From Actinobacteria bacterium Ga0077560 (GTDB lineage Bacteria > Actinomycetota > Thermoleophilia > Miltoncostaeales > Miltoncostaeaceae), in assembly GCA_001464275.1 (NCBI GenBank), contig LNFL01000071.1:32894-96893 (forward strand): 64,000 nt of DNA, read 5' to 3'. Below, in pieces: positions 1-64,000 of this stretch (positions are counted from its first letter, which is position 1; every line of letters starts with the position of its first letter). Both the position numbers and the translations under genes were made by a program. The notes beneath the pieces are model-generated. The model was not told the DNA's origin, searched no databases, and was given only the letters and a program-made list of their open reading frames with translations.

Positions 1-391
1 GGCCCGTGCGATGGCCGACGGCCTGGGGCCCGATGTGGCCGGCCGGATCGACTGGGTGGAGGCCGACCTGGCGAGCTGGGCGCCGCCGCCCGGCGCGTAC
101 GACCTGGTGCTGAGCCTGTTCGTCCATGTCGCCGCTTCGGTGGGGGAGATGGTGCGGCGGCTGGCGGCGGGGGTGGCGCCCGGCGGGACCCTCCTCCTGG
201 CCGGGCATCTGCCCGTCGATCCCTCCACGGGCGAGCCGACGCGCGCCGCCGGGCAGGTGCAGGTCTCGGTGGACGAGGCCCTGGCGGCCCTCGACCCGGA
301 CCGCTGGGAGATCCTGATCGCCGAGAACCGCCCCCGGCCCGCCGCCGGCACCGGCGCCGACGCCGTCATCCGGGCGCGGCGACTGCCCTGA
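1..391 (+). CDS. Class I SAM-dependent methyltransferase, C-terminal part (5' end outside window)
   Basis: The reading frame is open to the window edge. DLVLSLFVHV...APGGTLLLAGH resembles the post-motif-I region of class I methyltransferases. No GxGxG SAM motif is present, so the N-terminus lies upstream. Confidence 0.6.
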   Translation, partial: ARAMADGLGPDVAGRIDWVEADLASWAPPPGAYDLVLSLFVHVAASVGEMVRRLAAGVAPGGTLLLAGHLPVDPSTGEPTRAAGQVQVSVDEALAALDPDRWEILIAENRPRPAAGTGADAVIRARRLP

Positions 392-395
392 TGCG

Positions 396-587
396 ATGCG
401 CAGTTTCGGGGCCCAACCCGACCGCGGTACGGTTGGGCCGGTGATCTGGACCCTTCTTGTCTCGGCGGGGATCGTGGTGACGATCGCCGGCATCTCGTAC
501 CTCGCCGGCGGGCGACGCGGCGTCTCCGACGCTGAGCGCTCGTCGTCCTGGAGCCAACGCCCACCCGATGGAGGGGCGGGGCTCTAG
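396..587 (+). CDS. Hypothetical small membrane protein (63 aa)
   Basis: ATG lies 5 nt after the upstream stop. There is one clear hydrophobic helix (VIWTLLVSAGIVVTIAGISYLAG), and third codon positions are mostly G/C. No homology recognised. Confidence 0.3.
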   Translation: MRSFGAQPDRGTVGPVIWTLLVSAGIVVTIAGISYLAGGRRGVSDAERSSSWSQRPPDGGAGL

Positions 588-649
588 ACACGGCCTCGCA
601 GGGTGGTGGTCTTCGGGGGGATCAGTGCGTCTCGCCGGGCGGCTGACGC

Positions 650-1135
650 TCACATCGTGACCGTCGCGTTCTCGCCTCCCGCGGAGCGGCGGCCGGTGAG
701 TCGCGACCTCACGAGGTTCACCAGCGTCGCGGCGCGCCCTCCGGGGGTGTCCCAGTACTCGGCGCCGTCGGCCTCGACCCGCAGCAGGATCACCCCGGGG
801 TCGTCCGGGCCGCCGGGGAACCACGCTTCGACGGCCCCGTTCCACAGCTCGCGCTTGAGGGCCACGTCGTCGACCACCGAGGCGATTCCGCTCACCGACA
901 CCCACTCGGCGGCCGAGCCACACGCGAGGTTCACGCGGGGGTTGGCGGCGATGTGGATGGTCTTCCGGGAGTCCCGCTCGGCGAAGAACCAGAGGTCGCC
1001 GTCGAACTCGACATCCTGCATGGCCATGGGCCTGCTGATCAGCGTCCCGTCCGGCGCGGTGGTGGTGAGGAAGCCGAAGCGCTGGCCGCCCAGGATGTCG
1101 ACCACCTTCCGAACCGCCGCGTCCTCGTCGCCCAT
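650..1135 (-). CDS. Pyridoxamine 5'-phosphate oxidase family / general stress protein 26-like (FMN- or F420-binding split barrel)
   Basis: FGFLTTTAPDGTLISRPM...DGDLWFFAERDSRK...NPRVNL...AEYWDTP pattern. Start chosen at MGDEDAAV rather than the longest ORF (1234). Confidence 0.75.
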   Translation of the reverse strand: MGDEDAAVRKVVDILGGQRFGFLTTTAPDGTLISRPMAMQDVEFDGDLWFFAERDSRKTIHIAANPRVNLACGSAAEWVSVSGIASVVDDVALKRELWNGAVEAWFPGGPDDPGVILLRVEADGAEYWDTPGGRAATLVNLVRSRLTGRRSAGGENATVTM

Positions 1136-1275
1136 GCCGCCTCCCCGTCGTGTTTCGGGCGCCATACCCCGGGACTCCACGGGGGAACCACGCCGTCGGC
1201 CGACCGTTTGGCGGGAGGGGCCGGGGGTAGGCACCCGGAACGCGACCGACGAACCGCGATCACCGGAGGCGCACC

Positions 1276-1416
1276 ATGCAGAACGACCCGAACAAGCTGC
1301 CCGAGCACTTCCACGACAGCGCCGATGACGGGGAGAACATCACCCGCACTCCCGAGGAGCGGGAGGCCGACCGCCGCCGGGCGGCCGAGCTGGAGCGGGA
1401 GAAGGAGCGGGACTGA
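1276..1416 (+). CDS. Hypothetical 46-aa acidic protein (MQNDPNKLPEHFHDSADDGENITRTPEEREADRRRAAELEREKERD)
   Basis: ATG-initiated ORF, read by hand and below the ORF-track length cutoff, in an otherwise empty gap just outside attL. No family recognised. Confidence 0.3.
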   Translation: MQNDPNKLPEHFHDSADDGENITRTPEEREADRRRAAELEREKERD

Positions 1417-1471
1417 CCCGCACGCCGGCGGACGGCAGTCGCATGGGAAGCGACCAAGCAGATCGCCAAGG

Positions 1472-1517
1472 GAAGCCGACGCGGGGACTCGAACCCCGGA
1501 CCCCATCATTACGAGTG
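1472..1517. repeat. att site (distal copy): 46-bp duplicate of the 3' half of tRNA-Thr
   Basis: gaagccgacgcggggactcgaaccccggaccccatcattacgagtg is identical to 13787-13832. It lacks the 5' half of the tRNA, so it is not a gene. Confidence 0.9.
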
Positions 1518-1630
1518 CCGGGACAAATCGTGAGAAAGCCCTGCTGACTGAGTGGTCCTACGCGTTGTTGACCCGTTGTGGTTCCGGCTCGGTTCCCCAA
1601 GGGCGCGGACGGTCGGACGGCACCTCGCTT

Positions 1631-1949
1631 TCAGTGCCTGCTATGGGCGCCAGGACCCTCTGATCCGCTCCGGTCACAGCCCGACAGATCCGTCGCGTGC
1701 TTCGACCCGCGAGCCCGGGAACGAGCCGCATTGACTCGGCAGGCTGTCCTCTTACGCGTGGTGAGCGCAATCGCCGCGACTCCCACAAGCGCCACCGCGA
1801 TCCCCGCGGTCCAGCCCAGGATGGTGACCGCAGCGATGCCACCCACAACGGTCCCGGCGACGACAGCGGGACCGACCGCACAACACGCGAGCGCCAGGGC
1901 GCCCGCAGCGACTCCACCCAACCAGCCGAGGGTCTGGGGTCGCTTCACC
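1631..1949 (-). CDS. Small membrane protein with vicinal Cys pair in TM1 (MerF/MerT-like metal transporter candidate)
   Basis: The GTG start overlaps the upstream stop (GTGA at 1945-1949). GALALACCAVGPAVVAG and a second hydrophobic helix are followed by a basic tail. The CC-in-helix motif is reminiscent of mercuric ion transport proteins. Confidence 0.5.
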
Positions 1950-2244
1950 GGGCGAGCACCTCGGTGAGTTGGTCGACGCTCGGAGCACCCTGAGGGCCGT
2001 CGGCTGTGCGGTAGATTCGGCACGAGAGGCCGACAGGTCCTGCCTGGTCCGGAAAGGCATCGTGACCGTCGATGACCACGGACGGCGATCCCCGAAAGCC
2101 GATCTGCTCAGCCTGGTCGTGTGTCTCGATGACCTCGTGAACGATCGCAACGCTCCTACCCGATAGGCGCAGAGCCTCCCGCAGTCGTTCTTCGGCGACC
2201 TTCCAGTTCGGGCATTCGGTGAAGTACCTCAACGTGACCTGCAT
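1945..2244 (-). CDS. Thioredoxin-fold protein (99 aa), MerR-associated
   Basis: MQVTLRYFTECPNW...GFRGSPSVVIDG has the glutaredoxin/thioredoxin-like beta-alpha-beta start and the SP-x-x-x-(I/V)DG cis-Pro region. GGAGGG lies 4 nt before the ATG. Divergent from merR. Confidence 0.6.
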   Translation of the reverse strand: MQVTLRYFTECPNWKVAEERLREALRLSGRSVAIVHEVIETHDQAEQIGFRGSPSVVIDGHDAFPDQAGPVGLSCRIYRTADGPQGAPSVDQLTEVLAR

Positions 2245-2274
2245 CGGCCCTCCACTCGTCGCGCGTTCAGGCCG

Positions 2275-2306
2275 AGGGTAAACCTTGCCCCGCGGGGCAA
2301 GGTCAA
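2275..2306 (-). promoter_or_regulatory. MerR-type promoter/operator: TTGACC - 20 bp - TACCCT with a perfect 22-bp palindrome in the spacer
   Basis: The palindrome ACCTTGCCCCGCGGGGCAAGGT spans 2282-2303. On the minus strand, -35 TTGACC (2301-2306) and -10 TACCCT (2275-2280) are separated by 20 bp, the over-long spacer typical of MerR-activated promoters. Confidence 0.6.
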
Positions 2307-2322
2307 GGGCTATCGTGGAGCG

Positions 2323-2646
2323 ATGAGAATTGGGGAGCTGGCGGCGCGCGCCGGAGTCACCGCCAAGGCCTTGCGGCACTACGAACGAGTGGGTCTGGTG
2401 GTGCCGGAGCGCACCGAGTCCGGGTACCGGGACTACTCGGCCTCCGCATTGGGCCGCATCGGGTTCATCCTCGCCGGTCAGCGGGTTGGGCTGTCGCTTC
2501 GCGAGCTTCGCGGGATCCTCGAGCTGCGCGACCGCGGACACGCCCCCTGCGCACACGCACTTGATCTCGTTGATCAGCGCCTTCGCGAAATCGAGGAACG
2601 CCTCGCCAGCCTGTCCGCGATGCGCCGAGGCCGGAAGGTCCCTTGA
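2323..2646 (+). CDS. MerR family (heavy-metal/redox-responsive) transcriptional regulator
   Basis: MRIGELAARAGVTAKALRHYERVGLV HTH, a coiled-coil dimerisation helix and a C-terminal Cys (HAPCAH). TATCGT ends 7 nt before the ATG, so the mRNA may be leaderless. Confidence 0.85.
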   Translation: MRIGELAARAGVTAKALRHYERVGLVVPERTESGYRDYSASALGRIGFILAGQRVGLSLRELRGILELRDRGHAPCAHALDLVDQRLREIEERLASLSAMRRGRKVP

Positions 2647-2848
2647 TCCCGTGGACTGCGACGAGGCCTGCATCTGCGAGGTCATCCACCGGCCGTCTCG
2701 CTGATCGCCTGCCGGCAGAGTCTCGGTGGGTTGCTCCGCATGTCGAGTTGCGCTGTCGGGGAACCTCCACCCGTCGCGGCGCGGCGGTTCATAGAGTGCA
2801 ACGGAGAGGTCGCTGCCGGGACGTCCACGTCGCGTCGCTGGGCCTCGC

Positions 2849-4561
2849 GTGTCGAGCATCGAGCCCGCCGCGTCCAGCTGTATCTTCGCCCCAGTGACGC
2901 GCATCGCTCTCATTTCTTCTGACAGTCCGGGACACCGCAAGGCCCGTGGAGCCTTCTTCACGCCGCCGGAGCTCTGTACGCACCTCGCGGATTGGGCCAT
3001 CCGGGATCCGGGCGACCAGATTCTGGAGCCCTCATGCGGCGAGGCGGCTTTTCTGCTCGCAGCCGCTCGTCGGCTGGGCGATCTCGGCGCGGCACCGGGA
3101 GGGCTCCACGGCACCGAACTGCACAACGACAGCGTCGCCGCCGCTGGCCGGTACCTGAAGGAAGCTGGCTACGAGGCAGATCTCCAGACCGGGGACTTCT
3201 TCGCGCGCCCCCCAAGGCCGGAGTTCGACGCGGTTGTCGGCAACCCACCGTACGTCCGCTACCAGGGCTTCTCCGGCGACGCACGCTCAGCTGCCCGCGA
3301 GGCTGCACTGCAGGCGGGCGTGCGGCTGTCTGCTCTCGCATCGTCGTGGGCGGCGTTCACGGTGCACGCTGCGCTCTTCCTCAAGCCCCAGGGGCGGTTG
3401 GGTCTGGTCCTCCCGGCGGAGCTCCTCTCCGTCAACTATGCGGCCGAGGTGCGCAGCTTCCTGATGCGCCGGTTCGCGCGGGTACGGTTGGTGCTGTTCA
3501 CGGAGCGCGTGTTCCCGGGCGTCCAGGAAGAAGTCGTGCTCCTCCAGGCGGAAGGGCAGGGTCCAACCGACCACTGCGAGCTCCACCAGGTCCGGGACCT
3601 TGAGGAGCTGGTTTCGTCGACCCAGCTTGTCTCCAGCTGGGTTCCCACCCGACCGAACGCCAAGTGGACCGATGCGCTCCTGCCGGCCGAGGCCCGGGCG
3701 CTCTTCTCCCGCCTTTCCGGCGAGGCAGGCTTCGGCCGCCTCCTTGACTGGGGTGAGACCACCCTCGGAGCGGTGACGGGGAACAACCGCTACTTCGCGC
3801 TCTCGCCGGACGAGGTACAGGCCCTCGGGCTTTCGCCGTCGGACTTGGTGCCGATGTCCCCCACGGGAAGCCGCCACCTGCGGCATCGCCTGGACCTCAC
3901 CGCGGATGACTGGACCCGCCTCGGTGAGGGGGGCGCCCCGACCTGGCTGTTCAGGCCCGAGGGTGAGCCTTCGGCAGCGGCACGACGGTACATCGAGGAG
4001 GGCGAGGCGCGCGGCGTCCAGCTCGCCTACAAGTGCCGGGTACGCGACCCGTGGTGGCGCACCCCGCTTGTGCCGCCGCCGGATCTGTTCGTGACCTACA
4101 TGAACGCCGACACGCCGCGTTTGGTCGGCAACTCCGCCCAGGTGCACCATCTCAACTCGGTCCACGGCCTCTACCTGCACGAGGGCATGGCCGACCTTGG
4201 CCGGTCGCTCCTCCCGCTCGCGTCACTCAACGCGATGACCCTGCTCGGTGCCGAGACGGTCGGGCGCGCCTACGGTGGGGGTCTGCTGAAGCTGGAGCCG
4301 AAAGAAGCCGACCTGCTTCCCGTTCCCTCGCCGCGCGCTGTGAGGGCACAGGCAGGTGCGCTGAGGATGGTCCGGCCCGTGGTCATCGATCTCCTGCGAC
4401 ACGGTCACCTGCTCGAGGCCGTGTCACGCGTCGACAACATCCTCCTGTCCGATGGGATGAGCGTCTCCGCGAGCGAGCTTGCTCAGCTGCGACAGGCGCG
4501 GGCAACCCTCGCCGAGAGGCGTGCGGCGCGCGGCCGTTCGAGCAGCCGCTCCACCGAGTGA
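2849..4561 (+). CDS. N6-adenine DNA methyltransferase (gamma class, Eco57I/TaqI-like) with C-terminal target-recognition region
   Basis: GAFFTPPEL, motif I ILEPSCGEAAFL and motif IV VVGNPPYV. The exact start is uncertain (alternative GTG near 2893). Confidence 0.8.
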   Translation: MSSIEPAASSCIFAPVTRIALISSDSPGHRKARGAFFTPPELCTHLADWAIRDPGDQILEPSCGEAAFLLAAARRLGDLGAAPGGLHGTELHNDSVAAAGRYLKEAGYEADLQTGDFFARPPRPEFDAVVGNPPYVRYQGFSGDARSAAREAALQAGVRLSALASSWAAFTVHAALFLKPQGRLGLVLPAELLSVNYAAEVRSFLMRRFARVRLVLFTERVFPGVQEEVVLLQAEGQGPTDHCELHQVRDLEELVSSTQLVSSWVPTRPNAKWTDALLPAEARALFSRLSGEAGFGRLLDWGETTLGAVTGNNRYFALSPDEVQALGLSPSDLVPMSPTGSRHLRHRLDLTADDWTRLGEGGAPTWLFRPEGEPSAAARRYIEEGEARGVQLAYKCRVRDPWWRTPLVPPPDLFVTYMNADTPRLVGNSAQVHHLNSVHGLYLHEGMADLGRSLLPLASLNAMTLLGAETVGRAYGGGLLKLEPKEADLLPVPSPRAVRAQAGALRMVRPVVIDLLRHGHLLEAVSRVDNILLSDGMSVSASELAQLRQARATLAERRAARGRSSSRSTE

Positions 4562-5469
4562 TGGCTCGCGAGGACGCGTTCTCGGACTTTGACGCCCTGC
4601 TGGCGGGCTACCAGCTGACGGATCCCTGGGAGCACGACCACGGTGAAGCTCCGCTCTACGCGCCGGACTACCGTCTTCTGAGCAGCCTGCTCGGGATCCC
4701 GCTTGATGCCAGACAGGTCTCCGAGAGCGGGCGCTTCGCTCGGGCGATCGACGCCTGGACAGCGCACGAGCTGCGGCGAGCCGGCTTCTCCTCCGATGAG
4801 GTCTGGCCGCGCCCGACACGTCCCCGTGTTCTGGCGCGTGATGTTGCGATGCTGCTGGAGAAGCTGCCCCGCAAACTCTCCGAAGATGTCGCCAGCCGGC
4901 TTCCCGACCTTGCCGCGGTGGGACCCGTTGACGCCAAGGTCCTCGGCAGGGCCTACGAGAAGCAGGTCGACGTGTGCATCGCCCGGTGGGACCGGGGCCC
5001 GGAGCTCCTGATCAGCACGAAAGCCCAGGTGTCGTCCTTCGGCAAGAACCTCCCGAACCGCTTCGAGGAGGCTTACGGCGACGCGGGCAACCTCAGAGGG
5101 CGCTACCCGCTTGCTGCCGTCGGCTTTCTCTTCGTCCAGCGATCAAGCGTGCTGATCCAAGAGCCGGACGCCTTCGAGCGGACGATCGACATGATCCGAA
5201 AGCTGCGGGATCCGGGAGATGGCAACGGGTACACCGCAACCGGCCTGATCCTCGTCGGTTGGGATGACGTGGCCGAGGGGTCGGTCGCCGTCGAGGTTCG
5301 GGAGCACGAGGTCCCCGCCGACGTGGCGGCCCCGCAGTTCTTCACGGCCATGATCCGTCAGGTGCTCACCGCTTCACCGATCAGCTTCCATGTCGCGGTG
5401 CGAAGCCTGCTCGAGCGTCGGCACATCCCCGTACGTGAGGCGGACACCGACCCGGCCACCGACGCATAG
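4561..5469 (+). CDS. Putative type II restriction endonuclease partner (302 aa)
   Basis: Its ATG overlaps the methylase stop (TGATG at 4559-4563). A candidate PD-(D/E)xK-like core is present (EKQVDVCIARWDRGPELLISTKAQ). No other family recognised. Confidence 0.5.
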   Translation: MAREDAFSDFDALLAGYQLTDPWEHDHGEAPLYAPDYRLLSSLLGIPLDARQVSESGRFARAIDAWTAHELRRAGFSSDEVWPRPTRPRVLARDVAMLLEKLPRKLSEDVASRLPDLAAVGPVDAKVLGRAYEKQVDVCIARWDRGPELLISTKAQVSSFGKNLPNRFEEAYGDAGNLRGRYPLAAVGFLFVQRSSVLIQEPDAFERTIDMIRKLRDPGDGNGYTATGLILVGWDDVAEGSVAVEVREHEVPADVAAPQFFTAMIRQVLTASPISFHVAVRSLLERRHIPVREADTDPATDA

Positions 5470-5474
5470 CGGGG

Positions 5475-6683
5475 TCACGTGCTCCGGTGCTGTTGTCGGA
5501 GCCGCTGCAGTGCGTCAGGCGCCTTGGCGAGGTCCGCGTCGGTTGGCTTGACGTATCGGCGGATCGTGAACGCCGCGTCGGCATGTCCGAGGCGCGCGGC
5601 GAGGGCAGGGCCTTGAACGCCCGCCGATGCAAGCCAGGTGCCCTGGCTGTGCCGGAGTACGTGAGGGCTGACGCCCTCCAGATCAGCGTGCTTGACCACC
5701 CGATCGAGACCGGAGCGGACCCGGCCCCCTCGGTCGAGGGGTCGGCCATCCTCGCGCGCGAAAACAAGCGCGTCCTCAGCCGCCGGGGCGCAGCGGTCAC
5801 GGTGCCCGCGTAGGACGTCCGCGTAGGCGTCCTCGATCGGGATGACGCGCGCGCCTGCTTCGCTCTTGGTCGTCGCCCTGGCGATTGCGACACGCGGCGG
5901 TTGCGAGTCGAGGTCGAGGCCGGCGGGTCCCCAGACCAGACGCAGGATCTCCGTGATGCGCGCGCCCGTCGCGATCAGCAGCGCGACGACCGGGGCCATC
6001 AGCGATCGCCCCGTCCGGCTGTCGTCGGCCTCTGCTGCGGCCAGCAGCCGGTCGGCTTCGTCGATGGTGAGCGCCCGTTCTCGCGGCCGGCCTGGTGGCG
6101 GCAGCAGGACCCTCGGCGGGAGAGACTCGATCAGGCCCCGGGAGTAGAGGTCGCGTAGGACCGCGGCCAGGGCGGCGTACGCGACGCGGGCTGTCTCATT
6201 GGAACGATCGACCGAAAGGGCATCGACCATGTTCTGGATGGTCCTGGTGTCGATGGCGTCGCTCGGGAGGGAACCGAGGCCGAGGCCGCTGCGCGGCTCG
6301 GGCCAGGGCAGCACGTGGAGGCGGAGCGTGGTCTCGTAGCCGGCGAGCGTGTTCAGCGCGTACGGGTGCCGTGAGCGGGTGAGGGCCGTGCCCCTGCGCG
6401 CGCGGTGGAGAAAGCTCACCGCCGCGTCGTGAAGCGTCGGTGCGGCGGGTCGAACGTTGGGTCGGCCACCGGCCCGAAGCGTCCACTTGGCCTGCTGAAC
6501 CCAGGCAACCGCGTCCGCGAGGTTCGGGAAGGTGCCAGACAGGAGTCGCCCGCCGACGCGGACCCGAGCGACGAAGACGGGGGAGCAGTCGCAGCTTCGG
6601 CGGCCGCGGCTCTTGCTGCAACCCGTCGAATGGCGCTCGAACACGCTGGGAGCCACACGGGCCTGGTGGCGACGCTCGGTCAC
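5475..6683 (-). CDS. int: Tyrosine recombinase / site-specific integrase
   Basis: ATGARITE (Arg I), HVLRHS (H-x-x-R), LGHAD and RRYV (Tyr) catalytic signature. Immediately downstream of xis. Confidence 0.9.
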   Translation of the reverse strand: MTERRHQARVAPSVFERHSTGCSKSRGRRSCDCSPVFVARVRVGGRLLSGTFPNLADAVAWVQQAKWTLRAGGRPNVRPAAPTLHDAAVSFLHRARRGTALTRSRHPYALNTLAGYETTLRLHVLPWPEPRSGLGLGSLPSDAIDTRTIQNMVDALSVDRSNETARVAYAALAAVLRDLYSRGLIESLPPRVLLPPPGRPRERALTIDEADRLLAAAEADDSRTGRSLMAPVVALLIATGARITEILRLVWGPAGLDLDSQPPRVAIARATTKSEAGARVIPIEDAYADVLRGHRDRCAPAAEDALVFAREDGRPLDRGGRVRSGLDRVVKHADLEGVSPHVLRHSQGTWLASAGVQGPALAARLGHADAAFTIRRYVKPTDADLAKAPDALQRLRQQHRST

Positions 6684-6980
6684 CTACGCGGCTCGCCGGT
6701 CGGTCAGCGGGTCCGGTGCGTCCCAGAGCCGGCCCTCAGAGCCGCGCTGAACGGCTCGGGGCAGGAGGTGTGGGACCCTGGCAGGCGCGACGAGGTCAGA
6801 GATCAGGATGGTGCGTCCCTGCACGTAGGCGTCCAGGTCGGATCGGGCGATTCGCAGCAGTCGCGGCCCGTCACGGAAGACGGGCAGGGCTCCCGCGGCG
6901 ACTCGCCGCTCCAACGTCCGGCGGCTGATCCCGAGCATCTCGGCTGCCTCGGCCAGGGTGAGCAGCGTCCGCCCGTTCAT
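6684..6980 (-). CDS. xis: Excisionase / MerR-like HTH DNA-binding protein
   Basis: LLTLAEAAEMLGISRRTLERRVAAGALP excisionase-type HTH. Its stop abuts the int start codon. Confidence 0.8.
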   Translation of the reverse strand: MNGRTLLTLAEAAEMLGISRRTLERRVAAGALPVFRDGPRLLRIARSDLDAYVQGRTILISDLVAPARVPHLLPRAVQRGSEGRLWDAPDPLTDRRAA

Positions 6981-7221
6981 CGGAGCCCGCGACCGCGGTC
7001 GTCGCCGCCCCGGGGAATCGTCCTGGCGAGCCCCGCTGGTGTCGTCCGATGCCTCCGCGACGCGGGCTGGCGTGTGAGGACTTTCTCTACTCCTTCAAGG
7101 CGGCGGCCTTCGGCCGCCGGCCGCGGACGGACCTTCATTACATTGCGGTCCTGCGGCCCCATGCCGCCTCGTGCTGGAGCGGACGAGCCCACCTGCAACC
7201 CGGAACAGACGCGGCGTCCGC

Positions 7222-8496
7222 TCATGGCCGGCTCGCCTTGTCGAGATGCCGTAGGTGGCGGCGCTCGCGTTCGTGGGCTGCGGCCGCACGGGCGAACGCG
7301 GCGTCGCCCTTGGTCAGGTATCCGGCACCGTCGTATCGCCACTCGACGGACGGAGCGCAGTCGGCGGCATCATCGCGCTGCCGCTGGTGCTCGGCGCGGG
7401 CCTGACGCAGGGCGGTGAGGGTGGTCGAGTACCGACGGGACTTCGTCGCGAAGTGGCCGCGGTAGCCGAGTGCATGGGCCCACTTCCGCATGTTCGGCTC
7501 GCCGTCACCGAGGCACCATGCGGTCTCGACCATGCGGCGCAGGTGGGGGCGGAGCTGGAGTGCCTCAAGCTCAGCGAGGTCGTGTAGCCGTCGTCTGAGT
7601 CCCGGTTCGTCGGCGGCCTTGGTTGCGTACTTGGCCAGGTATGCGGCAACGGCTTCTGGGGTGGCACTCGTGCCGCCGGTGGCCACGATCGCCACATCGA
7701 GTTGGGAGCCGAAGCGCAGCGTCTGGCCCGGGATGTCGATCTGAACCCCCTGCGCGGCGTCGGTGAGGGCATCGACGAGCATCTCCGCGGGAAAGGCCGT
7801 CGGCGGGGTGAGTTCATCGGTGCAGGCGTCGGCGCGGACGATCGCGTGGATATGAACAACGCCGCGGCGCTGGAACTCGACGACCTTCGCGTACGACAGT
7901 CGCACCGGTTGCCCGCTGTCGCGGCTCGCCCGAGCCAGGCAACGGCGCGACTGGATGGTGAATCGCCGCCAGAGCTCGGGGGCATGCCAGTTGAACCGCA
8001 CCGCGTCCTGATAGCGGTAGCACTCGGGGCACAACGGGTCCCCGAGAGCCGGGTCTCCACCATCGTGGTCCGCATCGCACCAGTTCGGGCGTCCGTGCCG
8101 GCAGTAGCGGCGGCGCCGTGGTTGGCGGCAGCCGCCGGGGTGTCGGCCGTGGACGGCGCCGAATCCCGGTGCGGTGAGGGTCGCGAACGCCATCGGGTGG
8201 GTGGCGATCGTCTCGGGGAGGCCCTTGCGCCCCCCGGCGACGCCGGCGAACAGCAGCTGCCAGATGTCACCCTGATACTCCCAGGAGCACGACGGACACA
8301 CCGACTCCCGACGGTTGCGACACCGGATCATCAGGATCCGCCCGTTCCGGCTGCGAACCGCGGTGCTCCGAAGGCGGATGGGGTGATGGCAATTGCCTGT
8401 CCGGCGCACCTGCTCGAAGAAGCGATCGCGGTTCGGGTCCTGAACACGGGCGACCAGCTGCGCGATGGTCGTCTCGTCCCACGGGTCCGAGGTCAT
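7222..8496 (-). CDS. repSA: Replication initiator protein, RepSA type (AICE rolling-circle initiator)
   Basis: A 424-aa protein with Cys-rich zinc-like clusters (CHHPIRL, CPSCSWEY, CPECYRY) and a position between traSA and xis-int, as in pSAM2. Its ATG overlaps the traSA stop (ATGA at 8493-8496). Confidence 0.75.
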   Translation of the reverse strand: MTSDPWDETTIAQLVARVQDPNRDRFFEQVRRTGNCHHPIRLRSTAVRSRNGRILMIRCRNRRESVCPSCSWEYQGDIWQLLFAGVAGGRKGLPETIATHPMAFATLTAPGFGAVHGRHPGGCRQPRRRRYCRHGRPNWCDADHDGGDPALGDPLCPECYRYQDAVRFNWHAPELWRRFTIQSRRCLARASRDSGQPVRLSYAKVVEFQRRGVVHIHAIVRADACTDELTPPTAFPAEMLVDALTDAAQGVQIDIPGQTLRFGSQLDVAIVATGGTSATPEAVAAYLAKYATKAADEPGLRRRLHDLAELEALQLRPHLRRMVETAWCLGDGEPNMRKWAHALGYRGHFATKSRRYSTTLTALRQARAEHQRQRDDAADCAPSVEWRYDGAGYLTKGDAAFARAAAAHERERRHLRHLDKASRP

Positions 8497-9824
8497 GCCG
8501 CCCGCCGCTCGGGAATCGGTGCTTGGACGGGGTAGTCACGGGCAAGACCGCGGATGTCCTCGTCCGTTGAATAGGAGGCTCGGGTGCGAAAAGGCTCGGC
8601 GTGACCGTCCAGGCGGACGTAGGCGACGCCGGGCTGGGTGTCGGGGATCAGGTGGCACTGGGCGCCGCGGTCTCGCGCACCGTCTCCGAGGACCATGTCG
8701 ACCTGCTGGGGCTCGTCCAGCCGCAGGGCGATCCGGGTTGGGAACAGATTGCGGAAGCCCAGGATCTCCTTGCGGGGGTCCTGCAGGGCCGCGATCACGT
8801 TGACGCCGACGGCACGACCCTGCGTCAGGAGCACCCCGAGGGCCTGGCTGATCCTCTCTCGAAGTTTGCGGTCGGGGAGATAGGCGGTGAGGTTCGCAAC
8901 CTCGTCGATGACCAGCACGACCATCGGGTCGTCCGGGGTTGGCTCGTGCAGGCGCGTGGTGCCGGCAAGGCGACGAGCACGGTGCTTCATCACGGCGACC
9001 GCCTCATCGAGCAGATCGGCCATCTCCTCGAACTCGTCGGCTGCGAACCGTGTGAAGAGCGGCCGGCCGAGCCCGAGCTCCATACCGCCCTTGGGATCGA
9101 TCACCCACAGCTGGACCACGCCGACGTGCACGAGCGGTGCCGCGGCGCGGATCAGTGACCAGATCACCGAACCCTTGCCGGATCCGGTCACACCGGCGAT
9201 GAGGACGTGCGTCCCGCGCAGGCCGACGACCCACGGTCGACCGTCCTCCAACACCCCGACGGGCAGTGCACCGAGGTCCGGGGTGGTGGGGATGGGCAGG
9301 GCGGGGATCGTGCGGACGAGCGTGTCGGTGTGCTGGAGCTCCAGCCAGATCACTCCGGGGCTATCGCGACGAACCTGGCACGTCCGCGCGCCGAAGGCGT
9401 GGGCGAGCGCGTCTGCGGCCTGCTCGTAGGTCTCGGGGGTCTGGCCGAGCAGCATTCGCAACCGGAGTCGGTCTCCGTGTTCGGTGCACCGCAGGGCCAC
9501 GAGACGTGGGTAGTGGTTCCGGGTGCCCTCGCGCAGCGTGAGCCCGTTCCAAGTCATCACCGATCGCCACCGGAACTCGTAACGCCAGACCTTGCGCCAA
9601 CGACGGCGCAGGCGGCGGCCGACCCAGCGATCGAACGACGGACGGCGCAGCAGCCGCCACCCGAGGAGCACAAGCAGCAATAGGACCGGGATAGCGCCGG
9701 CAGCGGGATGGGCGATGACAAGAAGCCCGGGAGCGGCGAGGCACACCAAGGTCAGCGGGTGGCTGACCAACCACCACAACAGGCGGAACGTCCCGCCGAT
9801 CACGAGATCGAAGACCGCTCCCAT
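8493..9824 (-). CDS. traSA: FtsK/SpoIIIE-family dsDNA translocase (conjugative transfer protein TraSA/TraB-like)
   Basis: N-terminal TM helices, Walker A GVTGSGKGS and Walker B VLVIDEV. Start set at MGAVFDL. The longest ORF (to 10016) would overlap the upstream gene by 85 nt. Confidence 0.85.
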   Translation of the reverse strand: MGAVFDLVIGGTFRLLWWLVSHPLTLVCLAAPGLLVIAHPAAGAIPVLLLLVLLGWRLLRRPSFDRWVGRRLRRRWRKVWRYEFRWRSVMTWNGLTLREGTRNHYPRLVALRCTEHGDRLRLRMLLGQTPETYEQAADALAHAFGARTCQVRRDSPGVIWLELQHTDTLVRTIPALPIPTTPDLGALPVGVLEDGRPWVVGLRGTHVLIAGVTGSGKGSVIWSLIRAAAPLVHVGVVQLWVIDPKGGMELGLGRPLFTRFAADEFEEMADLLDEAVAVMKHRARRLAGTTRLHEPTPDDPMVVLVIDEVANLTAYLPDRKLRERISQALGVLLTQGRAVGVNVIAALQDPRKEILGFRNLFPTRIALRLDEPQQVDMVLGDGARDRGAQCHLIPDTQPGVAYVRLDGHAEPFRTRASYSTDEDIRGLARDYPVQAPIPERRAA

Positions 9825-9931
9825 GACGCCGTCAGGTTGCGGCGGTTGGGGCTGAGTGCGAGGAGGCACCAATTCCTCCGAAGTCCGATCGGCGGGCCGC
9901 TGAGGGGCCCGCCGATTCGTGGTTGTTGGGG

Positions 9932-10252
9932 CTACGCGGCCTTCTGCGCGCTCGTCGGCATGGGGGCGATGTGGGACGCCCGGAAGCTGATGCCGTGTCG
10001 GTCCTCCATGGACCACGGCACCGCGACCAGCTCGGTGACTCGCACCGGCTGGCCGACGACAACGCCCTTCGGTTCCCCCGAGACCTTCACGGGCCAGATC
10101 TGGGCACCCTCACTGCCGAGCGCCACCAGGTCGATCGCGTAGATCGGCTCGCCGTTGGCGTCTGCCTTGGGGCGCTTGGTCTCGAAGTCGATGACGGCCT
10201 CGACCTTGCCGGCCACCAGGGTTACTGATCCCGTGTCGATGGGCAGTCTCAT
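9932..10252 (-). CDS. Conserved-looking AICE hypothetical protein (106 aa)
   Basis: GGGAGG lies 7 nt before the ATG (MRLPIDTG). It is the first gene of the transfer operon and divergent from the GntR gene. No family recognised. Confidence 0.55.
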   Translation of the reverse strand: MRLPIDTGSVTLVAGKVEAVIDFETKRPKADANGEPIYAIDLVALGSEGAQIWPVKVSGEPKGVVVGQPVRVTELVAVPWSMEDRHGISFRASHIAPMPTSAQKAA

Positions 10253-10283
10253 CGGTATGCCTCCCACTCGCATGGACGGATCG

Positions 10284-10329
10284 TGGTACGGACCACGTGT
10301 TCGGCGACCTTAGGATATGGTCCGTACCA
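10284..10329. promoter_or_regulatory. Inverted repeat TGGTACGGACCA / TGGTCCGTACCA in the divergent korSA-tra promoter region (candidate GntR operator)
   Basis: The 12-bp arms at 10284-10295 and 10318-10329 are exact reverse complements. Each contains the GT-N-AC core typical of GntR operators. TAGGAT (10311-10316) is a possible -10. Confidence 0.45.
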
Positions 10330-11036
10330 TGTCCAGCGCAGGTGTTCGATACCGCGAGGTCCGCGAGGCACTCGCCGCGCAGATCACTCGTGGGGATCTC
10401 CAACCCGGGGACCGGCTCCCAAGCGAACGCGACCTGCAAACCCGGTTCGACTGTGCCCGCTCCGTCGTTCGGCAGGCGCTCCAGGCCCTGACCCGCGATG
10501 GCTGGGTGATGTCGGTCTATCCGCGCGGCTACCTCGTGCTCGGACCGCGCATCCCTTGGATCAGCCGCCTGCGACCGCTGCTCGAGGAGCCTTGGCAGGT
10601 GGTCATCGACAGCGCGACGGAGGCCGCAGCAGACGCGGAGGCGGCTGAGGGTCTCGAAGTTCCGTCGGGCGCGCCGACTATCAGGCGCACCAGTCACATC
10701 GAGAGCGCGATCTCACCGGGCGACATCTGGGGCCTCGGCGAGGTGAGCTACGCGGCTGAGGCTCTGACGACCGAGGGGCGTGCTGCCCTTCTGCGGCCGA
10801 GCGAGATCACCTACGACGAACTGGAAGCGGCCGTCGGTCGTCGCATCGTTGGATACCGTGAACGCCTCCGGTCACGGATCTTGACGCCTGCCGAGCTTGA
10901 ATCGCTGAGCCTTCCTGCCGCGATGCCAGCCTTGGAGATGTGGCGAATCGCTCGGAGCACGACGACCCCGGTCTCGGCATTCCGGTTCGTCGCGCGTCCG
11001 GACCGCTTCGAAGCCGACTACCTCATCGACACGTGA
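10317..11036 (+). CDS. GntR-family transcriptional regulator (KorSA-like kill-override/transfer repressor)
   Basis: N-terminal GntR wHTH (YREVREALAAQITRGDLQPGDRLPSERDLQTRFDCARSVVRQALQAL) plus a UTRA-like C-terminal domain. The start may be ATG 10329. Confidence 0.85.
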   Translation: MVRTMSSAGVRYREVREALAAQITRGDLQPGDRLPSERDLQTRFDCARSVVRQALQALTRDGWVMSVYPRGYLVLGPRIPWISRLRPLLEEPWQVVIDSATEAAADAEAAEGLEVPSGAPTIRRTSHIESAISPGDIWGLGEVSYAAEALTTEGRAALLRPSEITYDELEAAVGRRIVGYRERLRSRILTPAELESLSLPAAMPALEMWRIARSTTTPVSAFRFVARPDRFEADYLIDT

Positions 11037-11404
11037 ACCCCGACGAGCCCCTTCGCACCAAGGACCTTGCCAAGGAAGATCCGGCCCCGATGGAGGACAC
11101 CCTCGCCGGCTACCAGTGGCTTCCGAGGATGATCGACAAGGCCCGCGCCAGCCGCGCCGGGACGCTGGGCCAGTACTTCCGATATCCCTGCCCCATCGAC
11201 CAGGAGGCGCTGGCACGCATTGGGCTCGACTCTGAGCAGTTCGCGGAAGTTGCAGACTGTGCCACTACCGCGAATGACGTTCTGGAGTCGCTTGCTGCTC
11301 ATGGAGCCCGATCCGCCCAAGAGGCGGCGTTTGACCCGATCGAGTTGAATCGCCGGCTCCATGAGCCGCCGCTCGACTCACCGGAAGTTGGTGGTGGGTC
11401 CTAG
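11033..11404 (+). CDS. DUF5069-like protein
   Basis: Its GTG overlaps the GntR stop (GTGA at 11033-11036). LAGYQWLPRMIDKARA...YFRYPCPID resembles the DUF5069 signature. Confidence 0.55.
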   Translation: MNPDEPLRTKDLAKEDPAPMEDTLAGYQWLPRMIDKARASRAGTLGQYFRYPCPIDQEALARIGLDSEQFAEVADCATTANDVLESLAAHGARSAQEAAFDPIELNRRLHEPPLDSPEVGGGS

Positions 11405-11479
11405 ACGGACTAAACCTCCGTTGACTCGTCGCCGATAGTCGGTTACTGGTACGGTTTCAGTATTGGTTACTGAGGTGCG

Positions 11480-12286
11480 ATGACCCCGACGACGACCTAC
11501 CCCAATCCTCCTGTGCGGATCGCGGCCTTCGAGGTCCGGTTCCCGCCCGTCGACGCGCTGGCTTCGGAGGCCGCTGTTCGGCCGCTCCATCGCGAGCTCC
11601 GGACGACGTTCCCCTTCTTTGAACCGTTCCAAGTCCCCTTGGGGCTCCAAATCCAGCCCGATGGGGTGGTTCACGAAGTTGCTAGACGGGTCCGCCTCTC
11701 GTCCCGTACTCGGCGGACGGTGGTCAGCATTGGCGCCGACATCGCGATCATCGAGACGAGCGAGTACCGAAGTTTCGAGGAACTAAGGGCCATGGTCTGG
11801 GACCTGATGGGTCGAATCCAAGGGCTAGACGAGATCCTCGGGACGTCAAGGGTGGGCCTGCGCTACGTGAACGAGATCCGTATTCCCCAAGTCGGCGACG
11901 ATCCGCTCGGTTGGCCCCCCTACATCAGTGAGGCACTCGTCGCTCCGATGCGGCTGTCGAGCAAGCCTCTTCAGATCATGCAGGGGGCCGTCGTGTACCG
12001 GCCAGAGGAGACACGTGGCGTAGTCCTGAGATTCGGGGCGCTAAAGGGCAGAAGCGTGGACCTCGGTGGTCCGCTGCGGGTCCCAGACCTTGGGGATGGA
12101 CCATTCTTCCTCCTCGATATCGATAGCTACTGGGAGAATCCGCCGGACGAGCTTCCTGAATTCAGCCCTCAAGGAGTTGTGGAGGTTCTCGACCGTCTTC
12201 ACAACGCTGCGCAGGACGTGTTCGAGGCATCCATTACGGACAAGGCGCGTGGGCAGTTCGGTGCGCCCGGAGCAATCGGGAGGTGA
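11480..12286 (+). CDS. TIGR04255-like uncharacterised protein (268 aa)
   Basis: The N-terminus YPNPPVRIAAFEVRFPP matches my recollection of the TIGR04255 family start. GAGG precedes the ATG. First gene of a three-gene block. Confidence 0.6.
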   Translation: MTPTTTYPNPPVRIAAFEVRFPPVDALASEAAVRPLHRELRTTFPFFEPFQVPLGLQIQPDGVVHEVARRVRLSSRTRRTVVSIGADIAIIETSEYRSFEELRAMVWDLMGRIQGLDEILGTSRVGLRYVNEIRIPQVGDDPLGWPPYISEALVAPMRLSSKPLQIMQGAVVYRPEETRGVVLRFGALKGRSVDLGGPLRVPDLGDGPFFLLDIDSYWENPPDELPEFSPQGVVEVLDRLHNAAQDVFEASITDKARGQFGAPGAIGR

Positions 12287-12289
12287 ACG

Positions 12290-12928
12290 ATGACGACAAG
12301 AGCTCCCTTCCCCACAGCTGGCGAGACGAAGACTGTGGTGGAGCCTCAGCTCCCCCATCAAACAGATGTCGTAGCGCTGAATCGCGACGCAGCTGGTCTA
12401 CGAGATGTCGTGTCGCTGCTGCACGCGCGATCCCAGCAGCTTCACGGCGACACCCAGCGAGCCGAACTCTCGGCGCTGACCAATGAACGGCTGAAAAGGG
12501 CGGTTGGCGACCTCCTAGACGAGCTGTCAATTGACCACGGTATGGCCTGGTCTCATATCGCCCGCCTCGTGGGCGTCAGCGTGCCCGCCCTGCGCAAGTG
12601 GCGTCAGGGATCTGCCCCTGATCCTGAGAATCGGCGGCGATTGGCGGGTCTCTCAGCGTTCCTCGAACTGCTTGCGCGGTTCCCGGTTGAAGAGCCTTCA
12701 GGGTGGCTGGAAGCACGCCTCACCGACGAATCCACCCTGACCGGTCTCGACGTCTACTCGACGCCAGGGGGGGCGGTTGGGTTGCTCGAGTACGCCGGCC
12801 GACGATGCTCAGCCGAAGGCCTCTTGGACGCGCAGGTTCCGGACTGGAGAGCAACATCCGCACCTGACCCGCGCTTGCGAATCGTCGAAACGGACGATGG
12901 AGGCAGGTCGCTGGTTCTCGAGGGTTAG
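12290..12928 (+). CDS. Xre-type HTH protein with antitoxin-like (DUF2384-reminiscent) C-terminal region
   Basis: The ATG is 3 nt after the upstream stop, with GGGAGG inside the upstream gene's end. HTH is WSHIARLVGVSVPALRKWRQG. The C-terminus reads LTGLDVYSTPGGAVGLLEYAGR. Confidence 0.6.
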   Translation: MTTRAPFPTAGETKTVVEPQLPHQTDVVALNRDAAGLRDVVSLLHARSQQLHGDTQRAELSALTNERLKRAVGDLLDELSIDHGMAWSHIARLVGVSVPALRKWRQGSAPDPENRRRLAGLSAFLELLARFPVEEPSGWLEARLTDESTLTGLDVYSTPGGAVGLLEYAGRRCSAEGLLDAQVPDWRATSAPDPRLRIVETDDGGRSLVLEG

Positions 12929-12942
12929 CCAGGGTTCCCGGG

Positions 12943-13653
12943 ATGTTGGCCGCGCCGGATGGAGGGGTGACAAGCATCTACCTCGCCCGCGGCGACGAGG
13001 TGGATTCGTTCCGGCCTCTCCTGACCGGCGACATCTTCAGCGACACGGAGATTCCAGGCGTCGATACCGATACGGGACTCTCTATGGTCCTCGATCATCC
13101 ATGCTCGATGCGCCGGGGCGTGACCCTTGCCGGACACCTGGTCATGGCAAGGGTCATTTCGCGTCCGGACCTCCCGCGACCGGCGAAGTGGCCGACCGAC
13201 GGACTTTGGGATCTCCTTCCGTTGCCGGAACTCGACAGTTCCGGAGAGCGCCGCGCCGCAGCCCTTGATCAGATTGGCCGCGTGCCTTCGGCATCGCTCG
13301 ACCTGGGTCGACGGGTCGCATGCCTCTCTGACCAAGGCATTGTCCTTCTGATTCAGCGCCAGATCCATCGCCTCAGTCGCTTCGTAGCGCCTCTTGCTGA
13401 TCTCTACGAGGTCTGCGCCCCTGTTCTGACCGAAGCGGATCTGCTGACGGAATGGAATGCGGAGCTCGTGCCTCATCGCCAGAAGGCGACCGGCGCAGCG
13501 TTGGCAGAGGCGATGGTCGCCGAGACCGGCCATTTCGAGGCGTTTCTGGCCGGTGATGAGCCATCCCTACGCGAACAACTCAAGACCGATCACCTGCGGA
13601 GCGGAGTCCGGAGGGCCGTCCGGCTGGAGATCCGAGAACGACGAGCACGTTGA
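12943..13653 (+). CDS. Orphan hypothetical protein (236 aa), last gene before attR
   Basis: ATG ORF 14 nt after the HTH gene, with codon bias like its neighbours. No recognisable catalytic motif. Confidence 0.5.
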   Translation: MLAAPDGGVTSIYLARGDEVDSFRPLLTGDIFSDTEIPGVDTDTGLSMVLDHPCSMRRGVTLAGHLVMARVISRPDLPRPAKWPTDGLWDLLPLPELDSSGERRAAALDQIGRVPSASLDLGRRVACLSDQGIVLLIQRQIHRLSRFVAPLADLYEVCAPVLTEADLLTEWNAELVPHRQKATGAALAEAMVAETGHFEAFLAGDEPSLREQLKTDHLRSGVRRAVRLEIRERRAR

Positions 13654-13786
13654 CGGCATGTCCACTTCCATCTGCGGTTCCATCCCGGTTCCGCGAACGG
13701 GCGCATTCGGGGCGTCCATGACAACTCCTTGTCGCAGCCCAGGCAATGCAGAAGGGCAGCAGTTGCGGTATTCGCCCAGCCTGTTC

Positions 13787-13832
13787 GAAGCCGACGCGGG
13801 GACTCGAACCCCGGACCCCATCATTACGAGTG
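13787..13832. repeat. att site (tRNA-proximal copy), 46 bp
   Basis: Identical to 1472-1517. It covers the tRNA-Thr from the anticodon stem to 2 nt past the 3' end. Confidence 0.9.
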
Positions 13833-13861
13833 ATGTGCTCTACCAGCTGAGCTACGTCGGC
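13789..13861 (-). tRNA. tRNA-Thr (anticodon CGU), 73 nt, CCA not encoded
   Basis: The reverse complement GCCGACGTAGCTCAGCTGGTAGAGCACATCACTCGTAATGATGGGGTCCGGGGTTCGAGTCCCCGCGTCGGCT folds by hand into a cloverleaf. Stems are 7-bp acceptor, 4-bp D, 5-bp anticodon and 5-bp T, with a GTTCGAGTC T-loop and a CTCGTAA anticodon loop. Confidence 0.95.
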
Positions 13862-14014
13862 CCGCCGGGGGACGTGCCCCGGGCCCGGGAAGGATAGCGC
13901 CGAGACGCGGGGAGTCGAGGGGTCCGCCGTTCGTGACCCAGGGTGACGTTGTGCCCGATCCCGCCGGGGCCGTAGGTTGGCCCCGTGAGCGTGCCCCACC
14001 GAGAGAGGTCCCAT

Positions 14015-15505
14015 ATGCGCAGAAGCATCGTCATCACCGCCGTCGCGGTGATGCTGGGAGGTGGGTGTGCCACGGCGGTCGGGGCCACCCCGATCCGGAT
14101 GACCACCAACGGCGAGGAGCCGTGGGTGTTCGTCGACCGCCAGGGCGTCACCCACGTCACCTGGAACGTCGAGGAGAGTCTCCAGACCCGGACGTTCTAC
14201 CGCCGGGCGGCGGCCGGCAGCACCGTGTTCTCGCCGACCGTCGAGCTGCCGGTGGCGGCGGGCGTGGACTTCACCGGGTCCTACATCACCCAGGACCCGG
14301 CCCCCAGCAACCGGCTCGTGCTCATCACGGAGCGGGCGTCGAACGTGACCGGGACCCCCGGCATGTACGGCCTCACCTCCACGGACAACGGCGTCACATG
14401 GACCCCCGCTGTGGCGGTGGCCGAGCCGTCACCGTCGGTGAACATCGGCGGGGGCCGCGTGAACGTGGTCGCCAACGGACCGCTCGGGATCTGGGTCGTC
14501 AACGGCAACCCCACGCTGCGCCTCGTCAAGCTGCCGGCGGCCCTCACGCCGGCGGTCACCGCGGCCGAGCAGGTGTCCATCAGCCCGTCCGCCTACAACG
14601 GGCAGGTCCAGTTCGACGCCGCCGGGCAGCCGGTGTTCGCCTTCTCGGACCTCGACAAGGGGTACGTGCGGGTCGGGGAGACCGGCCCCGATCAGACCGT
14701 CTTCAGCACCGAGGTCGTGTCCTCCATGCACCTCGCCTCGGGCCCCAGGGGCAGCGCGGTGCTCTGGTACGGCGGCCCATCCACCGACGACGGGATCCGC
14801 CTGCGCCGCATCGTGGGCGGTGTGCTCACCCCCGAGCAACGGCTGAGCTCCCGCGCGGACAGCAGTACCGGCGTGCCCTACCTGTCCGCCGACCAGACCG
14901 GCCGCTTCCACGCCGTGTGGCGCAGCAGCGCCGACGTGGTCTACCGCCGCTCCGAGACCGGTGCGAGCTGGACCCCGGCGACCACCCTCGTGCGCGTCGC
15001 GGGCGTCAACCGGCCGTACTCCCTGGTGGTCTCCGCCGGGCCGGACGGCAACGGCTGGGTGGTCTACACCACCGGCATCACCAAGTCCCCGGTCTTCGTC
15101 GTGCGCCTGCCCAGCGACGACCCCTCGGTGCCCGACACCCAGGGCATCGAGAACCCGCAGGTGAGCCGCCGCGGCAGCGGCATCTTCATCACGCCGCGCA
15201 CCCCGTCGCTCGCCGACCTGCGCAAGCGCAAGTGCGTGCGGGTGCGGGTGCAGAGCACCAAGCCGGCGGCCATCCGCGTCGCCATCTTCAGCGGACGGCG
15301 CAGCATCCGGGTGTTCGGCACCACCACCGTGCGGTTCAGCAAGGCCGGCAAGAAGCTGGTGTGTGTGAAGGTGCCGCTTCGGGCCCGCACGTTCGACGTG
15401 CGGCAGCCGTTCCGGTTCGCCTTCGCGGTGCGCGAGGGATCCCCGAACCCGCGGGGTCCGGCCCCCGGCAAGCTCACCACCACCGGGTTCACGTTCTTCA
15501 AGTAG
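14015..15505 (+). CDS. Secreted lipoprotein with BNR/sialidase-like beta-propeller repeats
   Basis: Signal peptide plus lipobox (AVMLGGGC). BNR motifs are STDNGVTW and SETGASW. Strands ending in W/Y recur about 7 times. Confidence 0.7.
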   Translation: MRRSIVITAVAVMLGGGCATAVGATPIRMTTNGEEPWVFVDRQGVTHVTWNVEESLQTRTFYRRAAAGSTVFSPTVELPVAAGVDFTGSYITQDPAPSNRLVLITERASNVTGTPGMYGLTSTDNGVTWTPAVAVAEPSPSVNIGGGRVNVVANGPLGIWVVNGNPTLRLVKLPAALTPAVTAAEQVSISPSAYNGQVQFDAAGQPVFAFSDLDKGYVRVGETGPDQTVFSTEVVSSMHLASGPRGSAVLWYGGPSTDDGIRLRRIVGGVLTPEQRLSSRADSSTGVPYLSADQTGRFHAVWRSSADVVYRRSETGASWTPATTLVRVAGVNRPYSLVVSAGPDGNGWVVYTTGITKSPVFVVRLPSDDPSVPDTQGIENPQVSRRGSGIFITPRTPSLADLRKRKCVRVRVQSTKPAAIRVAIFSGRRSIRVFGTTTVRFSKAGKKLVCVKVPLRARTFDVRQPFRFAFAVREGSPNPRGPAPGKLTTTGFTFFK

Positions 15506-15527
15506 GCCGCACCGGGCCGGCGCCCAC

Positions 15528-16124
15528 TCAGGCGCCGGCCCGCACCGCCCGGAAGAACGCGCGCACCGGTTCCGCGTCGGCCGCCACCACGAACCCCAGG
15601 CTGCGGGCGCGGGTGTCGGTGAACACCAGCCAGAAATCCCCGTCGTAGGTGAAGCACATCACCCGGCCGCGCCGCCACGTGCCCTCCCCGGGCCGGCGGT
15701 CGTCCCGGGGCGCCGCGCACGGCGCGCCCGCGGGCACGCGCCGTCCGTCGCGGTACCGGGCGTAGATCCGGTCCGCACCCGCCGTGGTGGGGAAGGCGTC
15801 GAGGTAGAGGCGCACCCGGTCGGTCACCCGCAGGTCGCAGAACACCCCGGCGCGGGATCCCGGGTGGCGGTTCTCGGCGCTCTCGCGCGTGCACCACTCC
15901 CGCCGGGGGTCGTCGACGAGGGTCATGAGACGCGCCTCGGCGGCCTCCGGGAAGCCCTCCGGGCGCTGCACCTTCGGCCCGGCGGGCACCACGACGGCCG
16001 TCGTGGACACGGGTGAGGTGGTCGCCGGCCGGGTGGGCGCCGGGGCCGTCGCGCCGTCGCCGCACCCGGCGGCCACCGCCAGCGCCGCCAGACCCGCCGC
16101 ACCGCACATGTACCGGACCGACAT
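15528..16124 (-). CDS. Hypothetical lipoprotein
   Basis: MSVRYMCGAAGLAALAVAAGC lipobox and a Thr/Pro-rich linker. Start set at the signal peptide rather than the longest ORF. Confidence 0.6.
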   Translation of the reverse strand: MSVRYMCGAAGLAALAVAAGCGDGATAPAPTRPATTSPVSTTAVVVPAGPKVQRPEGFPEAAEARLMTLVDDPRREWCTRESAENRHPGSRAGVFCDLRVTDRVRLYLDAFPTTAGADRIYARYRDGRRVPAGAPCAAPRDDRRPGEGTWRRGRVMCFTYDGDFWLVFTDTRARSLGFVVAADAEPVRAFFRAVRAGA

Positions 16125-16224
16125 GGCACCCCCTCGCCCGGACGTCCGGCGGATCAGACCACGCCATCGGAACCCCCGCAACCGGCCCTGGACAACCCCC
16201 CGCGCGGTGATGCAACCTGCGGGC

Positions 16225-17538
16225 ATGAGCCGCGCCCCCCGCACCCTCGTGTCCCTCGTGATCCTGGGCGCCGCGGTGCCCTCGGTCGCGACCGCCGCCC
16301 CCGCCCCCAAGCCGGGGTGGAACAAGTCCGCCGTCCTCGCCCCGGCCGGCCCGTCCTACTCACGCCTCACCGTGGCCGTGTCCCGGCAGGGCGACGCCGC
16401 CGTCGGCTGGCTCCGCGAGGCCACCTGCTGCACCGGCACGGGCCGCCTGGAGGTCCGTTTCCGCCGCCGGGCCACCGGGCCGTTCACGCGTCCCCGCACG
16501 CTCGAGCTCTCCGGCGCCCGGCTGCCGCACGTCTCGATCTCCCAGGTCGCCGAGCCCCTTGTGGTGTGGGTCGCCGGCGCCAGCATCAAGGCCGCGGCAC
16601 GCGAGCGCGGCGAGCCGTGGCGCACCTGGACCGTGGCGTCCAAGACGTCCGACGTGGTCTCCCTGCGCGGCGCGATCGACGTCACCGGCACCGCCACCGT
16701 GGTGTGGGTGCAGCAGCCGGGCGCCGGGGCGGCGACGGTGCGCAGCGCATCCACCACCCTCGACGGCGCCGACACCCCGCCCTGGACCGCCGACACGCAG
16801 TTCGTCGCCCCGAACGGCCCGGTGAGCACCGCGGTGGGCGCCCGCGGCTGGGCGCTGGCCGCCTGGCCCATGGCGGACGGCAGCATCGAGCACACCATCC
16901 GCACCCCGTCCACCGGCGCGTGGGCGGCGGTGAAGGAGCTCGCCCCGCCCGGCAGCGCGGTCCCCGCCGCGACGGTGCGCGTGGACATCGCCCCGCTCGG
17001 GCAGGCGATCGCCGCGTGGTTCGGCGACGGCGCGCAGCAGGTGCAGGCCAGCTACCTCGCCGACCCGTCGGCCCCGTCCTGGGAGGCCCCGTACGCCCTC
17101 ACCGCCGCCGCCCCCGGGCTGTTCAGCAACCTGGCCGTGAGCATCGACAACGGGGCCGCCGTGTCCTGGGCCGCGAACTGCGTGAAGGGTGGCAAGCAGC
17201 CGGTGGGCGCCGCACACCGCACCGGCGCGAGCGCGAACTGGAGGATCGTCCCCAGCCCGCCCGTGCTGTCCTGCGGCGGTGAGGACCTGAGCGTGGTGAG
17301 CCGCCTCGGCATCGTCCGCGGGCCGCGGCTGGTGATGCTCGCCCCGCTCGAGGTGAGCGTGGGCCCCGACACCGCCGTGGGCGCCCAGACCACGCTCGGC
17401 GGCCTGTGGCAGCGGGGCGCGCTGCCGGGTGAGCAGAGCGTCGCCGAGATGGACGCCTCGGGTCGCGTGGGGCTGTTCGTGTGGGCGCGCCCCGAGGACG
17501 GCACCGCGCTGCGCTGGCGCCAGTACCTGGCCCCCTGA
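16225..17538 (+). CDS. Secreted propeller-like repeat protein (437 aa)
   Basis: Signal peptide MSRAPRTLVSLVILGAAVPSVATA. About 7 recurrences of a hydrophobic strand ending in W (AAVGW, LVVWV, TVVWV, ALAAW, AIAAW, AAVSW, LFVWA) at about 55-60 aa spacing. Confidence 0.6.
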   Translation: MSRAPRTLVSLVILGAAVPSVATAAPAPKPGWNKSAVLAPAGPSYSRLTVAVSRQGDAAVGWLREATCCTGTGRLEVRFRRRATGPFTRPRTLELSGARLPHVSISQVAEPLVVWVAGASIKAAARERGEPWRTWTVASKTSDVVSLRGAIDVTGTATVVWVQQPGAGAATVRSASTTLDGADTPPWTADTQFVAPNGPVSTAVGARGWALAAWPMADGSIEHTIRTPSTGAWAAVKELAPPGSAVPAATVRVDIAPLGQAIAAWFGDGAQQVQASYLADPSAPSWEAPYALTAAAPGLFSNLAVSIDNGAAVSWAANCVKGGKQPVGAAHRTGASANWRIVPSPPVLSCGGEDLSVVSRLGIVRGPRLVMLAPLEVSVGPDTAVGAQTTLGGLWQRGALPGEQSVAEMDASGRVGLFVWARPEDGTALRWRQYLAP

Positions 17539-17548
17539 TCCGCGAGGT

Positions 17549-17576
17549 GGGAGGGCCCGGTCGCCCGGGCCCTCCC
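17549..17576. terminator. Bidirectional GC hairpin between convergent genes
   Basis: gggagggcccgg-tcgc-ccgggccctccc forms a perfect 12-bp stem with a 4-nt loop. It lies 11 nt after one stop and 26 nt before the convergent stop. Confidence 0.6.
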
Positions 17577-17601
17577 GTCGCCGCGGCTGGGGGGTTCCGC
17601 G

Positions 17602-18696
17602 TCACGACAACGTGCAGGCTCCCGTGGACGTGCTCGGGAACCGCGGCACCGCCGGTGTCTTGAAGTCCTTCTTGATCCGCTGGATCGCGGCGATGAACTG
17701 CCGGGTCGTGGAGTCGCGCGACAGCGTGGAGTAGGCGCGCCGCCCGGCGGCCTGCAGCTTCAGCACCTCGGCGTTCCGGGCGTACTTGAACTTCACGCCG
17801 CAGTTCACGAGGTCCTGCGGCAGCGTCGACCGCTTGGTCACGATGCCGATCGAGTACGCCGGCACCAGGTTCGCGGCCGTCCGGATCGCGGTCTGCTCGC
17901 TCCGCGACAGGCTGTTGTAGAAGGCCCGGTTGATGGACAGCGCGGTCGGGAACGGCCACAGCGGCACGTTCGCCGTCACGTTCTTGGCCACCTCGAAGTA
18001 CTTGTTGGTGGCGATGAGGCCGATGTTGGCCTCCATGCCGTCCACCGTGCCGTTCTTGAGGGCCAGGTAGACCTCCGGCAGCGGCAGCGGGTCCGGGCTC
18101 ACGCCCAGGGCCTGCAGGCCGGTGAACAGCACCTTCGACTGCACCGAGCGGATCTTCGCGTTCTTGAAGGAGTTCAGGGTCGTGAAGCTCTTGGTCGACC
18201 CCAGCGGGTACCGGATGCCGCCCTCGTGGATCGAGAGCACGAACAGGTTGCCCGCCTGCTGGGTGGCGCGCGCCGACATGCTGCGCCCCAGGCGGCCCGC
18301 GATGATCTGCTTCTCCAGCGCGTAGCCGTTCACGAGGAACGGCGCCTGCAGGGCCTGGAACGCCGTGATGCCCGCGGAGTCGAACACCGCGGTCGACATC
18401 GTGGCCATCGGGATCGTCCCGTTGCGGACGTCGTTCAGCAGCCCCGGCTCGGCGGACGGGTAGCTCGGCCGCGGGACGATCTTGATCGATCCGCCGGAGA
18501 GCCGGTTCACCTGCGCCGCGAAGTAGTCGATGGCCTGGCCGTACGGGTGCTGCTGGGTGGTCACGTAGGCCAGGGTGATCTCACGCGTGCCGCCCTGCTC
18601 CCGCGCCGGCTCGGCCGTGGCCGCCGCGGTGCCCGCAACGAACGCGCCGGTCATGCCGAGCGCGAGGATCGTCCGGGCCAGCTTTCGCTCATTCAC
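17602..18696 (-). CDS. TRAP-transporter solute-binding protein (DctP family), no DctQM partner in window
   Basis: Signal peptide, then ITLAYVTTQQHPYGQAIDYFAAQVNRLSGGSIKI...GTIPMATMSTAVF, typical of DctP-family SBPs. GTG start. Confidence 0.8.
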   Translation of the reverse strand: MNERKLARTILALGMTGAFVAGTAAATAEPAREQGGTREITLAYVTTQQHPYGQAIDYFAAQVNRLSGGSIKIVPRPSYPSAEPGLLNDVRNGTIPMATMSTAVFDSAGITAFQALQAPFLVNGYALEKQIIAGRLGRSMSARATQQAGNLFVLSIHEGGIRYPLGSTKSFTTLNSFKNAKIRSVQSKVLFTGLQALGVSPDPLPLPEVYLALKNGTVDGMEANIGLIATNKYFEVAKNVTANVPLWPFPTALSINRAFYNSLSRSEQTAIRTAANLVPAYSIGIVTKRSTLPQDLVNCGVKFKYARNAEVLKLQAAGRRAYSTLSRDSTTRQFIAAIQRIKKDFKTPAVPRFPSTSTGACTLS

Positions 18697-18840
18697 TGGT
18701 GGTCCCCCTCATGAGGATGAGCGCCCGGGTGCTGCCGGGCGGAGGGCGGCCCCGATGCGGGGGCACGGCGCCCTCGGGGCGACGCTACGACCGCCGTGGC
18801 GGACCTCGAAATGCGGGGAAACCCCGGGGTGAACGGCCCT

Positions 18841-20184
18841 TCAGGCGGGGCCGGGTCCCACCGGGAGCCGCAGCCGGAACAGCGCGCCGCCGCCCTCGGC
18901 GTCCTCCACGCCCACCGTGCCGCCGTGGCCCGCGGCCACCTGCCGCACGATCGACAGGCCCAGGCCGGTGCCCGGGCGGGACCGGGCCTCCGGGGATCGC
19001 CAGAAGCGGGCGAACACCCGCTCGCGGTCCTCGGCCGGCACGCCGGGCCCGTGGTCGCGCACGGCCACCTCGCCGTCGCCGATGGTCACCTCCACCGGGC
19101 GGCCCTCGCCGTACTTGACCGCGTTGTCGATGAGGTTGCCCACGGCGCGCGCCAGCGCGTCCGGGTCGCCCATCACCTCGCCGCACGAGCCCTCCACGCG
19201 GATGTCGGCGTTCGGCCAGAACGCCCGGGCCCGGGCGGCCGCGTCGTGCACCAGCTCCTCCAGGTCCACGGGCACGGGGGAGGTCACCGGCCGGTCGCCG
19301 CGGGCGAGCTCCACCAGGTCGCCCACCAGGCCCCCCACGCCGTCCAGCTGCACGGTGAGGTCCTCCAGCAGGTTCCCGCGCTCCAGGTCGTCCAGCGGCG
19401 CGCCCGAGGCCAGCAGCTCCACGTTGGCGCGCAGCGCGGTGAGCGGCGTGCGCAGCTCGTGGGAGGCGTCGGCCACCAGCCGGTCCTGGGCCTGCCGGGC
19501 CTGGTCGAGGCTCGCCAGCATCTCGTTGAACCGGCGCGCCAGCCGCGCGGGCTCGTCGTCACCATCCACCGGGATGCGGTGGGAGAGGTCCCCGGTGCGG
19601 GCCACGTGGTCCACGCTGCCGGCCAGGGCCTGCACGGGCCGCACGCCGCGGGCGGCCACCGCGGCGCCCAGCACGCCGGCCAGCGCGATGCCCGCCAGCG
19701 AGATCAGCGCCAGCCGGGTGCGCAGCGTGTCGAGCGTGGCGTTCACCTCGCTGAGCGGGCGGGCCACCTGCAGGGCCAGGCCGCGCTGCACCGGCACGGT
19801 GAGCACGCGCACCTCGGTGCCGCCGGCCGTCACCGTGGAGTAGCTGGACGGCCCGCCGTCACGGGCCACCGCCGCCGCGGAGGGCGCCACCGGCAACGCC
19901 TCCTCGCTGCTGGGCAGCGACAGCGGGGTGCCGGTCGCGTCGATGAGCTGCACGAACGCCCCGGCGCCGCCGAACCGTCCGGCCACCTGCCCGCCGAAGT
20001 CCCCGCGGCGCCGCTCGGGACGGAACAGATCCCGGGAGGGGCGCTCGGCCTGGCGGCGCAGGTCCTGGTCCACCTGGCTGCGCAGCGCCGTGCCGGTGGC
20101 CGAGTAGACCGCGAACGCGCTCAGCACCACCGCCAGCGCCACCGCCACGGCGGCCGCGACGGTGATGCGGGCACGGAAGCTCAC
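18841..20184 (-). CDS. Sensor histidine kinase (2 TM, HAMP, HisKA, HATPase_c)
   Basis: H-box SHELRTPLTAL, N-box NLIDNAVKY and G-box GTGLGLSIV. The GTG start overlaps the response-regulator stop (GTGA at 20181-20184). Confidence 0.9.
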   Translation of the reverse strand: MSFRARITVAAAVAVALAVVLSAFAVYSATGTALRSQVDQDLRRQAERPSRDLFRPERRRGDFGGQVAGRFGGAGAFVQLIDATGTPLSLPSSEEALPVAPSAAAVARDGGPSSYSTVTAGGTEVRVLTVPVQRGLALQVARPLSEVNATLDTLRTRLALISLAGIALAGVLGAAVAARGVRPVQALAGSVDHVARTGDLSHRIPVDGDDEPARLARRFNEMLASLDQARQAQDRLVADASHELRTPLTALRANVELLASGAPLDDLERGNLLEDLTVQLDGVGGLVGDLVELARGDRPVTSPVPVDLEELVHDAAARARAFWPNADIRVEGSCGEVMGDPDALARAVGNLIDNAVKYGEGRPVEVTIGDGEVAVRDHGPGVPAEDRERVFARFWRSPEARSRPGTGLGLSIVRQVAAGHGGTVGVEDAEGGGALFRLRLPVGPGPA

Positions 20185-20864
20185 GGGGTGTCCCGCAGCG
20201 CGTAGCCGAAGCCGCGCACCGTCTGCAGCAGGCGCGGCTCCCCGCCGGACTCCAGCTTGCGCCGCAGGTACCCCACGTAGACCTCGATGCCGTTGGTGGA
20301 CGTCCGGGCGTCCATCCCCCACACCCGGTCCAGGATCACCTCGCGGGTGAGCACGCGGTCCGGGTTCCGCATGAACAGCTCCAGCAGCAGGAACTCGGTG
20401 CGGGTGAGCTCGAAGCGCCGCCCCGAGCGCTCGCCCATGAGGGTCTCCAGGTCGAGCCGCAGGTCACCGTACTCCAGGGTCCCGTCGTCGGGGTCCCCGG
20501 CGCCCGGGGCGCGCCGCACGATGGCCCGCAGCCGGGCCAGCAGCTCGGCCAGGGCGAAGGGCTTCACCAGGTAGTCGTCGGCCCCGGCGTCCAGGCCCTC
20601 CACGCGGTCGGCCACCGAATCGCGCGCGGTCAGCAGCAGGATCGGCGTGCGGTCCCCGCGGCGGCGCAGCTCACGGCAGATGTCGAAGCCGTTGATGTCC
20701 GGCAGGTTGACGTCCAGCACCACCGCGTCCGGGGCGATCCGGACGACCGCGGCCAGCCCGGTGGCGCCGCCCTCGGCGGTCTCCACCGTGTAGCCGTTGG
20801 CCCGCAGGGCCCGCTCCACCGACGACCGCACACGGGGGTCGTCCTCCACGATCAGCACGCGCAT
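20181..20864 (-). CDS. OmpR/PhoB-family response regulator
   Basis: MRVLIVEDD...VVLDVNLPDINGF...LLLTAR receiver domain plus a winged-helix C-terminus (LTRTEFLLLELFMRNP...VYVGYLRRKL). Confidence 0.92.
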   Translation of the reverse strand: MRVLIVEDDPRVRSSVERALRANGYTVETAEGGATGLAAVVRIAPDAVVLDVNLPDINGFDICRELRRRGDRTPILLLTARDSVADRVEGLDAGADDYLVKPFALAELLARLRAIVRRAPGAGDPDDGTLEYGDLRLDLETLMGERSGRRFELTRTEFLLLELFMRNPDRVLTREVILDRVWGMDARTSTNGIEVYVGYLRRKLESGGEPRLLQTVRGFGYALRDTP

Positions 20865-20930
20865 GCGGCAGATAGTGCCGGATGCGGGTGACGGCCCCCA
20901 CGCGAGACGTCACCCGCTCGGCCATGTGGA

Positions 20931-21533
20931 TCAGGGGCCGGGGAACCCGCCCATGCCGCGCGGCCCGTGGTGGCCACGGCCGCCGTGGTCGCCCCCGAAC
21001 CCGAACCCGCGTCCCAGCCCGAAGCCGTCGCCGTCGGCGGCCCGCTGCTTGGCCTCGGCCAGCATGGTGTCGGCCTGGGCCTGCGTGATGTCGCCGGCCT
21101 TCACGGCGGCGTCCAGGCGCGTCTTCAGGCGTTCCAGGCCCTGCTCGGCCAGCTTCTCGCTGAGATTGCCCGCGGCCGCGGCGGCGCGCAGCTCCTTGGC
21201 ATCGGCCTCCGAGATGCGGCCGTCGGCCACGGCCTCGTCCAGGTGGGCGAGGAACACCGTCTCGCGGGCGGCCTTCTCCGCGGCCTCGAGCTTGTCCACC
21301 GACACCCCGAGCTCCTTCGCGAGCGCGGCGCGGTACTCGGCGTGGCGTGCCTCGTGGTCCTGCTTGGACGGGGCCGTCGTGGACCCCTGGGCGGTGGTCG
21401 TGCCCTGGGTGGTCGTCGTGGTGCCGGACGATCCACCGCTCTGGGCGAACACCGGCAGGGCGATGGCGCCCGCGCTGATGGCGGCGGCGACACCGGCGGT
21501 GATCACGGTGCGCCGGAAGGCGATCTTCTCCAT
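20931..21533 (-). CDS. Secreted alpha-helical protein with Gly/His-rich C-terminal tail
   Basis: Signal peptide (AGAIALPVFAQS), a Thr-rich linker, repeated helical segments and the tail GFGFGGDHGGRGHHGPRGMGGFPGP. Directly upstream of the two-component genes. Confidence 0.6.
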   Translation of the reverse strand: MEKIAFRRTVITAGVAAAISAGAIALPVFAQSGGSSGTTTTTQGTTTAQGSTTAPSKQDHEARHAEYRAALAKELGVSVDKLEAAEKAARETVFLAHLDEAVADGRISEADAKELRAAAAAGNLSEKLAEQGLERLKTRLDAAVKAGDITQAQADTMLAEAKQRAADGDGFGLGRGFGFGGDHGGRGHHGPRGMGGFPGP

Positions 21534-21634
21534 GCGGTCCTCCTGGATGGGTCGGAAGCGTTGGCGGCAGCATGCGGCGCCCGCCTGAAAGCGACCTGAG
21601 AACCACGTTGAGACTTCCCCGGGATGGGGAGGGC

Positions 21635-22219
21635 CTACGGGCCGGAGAGCCCCAGCTCCGCCGCGTGCGGCGTCAGCGCGGCGATCACGAAGGCGATGTG
21701 GTCGTCCAGCTCCCGGCCGATCTCCTCGGCGCCCAGCGTGATGTCCGCGCGGCTCACGTTCGCCGCGAACCGCTTGTCCTTGAGCTTCTTGCGCACCGAC
21801 CGCGGCTCCATGCCCTCCAGCCGGTCGGGGCGCATGAGCGCGCAGGCGTGGATGAACCCGCTCAGCTCGTCGCAGGCGAACAGGTGACGCTCCATCGGGG
21901 TGTCCCGGCTCACGCCCATGTGCTCCGCGTGGCTCAGGATCGCCCGGCGGAACCAGTCCGGGTACCCCAGCGCCGCGAGCACCGGCTCGCCGTCCCGCGG
22001 GTGCTGCTCCAGGGTGGGGTGCCGCTCCCAGTCGAAGTCGTGAAGGAGCCCCACCACGCCCCAGGCATCGCCGTCCTCGCCCAGCTCGGCGGCGTAGGCG
22101 CGCATGGCGATCTCCACGGCACGGCAGTGGCGGCGCAGCGCCTCGCTCGCGATCCACTCCTCCAGCAGCGCCTGCGCGCGGCCGCGGTCCCGGGCCAGCT
22201 CCTCCGCCTGATCGCTCAT
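21635..22219 (-). CDS. HD-domain metal-dependent phosphohydrolase
   Basis: RHCRAVE...GLLHDFDWE...SHAEH is an HD/HDIG-type His-Asp signature. Confidence 0.75.
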   Translation of the reverse strand: MSDQAEELARDRGRAQALLEEWIASEALRRHCRAVEIAMRAYAAELGEDGDAWGVVGLLHDFDWERHPTLEQHPRDGEPVLAALGYPDWFRRAILSHAEHMGVSRDTPMERHLFACDELSGFIHACALMRPDRLEGMEPRSVRKKLKDKRFAANVSRADITLGAEEIGRELDDHIAFVIAALTPHAAELGLSGP

Positions 22220-22229
22220 GCCCGGGAGC

Positions 22230-23444
22230 CTACGCGTCCACCGTGACGCTGAACCGCAGCGCCGACTCCGGTCCCAGGTCGTCCAGCCACGCGGCGTGCT
22301 CCTGCACCAGCGCCACCACCACGCGGTACTCGCCCGGGCCGGGGGCGGCCAGCTCCACGGTCATCCGGGCCGTGGACCCCGAGCGCAGCTCCCCGCCCAG
22401 CTCGGTGCGGCGTCCGTCAGCCACCGGCGCGCCCGCGTCGCTCCACCAGCGCGCGGCCATCCGCACCGGGTGCGGCCCGTCGCCGGACAGGTGCGATCCG
22501 GTGGTGTTGGCCACCTCCACCGGCAGCAGCTCGCGCGACCCGGCCCGCATCCGCGCCGACGGCGGCACCACGGCGCGCAGCCGCAGCGACGGCTCCACCG
22601 CGTACTCGGAGGCCCCGCTGGGCAGCAGCTCCAGCATCCGCCCGGCGAGGGCGCGCAGGTCGCCGCGGCCGGGCGGTGCGGCCGTGGCCAGCACGTCTCC
22701 CAGGCCGTGCCGGCGCAGGCGGGCCATCAGGTCGTCCTCGCCGCGCAGCGGCACCAGCGCCCCTCCGCGGCCGATCCAGTGCACGTACGGGTGGACCTGG
22801 GTGATCAGGCGCCACAGCTCGCGGGGCCCGCGCCCGTCGACGCGGCGCAGGGCCGCCGGGTTGACCTCCAGCAGCAGGGCGGGGCGAAAGCGCTGCAGGG
22901 TCTGGGCGCCCCCCTCGAGCAGGGCGAACTCCGCCCCCTCGATGTCGGCCTTCACCAGGTCCAGGCGTTCGATCCCCTGCGCGGCGACCCAGTCGTCCAG
23001 CGTCGTGCCGGCGATCTCGGTGTCCCCCTCGGCGCCGATGTGGGCACCGGCGGAGAACCCCTCATTGCTCACGAACCGCAGCGGCCCGCTGCGGTCGGCG
23101 ATCGCCACGCGGTGCACCGTCACGGCCTCCAGCCCGTTCGCGGCCAGGTTCCCCTCCAGCAGGTCCGCGGTGCCGGGGAACGGCTCCATCGCGTGCACAT
23201 GCCCCGCCGGGGTGCCCGCGGCCAGGGTCATGGCGATCATCCCGATATGGGCCCCGGCGTCCAGGACCACGTCGCCCGGGCGGACCAGCCGGCGCAGCAG
23301 ACGCATCACCCCGCCCTCGTACCGGCCGTCCAGCTCGGCGATGCGCTCCAGCAGCGATCGCTCGGACTCCCCGCCGCGCACGGTGAGGGCGGCCGGGACG
23401 CCGGGGATCCTCAGGCGGGTCTCGGGCGGGCTGGACGCGGGCAT
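22230..23444 (-). CDS. FkbM-family methyltransferase with a C-terminal beta-sandwich-like extension
   Basis: VVLDAGAHIGMIAMTLA, AIADRSGPLRF and LVKADIEGAEFALL are FkbM signatures. About 140 extra C-terminal residues are present. Confidence 0.7.
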   Translation of the reverse strand: MPASSPPETRLRIPGVPAALTVRGGESERSLLERIAELDGRYEGGVMRLLRRLVRPGDVVLDAGAHIGMIAMTLAAGTPAGHVHAMEPFPGTADLLEGNLAANGLEAVTVHRVAIADRSGPLRFVSNEGFSAGAHIGAEGDTEIAGTTLDDWVAAQGIERLDLVKADIEGAEFALLEGGAQTLQRFRPALLLEVNPAALRRVDGRGPRELWRLITQVHPYVHWIGRGGALVPLRGEDDLMARLRRHGLGDVLATAAPPGRGDLRALAGRMLELLPSGASEYAVEPSLRLRAVVPPSARMRAGSRELLPVEVANTTGSHLSGDGPHPVRMAARWWSDAGAPVADGRRTELGGELRSGSTARMTVELAAPGPGEYRVVVALVQEHAAWLDDLGPESALRFSVTVDA

Positions 23445-23469
23445 GCCGCAGTATCGCGATCGGTGACGG

Positions 23470-25269
<1,800 letters not shown>

Positions 25270-27283
25270 GCGGCCCCGCGACCCCGTCGGGCTGCAGCCC
25301 GCGCGACCGCTGGAACGCCCGCACGGCCGCCCGGGTCTGCTGGCGGTAGAGCCCGGTGCGGGGCACCGGCACGCCCCAGGTCCGCAGGCGCGCCTGCAGC
25401 CACACCACGGCGTCCCCACGGGCGCCGAAGCGGATCACCGGGTAGGTGCGGGCCAGCACCGCCAGGGTGGGGCAGCTGGCGACGGGCCGGGCGAGCACCG
25501 GCCACTGGGCGGCGCGGGTGTGCTGGAAGCTCCAGTACGACGCGCCCGGCCAGCCGTACGCGGCGGCCAGGCAGCGGAACCGCACCAGATCGGCCGGCGA
25601 CTCCCGCCGGTAGGTCCCGGCGATCGGGGCGATCGGCGCCCGGTAGATGCTGTTCCAGCGCGCGGTGCGGGCCAGCGCCCGGTCCACGGCGGTGCCGAAG
25701 GCGCCCCAGTAGACCTGTGGCATCACCACGTCCGCGCCGTTCGGGCCCTCCATGAACGCCGAGTACGGGAACGAGGAGTGCCCGTCCACGTACGCGAAGC
25801 TGGTGAGGCCCACCGGGTACTCGGTGCCCACGAGCCGCCGCAGCTCGGCCATGTATCGCCGGGCCGCCCGGTAGGTGCGTCCCTCGTACGAGCCGCGGCC
25901 GCCCTCGAACTCGCTTTCGGCGTCCACCACGAAGCAGTCGGCGCCGGCGCGCACCGCGCGGGCCGCCACGCGCGCCTCCAGCACCGGCCGGCGGCCGTAG
26001 ATGTACTGCCAGGCGCACACCTTCAGGCCCGCGTCCCGCAGCGTGGGCAGGGCGGCGTCGAACTGCCGCCAGTAGGTCGCGCCGTCGCCGGACTTGAGGT
26101 AGACGGTGCGCATGCCGCTGGCCGCCGCGCGGGCCGCCACGGCCGGGGCGCCGCCCGACCGCCCGATCTCCCACACCCAGGTCCCCAGGCCGTCGAAGGG
26201 GGAGTCCTCGGCCGCCAGCGCGTCGGGGTCGTCGGGGCGCACCACCGGTGACGCCGGCAGCGGGCAGCTCGCGGTGAGCCCCCACACCTCGCGCACCGCG
26301 GCGGGGATGCGCGGACATCCGGGGCCGCCGGGATCGCCCACGGCCACCCACGTGCCGGCGGCGGTGGTGCGGAAGAGCTCCGGGTCGCCGTCCACGCGGG
26401 GGAACCGCGCCAGGGCCCACCCGGTGCCGGCCAGGGTGGCGGCCTGCACCGACCCGGCCACGGGCTCCGGCGGCACGGCCGGCGGGCGGCGCATCGCCCG
26501 GGCGTGCGCTGCGGCAAGCGCCGCCCGGAGATCGGGTGTCACGCCCAGCGGCTGCGCGCCCAGCGGGTCGGGACGCTCCGGCTGGCGCGCCCACAGGTGG
26601 GCGGCCAGCGCCGCCAGGCCCGCAAGGCCGGGGTCGGTGCCGGGCGCCGCGACCCGGCCCACGCCATAGAGCCACGTGCCCGCCGCGAAGACCGCGTCCA
26701 CCCGCACCGTGCCGTCGGCGGCCGTGGTGGTGATGATGCGGCCGTCGGCGGGGTCGGCGAGCTCGTCGCTGCGCTGGATCACGGTGTCGGACCGCACGCG
26801 CAGCGCCCAGCGCACCGCCTCCAGGGCGGCCCGGGCGCCGCCGGGGGTGCCGAACTGCACGGCCCAGGCGCGCGTGGCCGGCACCGTCGCCGTCGCCGGG
26901 GCGTACGCCTCGACCCCGCCGATCAGGCCGGTCCGCACCAGCCGACCCACCGCCTCCTGCCGGCGCCGCTCACCGGCGGGCAGCACGGGGTCCACCAGCT
27001 GGTCGGCCAGCACGAGCGCGCGCGGGGCCTCCGGCGGGGCGGGCAGCCACGCGGGGTCCGGCAGGCGGTTCTCGATCCCCGCGGGCGGGTCCTGGGCGAC
27101 CGCGGGTGACACCGCCACCACGGCGGCGGTGATCGCGCTGAGCAGAAGGGCACGTCCGCTCAATGGGGCCTCCGTTCCGAGGCGGGCGACGCTAACAGCG
27201 GTGCGAGGGGGGACGGGGTCCTCCGGTTCGGGGGGACCACCACCTCTACGCCGCCCGCGCGGCCGTCCCTCCCGGGGCCGGCG

Positions 27284-27976
27284 TCAGTCCGCCGGAAGCG
27301 CCGGTTCCCACACGGGGATGCCCCCGCGGAGGGTCACGCGGCGGGCGCCGCGGCGCTCCCTGGCGGAGATCACCTCGGTGAGGACCTCGTCGGTGAACAC
27401 CAGCGCGGCGCCGTCGTCCACGCCGAACGCCTCCGGGAAGTGCCCTTCGGCGATCGCCGATTCCAGCGCGGGAACGCGATGGGGGTCGCCGTTCACGTGG
27501 GGGCAGAACGCACCCGGCAGCAGCCCCAGGCCCTCCACGGGGGCGAACCCGTGGCCCAGGGAGTTCGACAGGCCATGGCGGAACCAGCAGATCGCGCCCG
27601 CGCTCACACCGGCCATCGTCACGCCCCGGGCGTAGGCGTCGCGCAGGGCCCGGTCGACCCCGTGCAGCTCCCACAGGGCCAGCAGGTTCGCGGTGCTGCC
27701 GCCGCCCACGTACACCAGGTCCTGATCGGCGAGCGCCTGCTCCACCGACCGCGGGTGCGGGCGGAAGATCGCCAGGTGGTCGCATCGGCAGCCGCGCGGC
27801 GCGAAGAACTCGTAGAAGCGGGAGATGAGGTTCCCGCTGTCACCCGACGCGGTCGGCAGGAACAGCACCCGCGGGGTGTCGGTGCCCAGCAGCTCGAGCA
27901 TCCGCTCCTCGATCGCCGGGTGTCCGGGATCGGTGGGCCAGCCGTCGCCGCCGCAGGCGATGATGCGTCGCGTCAT
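27284..27976 (-). CDS. Peptidase S51 (dipeptidase E / cyanophycinase family)
   Basis: RVLFLPTASGD, VYVGGGSTANLL, nucleophile elbow GVSAGAICW and CPH. Start set at MTRRIIACGG. Confidence 0.8.
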   Translation of the reverse strand: MTRRIIACGGDGWPTDPGHPAIEERMLELLGTDTPRVLFLPTASGDSGNLISRFYEFFAPRGCRCDHLAIFRPHPRSVEQALADQDLVYVGGGSTANLLALWELHGVDRALRDAYARGVTMAGVSAGAICWFRHGLSNSLGHGFAPVEGLGLLPGAFCPHVNGDPHRVPALESAIAEGHFPEAFGVDDGAALVFTDEVLTEVISARERRGARRVTLRGGIPVWEPALPAD

Positions 27977-28164
27977 CCGGCGAAACATAGCTGCGACATC
28001 GTCGTCCCCGGTCTGGACGCGGGGCCAAGCGGCGTGCGGAATCTCTGGCTCCGGGGCGATCGTCCGCCGCCCCGCCATGGCCCACCATGCCCACCACGCC
28101 AGCACGGGAGCCCACGCCGATGACCCTGCCTCGCCACCGCAGCCGCATCATCCCGGCCTTCCGG

Positions 28165-28872
28165 ATGGCCGCCCCCCGCCGTCAGGTCGTGGCGCTGGGC
28201 GGCGGCGGCTTCACCGAGGAGCCGGACAACCCGGTGCTCGACCAGTACATCCTCGAGGCCACCGGCCGCGACAGCCCCCGCGTGTGCTTCCTGCCCACCG
28301 CCGGGGGCGACAACAGCAGCTACACGGTCAAGTTCTACAAGGCGTTCGGCGAGCTGGGCGCCCGCCCGTCGCACCTGCAGCTGTTCCACCGGACGGTGGA
28401 GGACGTGCGCGCCTACCTGCTGCAGCAGGACGTGATCTACGTGGGCGGCGGCAACACCGCGGGGCTGCTGGCGGTGTGGCGGGTTCACGGCCTGGACGCC
28501 GTGCTGCGCGAGGCGTGGGAGCGCGGGGTGGTGCTCGCGGGGCTGTGCGCGGGCTCCCAGTGCTGGTTCCAGGCGGGGGTCACGGCCTCCTGGGGACCGC
28601 GGATGGCCCCCATCCACGACGGGCTGGGGCTGCTGGGCGGCAGCAACTGCCCGCACTACGAACTGCGGCGCGAGGCCTACATGGGCTTCGTCCGCGGTGG
28701 CATGGCGCCCGGCATCGGCTGTGAGGACGGCGTTGCGCTGCACTATGTGGGTGCCGCGCTGCATCGCGTCGTCAGCTCACGGCCGGGGCGCATGGCGGAG
28801 GTGGCCGAGCACCCCATCGCGCCGACGGTGCTCACCACGTCCCGGATCGCCGAGCCGGCGCTCGCTTCGTAG
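28165..28872 (+). CDS. Peptidase S51 paralog with Cys at the nucleophile position
   Basis: RVCFLPTAGGD, IYVGGGNTAGLL, GLCAGSQCW and CPH. Start chosen by homology to the paralog (MAAPRRQVVALGGGG); upstream ATGs exist at 28087 and 28120. Confidence 0.75.
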   Translation: MAAPRRQVVALGGGGFTEEPDNPVLDQYILEATGRDSPRVCFLPTAGGDNSSYTVKFYKAFGELGARPSHLQLFHRTVEDVRAYLLQQDVIYVGGGNTAGLLAVWRVHGLDAVLREAWERGVVLAGLCAGSQCWFQAGVTASWGPRMAPIHDGLGLLGGSNCPHYELRREAYMGFVRGGMAPGIGCEDGVALHYVGAALHRVVSSRPGRMAEVAEHPIAPTVLTTSRIAEPALAS

Positions 28873-28940
28873 CGCCGGCATCGCGGACCCGGCGGCGGTT
28901 CGAAGCCGCCGCCGCCGGGTCATCCGCTACGGTTCGCCCG

Positions 28941-29189
28941 ATGACGACTGAGACCACCGGCTGGCAGCCGCCCAAGCCCACGTTCAACTCGCCCGCCGCG
29001 GACCTGAACCAGCTCCGCAACGAGGCCAAGCGCATCGCCGAAACCGCGCCCTCCCAGCCCGTGCACCCCTCGGTGCTGGCTCGGGCCCGCGTGCTGACGG
29101 ATGCGGTCGAGCATGACCTGGGGCTCCCCGAGACCTCCGAGGGGCTGTGCTACTCGGACCTCGCGGTGCTGCTCAGCCAGACCAAGTAG
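28941..29189 (+). CDS. Hypothetical protein (82 aa)
   Basis: ATG ORF filling a gap, with GC3-rich codons. No family recognised. Confidence 0.35.
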   Translation: MTTETTGWQPPKPTFNSPAADLNQLRNEAKRIAETAPSQPVHPSVLARARVLTDAVEHDLGLPETSEGLCYSDLAVLLSQTK

Positions 29190-29192
29190 CGC

Positions 29193-29585
29193 TCAGGCCG
29201 GACCGTCGTACGCCGCGCGGGCCGCGTTGAGCGCCTCCGCGTTGGCGTAGGCCCAGCCCGACAGCGCGCCCAGCGGTTCCAGCAGACCCGTCCCGAGCTC
29301 GGTGAGCCGGTACTCGACCGATGGCGGCGAGCTGGGGTGCACCACGCGCTCCACCAGGCCATCGCGCTCCAGCGCGCGGAGGGTCTGGGTGAGCATCTTC
29401 TGGGAGATGTTCCCGATCTCCCGCATCAGGTCCGAGAAGCGGTGTCCGCTGCCGTCGGCGAGCGAGATCAGCACCAGGCCGGTCCAGCGCTCGGCCAGGC
29501 GTCCCAGCAGGCGCCGCGCCGGGCACGCCGCGTCGGCGGCGTCCAGGGCGGCCACGTCGATCTGTGAGCGCGGAACGGTTGCCAT
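29193..29585 (-). CDS. HxlR-family winged-helix transcriptional regulator
   Basis: CPARRLLGRLAERWTGLVLISL...RFSDLMREIGNISQKMLTQTLRALERDGLVER...VEYRLTELG. Confidence 0.88.
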   Translation of the reverse strand: MATVPRSQIDVAALDAADAACPARRLLGRLAERWTGLVLISLADGSGHRFSDLMREIGNISQKMLTQTLRALERDGLVERVVHPSSPPSVEYRLTELGTGLLEPLGALSGWAYANAEALNAARAAYDGPA

Positions 29586-29791
29586 GCGGGTGAGTATGTC
29601 ACCCGCACATCACCGACTTCTGGGTGGTTTTCGGCCCCTCCGGGGGGCCAGCCCTTCCCGCGGCGGGCGCCGTCGCACAGGATGCGGGGGACCGTGTCCC
29701 GCCCTTCCGCGGGGCCGGCGCCCGCGCTCCGCGTGAGGCTGGAGAGGACGGACATCCGGGGCCCGGCCGTCACCGCGGCCCCGGGGCCGCC

Positions 29792-30493
29792 TCACCCGTG
29801 GCGCAGCACCAGCATCTCGTCCGCGCCGCGCTGCCACTCGTACGGCACGCGCCGGATCTCGGCGCGCACGCCATCGGCCGCGAGCTGGGCGAGCAGGTCG
29901 TCGAAGTAGGGCACCCGTTGCAGGGTGGTGTCCAGCAGCGGGAACACGCGGACCTCCTCGGAGGCCACCCGCAGCAGCTCCCGCAGGGACGCCAGGTGGG
30001 TGTTCCGGTCCAGGTGGTCGGGGTAGGTGAACATGAGGTGCGCCGACAGCGCGAGCCGCACGTGCCCGTCCGGGAACGGCAGGTGGGGCAGGCTCGCCGC
30101 CACATGGAACGGACCCGGGCCGCGAAAGCCGGCGGCGAACCGTTCCAGGCCCGCCAGGCGCCGCGCCAGGTGATCGTCGGTGTCGTGGAAGAACCCCATG
30201 ACGTAGAGGTGGGGGTGCTCGATCACGTAACGGTTCCCGGTGTGGGTGTCGCGGCGCGCGGCCTCCAGGAAGTCCTCCAGGGGCGTGCCGTAGACGGGAT
30301 CCACGCTGATCACCGTGCCGCCCATGGCCCGCACGCCCTCCCCGAAGTCCCCGGCGCCGCCCGGGCAGTCCAGGATGGGGCCGGCCAGCAGTTCGTCCTC
30401 GGTGAGGTCGAACATGGCGCGGTACTCATCGAAGGGGCGGGCGGTGGTGATGATGTCGCCCAGGCCCCGCGGGGTGCGTTCCTCGGTGGACAC
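29792..30493 (-). CDS. SAM-dependent methyltransferase (class I)
   Basis: ILDCPGGAGDFG motif I and VISVDP motif II. GTG start at VSTEERT; the longer ORF is antisense to the ABC gene. Confidence 0.65.
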   Translation of the reverse strand: MSTEERTPRGLGDIITTARPFDEYRAMFDLTEDELLAGPILDCPGGAGDFGEGVRAMGGTVISVDPVYGTPLEDFLEAARRDTHTGNRYVIEHPHLYVMGFFHDTDDHLARRLAGLERFAAGFRGPGPFHVAASLPHLPFPDGHVRLALSAHLMFTYPDHLDRNTHLASLRELLRVASEEVRVFPLLDTTLQRVPYFDDLLAQLAADGVRAEIRRVPYEWQRGADEMLVLRHG

Positions 30494-30547
30494 GGCCCGC
30501 AATGTAGCGGCGGGCGGGCCACCCGCGCCGGGGTGCATGATGCGCTG

Positions 30548-31444
30548 GTGTCCGCACTCGCCCTCCGCCTGCGCGGCGTCGTGAAGGCCTTCGGGCCCCT
30601 GGTGGCCGTCAACGGCCTCGACCTGGAGGTCCCCGAGGGCACGTGCGTGGGGCTCCTGGGGCCCAACGGCGCGGGCAAGAGCACCACCATGCGCATGCTC
30701 ACCGCCCAGTCGATCGCCGACAGCGGCGAGATCGAGGTGCTGGGCCACCGCCTGCCGGGCGAGTCGAAGTCCGCGCGGGCCCTGATGGGGGTGGTCCCGC
30801 AGCTCGACAACCTGGACACCACGCTCACGGTGGAGCAGAACCTGGTGGTGTTCAGCCACCTCTACCGCATCCGCCGGGGCGAGCGACGCGCCGCGATCGA
30901 GCGTGCGCTGGACATCGCCAACCTGGCCGACCGCCGGGCGAGCAGGGTGGACAAGCTCTCGGGCGGGATGCGCCGCCGGCTGCTCATCGCCCGCGCCCTG
31001 GTGCACCGTCCGCGCCTGGTGCTCATGGACGAGCCCACCGTGGGCCTGGACCCGCAGGTGCGGCAGGAGATCTGGGCGCTCATCGACGCGCTGCGCGCCG
31101 AGGGCGTGTCGATCCTCATGTCCACGCACTACATCGAGGAGGCCGAGCGCCTGGCCGACACGGTCACCATCGTCTCGCACGGCACCGCGGTGGCCACGGG
31201 GCCGCCGGCCGAGCTGGTGTCCGAGCACGCCGGGGCGGAGGCCCGCGAGGTGTATGGCCCGCCGGCGCGGCTGGCCGAGGTGGAGGCCCAGGCCCAGGAT
31301 GCGGGACTCCGGACGCGACGCACCGGGACCTCCGTGGCGCTGCTGGGCCTGGAGCGGGCCACCGGCCCCATCCCCGATGGCGAGCACCGGCCGACGAACC
31401 TGGAGGACGTCTTCGTGCTGCTCACCGGTGAGGAGATCTCATGA
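30548..31444 (+). CDS. ABC transporter ATP-binding protein (DrrA/ABC-2 type)
   Basis: Walker A GPNGAGKST, signature LSGGMRRRL and Walker B LVLMDEPT. The start is uncertain (GTG at 30548 or 30533). Confidence 0.9.
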   Translation: MSALALRLRGVVKAFGPLVAVNGLDLEVPEGTCVGLLGPNGAGKSTTMRMLTAQSIADSGEIEVLGHRLPGESKSARALMGVVPQLDNLDTTLTVEQNLVVFSHLYRIRRGERRAAIERALDIANLADRRASRVDKLSGGMRRRLLIARALVHRPRLVLMDEPTVGLDPQVRQEIWALIDALRAEGVSILMSTHYIEEAERLADTVTIVSHGTAVATGPPAELVSEHAGAEAREVYGPPARLAEVEAQAQDAGLRTRRTGTSVALLGLERATGPIPDGEHRPTNLEDVFVLLTGEEIS

Positions 31445-32217
31445 CCACCACACCCGTCCCGGCGCCGCGGCTGCGGCGGCTGGAGGTGCCCGCGCTGCGC
31501 GGCGTGCTGGTGCGCGAGGTCATCAACTTCTCGTCCTACTGGCGCTCCACGACGGTGTCGTCGACCATCGAGCCCACCATCTACCTGCTGGCCTTCGGCT
31601 TCGGCTTCGGGTCGCTGGTGGCGACGGTCCAGGGGCTGGACTACGTGGAGTTCGTGGGCACCGGCACGGTCGCCACGGCGGTGATGTTCGCCTCGGTGTT
31701 CGCGACGATGTTCGGGACCTTCGTCAAGCGCGAGTACCAGCGCACCTACGACGCCATCCTCGCGGCGCCCGTCGACACCGAGGAGCTGGTGACCGGCGAG
31801 GTCCTGTGGGTGGCGGCCCGCGCCGGGGTGTACGGCACCGCCCCGCTGCTGGTGGCCATGGCGTTCGGCCTGGACCCCGCCTGGGGGATGCTCACCGTGC
31901 CGCTCATCGGGTTCGCCACCGGCTTCGGTTGGGCGGCCTTCGGGGTGCTGGTGTCGGCGATCCTGAAGTCCATCGACCACTTCTCGTACGTCACGAGCAT
32001 GGTTATCACGCCGGTGTTCCTGGTGGCGGGCACCTACTTCCCGCTGGACGGCCTGCCCACCTGGGCGCAGGTGGCCGGGCACTTCAACCCGCTGTTCCAC
32101 TGCGCCTTCGGGTGGCAGGGCTGGGCGGACGCGGGCCACGTGGCGGCGATCCTGGCCTTCGGCGCGGTGATGTGGCGGCTGGCGATCTGGCGGTCGCGCA
32201 TGCGGCTCATCAACTGA
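31441..32217 (+). CDS. ABC-2 type transporter permease
   Basis: ATGA overlap with the ATPase stop. Six hydrophobic segments and the ABC-2 pattern (REVINFSSYWRS...). Confidence 0.85.
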   Translation: MTTTPVPAPRLRRLEVPALRGVLVREVINFSSYWRSTTVSSTIEPTIYLLAFGFGFGSLVATVQGLDYVEFVGTGTVATAVMFASVFATMFGTFVKREYQRTYDAILAAPVDTEELVTGEVLWVAARAGVYGTAPLLVAMAFGLDPAWGMLTVPLIGFATGFGWAAFGVLVSAILKSIDHFSYVTSMVITPVFLVAGTYFPLDGLPTWAQVAGHFNPLFHCAFGWQGWADAGHVAAILAFGAVMWRLAIWRSRMRLIN

Positions 32218-32226
32218 CGGGTCCAA

Positions 32227-34050
32227 GTGATTCCGGCCACGCCGGGGGGAACACCGGACGCAGTGCGACGCATCGAGGACTACGCGCTCATCGGGGACCT
32301 CCAGACCGCGGCCCTGGTGGCGCGCGACGGCGCGATCGAGTGGTGCTGCCTGCCGCGCTTCGACTCGGGGGCCTGTTTCGCCGCCCTGCTGGGTGACGCC
32401 CGCAACGGCCACTGGACCCTCGCGCCGGCCGGCGGGGTGCGCCGCCGGACCCGGCGGTACCGCTCCGGCACGCTGATCCTGGAGACGGTGGTGGAGTGCG
32501 AGACCGGCACCGTGCGGATCATCGACTTCATGCCGCCCCGCGATGCGGCGCCCGACATCGTGCGGATCGCCGAGGGGCTCGACGGCGAGGTCCGCATGCG
32601 GTCGGATCTGGTCATCCGCTTCGACTACGGGCGCATCGTGCCGTGGGTGCGTCGCGTCGACCACGCCCGGCTGGCGGTGGCGGGCCCCGACGCCCTGTGC
32701 TTCCGCACGCCGGCCGCGACCCACGGGGAGAACCGGGCCACCGTGTCGGAGTTCACGCTCCGGGCGGGCGACCGCGTGCCGTTCAGCCTCACCTGGTTCC
32801 CGTCGCACGAGCCGCTGCCGGCCGGACGCGACCCCGAGGCCGAACTGGACGAGACCGAGGGGTTCTGGCGGGACTGGGCGTCGCGGTGCCGCCACGTGGG
32901 CGACCACCACGACGAGATCCACGAATCCCTGCTCATCCTGAAGGCCCTCACCCATCTGCCCACGGGCGGGATCGTGGCGGCGCCCACCACCTCCCTGCCG
33001 GAGTCGATCGGCGGGTCGCGGAACTGGGACTACCGGTTCTGCTGGCTGCGCGACGCGGCGCTGACGCTGTCGGCGATGCTGCGCGCCGGCTACCGCGACG
33101 AGGCCCGCGCCTGGCGGGACTGGCTGCTGCGCGCCGCCGCCGGCGACCCCGCCGACCTGCAGATCATGTACGGCGTGGGCGGGGAGCGGCGGCTGGACGA
33201 GCGCGAGCTGGAGTGGCTGCCCGGCTTCGCCGGGTCCGCCCCCGTGCGGGTGGGCAACGCCGCCCACGGGCAGCTCCAGCTGGACGTCTACGGCGAGCTC
33301 ATGGACGCCATGTACCTGGCGCTGAAGGCCGGCGTGGACGGCGACCACGAGGCGTGGGAGCTGCTGCGGACGCTGCTGGAGTGGCTGGAGGACGCCTGGC
33401 GGCGGCCCGACTCCGGCATGTGGGAGGTGCGCGGACCGGAGCGGCACTTCACCTCCTCGAAGGCCATGGCGTGGCTGGCCTTCGACCGGGGCGTGCGGAT
33501 GGTGGAGGAGTTCGGCTTCCGAGGTCCCGTGGAGCGCTGGCGCGTCCATCGCGACACGATCCGGGCGGAGGTGCTGGAGCGGGGATGGGACGCCTCACGG
33601 GGCGCCTTCGTGCAGGCCTACGGCGGCACCGACCTGGACGCCGGGGTGCTGCTGCTGCCGCTCATCGGCCTGCTGCCCGCCGACGACCCGCGCATGGTCT
33701 CGACGGTCGACGTGATCCGCCGGGAGCTCACCCTGGACGGCCTGGTGCAGCGGTACCTGCCGCGCGCCGACGGTGCCGTGGACGGCATCGCCGAGCCGGA
33801 GGGCGTCTTCCTGCCCTGCTCGTTCTGGCTTGTGTCGGTGCTCGCCCTGCAGGGCGAGCACCGGGAGGCGCGGGAGCTGTTCGAGCGGCTGCTGGACCTG
33901 CGCAACGACGTGGGCCTGCTCTCGGAGGAGTACGACCCCGTGGCGGGGCGTCAGCTCGGCAACGTCCCCCAGGCGTTCACGCACCTGGCGCTGGTGGATG
34001 CCGCCCTCACCCTGTCGGGCACCCGTCCGCTGCTGAAGCCCCAGCCGTAA
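32227..34050 (+). CDS. Glycoside hydrolase family 15 (glucoamylase/trehalase-like)
   Basis: IEDYALIGDLQTAALVARDGAIEWCCLPRFDS, NWDYRFCWLRDA and QLQLDVYGE are characteristic GH15 blocks. Confidence 0.88.
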   Translation: MIPATPGGTPDAVRRIEDYALIGDLQTAALVARDGAIEWCCLPRFDSGACFAALLGDARNGHWTLAPAGGVRRRTRRYRSGTLILETVVECETGTVRIIDFMPPRDAAPDIVRIAEGLDGEVRMRSDLVIRFDYGRIVPWVRRVDHARLAVAGPDALCFRTPAATHGENRATVSEFTLRAGDRVPFSLTWFPSHEPLPAGRDPEAELDETEGFWRDWASRCRHVGDHHDEIHESLLILKALTHLPTGGIVAAPTTSLPESIGGSRNWDYRFCWLRDAALTLSAMLRAGYRDEARAWRDWLLRAAAGDPADLQIMYGVGGERRLDERELEWLPGFAGSAPVRVGNAAHGQLQLDVYGELMDAMYLALKAGVDGDHEAWELLRTLLEWLEDAWRRPDSGMWEVRGPERHFTSSKAMAWLAFDRGVRMVEEFGFRGPVERWRVHRDTIRAEVLERGWDASRGAFVQAYGGTDLDAGVLLLPLIGLLPADDPRMVSTVDVIRRELTLDGLVQRYLPRADGAVDGIAEPEGVFLPCSFWLVSVLALQGEHREARELFERLLDLRNDVGLLSEEYDPVAGRQLGNVPQAFTHLALVDAALTLSGTRPLLKPQP

Positions 34051-34148
34051 ACGGGTCCCGGGGAACCGGTTTACGTCTCCGGGCCCCGGGTACGGGCGGC
34101 CTGCGTGCCCAGGTGACGAGCGGGGAGCCCGGGGTGGACGGAGCGCAG

Positions 34149-35831
34149 GTGCGGCCCGTGATGCTCGTGGTCGATGACGACCCGGCGGCGCTCGACCGTG
34201 CCGAGGCCGAGCTGGCCCGGCGGTTCGGGGCCGACTACGGCGTGCGGGCCAAACGCGATCCCGCGGCCGCGCTCGCCTTCCTGCGCCGGGCGGCCGCCGA
34301 GGGCATCCGCGTGCCGCTGGTGCTGGCCGACCAGTGGATGGGCGAGACCACCGGCGCCGAGTTCCTGCGGGAGGCGCGCGCCCTCATCCCCACCTGCCGC
34401 CGGGCGCTGCTGGTGGACTGGCGCGCATGGGCCCACCCGCCCACGGCGGACGCCATCCACCGCTCCATGGCGCTCGGCGACGTCCATTACTACGTCCTGA
34501 AGCCCTGGCAGTCGCCGGACGAGCTGTTCAACCGCACGGTCTCCGAGTTCCTGCAGGACTGGACCCGCACCGAGGGCGTCGGCGAGCGGGAGGTGGTCCT
34601 GGTGGCCGACCACTGGACCCGCCGGGCCCACGAGCTGCGCAGCCTGCTCACCCGCAACGGCGTCCCGCACGCCGCCCTTGGCAGGGACGACCCCCGGGCC
34701 CGGGCCATGCTGGCGGATGCCGGGCTGGACGGCGCGCCGGGGCCGGTGGTCCTCGCCCAGAACCACCCGCCGCTGGTGGACCCCACCAACGCCGAGCTCG
34801 TGCGCGCCTACGGGGTGGACACCGACATCGAGGATGGCGCCGCCTTCGACGTGCTCGTGGTGGGCGCGGGCCCATCCGGCCTGGCCGCGGCGATCAACGC
34901 GGCCTCCGAGGGCCTGGCGACGCTGGTGGTGGAGGGCGAGGCCATCGGCGGGCAGAGCGCCTCCAGCTCCCTCATCCGCAACTTCCCGGGCTTCGCGCGC
35001 GGGCTGTCCGGCGCGGAGCTCGCCCAGCGCTGCTACCAGCAGGCCTGGGTGCTGGGCGCGCGGTTCGTGCTGACCCAGCGCGTCGTGGCGCTGGCCGCTG
35101 GCGGTGACCGCACGGTTCGCGCCCGCCTGAGCTCGGGGACGGAGGTGACGGCCCGCGCCGTGGTCCTGTCCACGGGGGTCGCCTGGCGGCGCCTGGGGGT
35201 GGCGTCGATCGACCGGTTCACCGGGGCCGGGGTCTTCTACGGCGCGTCCGCGTCGGAGGCCGTCGCGCTGCGCGGCATGCGCGCGGTGGTGGTGGGCGGG
35301 GGCAACTCGGCCGGGCAGGCGGCCATGCACCTGCAGCGCTACGCCGCGCACGTGACGCTGGCGATCCGCGGGGCCGCGCTCAGCGAGGGGATGTCGCAGT
35401 ACCTGGTGGACGAGATCCTGGCGGCCCCGAACGTGACGTGCCGGTTCCGGGTGGAGGCCGTGGACGCCGCGGGCGACTCGCGCCTGGTGGGCATCGTGCT
35501 GCGCGACCGCGACACGGGCATCGCGGACCTGGTGCCGGCCGACGCCCTGTTCGTGCTGATCGGGGCGGAGGCGCACACGGATTGGCTGCCCGACGAGGTC
35601 GAGCGCGACCGGCGGGGGTTCATCCGGACCGGCCGCGACATCCAGCGCGACCCGGAGCGGGCGCTCGCGGCCCAGCCGTTCGAGACCTCCATGCGCCGGG
35701 TCTTCGCGGTGGGCGACGTGCGGGCCGGGTCGGTGAAGCGCGTGGCCTCCGCCGTCGGCGAGGGGGCCGTCGTCGTGCAGCAGATCCACACCATGTTCTC
35801 GTCACAGATGGCCCTCTCCCCCGGAGGCTGA
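34149..35831 (+). CDS. Fused response-regulator receiver / thioredoxin-reductase-like FAD oxidoreductase (no CxxC)
   Basis: Receiver: MLVVDDDP...LVLADQWM...YVLKPW. FAD/NAD Rossmann motifs VLVVGAGPSGLAAA and VVVGGGNSAGQAA, and the C-terminal FAVGDV. ASASE replaces the CATC redox motif. Confidence 0.8.
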   Translation: MRPVMLVVDDDPAALDRAEAELARRFGADYGVRAKRDPAAALAFLRRAAAEGIRVPLVLADQWMGETTGAEFLREARALIPTCRRALLVDWRAWAHPPTADAIHRSMALGDVHYYVLKPWQSPDELFNRTVSEFLQDWTRTEGVGEREVVLVADHWTRRAHELRSLLTRNGVPHAALGRDDPRARAMLADAGLDGAPGPVVLAQNHPPLVDPTNAELVRAYGVDTDIEDGAAFDVLVVGAGPSGLAAAINAASEGLATLVVEGEAIGGQSASSSLIRNFPGFARGLSGAELAQRCYQQAWVLGARFVLTQRVVALAAGGDRTVRARLSSGTEVTARAVVLSTGVAWRRLGVASIDRFTGAGVFYGASASEAVALRGMRAVVVGGGNSAGQAAMHLQRYAAHVTLAIRGAALSEGMSQYLVDEILAAPNVTCRFRVEAVDAAGDSRLVGIVLRDRDTGIADLVPADALFVLIGAEAHTDWLPDEVERDRRGFIRTGRDIQRDPERALAAQPFETSMRRVFAVGDVRAGSVKRVASAVGEGAVVVQQIHTMFSSQMALSPGG

Positions 35832-35837
35832 GCCCCC

Positions 35838-37244
35838 GTGACGGCCGCCCGCCGCGCGTCGCCCCTCGCGGTCCCGGCGGCCGTCACGGTCGCGCTGATC
35901 CTGGCGGCACCGCTGGTGGGACTGCTCGTGCTCCTGGCGCTGCCGGAGCTGGACGTGGTGTGGGAGCACGACCCGGCGCACTTCTGGCTGGTGCTGGCCG
36001 CGGCGGCGGTCAGCGGGGCGCTCTCCTCCGCGACCGGCAACGCGGCCCGCCGCCGGGGCGATCCGCGCGTGTTCCTGGTGTCGCTGGGGTTCGTGTCGGC
36101 CGCCGCCTTCCTCGGTCTCCATGCGCTCGCGACCCCCGGCGTGCTGATGGACGGCGGCAACGCGGGCTTCGCGACCGCCACCCCGGTGGGCCTGCTGATC
36201 GCCGCGGCCTGCGCGGTGGCGTCCGGCGGGGATCTCACCGGCGACCGCGGTGCGCGGGTCATCGCGGCGTCGGGCCTGCTGCGCGGCGCCCTGGTGGTCG
36301 TCTGCGCGGTGTGGGCCGGCCTGTCGCTCACACGCACGTGGCCGCTGGACGGCGGTCCGGTGGGGCGCGGTGAGGGGCCGCTGGTGCTGATCGCGGTCCC
36401 CGGGGTGCTGCTGTTCGCCGTCGCGGTGATCCGGTACGTGGCGCTCGCGACGCGACGCCGGTCGCGGCTGGTCCTGAGCCTCGTGGCCGCGTTCGTGCTG
36501 CTGGCCGAGGCCCTGGTGGCGGTGGCGGTGAGCCGGGCCTGGCACGCCACCTGGTGGGAGTGGCACGTCCTCATGCTCGCCGCGTTCGGCCTGGTCGCGC
36601 ACCACGCGCGCAGGGAGTGGCACGAGGAGCGGTTCAGCGACCTCTACGTGGGCGAGGCGGCGCCAGCCTCGCAGGAGGTGACCGTGCTCTTCGCGGACCT
36701 GGCCGGGTTCACGGCGTTCAGCGAGGCCCACACGCCGGAGGAGGTCTCCCGCATGCTGAACGCCTACTTCGCGGCCGCCATCCCGTCGGTGATGGGCCGG
36801 TACGGCGGGGAGGTGGACCGCATCATCGGCGACGAGCTGTTCGTGGTGTTCAACCGCCGCGGCGACCAGCCCGACCACGCGCGGCGCGGCGCGCTGGCCG
36901 GGCTGGCCCTGCAGCGGGAGACCGCGCGCGTGGCGGCCCGGCACCCGGCCTGGCCCCGGTTCCGGGTGGGCGTGAACACCGGGCCGGTGCTGCTCACCGT
37001 CCTGGGCACCCGGGGCGGGCGCACCCATACGGCCGTGGGCGACCCCATCAACGTGGCGGCACGGCTGCAGGCGCTGGCGCCGGTGGGCGGGGTGGCGGTG
37101 GGCGGCGCGACGGCCGCCCGGCTGCCCGGGGACTGGACCACGCCGCTCGGGGATCTCGCGCTGCGGGGACGGCGTGACCGGGTGCCCGCCCACCTGCTGC
37201 GCGACGACCTCACGGAGCCGGCGGACCCTCCGGCAGCTCCATGA
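35838..37244 (+). CDS. Membrane-anchored class III adenylate/guanylate cyclase
   Basis: About six N-terminal TM helices, then VTVLFADLAGFTAFSE...GDELFVVF...VGVNTGPV...TAVGDPINVAARL. Confidence 0.88.
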   Translation: MTAARRASPLAVPAAVTVALILAAPLVGLLVLLALPELDVVWEHDPAHFWLVLAAAAVSGALSSATGNAARRRGDPRVFLVSLGFVSAAAFLGLHALATPGVLMDGGNAGFATATPVGLLIAAACAVASGGDLTGDRGARVIAASGLLRGALVVVCAVWAGLSLTRTWPLDGGPVGRGEGPLVLIAVPGVLLFAVAVIRYVALATRRRSRLVLSLVAAFVLLAEALVAVAVSRAWHATWWEWHVLMLAAFGLVAHHARREWHEERFSDLYVGEAAPASQEVTVLFADLAGFTAFSEAHTPEEVSRMLNAYFAAAIPSVMGRYGGEVDRIIGDELFVVFNRRGDQPDHARRGALAGLALQRETARVAARHPAWPRFRVGVNTGPVLLTVLGTRGGRTHTAVGDPINVAARLQALAPVGGVAVGGATAARLPGDWTTPLGDLALRGRRDRVPAHLLRDDLTEPADPPAAP

Positions 37245-38061
37245 ACCGGCGCGCCACCGCGCCGTAGTCGACCGCCCCGTCCACGTCGGCGAACAGCCCG
37301 GTGGCGGTGTCGGCCAGCGGCTGCGGCCCGCCGGCCAGCGTGGAGGCGTGCCCCAGGTCCTTCAGCAGGTCCCGCACGCGGAAGCCGGGCCGGTGGTCGC
37401 CGTTCAGCACGCGCGGGAACAGGAACTCCAGCTGCCAGCTGGTGCCGGAGGACGCCAGCACCACCTGCCGCAGCAGGGCGGGGTCCACTCCGGCCCGCTG
37501 CCCCATGCCGAACGCCTCCGCGGTGGCCGCGCTGATGACCGCCACCAGCTGGTTGTTCACCAGCTTGGCCACCAGGCCGGCGCCGACGGGGCCGCAGTGC
37601 GTGCGCTTGGCCGGGTCGCCCATGGCGTCCAACGCCGGCGTCGCGGTGGCCAGGGCGTCCGCGTCCCCGCCGCACATGATGGCCAGGGTGCCGGCCTCGG
37701 CGCCGGGGGGTCCGCCGCTCACCGGGCAGTCCAGGTAGGCCACCCCCCGTGCGGCGCATTCGGCGGCCAGCTCGCGCGCGACGGCCGGGGCGATGGTGCT
37801 GAGCTCCACGATCACCGGGGGCGGGGTGGCCGCCTCCAGCGCGGCCCGCACGACGGCGCGGACGTCGTCGCTGTCGGTGACGCAGCTGCACATGAGGTCC
37901 CGTCCGTCGACGGCCTCGGCGATCGAGGGCGCGGGCGAGGCGGGCAGGCCCTCGACGCGCGACGGCGTGCGGGCGTACACCGTCACCTCGTGGCCGGCGG
38001 CGGCCAGGTTGCGGATCATCCCGGCGCCCATGAGGCCCGGGCCGACGAAACCGATGCGCAT
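37210..38061 (-). CDS. NAD(P)-dependent oxidoreductase, 3-hydroxyisobutyrate/6-phosphogluconate dehydrogenase-like
   Basis: MRIGFVGPGLMGAGMIRNL Rossmann start and a VDCPVSGG block. The convergent overlap with the cyclase gene end is 35 nt. Confidence 0.85.
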   Translation of the reverse strand: MRIGFVGPGLMGAGMIRNLAAAGHEVTVYARTPSRVEGLPASPAPSIAEAVDGRDLMCSCVTDSDDVRAVVRAALEAATPPPVIVELSTIAPAVARELAAECAARGVAYLDCPVSGGPPGAEAGTLAIMCGGDADALATATPALDAMGDPAKRTHCGPVGAGLVAKLVNNQLVAVISAATAEAFGMGQRAGVDPALLRQVVLASSGTSWQLEFLFPRVLNGDHRPGFRVRDLLKDLGHASTLAGGPQPLADTATGLFADVDGAVDYGAVARRFMELPEGPPAP

Positions 38062-38259
38062 GGAACCCTCCGACGGTGCGTGACCGGCGAAGCCTTGCAG
38101 GCGCGCAGGACACGGGGACCGGGAGGGGAACTGGTGAAGGGCCGCCGGGCGGCTCGGCACACGTCCGGTGATGCCGATCCGCTCCGATCAGGAACCTCTG
38201 CGCTGTGCCCTGAGCGCTGTGGTTCCGATTGCCGCGCGGGTGGGGAACGGCCCTTCGCT

Positions 38260-39363
38260 ATGAGTTTTACACAAGTTCATCCGCTCGCGTCGCCCCCTAT
38301 GCGTGGGGCAGAACATCCGCCCGCCCCGTCCGAATGGCCGGGTGCCGGGTTGCGTGCGCCCTCCCATCCCGGTACAGACCCACAGGTGAGCAGCCAGCCA
38401 GAGCGACAGCCGGCCCCGAGTCCCACCCCGCCCCCTCACCAGGAGACGCTCCTGGAGCGTGGCGAGGGTGCCGTGGACCGTGCGCGGCGGGGCGTGGTGA
38501 CGGTCACCAACCTCGTGGTGGGGGTGGTGATCCGCGGCCAGCGCGACAGCGTGACGGGCCTCGCGAGCCAGTTCGCCTACAACGCGTTCATCGCCACGAT
38601 CCCGCTGCTCATCGTAGTGCTCTCGGCGATCGGCCTCATCGGCGGCGAGAGCGCGCCCGGGAAGATCGTCGAGACGTACCGCGATCAGATCCCGGTGGCC
38701 TACCAGCCGGCCTTTCAGGACCTGCTCCAGCGGACCGTCACCGACCAGAACCGCGCGCTGCTGTTCCTCGTGCTCGGTGCCGCCGGCGCCCTGTACCTGG
38801 CCGGCAACGCGATCGGCGCGCTCATGGTGGGCCTCGACCGCTCCCGCGGCGTCCCCCACCGGTCGTGGATCCACACGAAGGTCGTCGGCATCAAGTTCGC
38901 CGCCATCTGGAGTGTGCTGATGGTGGCCGTCAACGGCCTGCTGCTGGTGGGCCAGCGGCTCATCGACTGGGCGGACGAGCGCTGGGCGCTCGAGAACGAT
39001 GCCGTGCTGACGCTGCTGAACATCCTGTTCCCGGCCGCCACGCTTCTGCTGCTGCTCATGGTGTGGGTGCTCTACCGGCACGGCCCGAACGCCTCCCGAC
39101 GCCGGCTCCTGGCCTACATGCCGGGCATCCTCGTGGCCGCCGTCGGGATCATCGGGTTCACCCAGCTGTTCGCGGTCTACGTGAGCAACTTCACGACGTT
39201 CAACGTCTACGGGACCCTGTTCGGCGTGGTCGTCTACCTCACGCTGCTCTGGGGAATCGGGGTGGCGCTGCTCGGCGGCGCCGAGGTGAACGAGGAGATC
39301 CTCGCCATGCGCCGCGGCCGTCCCACGGTGACGCCCCGCCGCCGCTCGGTCGACCAGGACTGA
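38260..39363 (+). CDS. YihY/BrkB-family membrane protein
   Basis: GLASQFAYNAFIATIPLLIVVLS...YGTLFGVVVYLTLLW pattern with multiple TM helices. The start is uncertain (Pro-rich N-terminal extension). Confidence 0.75.
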   Translation: MSFTQVHPLASPPMRGAEHPPAPSEWPGAGLRAPSHPGTDPQVSSQPERQPAPSPTPPPHQETLLERGEGAVDRARRGVVTVTNLVVGVVIRGQRDSVTGLASQFAYNAFIATIPLLIVVLSAIGLIGGESAPGKIVETYRDQIPVAYQPAFQDLLQRTVTDQNRALLFLVLGAAGALYLAGNAIGALMVGLDRSRGVPHRSWIHTKVVGIKFAAIWSVLMVAVNGLLLVGQRLIDWADERWALENDAVLTLLNILFPAATLLLLLMVWVLYRHGPNASRRRLLAYMPGILVAAVGIIGFTQLFAVYVSNFTTFNVYGTLFGVVVYLTLLWGIGVALLGGAEVNEEILAMRRGRPTVTPRRRSVDQD

Positions 39364-39378
39364 CCGCCCGACGCCGGC

Positions 39379-40260
39379 TCACGACGCCGGCGCGGTTCCC
39401 GGCTCCATCGGGCTCCGGGCGGTGAGCACCGCATCCAGCACCTCGTCCGCGTGCCGGACCTCCGCGCCGAATCGCGCATCGACGCCCAGCACGAGCGGGG
39501 CGCCGCCGACCGCCCGCCGGACCGCCACGGTCACCGGTCCGCGCAGCCCGAGGACGCGCGCCGCCGTGAGCGCGAGACCGGCCACGTCGGGCGCCTCCAC
39601 GCGCCGCGCGCCGATGACGCCGCCGATCGTGCCACGCATCCGCGTGGCCCACTCGATCACCACCACGCGGTCCAGCGCGGGATCATCGTGCATGGCGACA
39701 TACGCCGCGTATCCGGTCCCCGGCGCGAACTCCTGCACGATGTCGTCCCACCGAATCGGCCGCAGGGGCGCGGGCGGACGGCGGTGCAACCGCGCCGCGC
39801 GAGCCGTGCGGGCGGCCCTGGGCCTGGTGACGAACGGGACGCCGATGCCATCCCTGATCGCACGGCGACCCGCATCGGCGCCCAGGAGGGTCCGGGGCAC
39901 CGCGACGCCGGCGGCCCGCAGGGCCCGGTGGGTCAGCCATCGGTCCCCAGCGGTGATGACCGCGTTCGCGGGGCCCATCAGGACCGGAATCTCGGGCCGC
40001 GACACGCGGAGCGACCTCGCCAGGACATCAAGCTCGTCGTCCGCGGCCGGGATGATGAGCTCGGCCCGCACCGCCCTGGCGAGCCCCACCAGCACGGTCG
40101 GGAACGCCGGGTCGCTTGCCGCCGGCACCGCGATCGTTCCGGGTGGCGCGGTTTGGAGGTTCACCGCTGCGGGCACGGCGGCGATACCGCGCGCCGACAG
40201 CATCGCCAGCAGCGACCGCCCGGCCGGGTCGCCCGCCGCCGTGACCAGGATCCTGCGCAT
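39379..40260 (-). CDS. ATP-grasp-like protein (putative carboxylate-amine ligase)
   Basis: MRRILVTAAGDPAG...IIPAADDEL...DRWLTHRAL...IVQEFAPG...VLGVDARFG follows the ATP-grasp layout. The Gly-rich ATP loop is replaced by VTRPRAARTARAARL. Confidence 0.5.
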   Translation of the reverse strand: MRRILVTAAGDPAGRSLLAMLSARGIAAVPAAVNLQTAPPGTIAVPAASDPAFPTVLVGLARAVRAELIIPAADDELDVLARSLRVSRPEIPVLMGPANAVITAGDRWLTHRALRAAGVAVPRTLLGADAGRRAIRDGIGVPFVTRPRAARTARAARLHRRPPAPLRPIRWDDIVQEFAPGTGYAAYVAMHDDPALDRVVVIEWATRMRGTIGGVIGARRVEAPDVAGLALTAARVLGLRGPVTVAVRRAVGGAPLVLGVDARFGAEVRHADEVLDAVLTARSPMEPGTAPAS

Positions 40261-40456
40261 CAGGCCCGCTCGGTGAACGGCGACGCGTGCGGCTCGGGCA
40301 TCTCGGGTTCCTCACGTGGACGGGACGATGTCGCGAGTCTCGTCACGCGAGGTGAGGCGTGGATGAGGCCCCCATGAGAGACGTCTCATCCCGGTTCCCG
40401 GACGCTTCGGGCACTCGTGTCCGGCCGCGCGGGCCCGGCGGATCAGGAGCGGGGCG

Positions 40457-41272
40457 TCACCGTTGGCAGGCGGGGCACCAGTACGTGGTGCGGTTCGCGT
40501 CGCCCTGGCCTCGTGAGCGCACCGGCGTTCCGCACCGACGGCACGGCAGCCCCCGGCGGCCGTAGACCCACTTCTCTCCCGACGGGCGCAGCCCGGGCGG
40601 CCGTCCCGGCCGGTCGTAGGTGCTGATGCGGCCGCGGTCGCGCACCCCGCGCTCCAGCAGCTGGGCGGCGAGCTCCCCCACGCGGGCGGCCTCCTGCTCG
40701 GTCAGCGACCCCACCGCGCGCCAGGGGTCGATCCCCGCAAGGAACAGGCTCTCGCTCTTGTAGACGTTGCCGATCCCCGAGACCACGCGCTGGTCCATCA
40801 GCGCGTCGCCCACCTGCCGGCCCGGGTCGCAGCGGCGCAGGGCGGCCGCGGTGTCGGCCCCGGGGTCGGTGGCGACCGCCAGCAGATCCTTGCCCAGCCG
40901 CTGCACCGCGATGGGCAGCGGCTCGCCGGGTTCCAGCAGGCGCACGTTGGGGCACCGGTACAGCGCCGCGGTGAGCCCCTGCACCGACAGTCCCAGGAAC
41001 AGGCCGTGCGGCGACACCGTCCGACCGTCGGGCACCAGTCGCCACACGCCGCTCATCATCAGGTGCGAGTGCAGCACCCGCCCGCTGGCGAACCGCAGCA
41101 GGTGGTGCTTGCCGCGGGCCTCCGCGCCCTCCACCGTGTCGCCCTCCAGGCGCTCGGGGATGCGCTGGGTGGCGATCATCGGCTCCTCGCTCCACACCCG
41201 CACCAGGGGCCGGCCCGCCAGCAGCCGGTTCCAGTCCCGGGCGTTGCGGTGGCTCACCTGGCCCTCAGGCAC
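40457..41272 (-). CDS. nei: Fpg/Nei-family DNA glycosylase (endonuclease VIII-like, Nei2 type)
   Basis: N-terminal MPEG, an H2TH region (GIGNVYKSESLF) and a C-terminal zinc finger CRRCGTPV...YWCPACQ. Overlaps the lhr stop by 8 nt. Confidence 0.88.
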   Translation of the reverse strand: MPEGQVSHRNARDWNRLLAGRPLVRVWSEEPMIATQRIPERLEGDTVEGAEARGKHHLLRFASGRVLHSHLMMSGVWRLVPDGRTVSPHGLFLGLSVQGLTAALYRCPNVRLLEPGEPLPIAVQRLGKDLLAVATDPGADTAAALRRCDPGRQVGDALMDQRVVSGIGNVYKSESLFLAGIDPWRAVGSLTEQEAARVGELAAQLLERGVRDRGRISTYDRPGRPPGLRPSGEKWVYGRRGLPCRRCGTPVRSRGQGDANRTTYWCPACQR

Positions 41273-44200
41273 GCAGCAGCATCCCCTTCAGGTCAACGCG
41301 GAAACCCGCGGCGCCGAGCAGGTCGGCCCACACGGTCCCGGTCACCGGCTCACCGTCCACCCGCTCCACCAGCAGCCTGCGCGACCGGTCGGCCCGCACC
41401 CAGGCGGCCAGGGCCTCCAGCGCCGGGCCGGTCCACTCCGGGTCGGGGTCGCGGAACGTGGTGAGCGACCGGCCGCCACGCTCCACGTGGAGGGCCGGGG
41501 AGCCGTCCAGCAGCACCAGCTGGGCGCCGTGCACCCGCGACGGTGCCCGCCGGCCGCGGCTCTGCGGCCAGGCCAGAGCGGCGCCGTACGGCTGGGCGGG
41601 GTCCGCCGCGCCGATCACCACGGCGTCCACCGGCTCACCGGGCCGCCGGTCGCGCAGGTCCCGCAGCCGCTCGATGGCACCGGGCAGGGCGAACTGGGCG
41701 CCGCCCAGGCCCTCCACGAAGTACCCGCGGCGGCACATGCCGACGGTCTCCAGGTCGCCCAGCGCCTGGTACACCGCGCTGAAGCCGCCCGCCACGCCCT
41801 CGCCCAGCACGGCCCCGCGGGTCACCACGCCGTGGCGCTCCAGCAGCAGCTCGGCCTGCGCGCGGCGCCGTTCGGCCGGCGGGGCCGCCCCGCGGGTGAA
41901 CAGGCGCTCCGCCCGCGACCAGCGCCCCGCGACGGCGGCCATCCCGCCCCGGGCGGGGGCGCGGCGCATCGACAGACGGGACCCGCCCGGACGCGCCGCC
42001 CGCGCCGCCAGAGCGGGCAGGCGCCGCGGCGCCCGGAGCGGCGCCCACAGGTCGTTGGTGGCCTCGCCCGCCCACACCAGCCCCCACAGCGCGGCGAAGA
42101 CCTCCTCGCGCGGCGCCTCGACACTCTCCAGCAGGTCGTCCCAGAACAGCGCCCCGCCGGACAGGGCCTCGCGCACGGCGGTCACCACCGGGTCGTCGGC
42201 CGGCGGATCCGCGGCGCCCGAGGGCGGCCCCAGCAGCGGCGCGTCGTCGCGCAGGTACAGCGCCACCCGCCCCTGGCCGGCGCCGGTCCACACCACCTCT
42301 CCGGCGCCGGCCAGCTGGTCGAGCCAGGCGGGGCTGTAGGCGCCCAGGCGGCGGGGCAGCGTCTCGGTCTCCCACTGGGCGGCCGGCAGGGCGATGCCCT
42401 GCAGCCGGGCGATCACGTCGCGCAGCCCGTCGGCGCCGGGGGCGGCGGGCGGCCGGTCGATGCCGTGCCAGGCGGGCAGGAACCGGCCCATCGCCGCGGG
42501 GTCCGCCGGCTCGACCTCCTTGCGCAGCACCGCCAGGCTCGCCCGCCGCAGACGCCGCAGGACCTCTGCGTCGCACCACTCCCGGCCGCTGCCGCCCGGG
42601 CGCATCTCGCCCCGCACCACCGCGCCCGAGCCCTCCAGCCCGGCCAGCGCCGCCTCCGCCGCTCCGCGGGAGATGCCGAGGCGATCGGCGAGATCCCCGG
42701 CGGGGAACGGCCCGTGCGTGCGGGCGTACCGGGCCACCAACCCGGTCAGCGCATCCTCCACCGGCTCCAGGAACACGGCCGGCAGGCCCGAGGGCGGCAT
42801 CACCCCCAGGCCGTCGCGGTAGCGCGCGGCATCCTCGGCGGCGATCCACCGCTCCTCGCCGGCCAGGCGGATGCGGGCGGCACGGCGCTCGCCGGCCAGC
42901 GCGTCGAGCCACGCGGCGGCCTCAGCGGGCGCGGTGATGCGGGCCCGCACCTCGGTCTCGGTGAGGTCGCCCACCCGGCGCAGCAGGTCGTGCAGGCCGT
43001 CGGCGCTCCGGGCGCGGGCGCGCTCGGACCGGCCCTGCAGGTCGTCCTCCACCTGCTCCAGGGCGTTCGGGTCGATGAGCTCCCGCAGCTCGTCGCGGCC
43101 CAGCAGCTCGCGCAGCAGGTCCCGGTCGAGTGCCAGCGCCTGCGCCCGGCGCTCGGCCACCGGCGCGTCGCCCTCGTACATGTAGGTCTGCACGTACTCG
43201 AACAGCAGGCTGGAGGCGAACGGGGAGGGGGACTGGGTCTCCACCTCCACCACCCCCACCTCCCGGGAGCGGATCCGCATGAGCAGATCGCGCAGCGCCG
43301 GCAGGTCGAACCAGTCGTTCAGGCACTCCCGGTAGGTCTCCAGGATCACCGGGAAGCTGCCGTACTTGCGGGCCACCTGCAGCAGCGAGGACGCCCGCAG
43401 CCGCTGCTGCCACAGCGGCGTGCGCTGGCCGGGCCGGCGACGGGGGATGAGCAGCGCCCGCGCCGCGTTCTCGCGGAAGCGCGCGCCGAACAGGGCGGTG
43501 CCGCCCAGCTCGCCCAGGACCAGCTCGTCCAGCTCGTCGGGGTCGATCAGGGCCACCTCGGCCGACGGGGCCGTCTCGGCCTCCGGCAGGTGGATGGCGA
43601 TGCCGTCGTCGGTCCAGATGCCGTGGGCCTCCTGGCCCATGGTCTCCCGGATGCGCACGCCCAGTGCCATCGCCCAGGGGGCGTGCACGCGGGCGCCGTA
43701 CGGGCTCAGCACGCACAGCCGCCAGTCCCCGATCTCGTCGCGGAAGCGCTCCACCACCACGGCCCGGTCGCTGGGCACCGTGCCGGTGGCGGCGGCCTGG
43801 TCGTGCAGGTACTGCACCAGGTTCGTGGCGGCGCGCTCGTCGAAGCGGCTGTCCTTCCGCAGGCGCGCGATCGCGGTGTCGCGGTTGGCGCTCACCAGCT
43901 CCCGCGCGGTGCGCCCCACCGCGGCGCCCAGCTCGGCGGGGCGGCCCACGCCCTCACCGCGCCAGAAGGGCACGGCGCCGGGAACGCCGGGGGCGGGGGA
44001 CACCAGCACCCGGTCGCGGGTGATCTCCTCGATGCGCCACGTGGAGGCGCCCAGCAGGAACGTCTGGCCCGCCCGGGCCTCGTAGACCATCTCCTCGTCC
44101 AGCTCGCCCACGCGGCTGCTGCCGTCGGCCAGGTACACGCCGTAGAGGCCACGGTCGGGGATGGTGCCGGCGTTCTGGACCGCCAGCTGCCGTGCGCCCG

Positions 44201-45725
44201 GGCGGGCGCGCACGGTGCCGGCCACGCGGTCCCACACCACCCGGGGCCGCAGCTCGGCGAACTCGTCGGACGGGTACCGGCCGGCGAGCATGTCCAGCAC
44301 GTTCTCCAGCTGCTCGCGGCTCAGCTCGGCGAACGGGTACGCGCCGCGGGCCACCTCCAGCAGCTCCTCCACCGTCCACGAGCCGTCCACGCTGATGGCC
44401 ACCAGCTGCTGGGCGAGCACGTCCAGGGGCAGGCGGGGGATGGTGGTGTGCTCGATCTCCCCGTCGCGCATGCGTTGCACCACCGCGGCGCACTCCAGCA
44501 GGTCCCCGCGGAACTTCGGGAAGATGCGCCCGCGGCTGGCGGCGCCCACCGAGTGCCCGGCCCGGCCCACCCGCTGGATCCCACGGGCGACGCTGCGCGG
44601 GCTCTCCACCTGGATCACCAGGTCCACGGCGCCCATGTCGATGCCCAGCTCCAGGCTGGAGGTGGCCACCAGCGCGGGGATGCGCCCGGCCTTCAGGTCC
44701 TCTTCGATGATGAGCCGCTGCTCGCGGGCCACGCTGCCGTGGTGGGCGCGGGCGATCTCCTCGCCGGCCAGCTCGTTCAGTCGCAGGGCCAGACGCTCGG
44801 CGAGCCGCCGGTTGTTCACGAAGATGAGCGTGCTGGAGTGGGCCTTCACCAGCTCCACCAGCTTGGGGTACATGGCCGGCCAGATCGATCGCCGCGTGGA
44901 CTCCATGCCGGCCACGGCGTCGGCGGCCTCCGCCAGCGGCACGGGCCCGTCGGACCCCAGCTCGGACATGTCCTCGACGGGGACGATCACCTCGAGGTCG
45001 AGCTCCTTGCCGCCGGAGGCGTCCACGACCTCCACCTCGCGGGGCCTGCCCTCGGCGTCCTGCCCGCCCAGGAACCGGGCGATCTCGCTGAGCGGCCGCT
45101 GGGTGGCCGACAGGCCGATGCGCTGCACCGTGCCGCCGTCGCCCGCCACCAGCCGCTCCAGCCGCTCCAGCGACAGGGCCAGGTGCGCGCCGCGCTTGGT
45201 GGCGGCCACCGCGTGGATCTCGTCGATGATCACCGTGCGGACGCCGGTGAGCACCTCCTGCGCCCGGCTGGTGAGCATGAGGTACAGGCTCTCGGGCGTG
45301 GTGATGAGCACGTCCGGGGGACGGCGGATCATCCGCTGGCGGTCCACCTGCGGGGTGTCCCCGGTGCGCACCGCCACCGAGATCTCCGGCAGCGTCAGCC
45401 CCGCGCGGTTCGCCGCGTCGGCCAGGCCGGCCAGCGGCCCCGACAGGTTGCGCTCCACGTCGTAGTTCAGGGCCTTCAGCGGTGAGACGTAGAGAATGCG
45501 GTCCGGGGTGCGGCCCTCGAGTTTCGCGGCCATGAGCCGGTCGAGCGCCCACAGGAACGCCGTGAGCGTCTTGCCCGACCCGGTGGGGGCGAGGATGAGC
45601 GTGTGGTGCCCGGCGGCGATGGCCGGCCACCCGCCGCGCTGGGCCGCGGTGGGCTCCGCGAACGCCCTGCCGAACCACTCCGCCGTGAGCGGATGGAAAC
45701 GTCCGAGGGCGGGATCGGGAGCCAC
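41265..45725 (-). CDS. lhr: ATP-dependent helicase Lhr (large DEAH superfamily-2 helicase)
   Basis: Walker A ILAPTGSGKT, motif II DEIH and HHGSVAREQR. The ~1486-aa length with a long C-terminal domain is typical of Lhr. GTG start at 45725 (VAPDPALGRFHPL); the longer ORF prefix has no helicase content. Confidence 0.9.
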   Translation of the reverse strand: MAPDPALGRFHPLTAEWFGRAFAEPTAAQRGGWPAIAAGHHTLILAPTGSGKTLTAFLWALDRLMAAKLEGRTPDRILYVSPLKALNYDVERNLSGPLAGLADAANRAGLTLPEISVAVRTGDTPQVDRQRMIRRPPDVLITTPESLYLMLTSRAQEVLTGVRTVIIDEIHAVAATKRGAHLALSLERLERLVAGDGGTVQRIGLSATQRPLSEIARFLGGQDAEGRPREVEVVDASGGKELDLEVIVPVEDMSELGSDGPVPLAEAADAVAGMESTRRSIWPAMYPKLVELVKAHSSTLIFVNNRRLAERLALRLNELAGEEIARAHHGSVAREQRLIIEEDLKAGRIPALVATSSLELGIDMGAVDLVIQVESPRSVARGIQRVGRAGHSVGAASRGRIFPKFRGDLLECAAVVQRMRDGEIEHTTIPRLPLDVLAQQLVAISVDGSWTVEELLEVARGAYPFAELSREQLENVLDMLAGRYPSDEFAELRPRVVWDRVAGTVRARPGARQLAVQNAGTIPDRGLYGVYLADGSSRVGELDEEMVYEARAGQTFLLGASTWRIEEITRDRVLVSPAPGVPGAVPFWRGEGVGRPAELGAAVGRTARELVSANRDTAIARLRKDSRFDERAATNLVQYLHDQAAATGTVPSDRAVVVERFRDEIGDWRLCVLSPYGARVHAPWAMALGVRIRETMGQEAHGIWTDDGIAIHLPEAETAPSAEVALIDPDELDELVLGELGGTALFGARFRENAARALLIPRRRPGQRTPLWQQRLRASSLLQVARKYGSFPVILETYRECLNDWFDLPALRDLLMRIRSREVGVVEVETQSPSPFASSLLFEYVQTYMYEGDAPVAERRAQALALDRDLLRELLGRDELRELIDPNALEQVEDDLQGRSERARARSADGLHDLLRRVGDLTETEVRARITAPAEAAAWLDALAGERRAARIRLAGEERWIAAEDAARYRDGLGVMPPSGLPAVFLEPVEDALTGLVARYARTHGPFPAGDLADRLGISRGAAEAALAGLEGSGAVVRGEMRPGGSGREWCDAEVLRRLRRASLAVLRKEVEPADPAAMGRFLPAWHGIDRPPAAPGADGLRDVIARLQGIALPAAQWETETLPRRLGAYSPAWLDQLAGAGEVVWTGAGQGRVALYLRDDAPLLGPPSGAADPPADDPVVTAVREALSGGALFWDDLLESVEAPREEVFAALWGLVWAGEATNDLWAPLRAPRRLPALAARAARPGGSRLSMRRAPARGGMAAVAGRWSRAERLFTRGAAPPAERRRAQAELLLERHGVVTRGAVLGEGVAGGFSAVYQALGDLETVGMCRRGYFVEGLGGAQFALPGAIERLRDLRDRRPGEPVDAVVIGAADPAQPYGAALAWPQSRGRRAPSRVHGAQLVLLDGSPALHVERGGRSLTTFRDPDPEWTGPALEALAAWVRADRSRRLLVERVDGEPVTGTVWADLLGAAGFRVDLKGMLLRA

Positions 45726-45807
45726 CCGTCGATCGTAGAGCCGCCATCGGCGTCCGGCCCCGACTCCGGGCCTCAAGTGCGGGGGCGATGCCGCCGAGTG
45801 GGATGAC

Positions 45808-46662
45808 GTGCAGCCAATCGAGGAAATCGGGATCCAGGCGACCCTCGCGCGGATCCGCGAGATCACCGCGCCGGCGGTCGCGCCGGCCACGGCGTCCGGC
45901 GCCGCCCAGAGCGGCCTCTCGTCCTCGGCGTTCGCCCAGCAGCTGGCAACCGCCCAGGGCACGGGCTTCGGCGACCTGTCGACCGGCCTGCTGCCCGCGC
46001 AATACGCGGCGCTCGGCGGCAACAACCCCACCGCGACCGCCACGGCGCTCGCGGCCCTGCGCGGCACCGGCAGCCCGCTGGCCGCCCAGTACGCGAACCC
46101 GGCGCTCGCCGGCGTGCCGTCGCTCACCACCGCCCTCACCGGCCCGCAGCCCGTCGCGGGTGCGCCGGCCGGCACCACCACCGGCACGGCCGGTCCGCAG
46201 GGCCAGTTCATCGCGCGCCTGGCCGCGCAGGAGCTGGGCGTGCGCGAGGACCCGCCCGGGTCGAACAACGGCACCCGGATCGCCGAGTACCGCACGGCCA
46301 CCGCCAACGCCGGCGTCGGCCCGTGGTGCAGCTACTTCACCTCGTGGGTCGCGGCCCAGGCCGGCGTCCCCATCGGCCCCACCGGCCAGGGCGAGGGCTG
46401 GGTGCCCAACGTGGAGTCGTGGGCCAAGCAGACCGGCCGGTGGATGCCCGCCGGATCCGAGACCCCGCCGCAGGCCGGCGACCTGGTGGTGTTCGACCGC
46501 AACGGGGACGGCCTCACCGACCACATCGGCGTGGTGAGCGGCGTTCGCCCGGACGGCGGGATCAGCACCGTGGAGGGCAACTCCAGCGATGCCGTGTCGG
46601 CCCGGACGTACGGGCGCGGTGAATGGGCCGGGATCGTCCGGCTGTTGCCGCCCGGCGCCTGA
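45808..46662 (+). CDS. CHAP-domain cell-wall hydrolase (amidase/endopeptidase)
   Basis: C-terminal CHAP pattern GPWCSYFTSWV...GDLVVFDRNGDGLTDHIGVV...EGN. Ala/Gly/Pro/Thr-rich N-terminal half. GTG start. Confidence 0.75.
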   Translation: MQPIEEIGIQATLARIREITAPAVAPATASGAAQSGLSSSAFAQQLATAQGTGFGDLSTGLLPAQYAALGGNNPTATATALAALRGTGSPLAAQYANPALAGVPSLTTALTGPQPVAGAPAGTTTGTAGPQGQFIARLAAQELGVREDPPGSNNGTRIAEYRTATANAGVGPWCSYFTSWVAAQAGVPIGPTGQGEGWVPNVESWAKQTGRWMPAGSETPPQAGDLVVFDRNGDGLTDHIGVVSGVRPDGGISTVEGNSSDAVSARTYGRGEWAGIVRLLPPGA

Positions 46663-46700
46663 CCCTCGCGAGCACCGCCACCCCGGGTATCCTTCCGTCC

Positions 46701-47006
46701 ATGGGGACCGTGGAAACCGGCACGCCCCCGGCAATCCGCCCGCGTGAGCGCGACACCGCAGGCGGGGGCGGTTACGGGGAATCGACGCACGTCATCGTGC
46801 TCAATGACAACCACAACACGTTCGAGCACGTGGCGAGCACGCTCGCCCGGTACATCCCGGGCGTCGATCGCGCGCGCGGCATGCAGCTGGCGAACAAGAT
46901 CCACAACGCCGGTCAGGCGCGGGTGTGGAGCGGCCACCGGGAGATCGCCGAGCTGTACTGGGACCAGCTGAACGGAGCGGGTCTCACCATGGCGCCGCTC
47001 GCCTAG
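46701..47006 (+). CDS. clpS: ATP-dependent Clp protease adaptor ClpS
   Basis: VIVLNDNHNTFEHVASTL...A.QLANKIHNAGQARVW is the ClpS core. Confidence 0.85.
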   Translation: MGTVETGTPPAIRPRERDTAGGGGYGESTHVIVLNDNHNTFEHVASTLARYIPGVDRARGMQLANKIHNAGQARVWSGHREIAELYWDQLNGAGLTMAPLA

Positions 47007-47011
47007 CCGCC

Positions 47012-48685
47012 ATGGACGCCGCCGAATGGCTCCTGCGCGCGCTCGCATCCGAGGGCGTGACGCACCTGTTCGGCAACCCGGGATCCACCGAGCTGCCCCT
47101 GCTGGACGCCCTGCCCCGCCAGCACCAGCTGCGCTACGTGCTGGGACTGCACGAGGCGGCGGTGATGGGCATGGCCGACGGGTACGCGCAGGCCTCGGGA
47201 CGGCTTGCCGCGGTGAACGTGCACGTGCAGCCCGGCATCGCGAACGCGCTGTCCGGGGTCCTGAACGCGGCGCGCACCCGCACCCCGGTGCTGGTGACCG
47301 TGGGGCAGCAGGTCACCGGGCTGCGGGATGCCGCCCCCTTCCTGGGCGGTGACGTGCTGAGCCCGGTGGCCGGCCTGGCGAAGTGGTCGGCCGAGGTGGA
47401 CCGCGCGGCCGACCTGCCCGCGGCCGTCCGGGCCGCGGTGCGGGCCGCCCTCACCCCGCCGCGCGGGCCGGTGGTGCTGAGCCTGCCGATGGACGTGCTG
47501 GTGGAGCCCGCGCCGCCCGCCCACCCCACCACGGGCGGGGACCCGCCGCCGCCACCGGCGAGCGCCCTGCTGGCGGCCGCGGTGGCGGCGCTGGCCGCAT
47601 CCGACCGGCCGGTGGTGCTGGCCGGTGACGGCGTGGCGCACGAGGACGCGTCCGATGCGGTGGCGGCCCTCGCCGAGCGCCTGGGGGCACCCATCTGGGG
47701 CGAGCCTCAGGCGGCCCGCGCGCCCATCCCCTGGGACCACCCGCTGTGGCGTGGCCAGCTCCCGCCGTTCGCCGCCCAGATCCGGCCGGCCCTGGAGGGG
47801 CACGACCTGGTGCTGGCGCTCGGCATGCCGGTGTTCCGGGTGTTCGGCGACAGCCCGGGGCCGGCGATGCCCGACGGCGTCCGGCTGGTGCACGTGGACG
47901 TCGATCCGGCGGAGGTGGGGCGCACCACGACACCCGACGTGGGCGTGGTGGCATCGGTCGCGGAGACCGTACGGCGTCTGCTGGAGGGGCTCGGCCCCCC
48001 GGGCGAACGGGAGCTGCTGCGGCGTGAGCGCACCGCCGGCGCGGTGGCCGTGGCCCGCCGGGCGGCGATCGCCGCGCTCCCGGCGCCCCAGGAGGACGGC
48101 GCCGTCGGCCCGGCGGACTTCGCCCGCGCCGTCGCGGCGGCGGTGCGCGACGACGACCTGGTGGTCGACGAGAGCCTCACCTCCGGCCGGGCGCTGCGCC
48201 ACCTGCTGCCCCCGCGTCGTCCCGGCACCTGGCTCGCGCATCGCGGGAGCGCGCTCGGCTGGGGGCTTCCGGCCGCGGTGGGCGCCAAGATCGCCGACCC
48301 GCGCAGCGAGGTGCTGGCCCTCCAGGGTGATGGCAGCCTGCTGTTCGGGGTCCACGCGCTGTGGACCGCGGCGAGCCAGGGGGTGGGCGTCGGGCTGGTG
48401 GTGGCCGACAACGGCGGGTACGAGATCCTGCGCGCCGGCATGGAGGGGCTCACGGGCCGCCCGGACGGCGACTGGCCGGGCCTGGCCCTGGACGCGCCCC
48501 GCCTGGACCCGGCGGCGATCTGCGCCGGCTTCGGGGCGACCGCGGCGAAGGTGTCGGACGCCCGGGAGCTGCCCGCCGCCCTGGCCGACCTGCGCAACCG
48601 CGCCGCCGCCGGGCCGGCGGTGCTGGTGGTGCCGGTGGGCGGCCGCACGCCGGCGGTGGGCTACCCCCTCGCGCCGGGCGGCTGA
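47012..48685 (+). CDS. Thiamine-diphosphate enzyme, benzoylformate decarboxylase-like
   Basis: GVTHLFGNPGSTELPLLDAL...MADGYAQASGRLAAVNVH...VTVGQQ aligns closely by eye with the BFDC N-terminus. The ThDP motif is GDGSLLF...NN-like (VVADNGGY). Confidence 0.8.
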   Translation: MDAAEWLLRALASEGVTHLFGNPGSTELPLLDALPRQHQLRYVLGLHEAAVMGMADGYAQASGRLAAVNVHVQPGIANALSGVLNAARTRTPVLVTVGQQVTGLRDAAPFLGGDVLSPVAGLAKWSAEVDRAADLPAAVRAAVRAALTPPRGPVVLSLPMDVLVEPAPPAHPTTGGDPPPPPASALLAAAVAALAASDRPVVLAGDGVAHEDASDAVAALAERLGAPIWGEPQAARAPIPWDHPLWRGQLPPFAAQIRPALEGHDLVLALGMPVFRVFGDSPGPAMPDGVRLVHVDVDPAEVGRTTTPDVGVVASVAETVRRLLEGLGPPGERELLRRERTAGAVAVARRAAIAALPAPQEDGAVGPADFARAVAAAVRDDDLVVDESLTSGRALRHLLPPRRPGTWLAHRGSALGWGLPAAVGAKIADPRSEVLALQGDGSLLFGVHALWTAASQGVGVGLVVADNGGYEILRAGMEGLTGRPDGDWPGLALDAPRLDPAAICAGFGATAAKVSDARELPAALADLRNRAAAGPAVLVVPVGGRTPAVGYPLAPGG

Positions 48686-48687
48686 GG

Positions 48688-48912
48688 ATGGCGGGCGCGG
48701 TCATCCTCATCCTGGTGTTGGGCGCCGTCCTGGGGGTGCTGGCGAAGGTGGGGTACGACACCGCCCAGATCGTGCGCGAGGAGCGGCGCGAACACGGCCG
48801 GGTCTCCAGCTACGGCATCCTGCGGATCGCGATCATCGCGGGCCTGGTGCTCATCGTGCTGTTCTGGTTCGCGCTGGGGCTCCTCGCGGGCGACAACACA
48901 CCCGTCTACTGA
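48688..48912 (+). CDS. Small two-TM membrane protein (74 aa)
   Basis: The ATG is 3 nt after the upstream stop, preceded by GAGG. There are two hydrophobic helices. Its stop overlaps the next ATG (TGATG). Confidence 0.5.
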   Translation: MAGAVILILVLGAVLGVLAKVGYDTAQIVREERREHGRVSSYGILRIAIIAGLVLIVLFWFALGLLAGDNTPVY

Positions 48913-49574
48913 TGCGGCCGCTCGGCGACGGCTGCCGCGCCCACCGCCTCGCCCATGCGCCGCCGCTGACGGAGGTCCCCGCACCCGAGCCCGGGCCGCG
49001 GCTGGCCGCGGCGCTCGAACGGGTGCGCGGCGCGCTGCCCGGCATGGGGATGTTCGACGGGCCCATCGCCGTCCCCGTGGCCGCGGGCCCGGACGGGATC
49101 GCCTATTACCGGGCCACCTACGCATGGAACGTGGCGCAGCGGGAGGGGGAGGAGCTGCCCGGGGGCCGGGGTCTGGTGGCGGTCGCGCTGCTGCTCCACG
49201 ACGGCGACGGCAACACACTGTGGCAGCGGCGCGCCGAGACCGTGGCCTTCGCGGGGATGTGGGACGTCACCGCCGCCGGCGCGTGGCACCCCGGCGAGGA
49301 CCTGGAGGCGGCCGCGCTGCGCGAGGCCCACGAGGAGCTCGGGTGCGCGCCCGACGCGCTGGGGGCTCCCGACGGCCGGTGGCTCACGGTCGGCCCCGCC
49401 CCGAGCGGGGCGACGCTGGTGCTGCGCGTCCGGGTGCCGCCGGGAACCGCGTTCCGTCCCGATCCGGCCGAGGTGGCGGAACTGCGGTGGGTGTCCGATC
49501 CCGCCGAACTGCCCGCGCCGGGGCTGGGGCCCGTGCGCCGCGCCGCCCTGCGCGAGGCGCGCCTCATCCCCTGA
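48912..49574 (+). CDS. NUDIX hydrolase
   Basis: The Nudix box GAWHPGEDLEAAALREAHEELG lies in the second half of the protein. Confidence 0.75.
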   Translation: MRPLGDGCRAHRLAHAPPLTEVPAPEPGPRLAAALERVRGALPGMGMFDGPIAVPVAAGPDGIAYYRATYAWNVAQREGEELPGGRGLVAVALLLHDGDGNTLWQRRAETVAFAGMWDVTAAGAWHPGEDLEAAALREAHEELGCAPDALGAPDGRWLTVGPAPSGATLVLRVRVPPGTAFRPDPAEVAELRWVSDPAELPAPGLGPVRRAALREARLIP

Positions 49575-49757
49575 GGCGCCGCGCGCCGCACCACTTCCCG
49601 AACACGCACACCCACGCGTTTTCACAATTCGGGCATCAGTCCGCTTGCGCGCAAACAACCGTCGACAAGAAGCTGACACGGGGACCCCGAACGGCTTCAT
49701 GAAGGAGGAAGAGGGTTCCGCCATCGCAGTCACCACGGACGAAAAGGAGACACTGCA

Positions 49758-51926
49758 ATGGCCAACACCACCCGCAAGATCCGCCGGAACCGTCACCTCG
49801 CTGCACTGCTGGGCGCCGGCTTCGCGGCGGTCGCCCTGACCGGCTCCGCAATGGCCACCACCCCGGTCGGAGACCAGGTCCGCCTCTCGGTCACCGGCAC
49901 CGATGGGGATGCCACGCGCGACGCGATCGCGCCCGCGATGGCCCACAACCCGCGGACCGGCCAGCACCTGGTCGTGTGGAGCCGGATCGGCGCGCCGGGC
50001 GTCGGCGCCGTCGGCCGCCTCATCAACGCCGACGGCACACCGGCGGGCCCCGAGTTCCCGATCTCCTCCGGAGGGGTCTCGGTCGCCGCCGCCGTCGCGT
50101 ACAACACCCGCGCCAACGAGTTCCTGGTGCTCCTGGGCAAGGCGGCGCCCGGGGGCGACATCGAGGCGTTCGTGCGCCGGGTGAGCGCCGCCGGCGTTCC
50201 GCTCGGCGCGGCCGAGGAGCGGATCTCGGCCATGGGGCCCGACGGGAACCCGAACTTCGTCGTGGACGCCGCGGCGATCGCCTACAACGGCGTCCACAAC
50301 GAGTACCTCGCCGCCTGGGTCGCCGATGACAACCGGGGCCCGCTCGTGGATGACGAGAAGGAGGTCTTCGTCCAGCGGCTCGCGGCCGACGGCAGCCAGA
50401 TCGGCACCGACGACCAGCGCATCTCGAACCTCGGACCCAACGGGAACCCGGCGTACCAGGCGCGGCACGTCGCCGTCGCCTACAACGAGATCCGCGACGA
50501 GTACCTGGTGGCCTTCACCGGTGACGACAACCGGGGCGGCGTGGTCGACGGCGAGGAGGAGGCGTTCGTCCAGCGGGTCTCCTGGGACGGGCTCCAGGTG
50601 GGCACCGACGACCTCCGGATCTCGACGATGGGCGGCACCGGCGACCCGCTGTACTCGGCCCTGTTCCCGACCGTGGTGCACAACCCGGCCACCGACGAGT
50701 ACCAGGTGGCGTGGCTGGGCGATGACACCCGGGGCGGCGGCGTCGATGGCGAGTTCGAGGTCTTCGGCCAGCGGCTCTCCTCCGACGGCACGCAGGTGGG
50801 CACCGACGACCAGCGCATCTCCGACATGGGGCCCAACGGCAACGCCGCGTACGACGCGGACGCCCCGAAGCTCGCGTACAACGCCCGCTCCAACGAATAC
50901 CTCGTGGCATGGGCCGGTGACGACGACACCGCGCCGCTGGTCGACAACAAGACCGAGGTGCACGTCCAGCGTCTCTCCGCGGCCGGCGTCGAGCTCGACG
51001 GGAACGACGTCCGCGTCTCCAACATGGAGGCGGCGGCCGACACGACGGCCCGCTCGGACCGCCCGGCGGTCGCCTACGACGCGAACGCCAACCAGTACCT
51101 GGTGACATGGGAGGGAGCCTCCACGGTCTCCCCCCTGGTGGCCGGCGAGTTCGAGATCTACGCGCGCCGGTTCGGGGCGGGGACGCCGGTGACCGTGGCG
51201 TCCCAGTGCAAGGTGCTGCCGCCGCAGGCGCCGCCTCCGGCCGGGGACCCCAGCAAGATCACGCTCAGCGTCGACCAGCTGCTGATCAACCAGCGGATCG
51301 ATCAGGCGGCGATCCGGCGGGCCAACGGCGTGCAGGCGTGGCTGGACGCCGGGGTCGAGTCGCGCGACCTGTGTCAGGCGGCCCTTGGCGCCGAGGAGCT
51401 GTACCCGGGTTCGGCCGGGGGCTACACGGCGGTGCCGGCGACCTACGGCGCGCCGGATCCGCGGCCGGTGCAGATCCCGGCGGCGACCCCCGGTGACCCC
51501 TCGAAGGTGACGCTGACGATCGATCAGCTGTTGATCAACCAGCGGATCAGCCAGGCGGCGATCCGCCGTCTGAACGCCCTGAAGGCGCGGCTGGATGCCG
51601 GCCTGACCAGCGGGGACATCGACGACGGGGCGGTCGGCCGGGCGCAGCTGAAGGCCGGGACCAGCGTCCTGTACGTGCCGGTGGTGGCGACGCCGCCCGC
51701 CGCGAGCGTGACCACGATCGCGCCGCCCTCCCCGGGTGACCCGAGCAAGGTGACGCTGACCGTGAACCAGCTGCTGATCAACCAGCGCATCAGCCAGGCG
51801 GCGGTCAAGCGGGCCAACGACCTGATCTACCGCCTGGGCCAGGGGATCGGCCCGGAGGAGGTCAGGAACGGCACCCTCACCACCGCGGACCTGGCGCCGG
51901 GCCTCCCGATCAGCACGGCCCCGTAG
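49758..51926 (+). CDS. Secreted repeat protein, paralog 1: 7 x ~66-aa propeller-like repeats + 3 x C-terminal helical modules
   Basis: AAGGAG lies 8 nt before the ATG, followed by a signal peptide. Repeat consensus: AYN...EYLVAW.GDD..G..VD.E.EVFVQRL..DG.Q.GTDD.RIS..GPNGN. The three C-terminal units each start GDPSK(I/V)TL(S/T). Confidence 0.8.
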   Translation: MANTTRKIRRNRHLAALLGAGFAAVALTGSAMATTPVGDQVRLSVTGTDGDATRDAIAPAMAHNPRTGQHLVVWSRIGAPGVGAVGRLINADGTPAGPEFPISSGGVSVAAAVAYNTRANEFLVLLGKAAPGGDIEAFVRRVSAAGVPLGAAEERISAMGPDGNPNFVVDAAAIAYNGVHNEYLAAWVADDNRGPLVDDEKEVFVQRLAADGSQIGTDDQRISNLGPNGNPAYQARHVAVAYNEIRDEYLVAFTGDDNRGGVVDGEEEAFVQRVSWDGLQVGTDDLRISTMGGTGDPLYSALFPTVVHNPATDEYQVAWLGDDTRGGGVDGEFEVFGQRLSSDGTQVGTDDQRISDMGPNGNAAYDADAPKLAYNARSNEYLVAWAGDDDTAPLVDNKTEVHVQRLSAAGVELDGNDVRVSNMEAAADTTARSDRPAVAYDANANQYLVTWEGASTVSPLVAGEFEIYARRFGAGTPVTVASQCKVLPPQAPPPAGDPSKITLSVDQLLINQRIDQAAIRRANGVQAWLDAGVESRDLCQAALGAEELYPGSAGGYTAVPATYGAPDPRPVQIPAATPGDPSKVTLTIDQLLINQRISQAAIRRLNALKARLDAGLTSGDIDDGAVGRAQLKAGTSVLYVPVVATPPAASVTTIAPPSPGDPSKVTLTVNQLLINQRISQAAVKRANDLIYRLGQGIGPEEVRNGTLTTADLAPGLPISTAP

Positions 51927-51936
51927 GACACCGGAC

Positions 51937-51966
51937 CGGGGTCCCGGCCACGGGGCCGGGACCCCG
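51937..51966 (+). terminator. GC hairpin 11 nt after paralog 1 stop
   Basis: cggggtcccggcc-acgg-ggccgggaccccg forms a perfect 13-bp stem with a 4-nt loop. There is no U-tract, as is common in high-GC actinobacteria. Confidence 0.6.
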
Positions 51967-52164
51967 CCGACGGGAGGACCGGCCCACCGGCCCACCCGCC
52001 GTGGCGGACGGGTGCGGGGATCCACACATGCCCGTTTCGGGAGCTGCCTCGTCGCACGCCCTCGAGCGGAAGACTGGTCCTTTGAGCGGTATGCGGTTGC
52101 GCTTCCGGCGGACAGGATCCCCGGAGGCGCACGACCGACGCACCGACGATCCAGCGAGCCGCAC

Positions 52165-54129
52165 ATGAGACGACGGGCCCTGATCTGCACCTGCCTGGCG
52201 ATTGCGGGCGTCGCGACGCCCGCCGCGGCGCTCGCGCCGGCCGGGCCCATCCGCCAGATCGGGGCCGAGTCGACGGAGCCCGGCCTGGCGAAGGCGCTCA
52301 GCGTCGGGGCGCCGGCCGTGGCGTGGAGCCCCGGGGCGAAGCGGTTCCTCGTGACCTGGCGCTACGACGGACACATCGACGAGGAGCCCTTCACACGGGG
52401 ACGGTTCGTCGATGCCGACGGGCTGCCGATGGGCGAGCCCTTCCGCGTGGCCGACGGTGCCGGGGGCGCGCTGGTGCACAACCCGGCGACCGGTGGGTAC
52501 GGGCTCATCGTCGGGGGCGACCTCGTCCACCTCGACACCGACGGCCGCGTGCTCGCCCGCTACCGCTTCTCCAGCCTGTCACCCGGGCAACGCCCGACGG
52601 AGTACGGCGAGCCCGTGCTCGCCGTGGACCCGGTCAGCGGGTCCTACATCGTCGCGTGGCTCTACAACCCGCAACCCGACGAGCGCAAGGTCCTGGTGAG
52701 CCTCATCCGGCCGGGCCGGGGCGTGATCGACACCCTCCATGCCGTCCTGCCCTACGGCCTCGGGGCGGAGGTCTCCTCGTCCCCGTCCCTGGCATGGAAC
52801 CCGGCCGACGGGACGTTCCGGTTGTCCTGGAGCGACGCCGGCGGGGTGAAGCTGCGCCGCCTCCTGCCCGACGGCCGGCCCGCCGGGGAGGCGGTGGAGG
52901 TGGCGCCGGGAGCCGCCTTCGGCGACACCGCCGTCACGACGCTCCGCGACGGCGGGTCGATGGTCGTGTGGTCGGCGTCCGTCCCCGACCCTGCGTTGCA
53001 GATCGACGGCTTCGCCCGCCGGCTCCTGCCGGACGCCACCCCGGGTGGTGGCGCCCTCAGGGTCATGCACGTCACCAGGCCCGACGGCTTCCCCGTGATG
53101 GTGCGGTCGGTGGCGGTCGCGGACATCGGCCGGGACGGCGAGACCCTGGCGGTGATGGACGTCGAGCGCCGGGGCCAGGAGGTGTACGGCCAGGTGCTCG
53201 GTCCGGACGGCTCCCCGGTGGGCGATGCCCCCATGGTCCTCTCCGGGGACCCGCTCACGGTGGTGGGCGACCGCCACGGTGCGGTGGCCGCCGCGCCCGG
53301 CGCGGGCCGGTACCTGGTGGCATGGACCAGCGCGCGGCGAATGGAGCCCCTGGAGTTCCGGGTGAGCGTGCGGGTGCTGGCCGCCGATCCGGTCGGCGTC
53401 CCGGCGGCGGCGCCGGTGTGTCGCACCCTCCGCGCGCCCGCGTCCGGCACGGGCGCGAGCGGCCGGATCACGCTGACGGCCGGGCAGGCGCGGATCACGA
53501 TGCGCATCGCCCGTGCGGCCCTTCGTCGTGCGGAGGCCGCCGCACGGTGGCTCGACGCCGGGATCCAGGGGCGGGATCTGTGCCGGCACGCCGTGGGCCT
53601 GGACGAGTTCCGCCCGGGGACGACCGCGTGGCCGGCCGAGGGCGCCGGTGCGGCCCACGAGCCCGAGCCCCGGCCCGTCGAGATCGCGGCGGCGGCCCCG
53701 GAACCCCGGCGCGTGCGCCTGGATGCGGGTCGCCTCACGCTCGACCAGGAAACCGCCCGCCGGGCCATCGCGCTCGTGGCCGCGCTCGAGCGGCGGCTCG
53801 ACGCCGGGCTCACGGGTGGCGACATCGCCGACGGCGCGGTCGATCGCGCCCAGCTCGCGCCCGGGTTCCGGCCGGTGGGAACACCCTCCGGGCCGGTGGA
53901 TCCCGCCACGCCCGTTCCGCGCGCGGTGTCCGTCGGGGCGGCGCCGGCCACGGTACGGGTGACCCTCGCGCAGATGCGCACCAACCGGCGCATCGCGCGG
54001 GCGGCCCTTCGGCGGGCCGACGCCCTGATCGACCGCCTGGAGGACGGGATCGGTCCCGAGGAGATCCGCGACGGCACCCTCACCTCGGCCGACCTGGCCC
54101 CCGGGCTGGCCCTCAGCACCGCCCCGTAG
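52165..54129 (+). CDS. Secreted repeat protein, paralog 2
   Basis: Signal peptide MRRRALICTCLAIAGVATPAAALA. The degenerate propeller-like region has strands ending in W (VAWSP, LVTW, IVAWL, LSWSD, VVWSA, LVAWT). Same triple C-terminal module and terminal motif as its neighbours. Confidence 0.8.
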   Translation: MRRRALICTCLAIAGVATPAAALAPAGPIRQIGAESTEPGLAKALSVGAPAVAWSPGAKRFLVTWRYDGHIDEEPFTRGRFVDADGLPMGEPFRVADGAGGALVHNPATGGYGLIVGGDLVHLDTDGRVLARYRFSSLSPGQRPTEYGEPVLAVDPVSGSYIVAWLYNPQPDERKVLVSLIRPGRGVIDTLHAVLPYGLGAEVSSSPSLAWNPADGTFRLSWSDAGGVKLRRLLPDGRPAGEAVEVAPGAAFGDTAVTTLRDGGSMVVWSASVPDPALQIDGFARRLLPDATPGGGALRVMHVTRPDGFPVMVRSVAVADIGRDGETLAVMDVERRGQEVYGQVLGPDGSPVGDAPMVLSGDPLTVVGDRHGAVAAAPGAGRYLVAWTSARRMEPLEFRVSVRVLAADPVGVPAAAPVCRTLRAPASGTGASGRITLTAGQARITMRIARAALRRAEAAARWLDAGIQGRDLCRHAVGLDEFRPGTTAWPAEGAGAAHEPEPRPVEIAAAAPEPRRVRLDAGRLTLDQETARRAIALVAALERRLDAGLTGGDIADGAVDRAQLAPGFRPVGTPSGPVDPATPVPRAVSVGAAPATVRVTLAQMRTNRRIARAALRRADALIDRLEDGIGPEEIRDGTLTSADLAPGLALSTAP

Positions 54130-54242
54130 ATCGGTCGGGGCGGAACGGGTCATCGCCCGGTTCCCGGTCGCCCCCGCGCGGGACAGGATGGAGGTGAGCG
54201 GGCACCGGAGCCCGCCACCTCCCACGGGGACGACCTCACGTG

Positions 54243-56231
54243 ATGCGACGTGTCGGCATCTGCATGCTTCTCGGAGCCGCGGTGCTCGCCGCGCCGGCGG
54301 CGGCACTCACTCCGGTCGGCGGCATTCAGGACATCGGGGTCGAGTCGACGCGCCCGGGGCTCGAGGACGCGCTGCACGTCGGCGCTCCGGGCGTCGCTTG
54401 GGACCCGCGTGCGAAGCGGTTTCTCGTGACCTGGAACCACCGTGGCCACCCCGAGCAGGAGTCGTTCACCACGGGCAGGTTCGTCGACGTGGACGGGACC
54501 CCGGTGGGTCCCGCGTTCCGGGTGGCCGATGGCGCGGGGGCGGAGCTGGTCCACAACGACGTGACCCGGGAGTTCGCGCTGATCGCCGGCGGGGATCTTG
54601 TGCGCCTCGACGGCGACGGGCACGTCCTGGGTCGCGACCGGTTCTCGGGCGTCGGGAATCCTGATTTGGGCGCGGGGCCACCGTCGGTCGTGGTTGACGG
54701 ACGCACGGGCGCCTATCTCGTCGTGTGGCTCCAGCGGTCCGGCCCCCTCGAGCCGCTCCAACTGTTCTCCCGGGCCGTTCGGCCGGGATCCGGCGGCGGG
54801 GAGCCCACGTTCCCGGTCGAGCCCATCCCCGCCGCCACCGCGCTTGATGAGCCTCGGAACCCGGACCTCGCCTGGAACGCCTCCGGCGGGGGGTTCGTCG
54901 TCGTCTGGCGATCGGCGACCGGCATGAGTGCGCGTCGGCTGCGCGCCGACGGCGATCCCGTGGGAGACGTCATCACCGTCTCGGTGCAGGAGCGCAGAAC
55001 CGACGCGGCGATCGCCCCGTTGCCCGGTGCGCCGGGATTCCTGGTGGCCTGGTCCGCCGCGGGCGCCGAACCCGAGGGGCAGGTCGACGTCTTCGCTCGG
55101 CGGATCCTCCCGGACGGGCGTGTGATCCCCGGTGACGATCACCGCATCACGCACGTCCTGTCGCCCAATGGCGTGCGGGCGGTCGCGGGGAACGTCTCCG
55201 CCGCCGTCGCCGAGCGGGCCGGTGAGGTGCTCGTGGTGGCCGATGTCGATCGGATCCACGGGATACCCTCGAGCGTGGAGGAGGCGTTCGCCCAGGTGGT
55301 CGGTGCCGACGGCTCCGAGACCGGCCCCGACGATCTTCAGCTCTCAGGCGATGTGTCCGTGGGCGATCTGGGAGACAAGCACAGCTCGCTGGCGTATGCG
55401 CCGGCGGCGAATCGCTACCTGGTGGCATGGACGGCCGCGGTGAGCCGCATGGAGCCGCGGGAGTTCACCGTCCGTGGGCGGGTCCTGGCGGCGGGAGCTC
55501 CCGTGGTGGCCGCCACGGCGCCCGTGTGCGCCGCGCCGTCCGCGGGCCCGGCGGGGCGGGCCGTGACCGGTCGCGTCGCGCTCACCGCCGCGCAGGCCCG
55601 CATCACGATGCGGATCGCACGCGCCGCGTTGCGCCGGGCGCAGGCTGCGGCCCGCTGGCTCGACTCCGGGGTCGAGGCCCGTGACCTCTGCCAGGGGGGC
55701 ATCGGTGCCGGGAAGTTCCGGGCCGGGACCGTACCGTCGATCGGGGATCCGGTGACCCGCACGGCTCCGGGACCGCGTCCGGTGACCATCGCCGAAGCCG
55801 CACCGGAACCGCGTCGTCTCCGGCTCGATGCCCGGCGGTTGGCGCTCGACCAGGCAACAGCCCGCGACGCGATCGCGCTGGTGGCGGCACTTGAGCGTCG
55901 CCTCGAAACCGGCCTCGCCGGGGGCGACCTCGCCGACGGGGCGATCGGCGTGGTGCATCTCGTCCCGGGGTATCGGCCGTGGTCCGTGCCGGGCGGGCCC
56001 GCGGACCCGCCCACGGTCGTCCCGCGGGCGGTGTCGTCGCAGGCGGCGAGGCGGATCACGCTGAGCGCCACCCAGATGCGCATCAACCGGCGCATCGCGC
56101 TGGCCGCACTGCGGCGGGCGGACGCCCTGATCGACCGCCTGGAGGACGGCATCGGCCCCGATGAGATCCGGGACGGCACGCTCACGGCCGCCGATCTCGC
56201 GCCCGGGGTGGCGCTCAGCACGGCCCCGTGA
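54243..56231 (+). CDS. Secreted repeat protein, paralog 3
   Basis: Signal peptide MRRVGICMLLGAAVLAAPAAALT. The N-terminal ~110 aa align closely with paralog 2. The C-terminal ~60 aa are nearly identical to paralog 2. Confidence 0.8.
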   Translation: MRRVGICMLLGAAVLAAPAAALTPVGGIQDIGVESTRPGLEDALHVGAPGVAWDPRAKRFLVTWNHRGHPEQESFTTGRFVDVDGTPVGPAFRVADGAGAELVHNDVTREFALIAGGDLVRLDGDGHVLGRDRFSGVGNPDLGAGPPSVVVDGRTGAYLVVWLQRSGPLEPLQLFSRAVRPGSGGGEPTFPVEPIPAATALDEPRNPDLAWNASGGGFVVVWRSATGMSARRLRADGDPVGDVITVSVQERRTDAAIAPLPGAPGFLVAWSAAGAEPEGQVDVFARRILPDGRVIPGDDHRITHVLSPNGVRAVAGNVSAAVAERAGEVLVVADVDRIHGIPSSVEEAFAQVVGADGSETGPDDLQLSGDVSVGDLGDKHSSLAYAPAANRYLVAWTAAVSRMEPREFTVRGRVLAAGAPVVAATAPVCAAPSAGPAGRAVTGRVALTAAQARITMRIARAALRRAQAAARWLDSGVEARDLCQGGIGAGKFRAGTVPSIGDPVTRTAPGPRPVTIAEAAPEPRRLRLDARRLALDQATARDAIALVAALERRLETGLAGGDLADGAIGVVHLVPGYRPWSVPGGPADPPTVVPRAVSSQAARRITLSATQMRINRRIALAALRRADALIDRLEDGIGPDEIRDGTLTAADLAPGVALSTAP

Positions 56232-56237
56232 GAAATC

Positions 56238-56273
56238 TCACCCCCACCCGCCGCGGACGGCGGGTGGGGGTGA
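56238..56273 (+). terminator. GC hairpin 7 nt after paralog 3 stop
   Basis: tcacccccacccgccg-cgga-cggcgggtgggggtga forms a perfect 16-bp stem with a 4-nt loop. Confidence 0.65.
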
Positions 56274-56399
56274 TCCGGGCGTCCGCGCTCTGCGAAACCT
56301 TGGGTGATGCACGCCACGCGCACACCTGCCGGCACCGCCCGGGCGGACACCGTGGGATATCTCACGGCGGATCCCGGGACGAAGGCGCAGAGTGCCGGA

Positions 56400-57665
56400 A
56401 TGGTCAGCGTGGAACGCATCGCGGAGCGCCTGGATGAGGTCCGGGCGGCCACCCGGCGGATCATCGCGCCGCTCGACGACGAGGCCCTCACCCGCACCGC
56501 GACGCCCATCATGAGCCCGCCGGTCTGGGACCTCGGGCACATCGCCGCCTACGAGGAGCTGTGGGTCTGCTGTCGCCTCGCCGGCGGCGAGTCGCGGTAC
56601 CCCGAGCTTCAGGCCGCCTACGACGCCTTCGAGACGCCCCGGGCCGTACGGACCAAGATCCGCATCCTGGGGCCGCGGGAGGCCTGGGCCTACCTCGACG
56701 CCACACGTGAGCGCACCCTGGAGGCGCTGCGGCGATGTCGCCTCGACGACCCCGACGACGCCCTCGCCGAGGGTGGATTCGTCTTCGGGCTGATCGCGGG
56801 TCACGAGGCCCAGCACGCCGAGACGATCCTCCAGGGCATGGCCCTCGCCGAGCCCGGCGCCTACGTGCCCGACCGCCCCGGCACCCCGCCCGCCGCCGCC
56901 GCGCCCGCCGCGCCGGAGCGCATCGACATCCCGGCGGGCACGGTCCGCGTCGGCGCGCCGGCCCACGGCTTCGCCTACGACTGCGAGCGCCCCGCGCACG
57001 AGGTCGAGCTGCCCGCGTTCCGGATCGCCCGCGATCCGGTGAGCTGCGGGGAGTGGATGGCCTTCATCGACGACGGCGGGTACGCGCGGGCGGAGCTGTG
57101 GACCCCCGAGGGATGGGAGTGGCGCACCCGGGAGGGCGCCGGGGCGCCGCTGCACTGGTTCCTGGACGCCGACGACGACTGGGCCGTCCGCGACATGGAC
57201 ATCGAGCGCTCCGTCGACCGGGCCGAGCCGGTGTGCCACGTGTCGTGGTTCGAGGCCGACGCCTACGCGCGCTGGGCCGGCGGGCGCCTGCCCACCGAGC
57301 ACGAGTGGGAGCGGGCGGCCGCGGGTGCCACGCCCGATCCCCGGTCGTGGAACCTCGGCGCCACCGCATTCCGCCCGCTCCCGCCCGGGACGCTTCCGGG
57401 CACCAGCGACGCGGGCTGCCGCGCCGTGCTGGGCGACGTCTGGGAGTGGACCTCCTCGGAGTTCACCGGATACCCCGGCTTCCGCGCCTTCCCGTACCGG
57501 GAGTACGCCGAGGTGTTCTTCGGCACCGGATACCGGGTCCTGCGCGGCGGCTCCTGGGCCGCACAGGCCCACGTCACATCCACCAGCTTCCGGAACTGGG
57601 ACCTGCCCCAGCGCCGCCAGATCTTCGCGGGCCTCCGGCTCGCATGGGACGGGGAGACCACATGA
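56400..57665 (+). CDS. egtB: Ergothioneine biosynthesis protein EgtB (hercynine sulfoxide synthase; DinB_2 + FGE-sulfatase domains)
   Basis: SPPVWDLGHIAAYEELW (DinB-like His site), GHEAQHAE and the C-terminal GDVWEWTSSEF.GYPGF...YRVLRGGSW. Confidence 0.85.
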   Translation: MVSVERIAERLDEVRAATRRIIAPLDDEALTRTATPIMSPPVWDLGHIAAYEELWVCCRLAGGESRYPELQAAYDAFETPRAVRTKIRILGPREAWAYLDATRERTLEALRRCRLDDPDDALAEGGFVFGLIAGHEAQHAETILQGMALAEPGAYVPDRPGTPPAAAAPAAPERIDIPAGTVRVGAPAHGFAYDCERPAHEVELPAFRIARDPVSCGEWMAFIDDGGYARAELWTPEGWEWRTREGAGAPLHWFLDADDDWAVRDMDIERSVDRAEPVCHVSWFEADAYARWAGGRLPTEHEWERAAAGATPDPRSWNLGATAFRPLPPGTLPGTSDAGCRAVLGDVWEWTSSEFTGYPGFRAFPYREYAEVFFGTGYRVLRGGSWAAQAHVTSTSFRNWDLPQRRQIFAGLRLAWDGETT

Positions 57666-58693
57666 GCACCACCACCGCCCGCCACCCGCGCCGGACGCGC
57701 GCGCCGAGGCCCTACCGGCTGGACGTGCACCTGGGCGCCGCGGGCGCGCTGGACTCCCTCGCCGACGACGTGCGCGAGGGGCTGTCGGCCACCCCGAAGT
57801 TCATGCTTCCCAAGTACCTGTACGACGCGGTCGGCAGCGACCTGTACGAGCAGATCACCGACCTGCCCGAGTACTACCAGGCCCGCACCGAGCTGGGCAT
57901 CCTGCAGCGGGAGATGCCCGGCGTGGTCGAGCGGCTCGCCCCGACCGAGCTCGTGGAGCTCGGCTCCGGGTCGTCGCGCAAGACCCGGGTGATCCTGGAC
58001 GCCATGGACGCCGCCGGGCTGCTGCGCCGCTACCTGCCGGTGGACGTCTGCCCGCCCGCCCTGCTGGACGCCGCAGGGATGCTCGCCGAGGCGTATCCCG
58101 GGCTGCGGGTCCACGCGGTCGCCGGGGACTTCGAGCGGCACCTGGACAAGGTCCCCGCCCGCCCGCCCGCGGGACGGCGCCTGGTCGCCTTCCTCGGCGG
58201 CACCATCGGGAACCTCGCCCCCGACCACCGCGACGCCTTCATGCGCCACCTGGCGGGGCTGCTGGGGCCCGGCGACGCGCTGCTGATGGGCATGGACATC
58301 GTGGGCGGCGACCCGGAGCGCATCCGGCGTGCCTACGACGACGCGGCGGGGGTCACGGCGGAGTTCAACCGGAACATCCTCCGGGTCATCAACCGGGAGC
58401 TCGCCGCCGACTTCGCGCCGGAGGCCTGGGACCACCGCGCGGTGTGGCGCCGCACCCTGGAGCGGGTGGAGATGCGCCTGCGCGCGCGCGAGCCCATGCG
58501 GGTCCACATCGGCGCCCTCGGCATGGAGGTCACCTTCGAGGAGGGTGAGGAGCTCGTCACCGAGCTGTGCTGCAAGTTCCGCCGCGAGACCGCCGAGGCG
58601 CTCTACGCCCGCGCCGGGCTGGAGCTCACCGAGTGGCACACCGACGAGCTCGGCCACTTCGCCGTGTCGGTGGCGGTGCGGCCCGAGCGGTAG
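57662..58693 (+). CDS. egtD: L-histidine N(alpha)-methyltransferase EgtD
   Basis: ATGA overlap with egtB. LPKYLYDAVGSDLYEQITDLPEYYQARTE and VELGSGSSRKT are EgtD hallmarks. Confidence 0.88.
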   Translation: MSTTTARHPRRTRAPRPYRLDVHLGAAGALDSLADDVREGLSATPKFMLPKYLYDAVGSDLYEQITDLPEYYQARTELGILQREMPGVVERLAPTELVELGSGSSRKTRVILDAMDAAGLLRRYLPVDVCPPALLDAAGMLAEAYPGLRVHAVAGDFERHLDKVPARPPAGRRLVAFLGGTIGNLAPDHRDAFMRHLAGLLGPGDALLMGMDIVGGDPERIRRAYDDAAGVTAEFNRNILRVINRELAADFAPEAWDHRAVWRRTLERVEMRLRAREPMRVHIGALGMEVTFEEGEELVTELCCKFRRETAEALYARAGLELTEWHTDELGHFAVSVAVRPER

Positions 58694-59454
58694 TCAGGAG
58701 CCGTCCGGGACGAGCCGCACGCCCTCGCGGCGCTCGATCGCCCGCTCCACCGCCTCGATCACCAGCTCATGGCCGGCGTGCGGCACCCAGGTGCGCAGCC
58801 CGGCGGCGCTGACGTCAAGGGCCAGCGCGAGCGCGGCGGCCTCCCCCGGATCGGGCTCCAGCAGCTCCGCGAGCAGCCCGGCGTCGAAGTCCATCGGCAC
58901 ACCGCACTGGAACAGGCTGCCGGTGCGGCGGCGCACCTGGCTGAGCCCCACCACCTTGCGGTCGTCGGGGCCCACCACCTCGAACGGCGACAACCCGCCG
59001 AAGCACGCCCGCGACGCCCGCACGGTGGTGGGATCGGTGCGCCGCTGGGCCTCGTGGGCCTCGTCGAGCCCCACCACCCGCACGGGCACGCCCAGCGTCG
59101 ACAGGCCCTCCGCCACGGCCTCGCCGATCCAGCGGTAGGCCGCCGCCAGGTCCCGGTCGGCCAGCCGGTGGCCGGGTGGGAGCACCACGTCCAGCGACAG
59201 CAGCCCGGGATCCCACAGCACCGGCCCGCCGCCGCTGCGGCGCCGCACGACCTCCACGCCCGCCCGTGCCAGCGCGGCGTCGTTCACCAGCGGGTCGCGG
59301 GCGGCGCGGCCCAGCACCAGCACGGAGCGGTCCACCGCCGACCACGAGAGGACGGGCGGCCCGGACGGATCCATCCCGTCCAGCAGCGCCTGGGGGAGCG
59401 CGACGGCGTCCGAGCCCGGCATCACGGCCGGGCCCAGACGCCGCCAGGTCTCGC

Positions 59455-59458
<4 letters not shown>
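58694..59458 (-). CDS. Lipoate-protein ligase family protein (LplA/LipM-like BPL_LplA_LipB domain)
   Basis: VVRRRSGGGPVLWDPG...KVVGLSQVRRRTGSLFQCGV pattern. The GTG start overlaps the stop of the upstream 2-oxoglutarate dehydrogenase gene (GTGA at 59455-59458). Confidence 0.75.
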
Positions 59459-63771
<4,313 letters not shown>

Positions 63772-64000
63772 GCGTCGCTCCAGTGTGGGTTCGCCGGCCG
63801 GCCCAGGGGTTCACCCGCCGCAGGGTGTCCGGGCACCGGTTGTCGCATATTGGGGTCTTGTCGGCATGGGGGATGCCGCCGATGACGCTTCGGGCACCAT
63901 CATGGGCTTGGTTCGCCACCCCCACATGATGACCTCCGCGCGGGCCGGAATGCCCGGAACCGGCGCGAAGGACCTGAATGGGGTGGCCGGGGAGGGGTCA

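Follow-up and report, generated by a model that had tools for sequence, protein, structure and literature searches.

The analyzed window, a stretch of 64,000 nt from Actinobacteria bacterium Ga0077560, contains three consecutive genes ahead of a tRNA-Thr gene (Table 1). A preliminary description of this DNA had presented them as a tightly coupled module, and this layout was confirmed in full: the three open reading frames lie on the same strand with intergenic gaps of 3 and 14 nt, and the GGGAGG ribosome-binding site proposed for gene 2 is indeed embedded in the end of gene 1.

Table 1. Coordinates of the trio, its upstream elements and the adjacent tRNA gene (positions in the window)
Feature	Position	Strand	Remarks
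TTGACT, candidate -35 hexamer of the operon promoter	11421..11426	+	sequence present; promoter role inferred
Three direct repeat units, candidate operator	11441..11476	+	GGTTAC 11441, GGTTTC 11453, GGTTAC 11465
Gene 1	11480..12286	+	268 aa, ATG start, TIGR04255 family protein
GGGAGG, ribosome-binding site for gene 2	12278..12283	+	within the end of gene 1, directly before TGA
Gene 2	12290..12928	+	212 aa, ATG start, HTH protein, candidate repressor/antitoxin
Gene 3	12943..13653	+	236 aa, ATG start, candidate effector/toxin
tRNA-Thr(CGT)	13787..13862	-	3' 46 nt (13787-13832) = attR; attL copy 1472-1517

The trio is carried by a 12.3 kb element, the bounds of which are the two copies of a perfect 46-nt direct repeat, the second being the 3' part of tRNA-Thr. 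The element encodes RepSA (411.7 bits), an FtsK/SpoIIIE protein, a tyrosine integrase and a GntR/UTRA regulator. With RepSA, an FtsK-like Tra, the tyrosine integrase and a tRNA att site with flanking repeats, it has the full set of features that characterizes a pSAM2-type AICE. The positions of the open reading frames relative to the 46-nt repeat and tRNA-Thr place the trio in the last cargo slot before the attR/tRNA end, as had been stated. On the other arm, where an R-M system had been reported, a type II N6 methyltransferase was recognized (651 bits), but no restriction enzyme was identified. The GC content is 63.2% in the trio, 67.6% in the whole element and 74.6% in the downstream host DNA; GC3 values are 0.67–0.73 for the trio, 0.77–0.83 for the element core genes and 0.96 for one host gene. 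The GC counts made earlier by hand (32/60, 38/60 and 46/60) proved exact. The tRNA was the sole match of an Rfam search, and the stretch between gene 3 and the tRNA contained no hairpin, its predicted fold being no better than those of shuffled sequences (z = -0.03).

Co-conservation of the three genes had been named from the outset as one of the points at which the proposal of a module could be refuted. Sixteen distinct related loci were reached independently via gene 1, gene 2 or gene 3, and the trio was found as a unit in all 16, with identical gene order and strand and with the overlapping or abutting gene ends kept. GGAGG-like sites were also present in other loci, where the start of gene 2 overlaps the stop of gene 1. 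A scan of a genome collection returned only 5 loci; because this search was keyed on two peptide patterns, the taxonomic breadth of the trio is under-sampled. Its neighbors in the related loci include integrases, TrwC and MobF relaxases, RepSA, GmrSD, Fic and a PIN TA pair, and a tRNA lies 110–320 nt downstream of the trio in four loci, three of them on elements other than that of the window. The carriers comprise a pSAM2-type AICE, MOBF plasmids, TrwC elements and a prophage-like region, while some trio loci, such as L016, have no visible mobility genes. The trio is a conserved unit on actinobacterial mobile elements, and its co-directional, coupled genes and patchy, mobile-element-linked distribution are those of the generic type II TA layout.

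Gene 1 had been associated with the TIGR04255 family on the basis of its first residues, and this assignment is now firm: the protein matched the NCBIfam model over its full length (132.2 bits against a curated cutoff of 30 bits, E = 2.8e-38, profile positions 2–252 of 252). Its homologs in L001–L003 scored 134–149 bits against the same model, and the Rhodococcus copy is annotated by PGAP as 'TIGR04255 family protein'. No match to gene 1 was found in Pfam or PADLOC, a sequence search of the PDB gave nothing useful, and our literature search found no paper that names TIGR04255. The AF2 model (pLDDT 92.5) has a duplicated beta-alpha-beta4-alpha, TBP-like topology; a comparison of the N-terminal and C-terminal halves of the sequence was not significant, the only trace being a 9-residue EvRfP/EIRvP echo. 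Fold matches in the PDB were TBP and AdoMetDC, both weak (TM <= 0.42), and the search of BFVD returned one unnamed viral protein (E = 5e-8, TM 0.56); no function for gene 1 follows from any of these matches. Invariant residues in gene 1 are Y96, R124, G126, R128, Y129, D213, D215, T253 and R257. An identity of gene 1 as SecB was also considered and rejected, as neither gene 1 nor the gene 3 family matched Pfam SecB and hhalign of gene 1 against an E. coli SecB sequence gave 0.1% probability; SecB was likewise absent from the top 50 fold matches.

Gene 2 had been described as an Xre-type HTH protein with a C-terminal stretch reminiscent of DUF2384, and neither part of this description received firm support. 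The HTH, at about residues 84–106, stayed below the Pfam threshold in the window protein itself, but was detected in 50 of 52 relatives (HTH_23 in 50/52, HTH_3 in 42/52). The DUF2384 model (PF09722) matched none of the 52 relatives at E <= 0.1, nor the window protein at E <= 1. What remains of the likeness is a borderline match: the best PDB hit of the 52-sequence profile was MbcA (6fkg_C, E = 0.011, 18.9 bits), with residues 82–170 of the query aligned to 16–105 of the chain across the HTH and the W..P..DL..G region, and ParS (6d0h_B) followed at E = 1.5. A profile of 4 sequences had found nothing in the PDB. The putative MbcA-like module lies at about residues 82–170 of gene 2, the relatives of which fall into 76 clusters at 90% identity.

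Upstream of gene 1, the TTGACT hexamer is present where it had been reported. A promoter/terminator scan found no consensus site and no full sigma-70 match, so that the hexamer is a putative promoter element. Both copies of the direct repeat GGTTACTG were confirmed (11441–11448 and 11465–11472), and they turned out to belong to a three-unit array with a 12-nt period that ends 3 nt before the ATG of gene 1. Nearly every related locus has a comparable three-unit array, with a period of 11–13 nt, directly upstream of gene 1. When 0.5 Mb was scanned with a strict periodic pattern, 15 matches resulted, of which 12 fell no more than 120 nt ahead of gene 1, and with the window hexamer as the query the stretch preceding gene 1 ranked first in 6 other loci. 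The repeat unit and the recognition helix of gene 2 partition perfectly among the 16 loci: VSVPA-type helices occur with GTTAC-type units (12 loci) and V(S/T)xxA helices with GTTCG units (4 loci). Because the unit sequence co-varies with the recognition helix in this way, the array is a candidate operator; the co-variation could also stem from shared ancestry.

Gene 3 had been characterized as a protein without any motif that could be placed, and this remains true at the level of sequence families. No match was found in Pfam, NCBIfam, PADLOC or PHROG, a sequence search of the PDB gave nothing useful, and neither gene 1 nor gene 3 matched a RES or ART model. Among 135 relatives of gene 3, none matched PemK/MazF (PF02452) or CcdB (PF01845) at E <= 1, and hhalign of the N-domain against a small MazF/Kid alignment gave 0.1% probability, though RP was aligned to RP. 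No gene 3 homolog was found in phage genomes. The AF2 model (pLDDT 85.4, pTM 0.83), in contrast, could be placed. It consists of an N-domain (about residues 1–128) with a predicted MazF/CcdB fold and a C-terminal helical domain (130–235), and the top 31 Foldseek matches in the PDB were all MazF or CcdB (probability 0.84–1.0, target-normalized TM 0.53–0.71, about 125 columns). The N-domain is accordingly predicted to have the SH3-like barrel toxin fold of MazF/CcdB, which strengthens a TA-like reading of the trio.

The gene 3 family comprises 808 representatives at 50% identity, with R24-P25, G29-D30, H52-P53-C54, R57, R124 and E164 as conserved residues. The R24-P25 pair, at least 90% conserved or invariant, stands before strand 2, and the conserved H52-P53-C54 follows strand 3; the next residue, S55, which is equivalent to the Thr, is variable (S, A, Q, T or V). 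The catalytic residues of E. coli MazF are R29 and T52, located in the strand 1–2 and strand 3–4 loops. From the secondary-structure register and the MazF sequence, we take the Arg-Pro and Pro-Cys of gene 3 to fall at MazF R29-P30 and P50-C51-T52. An apparent gene 2–gene 3 fusion, P0141 (479 aa), was dropped, since it reads as a frameshift or gene-call artefact.

The statement that the trio corresponds to no named system was upheld: none of the three proteins had a match at E <= 1 in PADLOC-DB 2.0.0, and literature searches on DUF2384, MazF, tripartite systems and AICE with TA or defense genes found the trio described nowhere, the NetFlax paper mentioning the MazF/PemK fold only generically. 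The constant association of TIGR04255 with an HTH protein and a protein of predicted MazF fold is a new finding, at least for the present branch. With MazEF, Kis-Kid and CcdAB, the trio shares the predicted fold of the gene 3 N-domain, as judged from the top PDB matches, and the position of the putative toxin as the last gene of a coupled, probably autoregulated mobile-element operon. It differs from these systems in that gene 3 has no detectable sequence homology to their toxins, is twice the size of MazF owing to an extra 105-residue helical domain, and conserves a His-Pro-Cys...Arg constellation instead of that of MazF. Furthermore, the partner is an HTH/MbcA-like protein, unlike the AbrB- or RHH-type MazE and CcdA, and a third gene, TIGR04255, is obligatory.

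The likeness to Xre-RES, MbcTA and ParST lies on the side of the antitoxin. The HTH of gene 2 is followed by the W..P..DL..G region, so that nearly the whole of MbcA is aligned; the antitoxin-like gene stands directly upstream of the putative toxin; and in a distant trio, L015, the middle gene matches Pfam 'Antitoxin Xre-like HTH' (E = 8e-4). Apart from the failure of the Pfam DUF2384 model among the gene 2 relatives, the trio departs from these systems in having three genes, in a partner that is neither RES nor ART (the predicted folds being TBP-like and MazF-like), and in gene 2 itself, which is longer by ~75 residues at its N-terminus and has a conserved tail at its C-terminus (P184-x-W186-R187, D203-G204). 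To our knowledge, the known MbcA, ParS and Xre antitoxins partner RES or ART toxins, not MazF-fold proteins. Finally, the tripartite TA systems (TAC HigBA-SecB and CmdTAC, omega-epsilon-zeta, PaaR-PaaA-ParE, HipBST) likewise consist of three coupled co-directional genes on mobile DNA with one DNA-binding component, but none of the trio proteins belongs to their families, and no signature of SecB, zeta, ParE or HipA was found in them. Omega is a regulator that reads short direct-repeat arrays, and the array of the trio recalls it.

Considering that gene 3 is predicted to have the MazF/CcdB toxin fold, the trio is most likely an undescribed addiction or defense system. The specific form that we favor, with a confidence just short of even, is an autoregulated tripartite TA or abortive-defense module, with the effector role falling to gene 3, that of repressor/antitoxin to gene 2 and that of an obligate partner to gene 1. 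The three genes would form one autoregulated operon, serving addiction and/or abortive anti-phage or anti-plasmid defense, and would travel as cargo in terminal positions of actinobacterial integrative and conjugative elements. In the putative effector, the R24-P25 and H52-P53-C54-x-x-R57 loops would sit where MazF has its active-site Arg and Thr; metal-free RNA cleavage would be the most likely activity, and CcdB-like enzyme poisoning a less likely one. Gene 2, with its MbcA/ParS-like module, may bind the three 12-nt-spaced GGTTAC-type repeats over the promoter/leader and thereby repress the operon, and it would probably also bind and neutralize gene 3. Gene 1 is envisaged as the obligate third partner, translationally coupled to gene 2, and may sense the trigger or modulate the complex. 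In favor of this scheme stand the co-conservation and coupling of the genes, the confident model of gene 3 with its toxin-like predicted fold, the HTH and MbcA likeness of gene 2, the repeat array that co-varies with the recognition helix, the split gene 3 of a Rhodococcus plasmid described below, the mobile-element neighborhoods and a GC content below that of carrier and host. Co-conservation, coupling, predicted folds, array and co-variation are observed, whereas toxicity, neutralization, the binding partners and the trigger are the elements that we infer only.

Several observations count against the tripartite module as favored here. Gene 3 lacks a sequence-level link to PemK/MazF/CcdB, and the position of the catalytic Thr of MazF is not conserved. 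Pfam rejects DUF2384 in gene 2, and the match to MbcA is borderline. Further points on this side are the pairing of known MbcA, ParS and Xre antitoxins with RES or ART toxins, the possible origin of the helix–repeat co-variation in shared ancestry and the lack of a PADLOC match. Across loci, the correlation of pairwise identities is stronger for genes 1 and 3 (0.60) than for genes 2 and 3 (0.38).

The last of these observations, together with two distant loci, raises the question of which protein would neutralize gene 3. In L023, a distant TIGR04255 gene beside an integrase stands directly before what is probably a relative of gene 3 (hhalign 50% probability, E = 2e-4), and no HTH gene intervenes; gene 2 may therefore be a regulator only and gene 1 the neutralizer. 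In L015 as well, TIGR04255 is linked to a gene that is weakly related to gene 3 (68% probability). Genes 1 and 3 could accordingly be the functional pair, a MazF-fold toxin with a TIGR04255 antitoxin or immunity protein, and gene 2 only their regulator, following the logic of omega-epsilon-zeta or PaaR-PaaA-ParE. In known tripartite systems, readers of direct-repeat arrays, omega among them, are proteins of their own. We consider this arrangement unlikely, though not negligibly so: L023 is the sole HTH-less example, on a 4-kb contig and with moderate homology, gene 2 possesses an MbcA-like module beyond its HTH, and L006 and L007 show apparent gene 1 frameshifts with genes 2 and 3 intact, which may be long-read assembly errors.

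Natural disruptions of gene 3 bear on the remaining alternatives. On the Rhodococcus plasmid pRaL13e, the products of genes 1 and 2 are the same as those of pNAPH, but an IS-flanked insertion of ~20 kb interrupts gene 3; this natural knockout fits gene 3 as a dispensable or toxic partner. Gene 3 is apparently disrupted in L004/L005 too, with genes 1 and 2 intact. The proximity of the trio to integrases, relaxases, T4CP genes and att/tRNA sites, the lack of a toxin signature at the sequence level and the weak resemblance of gene 1 to the DNA-binding TBP fold would all suit a module that is not toxic but serves mobile elements in a regulatory or housekeeping capacity, for instance in integration, excision, transfer or entry exclusion, with gene 2 as a transcription factor and genes 1 and 3 as signal- or DNA-binding accessories. 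Still, the trio resides on unrelated element types (AICE, MOBF plasmids, TrwC elements, a prophage-like region) as well as in L016, a distribution typical of autonomous cargo rather than of core machinery; moreover, pRaL13e lost gene 3 while keeping the plasmid conjugation genes, and the predicted fold of gene 3 is that of a toxin, all of which makes such a role improbable in our view. A reversed, TAC-like logic, in which gene 1 would be the toxin, gene 2 a downstream HigA/MqsA-like HTH antitoxin and gene 3 a chaperone-like stabilizer of the antitoxin, would mirror the gene order of HigB-HigA-SecB (toxin, HTH antitoxin, third gene) and would give the invariant charged residues of gene 1 (R124, R128, Y129, D213, D215, E249, R257) the meaning of an active site, but it is highly improbable, given that disruption of an addiction chaperone with genes 1 and 2 intact, as on pRaL13e and apparently in L004/L005, should be lethal, that gene 3 has a predicted toxin fold and that neither gene 1 nor gene 3 is SecB-like.

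Returning to the favored addiction or defense module, a broader version of it can be formulated, which we put forward as a speculation with a low chance of being correct. TIGR04255 and the family combining a MazF fold with a helical domain might be the conserved core of a new class of mobile-element addiction or defense systems. The TBP-like pseudo-dimer of gene 1 would sense an invader nucleic acid or protein and free a nuclease with a non-canonical His-Cys-Arg site, the MbcA-like HTH protein having been recruited in Actinomycetota as an operator-reading repressor/antitoxin. If true, this would provide the first function for TIGR04255.

Together, these results link TIGR04255, a family long named without a function, to constant genomic partners, and they provide a structural model and a role that can be tested. 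As judged from the structure predictions, gene 3 would represent a sizeable MazF/CcdB-fold family (about 800 clusters at 50% identity) that is invisible to sequence methods, and its partner would be of an antitoxin type that had been known solely alongside RES and ART toxins; if confirmed, this would point to a wider mix-and-match of TA and defense parts. The repeat array, together with the way in which it co-varies with the recognition helix, constitutes a directly testable protein–DNA specificity code. With the trio, a cargo slot that recurs in actinobacterial integrative elements is marked as well, that of the last genes before the tRNA att site.

The TIGR04255 gene (gene 1), the HTH protein gene (gene 2) and the candidate effector gene (gene 3) share gene order and strand in 16/16 distinct loci, with profile E-values of 1e-29 to 1e-126 and an average protein identity of ~33–37% across related loci. 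The co-occurrence of the trio elsewhere, which the preliminary description had left to be checked, was reached from three separate entry points: gene 3 led to L001–L003, L010–L014 and the Rhodococcus plasmid pNAPH, gene 2 to L004–L008, and gene 1 to L016 and L018 (L numbers denote loci with relatives of the trio genes). Start of gene 2 and stop of gene 1 overlap in most cases (ATGnCTGA), with a GGAGG-like site before the start, and gene 3 starts 0–18 nt past the gene 2 stop or overlaps it; the gaps in the window are 3 and 14 nt. All three genes are intact in 13 loci, and the remaining three each carry a single frameshift that, in these long-read-style metagenome contigs, may be an error. Exact copies of the gene 1 and gene 3 proteins were found on a 349-kb contig of the GenBank metagenome project LNFM01.

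Gene 3 lies in the frame of gene 2, one stop plus 0–6 codons away, in 11 of the 16 loci (L004, L007, L008, L010–L014, L016, L018, L019; ~5 by chance); in the window the two frames differ. Such junctions may reflect shared ancestry, or termination-reinitiation or occasional readthrough giving a gene 2–gene 3 fusion. The 479-aa library protein P0141 was considered as such a fusion, but its Arg-rich middle reads out-of-frame, making a frameshift or gene-calling artefact more likely; it is a further case of gene 2–gene 3 adjacency.

Features of the carrier element and the trio (window coordinates)
Feature	Position	Strand	Remark
46-nt direct repeat, first copy (attL)	1472-1517
ORF without family match	within 1945-3126	-	attL–integrase stretch
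Type II N6 methyltransferase	within 2849-4561		between attL and integrase
ORF without family match	within 4033-5469	+	attL–integrase stretch
Integrase	5475-6683	-	~4 kb from attL, not at element end
GntR/UTRA gene	10317-11036
DUF5069 gene	10940-11404		directly 5' of the trio
TTGACT	11421-11426		upstream of gene 1
GGTTACTG	11441-11448 and 11465-11472		upstream of gene 1
Gene 1	11480-12286	+	ORF, 268 aa
GGGAGG	12278-12283		within end of gene 1
Gene 2	12290-12928	+	ORF, 212 aa
Gene 3	12943-13653	+	ORF, 236 aa
tRNA-Thr(CGT)	13787-13862	-	3' part is the second copy of the 46-nt repeat (13787-13832)

The three ORFs and their gaps, the GGGAGG and TTGACT motifs and both GGTTACTG copies were all re-found where the preliminary description had them, and its hand GC counts were exact on recount. 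A perfect 46-nt direct repeat marks both ends of the element, which encodes a tyrosine integrase, RepSA (412 bits), an FtsK/SpoIIIE Tra-like protein, a GntR/UTRA regulator and a DUF5069 protein, as well as a type II N6 methyltransferase. The repeats, the tRNA-Thr and the integrase/RepSA/FtsK gene set identify the carrier as a pSAM2-type AICE and agree with the original placement of the trio at its attR end, where it is the last cargo. Within 1518–6683, the ~4 kb between attL and the integrase form a second cargo slot; of the restriction–modification system proposed for this arm, the methyltransferase holds, while a restriction partner, though possible, was not identified. GC content is 63.2% in the trio, against 67.6% in the element and 74.6% in downstream host DNA, and GC3 is 0.67–0.73 in the trio, 0.77–0.83 in element core genes and 0.96 in one host gene. 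The DUF5069 ORF as listed shares ~97 nt with the end of the GntR/UTRA gene; a true start further downstream is therefore probable.

Integrases adjoin the trio or its relatives in L002, L004/L005 and L023; TrwC and MobF relaxases are nearby in L004/L005 and pNAPH, RepSA in L006, Mom and MazG-like prophage genes in L007, and TrbL and Tad genes in L008. Other neighbours are Fic in L001, GmrSD in L003 and, in L004, a PIN TA pair. A tRNA gene stands 110–320 nt past gene 3 in the window, L004/L005, L006 and L010, which makes the trio a recurrent final cargo ahead of a tRNA att site. The sources that have a name all belong to the Actinomycetota (Solirubrobacterales, Thermoleophilia, Gaiellaceae, Rhodococcus). 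L010 shows an unusual integration-site arrangement, in which opposed tRNA-Arg(CCT) genes at 1356–1430 (-) and 6976–7051 (+) bracket a ~5.5-kb segment holding the trio. Downstream of the element in L004, a tandem array at 11172–11366 (15-nt period; reported as 8 overlapping copies) lies close to the 3' end of a Peptidase_S8 gene and encodes a pentapeptide-like repeated motif.

Gene 3 had been described as lacking any recognizable motif. This stands at the level of sequence, where Pfam, NCBIfam, PADLOC and PHROG give no family to it or to its 135 relatives; a fold was nevertheless predicted. The AF2 model (pLDDT 85.4, pTM 0.83) comprises a beta-rich domain (1–128) and a helical domain (130–235), and all of its top 31 PDB fold matches are MazF or CcdB (probability 0.84–1.0, target-normalised TM 0.53–0.71). 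The family counts 808 representatives at 50% identity, 335 with E <= 1e-30, and conserves R24-P25, G29-D30, H52-P53-C54, R57, R124 and E164. In E. coli MazF two loops carry R29-P30 and P50-C51-T52; by secondary-structure register of the model, R24-P25, ahead of strand 2, and H52-P53-C54, following strand 3, would occupy these loops. In hhalign with MazF sequences RP pairs with RP, without significance.

The HTH proposed for gene 2 is sub-threshold in the window protein itself and emerges among its 52 relatives, 50 of which match HTH_23 and 42 HTH_3. The suggested DUF2384-like C-terminus was not confirmed by Pfam (0/52), yet it seems not baseless: the best PDB match of the 52-sequence profile is the MbcA antitoxin (E = 0.011; ParS, E = 1.5), in an alignment spanning the HTH plus the W..P..DL..G region. 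On Tsukamurella tyrosinosolvens plasmid 8 (L022, NZ_LR134450.1, 3974–4426), a 150-aa protein with 37% identity to gene 2 residues 76–187 stands alone among small phage-like genes, with neither a TIGR04255 nor a gene 3 partner, so the HTH/MbcA-like module circulates by itself as well.

The assignment of gene 1 to TIGR04255 was borne out by a full-length match (132 bits, cutoff 30); Pfam and PADLOC gave none, and neither a relation to SecB nor a significant internal sequence repeat was found. Its AF2 model, built from a 25-sequence alignment (pLDDT 92.5, pTM 0.89), has a predicted duplicated beta-alpha-beta4-alpha topology; its matches among PDB folds, TBP and AdoMetDC, are weak (TM <= 0.42). 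Invariant positions are Y96, R124, G126, R128, Y129, D213, D215, T253 and R257. An unnamed viral protein (BFVD A0A515MGR4, 202 aa) shares the fold (Foldseek E = 5e-8, TM 0.56), and one PHROG without assigned function, PHROG 5464, matches the N-half (E = 2e-4), so TIGR04255-like proteins also occur in phages.

The two GGTTACTG direct repeats noted earlier are present but belong to an array of three units with a 12-nt period (GGTTAC 11441, GGTTTC 11453, GGTTAC 11465), which stops 3 nt short of the gene 1 ATG. Nearly every related locus has an equivalent array of 11–13 nt period directly 5' of its gene 1, despite the low average protein identity. A strict periodic pattern, picked after seeing the data so that its nominal P-value is inflated, matches 15 times in 501,704 nt, 12 of them within 120 nt before gene 1 (11/17 loci). 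Scored out of sample with the window hexamer, the pre-gene-1 window ranks first in 6 other loci and within the top 1–6% in 4 further ones; low-scoring loci carry a variant unit. The type of unit goes, without exception, with how the gene 2 recognition helix begins: GTTAC, GTTAT or GTTTC-type units accompany VSVPA (VSVQA in L013) in 12 loci, and GTTCG units V(S/T)-x-(A/T)-A in 4 (1 chance in 1820 by a hand calculation ignoring phylogeny). Its conservation and this partition mark the array as a candidate operator recognised by gene 2; neither an Rfam family nor a stable RNA structure was found to account for the leader or for the 3' spacer. Gene 2 would be an operator-binding repressor and the probable antitoxin; that gene 1 neutralises gene 3, with gene 2 a regulator only, appears unlikely.

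A natural disruption of gene 3 bears on its role. In Rhodococcus pyridinivorans pNAPH (L019, NZ_CP063451.1), MobF is followed by gene 1, gene 2, an intact gene 3 (5950–6621, ~222 aa, starting MSEDEFLETPP), T4CP and conjugation genes; the RefSeq annotation has only a C-terminal CDS of 150 aa (WP_193904039.1), leaving out the N-terminal MazF-fold half. Rhodococcus aetherivorans pRaL13e (L020/L021, NZ_CP130482.1) encodes identical gene 1 and gene 2 proteins, intact and adjoining MobF, and its gene 3 is split by a ~20-kb block between ISL3, IS110 and IS1380 transposases; among the contents of the block are catabolic genes (catC, an enolase-like gene). Stable retention of genes 1 and 2 thus does not require gene 3, which fits gene 3 as a toxic or dispensable effector. 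That the trio serves the element as a non-toxic regulatory module is somewhat less probable again than neutralisation by gene 1. The pRaL13e arrangement speaks against gene 3 as a chaperone or antitoxin required to keep gene 1 harmless; a reversed, TAC-like logic is highly improbable.

Three distant TIGR04255 loci differ in what follows. In L015 the TIGR04255 gene (26% identity) precedes a 292-aa HTH protein, sub-threshold for Pfam 'Antitoxin Xre-like HTH' (E = 8e-4), and a weak gene 3 relative (hhalign probability 68%). In L023 it lies beside an integrase and is directly followed, with no HTH gene, by a probable gene 3 relative (50% probability over an R-x-x-C-L-S...QQR...TR segment); in L024, on a short contig, the downstream gene is unrelated. 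From the L015 and L023 arrangements, the link between TIGR04255 and a MazF-fold protein may be the older core.

By sequence, the trio belongs to none of the MazF/CcdB, DUF2384, SecB and PADLOC families, and no description of it was found in the searchable literature, in keeping with the initial view that it matches no named system. In predicted fold and operon logic it resembles MazEF/CcdAB; its middle gene recalls MbcTA/ParST. The best-supported reading, which we take tentatively, is a tripartite cargo operon with autoregulation, either TA-like or for abortive defence, in which gene 3 would be the candidate effector, gene 2 the repressor and probable antitoxin, and gene 1 an obligate partner, perhaps a sensor or modulator.

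Follow-up and report, generated by a model that had tools for sequence, protein, structure and literature searches.

Tandem genes for surface proteins that share an anchor are familiar from sap-eag of B. anthracis and from cwp of C. difficile, the latter with CWB2 triplets. The SLH triplet (PF00395) of Firmicutes and others, found in B. anthracis Sap and P. alvei SpaA (PMC6081394), is a single chain of three helical repeats in tandem with a pseudo-trimeric helical core and anchors its carriers non-covalently. Two further modules, the T9SS sorting domain (Por_Secre_tail, PF18962) and the type I dockerin (PF00404), serve as C-terminal address tags for secreted proteins of many kinds, each within its own lineages; the former is a beta-sandwich of ~75 aa associated with outer-membrane translocation in diderms and the latter a Ca2+-binding, EF-hand-like duplicate of ~70 aa. 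In the CylK beta-propeller, the internal loops are long, Ca2+ is bound at each junction between blades, and the propeller is capped by an N-terminal Ca2+-binding beta-roll domain, which forms the active site (PMC8916777). Here, we compare these systems with three adjoining plus-strand genes, P1, P2, and P3, in a 64,000-nucleotide stretch of the genome of Actinobacteria bacterium Ga0077560 (the window), an uncultured member of the Thermoleophilia related to Miltoncostaeaceae. We read their products, with confidence no better than even, as binding propellers that are exported and then kept at the cell surface by a C-terminal domain (CTD) specific to the lineage.

P1 (positions 49758 to 51926) encodes 722 aa, P2 (52165 to 54129) 654 aa counted from its ATG (its mechanical open reading frame begins further upstream, at a GTG), and P3 (54243 to 56231) 662 aa, and these lengths are the same in the public gene calls of four independent assemblies. 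The locus is syntenic in a sister genome, and the number of copies at the site differs among relatives (three here versus four in the sister genome). BLASTP aligns P2 with P3 at 54% identity over their full length (E 7e-169) and P1 with P2 and P3 at ~32% (E 1e-47 to 1e-59); the three are true paralogs, and the genes would derive from tandem duplication. The initial annotation, which described three tandem same-strand paralogs with signal peptides as an expanded exported family without a named family, is upheld by the open reading frames, by BLASTP, and by recurrence of the paralogs in the four assemblies and in syntenic relatives, as well as by Pfam and NCBIfam, in which none of P1 to P3 finds a match to any well-characterized family. 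It also judged the first ~110 residues of P2 and P3 to be closely similar, and over 107 aa they are 63.6% identical. Its suggestion that P2 and P3 are now diverging fails, since P2 has its own ortholog (61% identity) in a sister metagenome-assembled genome (MAG), so that the split of P1 from P2 and P3 is old and does not represent ongoing divergence. P2 and P3 would instead constitute an old, degenerate sublineage, with which a CTD variant has codiverged. The initial proposal of diversifying selection on the propeller face is speculative, synonymous sites being saturated because the closest orthologs obtainable are only 61 to 68% identical.

Signal-peptide-like N termini are present in all three proteins, as in nearly all full-length carriers of the CTD, and would carry P1, P2, and P3 across the membrane. 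That of P1 (aa 1 to 34; 49758 to 49859, plus strand), as read from the translation, has a basic n-region (RKIRRNRH), a hydrophobic core, and an AMA/TT end, features suggestive of export by the Sec or possibly the Tat route; its orthologs have n-regions of the TRRF type, and residues 1 to 30 are modeled by AF2 with a pLDDT below 50. The signal peptides of P2 and P3 comprise aa 1 to 24 (AALA/P) and aa 1 to 22 (AALT/P), respectively. The mature proteins contain only two cysteines, both within the CTD at positions conserved across the family (C484 and C539 in P1). The chains of P1, P2, and P3 end in ...DLAPGLPISTAP, ...LALSTAP, and ...VALSTAP; such tails differ across the CTD family. A sortase (LPXTG/LAXTG) or exosortase-type signal was considered and rejected, there being no hydrophobic segment or basic tail at any of the three ends.

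Repeat alignment, AF2, and Foldseek all place a seven-bladed beta-propeller at aa 35 to 481 of P1 (49860 to 51200, plus strand). Its seven ~66-aa repeats occupy residues 56 to 481, the first being short and the last truncated, and internal repeats 3 to 5 are mutually 55 to 58% identical. In the AF2 model (pLDDT 87 and pTM 0.84, with the propeller mostly above a pLDDT of 90), 28 strands form seven groups of four, and the N-terminal strand (residues 36 to 42) completes the three-stranded last blade (432 to 473) in a velcro closure. On this model, P1 is confidently assigned to the seven-bladed propellers, in agreement with the earlier description of seven regular, propeller-like repeats. No model in Pfam or NCBIfam describes the blade repeat, but it is widespread, usually in 14-blade proteins, and in other phyla these have T9SS or dockerin tails, such that the two tags occupy the same position on propeller homologs as does the CTD. 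A T9SS C-terminal domain (PF18962) ends P0004 and P0035, homologs from Bacteroidota and Eisenbacteria, and other homologs have dockerin-family C-terminal matches, in precomputed annotation only. No PF18962 domain was found by Pfam in P1 to P3.

Foldseek links P1 to many propellers with a probability of 1.0, and the best PDB matches, all of them seven-bladed, are CylK (7roo; E 2e-12), PL42 (7esl), and GH145 (5mvh and 5muk), the likeness to matched PDB propellers being at the level of the fold only, at 8 to 13% identity. With the CylK/virginiamycin B lyase class (7roo and 7ron), P1 shares seven four-stranded blades and long internal loops, which in P1 are the Asp/Gly-rich B-C and D-A loops; by analogy, Ca2+ sites like those of CylK are plausible at the Asp/Gly-rich interblade loops. 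The two differ in that they are 12% identical, have no sequence or profile relation, and P1 lacks a beta-roll domain. The similarity to PL42 and GH145, glycan-cleaving enzymes whose family-specific catalytic residues lie on one propeller face, is likewise one of fold only, at 8 to 12% identity, and P1 has no blade-specific conserved residues. Two specific candidates were rejected: a CylK/BrtB alkylating enzyme, given that the P1 signal peptide runs directly into the propeller and that neither phmmer nor a profile search against PDB sequences returned anything for P1 at an E of ≤10, and Glyco_hydro_43_rel (PF22847)/GH43, for which hmmscan found nothing at an E of ≤10 in P1 and its homologs and which does not fit a model of seven blades.

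More broadly, the propellers might be enzymes displayed by the CTD, either PL42/GH145-like lyases or glycosidases or Vgb/CylK-type lyases or alkylases, as could be argued from the best fold matches (CylK, FoRham1 PL42, GH145, sialidases, and GH43), from a precomputed “faint” match to PF22847, and from the hydrolases among other CTD carriers. We regard this as improbable: identity to the matched structures is 8 to 13%, with no sequence or profile match to any PDB chain; Pfam scans give no PF22847 match even at an E of 10; GH43 is five-bladed, with a catalytic Asp/Glu/Asp triad; and the N-terminal Ca2+ beta-roll domain needed by CylK is absent here. Moreover, across 28 P1-type proteins, all residues conserved at ≥90% occupy structural positions in phase with the blade repeat. 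That none of them is particular to one blade speaks against a single active site. The P1 propeller, highly symmetric and strongly acidic with a pI of 4.3 and a net charge of -34, is most likely a Ca2+-stabilized, noncatalytic, possibly multivalent ligand-binding platform, and a propeller of this kind would be the working (binding) module that each of the three proteins presents. That the top fold matches of P1 are enzymes counts against the noncatalytic reading.

P2 and P3 have the same layout, with a degenerate propeller followed by a variant CTD (~25 to 415 and ~416 to 654, respectively, in P2; ~23 to 425 and ~426 to 662 in P3). Their assignment to the propeller fold is by homology: the propeller of P1 aligns to P3 over 454 aa (27.5% identity; E 3e-23), and a hidden Markov model (HMM) derived from the P1 blades recovers seven units in P1, five in P3, and one in P2, which bears out the initial annotation of their repeats as much more degenerate. 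Between P2 and P3, the CTD is 67% identical and the passenger region 46%, and in the closest GTDB ortholog the corresponding values are 88% for the CTD versus 59% for the passenger domain. The C-terminal part had been described as kept constant; it is indeed more conserved than the propeller, but in P2 and P3 the helix motif takes a variant form and has been lost from module 2.

The CTD of P1 (aa 482 to 722; 51201 to 51923, plus strand) is a tripartite region of ~240 aa, each module of which combines a 26- to 27-residue helix (505 to 530, 588 to 614, and 669 to 694) with a GLTxGDxxDG turn motif and a return segment rich in Pro. The three helical modules and common tail recognized previously are all present, although the tail, GIGPEEVRNGTLT.ADLAPG, is no separate element but the post-helix motif GLTxGDIxDGAV...L..G in its third copy. 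Modeled alone by AF2 (pLDDT 95.1; pTM 0.90), the three modules pack as one compact domain, which has no fold match in PDB or BFVD by Foldseek and no sequence match in Pfam, NCBIfam, or PDB. In contrast to the acidic propeller, the CTD has a neutral to basic pI (8 to 11.3), and Gln, Asn, and Arg residues are nearly invariant in every helix (QLLINQRIxQAAxRR). Repeat logic and secondary structure lead us to infer a parallel pseudo-threefold bundle with the conserved Arg, Gln, and Asn exposed at its surface. As such, the CTD would be a single-chain pseudo-trimer with a core of three long helices, one from each repeat, and with GLTxGDxxDG turns as caps.

The CTD family is small, with no more than 605 clusters out of 1.84 billion (1.84e9) representatives, and its carriers are almost all from MAGs of Thermoleophilia/Miltoncostaeaceae, with many copies per genome (at least 10 in one MAG among the top 80 loci). 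Dozens of different extracellular proteins in the Thermoleophilia lineage terminate in this domain, which lies no more than 10 residues from the C terminus in 249 of 255 full matches and near the N terminus in three carriers. Its partners include FG-GAP, Big_5, PD40, He_PIG, PKD, NHL, lysyl oxidase, subtilase, and trypsin domains, along with polysaccharide lyase, GH26, GDSL, VWA, and OmpA. There are, in addition, stand-alone forms of ~297 aa that begin with a signal peptide. Stand-alone CTD proteins belong to a conserved gene trio, whose other members are DUF6636 and a further small protein. The CTD is a mobile module common to many unrelated extracellular proteins of one lineage, and because it ends so many different ones, it is probably a cell-surface address tag. 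This mobility, which the initial annotation missed, is the main clue to the role of the CTD.

Such a distribution resembles that of the T9SS sorting domain and of dockerin. The CTD, however, is helical and tripartite, unlike the T9SS beta-sandwich and far longer than the dockerin duplicate, and its carriers belong to an actinobacterial lineage and already possess N-terminal signal peptides. It could nonetheless act as a protein-protein docking or oligomerization module, dockerin-like or a stalk, that assembles its carriers on a scaffold or into multimers and does not bind a wall polymer. A range of partner domains that includes hydrolases and proteases is equally typical of dockerin-bearing proteins, some homologous propellers elsewhere have the precomputed dockerin-family matches, the trio of stand-alone CTD, DUF6636, and small protein could be a set of scaffold and partners, and fusions of OmpA and the CTD would fit tethers from wall to scaffold. 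We consider docking unlikely, in that no cohesin-like partner was identified, the three helices fold confidently within one chain (AF2 pTM 0.90) and the bundle needs no further chains, and conservation falls on polar or basic residues, without the hydrophobic patch usual in protein docking.

Parallels to the CTD are also offered by the SLH triplet, with which it shares a single chain of three helical repeats around what in the CTD would be a pseudo-trimeric core, a terminal position, occurrence on many different exoproteins per genome, and conserved Arg-containing motifs. They differ in sequence, with no match between them, and in structure, with no SLH structure among Foldseek matches at an E of ≤10; furthermore, the CTD repeats are of ~80 aa compared with ~55 aa in SLH, have long Pro-rich returns and GLTxGDxxDG in place of TRAE, and are C-terminal, whereas SLH is usually N-terminal. 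An SLH domain proper was rejected, there being no PF00395 in P1 to P3 or in sets of 95 and 72 CTD carriers, no SLH structure, with its three-pronged spindle fold, among the Foldseek matches, and no TRAE motif in P1 to P3. More generally, the CTD has no Pfam or fold match to known wall-binding domains (SLH, CWB2, LysM, dockerin, and others). By analogy with SLH, the CTD may hold each protein at, or address it to, the cell envelope, with its Gln, Asn, and Arg residues binding an envelope component that is repeating and probably anionic, much as SLH triplets bind secondary cell wall polymer. Its terminal position, the diversity of its partners, its restriction to one lineage, and its basic conserved residues are indirect evidence for such a role. 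In some carriers, however, the CTD is accompanied by an OmpA-type peptidoglycan-binding domain, next to which a second wall binder would seem superfluous, and the CTD may then have a target other than the wall. Tentatively, and with somewhat less than even confidence, we propose that the CTD is an undescribed fold and a Thermoleophilia-specific display system by which each genome tethers dozens of its exoproteins to an envelope component particular to the lineage. If so, the principle of SLH domains and secondary cell wall polymers was invented independently in a barely cultivated class of actinobacteria.

In gene layout alone, as their domains are unrelated, P1 to P3 resemble sap-eag and cwp: adjacent paralogs combine a conserved tripartite region, in P1 to P3 a putative anchor, with a faster-evolving exposed region, and copy number varies between relatives. 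The neighbors of P1 to P3 are housekeeping genes (NUDIX and EgtB/EgtD) and give no hint to function. As reported initially, P1 is preceded by a lower-GC leader of 183 nt (49575 to 49757, plus strand; 61.7% GC versus 72 to 77% in the genes and 72% in P1 itself), in which neither an Rfam family nor a sigma-70-type promoter was matched; an AAGGAG ribosome-binding site lies 8 nt upstream of the P1 ATG. The GC hairpins noted after P1 and P3 were both recovered. That 3′ of P1 (51932 to 51969, plus strand) has a 13-bp core stem without a T tract; a scan for T-run terminators found none, but with a fold of -43 kcal/mol (z -2.9) it is likely a terminator.

Separate and possibly high expression of P1, suggested by its leader, strong ribosome-binding site, and terminator hairpin, would also suit a subunit of an S-layer or sheath, with the propeller forming the lattice, the CTD serving as anchor, and the paralogs (P2 and P3 perhaps included) as alternative subunits, as in sap-eag; the combination of an anchor and a variable exposed domain in tandem paralogs does resemble S-layer gene clusters. 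This seems to us very doubtful, as the propeller family occurs in many phyla, where its 14-blade members end in T9SS or dockerin tails and point to an extracellular module of general use rather than a lattice protein, and the CTD is also present on enzymes, which are no S-layer subunits. No significant hairpin follows P2 (RNA fold z +1.9). Downstream of P3 is a perfect 16-bp GC hairpin (56238 to 56273, plus strand; -43.3 kcal/mol, z -5.3), as stable as which were 0 of 200 shuffles, and it is likely the terminator of a P2-P3 unit.

The three tandem paralogs P1 (49758-51926, + strand; 722 aa), P2 (52165-54129, +; 654 aa counted from the ATG), and P3 (54243-56231, +; 662 aa) each consist of a signal peptide, a propeller, and a C-terminal domain of ~240 residues (CTD; residues 482-722 of P1), which is a previously undescribed, lineage-restricted module without a detectable structural relative. 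The ORFs and the gene calls in four assemblies confirm three consecutive same-strand genes of these lengths, and the paralogy proposed in the initial annotation is borne out by BLASTP, with P2 and P3 54% identical over their full length and P1 ~32% identical to either. A protein identical to P1 is present on 13 contigs, and the three genes recur, with identical called lengths and neighbors, in all four independent assemblies inspected (a JGI drinking-water-treatment metagenome, activated-carbon metagenomes from ENA and Logan, and the NCBI MAG GCA_022844305.1); the paralogs are therefore not the assembly artifact that had been considered.

The CTD is built from three ~80-aa modules, each comprising a short lead-in (GDPSKVTLT), a helix of 26 to 27 residues (motif QLLINQRIxQAAxRRxNAL), a turn motif (GLTxGDIxDGxV...L..G), and a Pro-rich segment. 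The three shared helical modules recognized in the initial annotation are real, but the separate tail is not, since GIGPEEVRNGTLTTADLAPG is the third copy of the turn motif. An AlphaFold2 model of the CTD alone, based on a 95-sequence alignment, has very high confidence (pLDDT of 95.1 and pTM of 0.90), and Foldseek finds no match to it (best E values of 4.9 in the PDB and 7.7 in BFVD). With the CTD alignment (A2) as the query profile, no PDB chain matched at an E value of ≤10, and no model in Pfam, NCBIfam, or PHROGs covers the domain. Kinship with phage fibers, suspected from the pattern I.DG.V....L..G, is unsupported by any Foldseek match in the PDB or BFVD. Each mature protein has only two cysteines, both at family-conserved positions in module 1, which suggests a disulfide; this predicted bond is consistent with an extracytoplasmic location of P1 to P3. 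The CTD is neutral to basic (pI of 8 to 11.3), and the propellers are acidic.

A word-indexed search recovered 254 CTD carriers, many with other N-terminal regions, and HMMER, run exhaustively against 1.84 billion representatives, places only 605 clusters in the family, 284 of them at an E value of ≤1e-30. In 249 of the 255 proteins with a full-length match, no more than 10 residues separate the end of the domain from the C terminus, and nearly all full-length carriers start with a signal peptide. Three of the 255 (P0313, P0316, and P0343 in the representative library) have the CTD near the N terminus, straight after a signal-like sequence, which is either a genuine alternative architecture or a gene-call artifact. 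Partners identified by Pfam include FG-GAP, Big_5, PD40, He_PIG, PKD, NHL, lysyl oxidase, SGL, and P-domain, as well as subtilase, trypsin, polysaccharide lyase, GH26, GH115_C, fn3, VWA, GDSL lipase, and OmpA; a stand-alone form of ~297 aa contains a signal peptide, a linker, and the domain. When one genome was scanned for each GTDB species, 193 relatives emerged; the best 80 are almost all from Thermoleophilia/Miltoncostaeaceae MAGs, and the copies number from several to ten or more in a genome. Two CTD loci (L039 and L076) were found in bins labeled Dehalococcoidia and Gemmatimonadota, on short contigs of 17 kb and 5.8 kb, and the sample behind one of the two also gave a Thermoleophilia MAG; both probably reflect misbinning and not a genuine presence in other lineages. 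Conservation is higher in the domain than in what precedes it: the closest GTDB ortholog is 88% identical in the CTD versus 59% in the passenger, and P2 and P3 are 67% identical in the CTD versus 46% in the propeller.

A strictly terminal location, a promiscuous choice of extracellular partners, a high copy number in each genome, and confinement to one lineage together constitute the signature of a terminal address or anchoring module, and the same four features mark SLH, CWB2, WxL, the T9SS CTD, and dockerin. Translocation across the membrane is already accounted for by the N-terminal signal peptides, so that the most economical role for the CTD would be retention or docking at the envelope. 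With its three repeats, three helices, and near-invariant Arg, Gln, and Asn in each helix, the CTD resembles the triplet logic of SLH, although it has no match to SLH by sequence or fold search; we propose with moderate confidence that it may work as SLH does, and we claim no membership in that family. The main rival explanation is that the CTD is a protein-docking module, which is favored somewhat by two kinds of carriers. In two members of a further alignment of CTD carriers (A5), an OmpA-family peptidoglycan-binding domain occurs together with the CTD; such proteins could tether peptidoglycan to the CTD target, a pairing that hints at a target other than peptidoglycan itself. In two other Thermoleophilia MAGs, a stand-alone CTD protein of 297 to 299 aa forms a conserved trio with an uncharacterized protein of ~150 aa and a DUF6636 protein of ~139 aa, adjoining a DinB/IMS polymerase gene (L086, 6922-8900; L087, 6934-8894), and this trio could supply the domain with partners or a scaffold. 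Most plausibly, the CTD realizes the terminal surface-anchor principle with a new module.

The Thermoleophilia, and the Miltoncostaeaceae especially, occur widely in soils, sediments, and water-treatment systems and are known almost only through metagenome-assembled genomes. To our knowledge, nothing is known of their cell-surface organization, and a literature search on surface proteins of Miltoncostaea and the Thermoleophilia returned nothing relevant. Because the CTD ends proteases, glycosidases, lectin-like propellers, and Ig-like proteins, it offers a direct handle on the surface proteome of this lineage, in which proteins with a terminal CTD become predictable as surface addressed. As a candidate new wall-binding or docking fold, it is of interest for structural work and for surface-display engineering. 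Nothing dramatic is implied; the familiar principle of a passenger with a terminal anchor is extended with new parts.

The passenger of P1 is an unnamed new member of a very familiar fold class. Residues 56 to 481 contain seven repeats of ~66 aa, the first short and the last truncated, and the internal repeats are 55 to 58% identical among themselves. The seven-bladed propeller predicted from this periodicity is supported by a confident AlphaFold2 model (55-sequence alignment; pLDDT of 87 and pTM of 0.84), with seven blades of four strands, the last of which is completed by an N-terminal strand (residues 36 to 42). Foldseek matches the model to many propellers in the PDB at 8 to 13% identity, the best being the CylK alkylase propeller (7roo; E value of 2e-12), the PL42 lyase FoRham1, and GH145 enzymes. 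Neither P1 nor the full-length alignment (A1) had any match at an E value of ≤10 when used to search all PDB chains by sequence and profile, and scans of P1 to P3 and of their separated domains against Pfam, NCBIfam, and PHROGs produced nothing significant; the initial annotation had been unable to assign a family, and neither the propeller nor the CTD has a Pfam or NCBIfam match. A precomputed label of PF22847 ("Glyco_hydro_43_rel"), flagged as faint, was not reproduced in the Pfam scans.

In CylK, the internal loops are longer than usual and each blade junction has a Ca2+ site (PMC8916777). The loops of P1 are likewise long and rich in Asp and Gly, both between strands B and C (GDDxxxPLVxxE) and between D and A (SxMGPDGDxxY), and the propeller has a net charge of -34 and a pI of 4.3; because of this CylK-like loop length and the acidic charge, Ca2+ sites bridging the blades are a reasonable, if putative, feature of P1. 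Among 28 full-length P1-type proteins, all positions conserved at ≥90% follow the periodicity of the blade repeat, with none specific to one blade, which argues against a single asymmetric active site. The same pattern fits a putative structural or multivalent binding platform.

The blade repeat of P1 has a wide distribution, the best 120 matches coming from Anaerolineales, Eisenbacteria, Planctomycetota, Bacteroidota, Gaiellaceae, and Thermoleophilia. Most of these 120 have 14 to 15 matches to the blade HMM, presumably representing two tandem propellers, and among the matches listed, the seven-blade form occurs only in Thermoleophilia proteins. Homologs of the same propeller in other phyla end in T9SS sorting domains, and others have precomputed matches to the dockerin family. 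The blade repeat is an unnamed and very widespread extracellular family with 7- and 14-blade forms in at least six phyla, and it merits a family model of its own. P2 and P3 are homologous across the whole propeller (P1 versus P3, E value of 3e-23 over 454 aa), but their loops are shortened and the acidic motifs are missing; as had been noted, they are the more degenerate copies, with only one blade in P2 and five in P3 recognized by the blade HMM.

The syntenic site in the sister MAG STL-ACT42, between the NUDIX and EgtB/EgtD genes, has four tandem propeller-CTD paralogs of 723, 718, 658, and 635 aa (L084, 10001-18582): two P1-like proteins (61% and 58% identical to P1), a P2 ortholog (61%), and a divergent fourth. 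A more distant genome has two tandem P1-like copies of 729 and 722 aa in another genomic setting (L085, 7815-12169). With three copies here and four or two in these relatives, the family grows and shrinks by tandem duplication, and the presence of both P1-like proteins and a P2 ortholog in the sister MAG shows that the split between P1 and P2/P3 is older than these species. The proposal that the C-terminal part was kept constant does not hold: a variant helix motif, QARITMRIARAALRR, is common to P2, P3, and the P2 ortholog, all of which lack the motif in module 2, so that their putative anchor has codiverged with the propeller. For a test of the putative diversifying selection on the propeller face, synonymous sites are saturated, because the nearest orthologs are 61 to 68% identical and the paralogs 32 to 54%; the regions of P1 to P3 were compared by amino acid identity, which between P2 and P3 is lowest in the central blades (36 to 44%) and peaks in the first blade, the last blade, and the CTD. 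Overall, the observation made in the initial annotation is confirmed, and its interpretation is partly supported.

The N termini of P1, P2, and P3 are all signal-peptide-like, and because the n-regions of P1 and its orthologs contain twin arginines, export of P1 would be compatible with either Sec or Tat. Cysteines at positions 7 to 10 of P2 and P3 were considered as lipoprotein signals and rejected, being too near the N terminus and preceded at -3 to -1 by residues unlike a lipobox. The LPISTAP tail was likewise rejected as a sortase motif, as it is followed by neither a transmembrane segment nor a basic tail and is not conserved. The 183-nt leader of P1 has the lower GC content reported for it (61.7%, in a window with a high GC content of ~74%) and contains an AAGGAG ribosome-binding site; an Rfam search of the leader gave no match, and consensus scans identified neither a sigma-70 promoter nor a T-tract terminator. 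Folding recovered the GC hairpins described after P1 (13 bp; z score of -2.9) and P3 (a perfect 16 bp; z score of -5.3) and no significant hairpin 3' of P2; P1 therefore looks monocistronic, and P2-P3 may form one transcription unit.

The genomic context of three propeller-gene loci and two stand-alone CTD loci yielded no informative functional linkage. Directly downstream of P3 (56304-58693, +) are an EgtB-like gene (DinB_2 plus FGE-sulfatase) and an EgtD-like methyltransferase gene (Methyltransf_33), an ergothioneine biosynthesis pair whose order is kept in relatives and which has no evident tie to the surface proteins. Upstream (41265-46307, -, and 45808-46662, +) are a large Lhr-type DEAD-box helicase and an exported CHAP-domain protein (peptidoglycan amidase/peptidase), followed by ClpS and a TPP enzyme, in an order identical to that of the sister MAG. 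Farther away, the GC content falls to 63 to 67% over ~4 kb (10001-14000), compared with ~74% elsewhere; this stretch, adjoined by a tRNA gene (13789-13861, -) that is the sole Rfam match in the window, could be an integrated element or merely an RNA-gene region.
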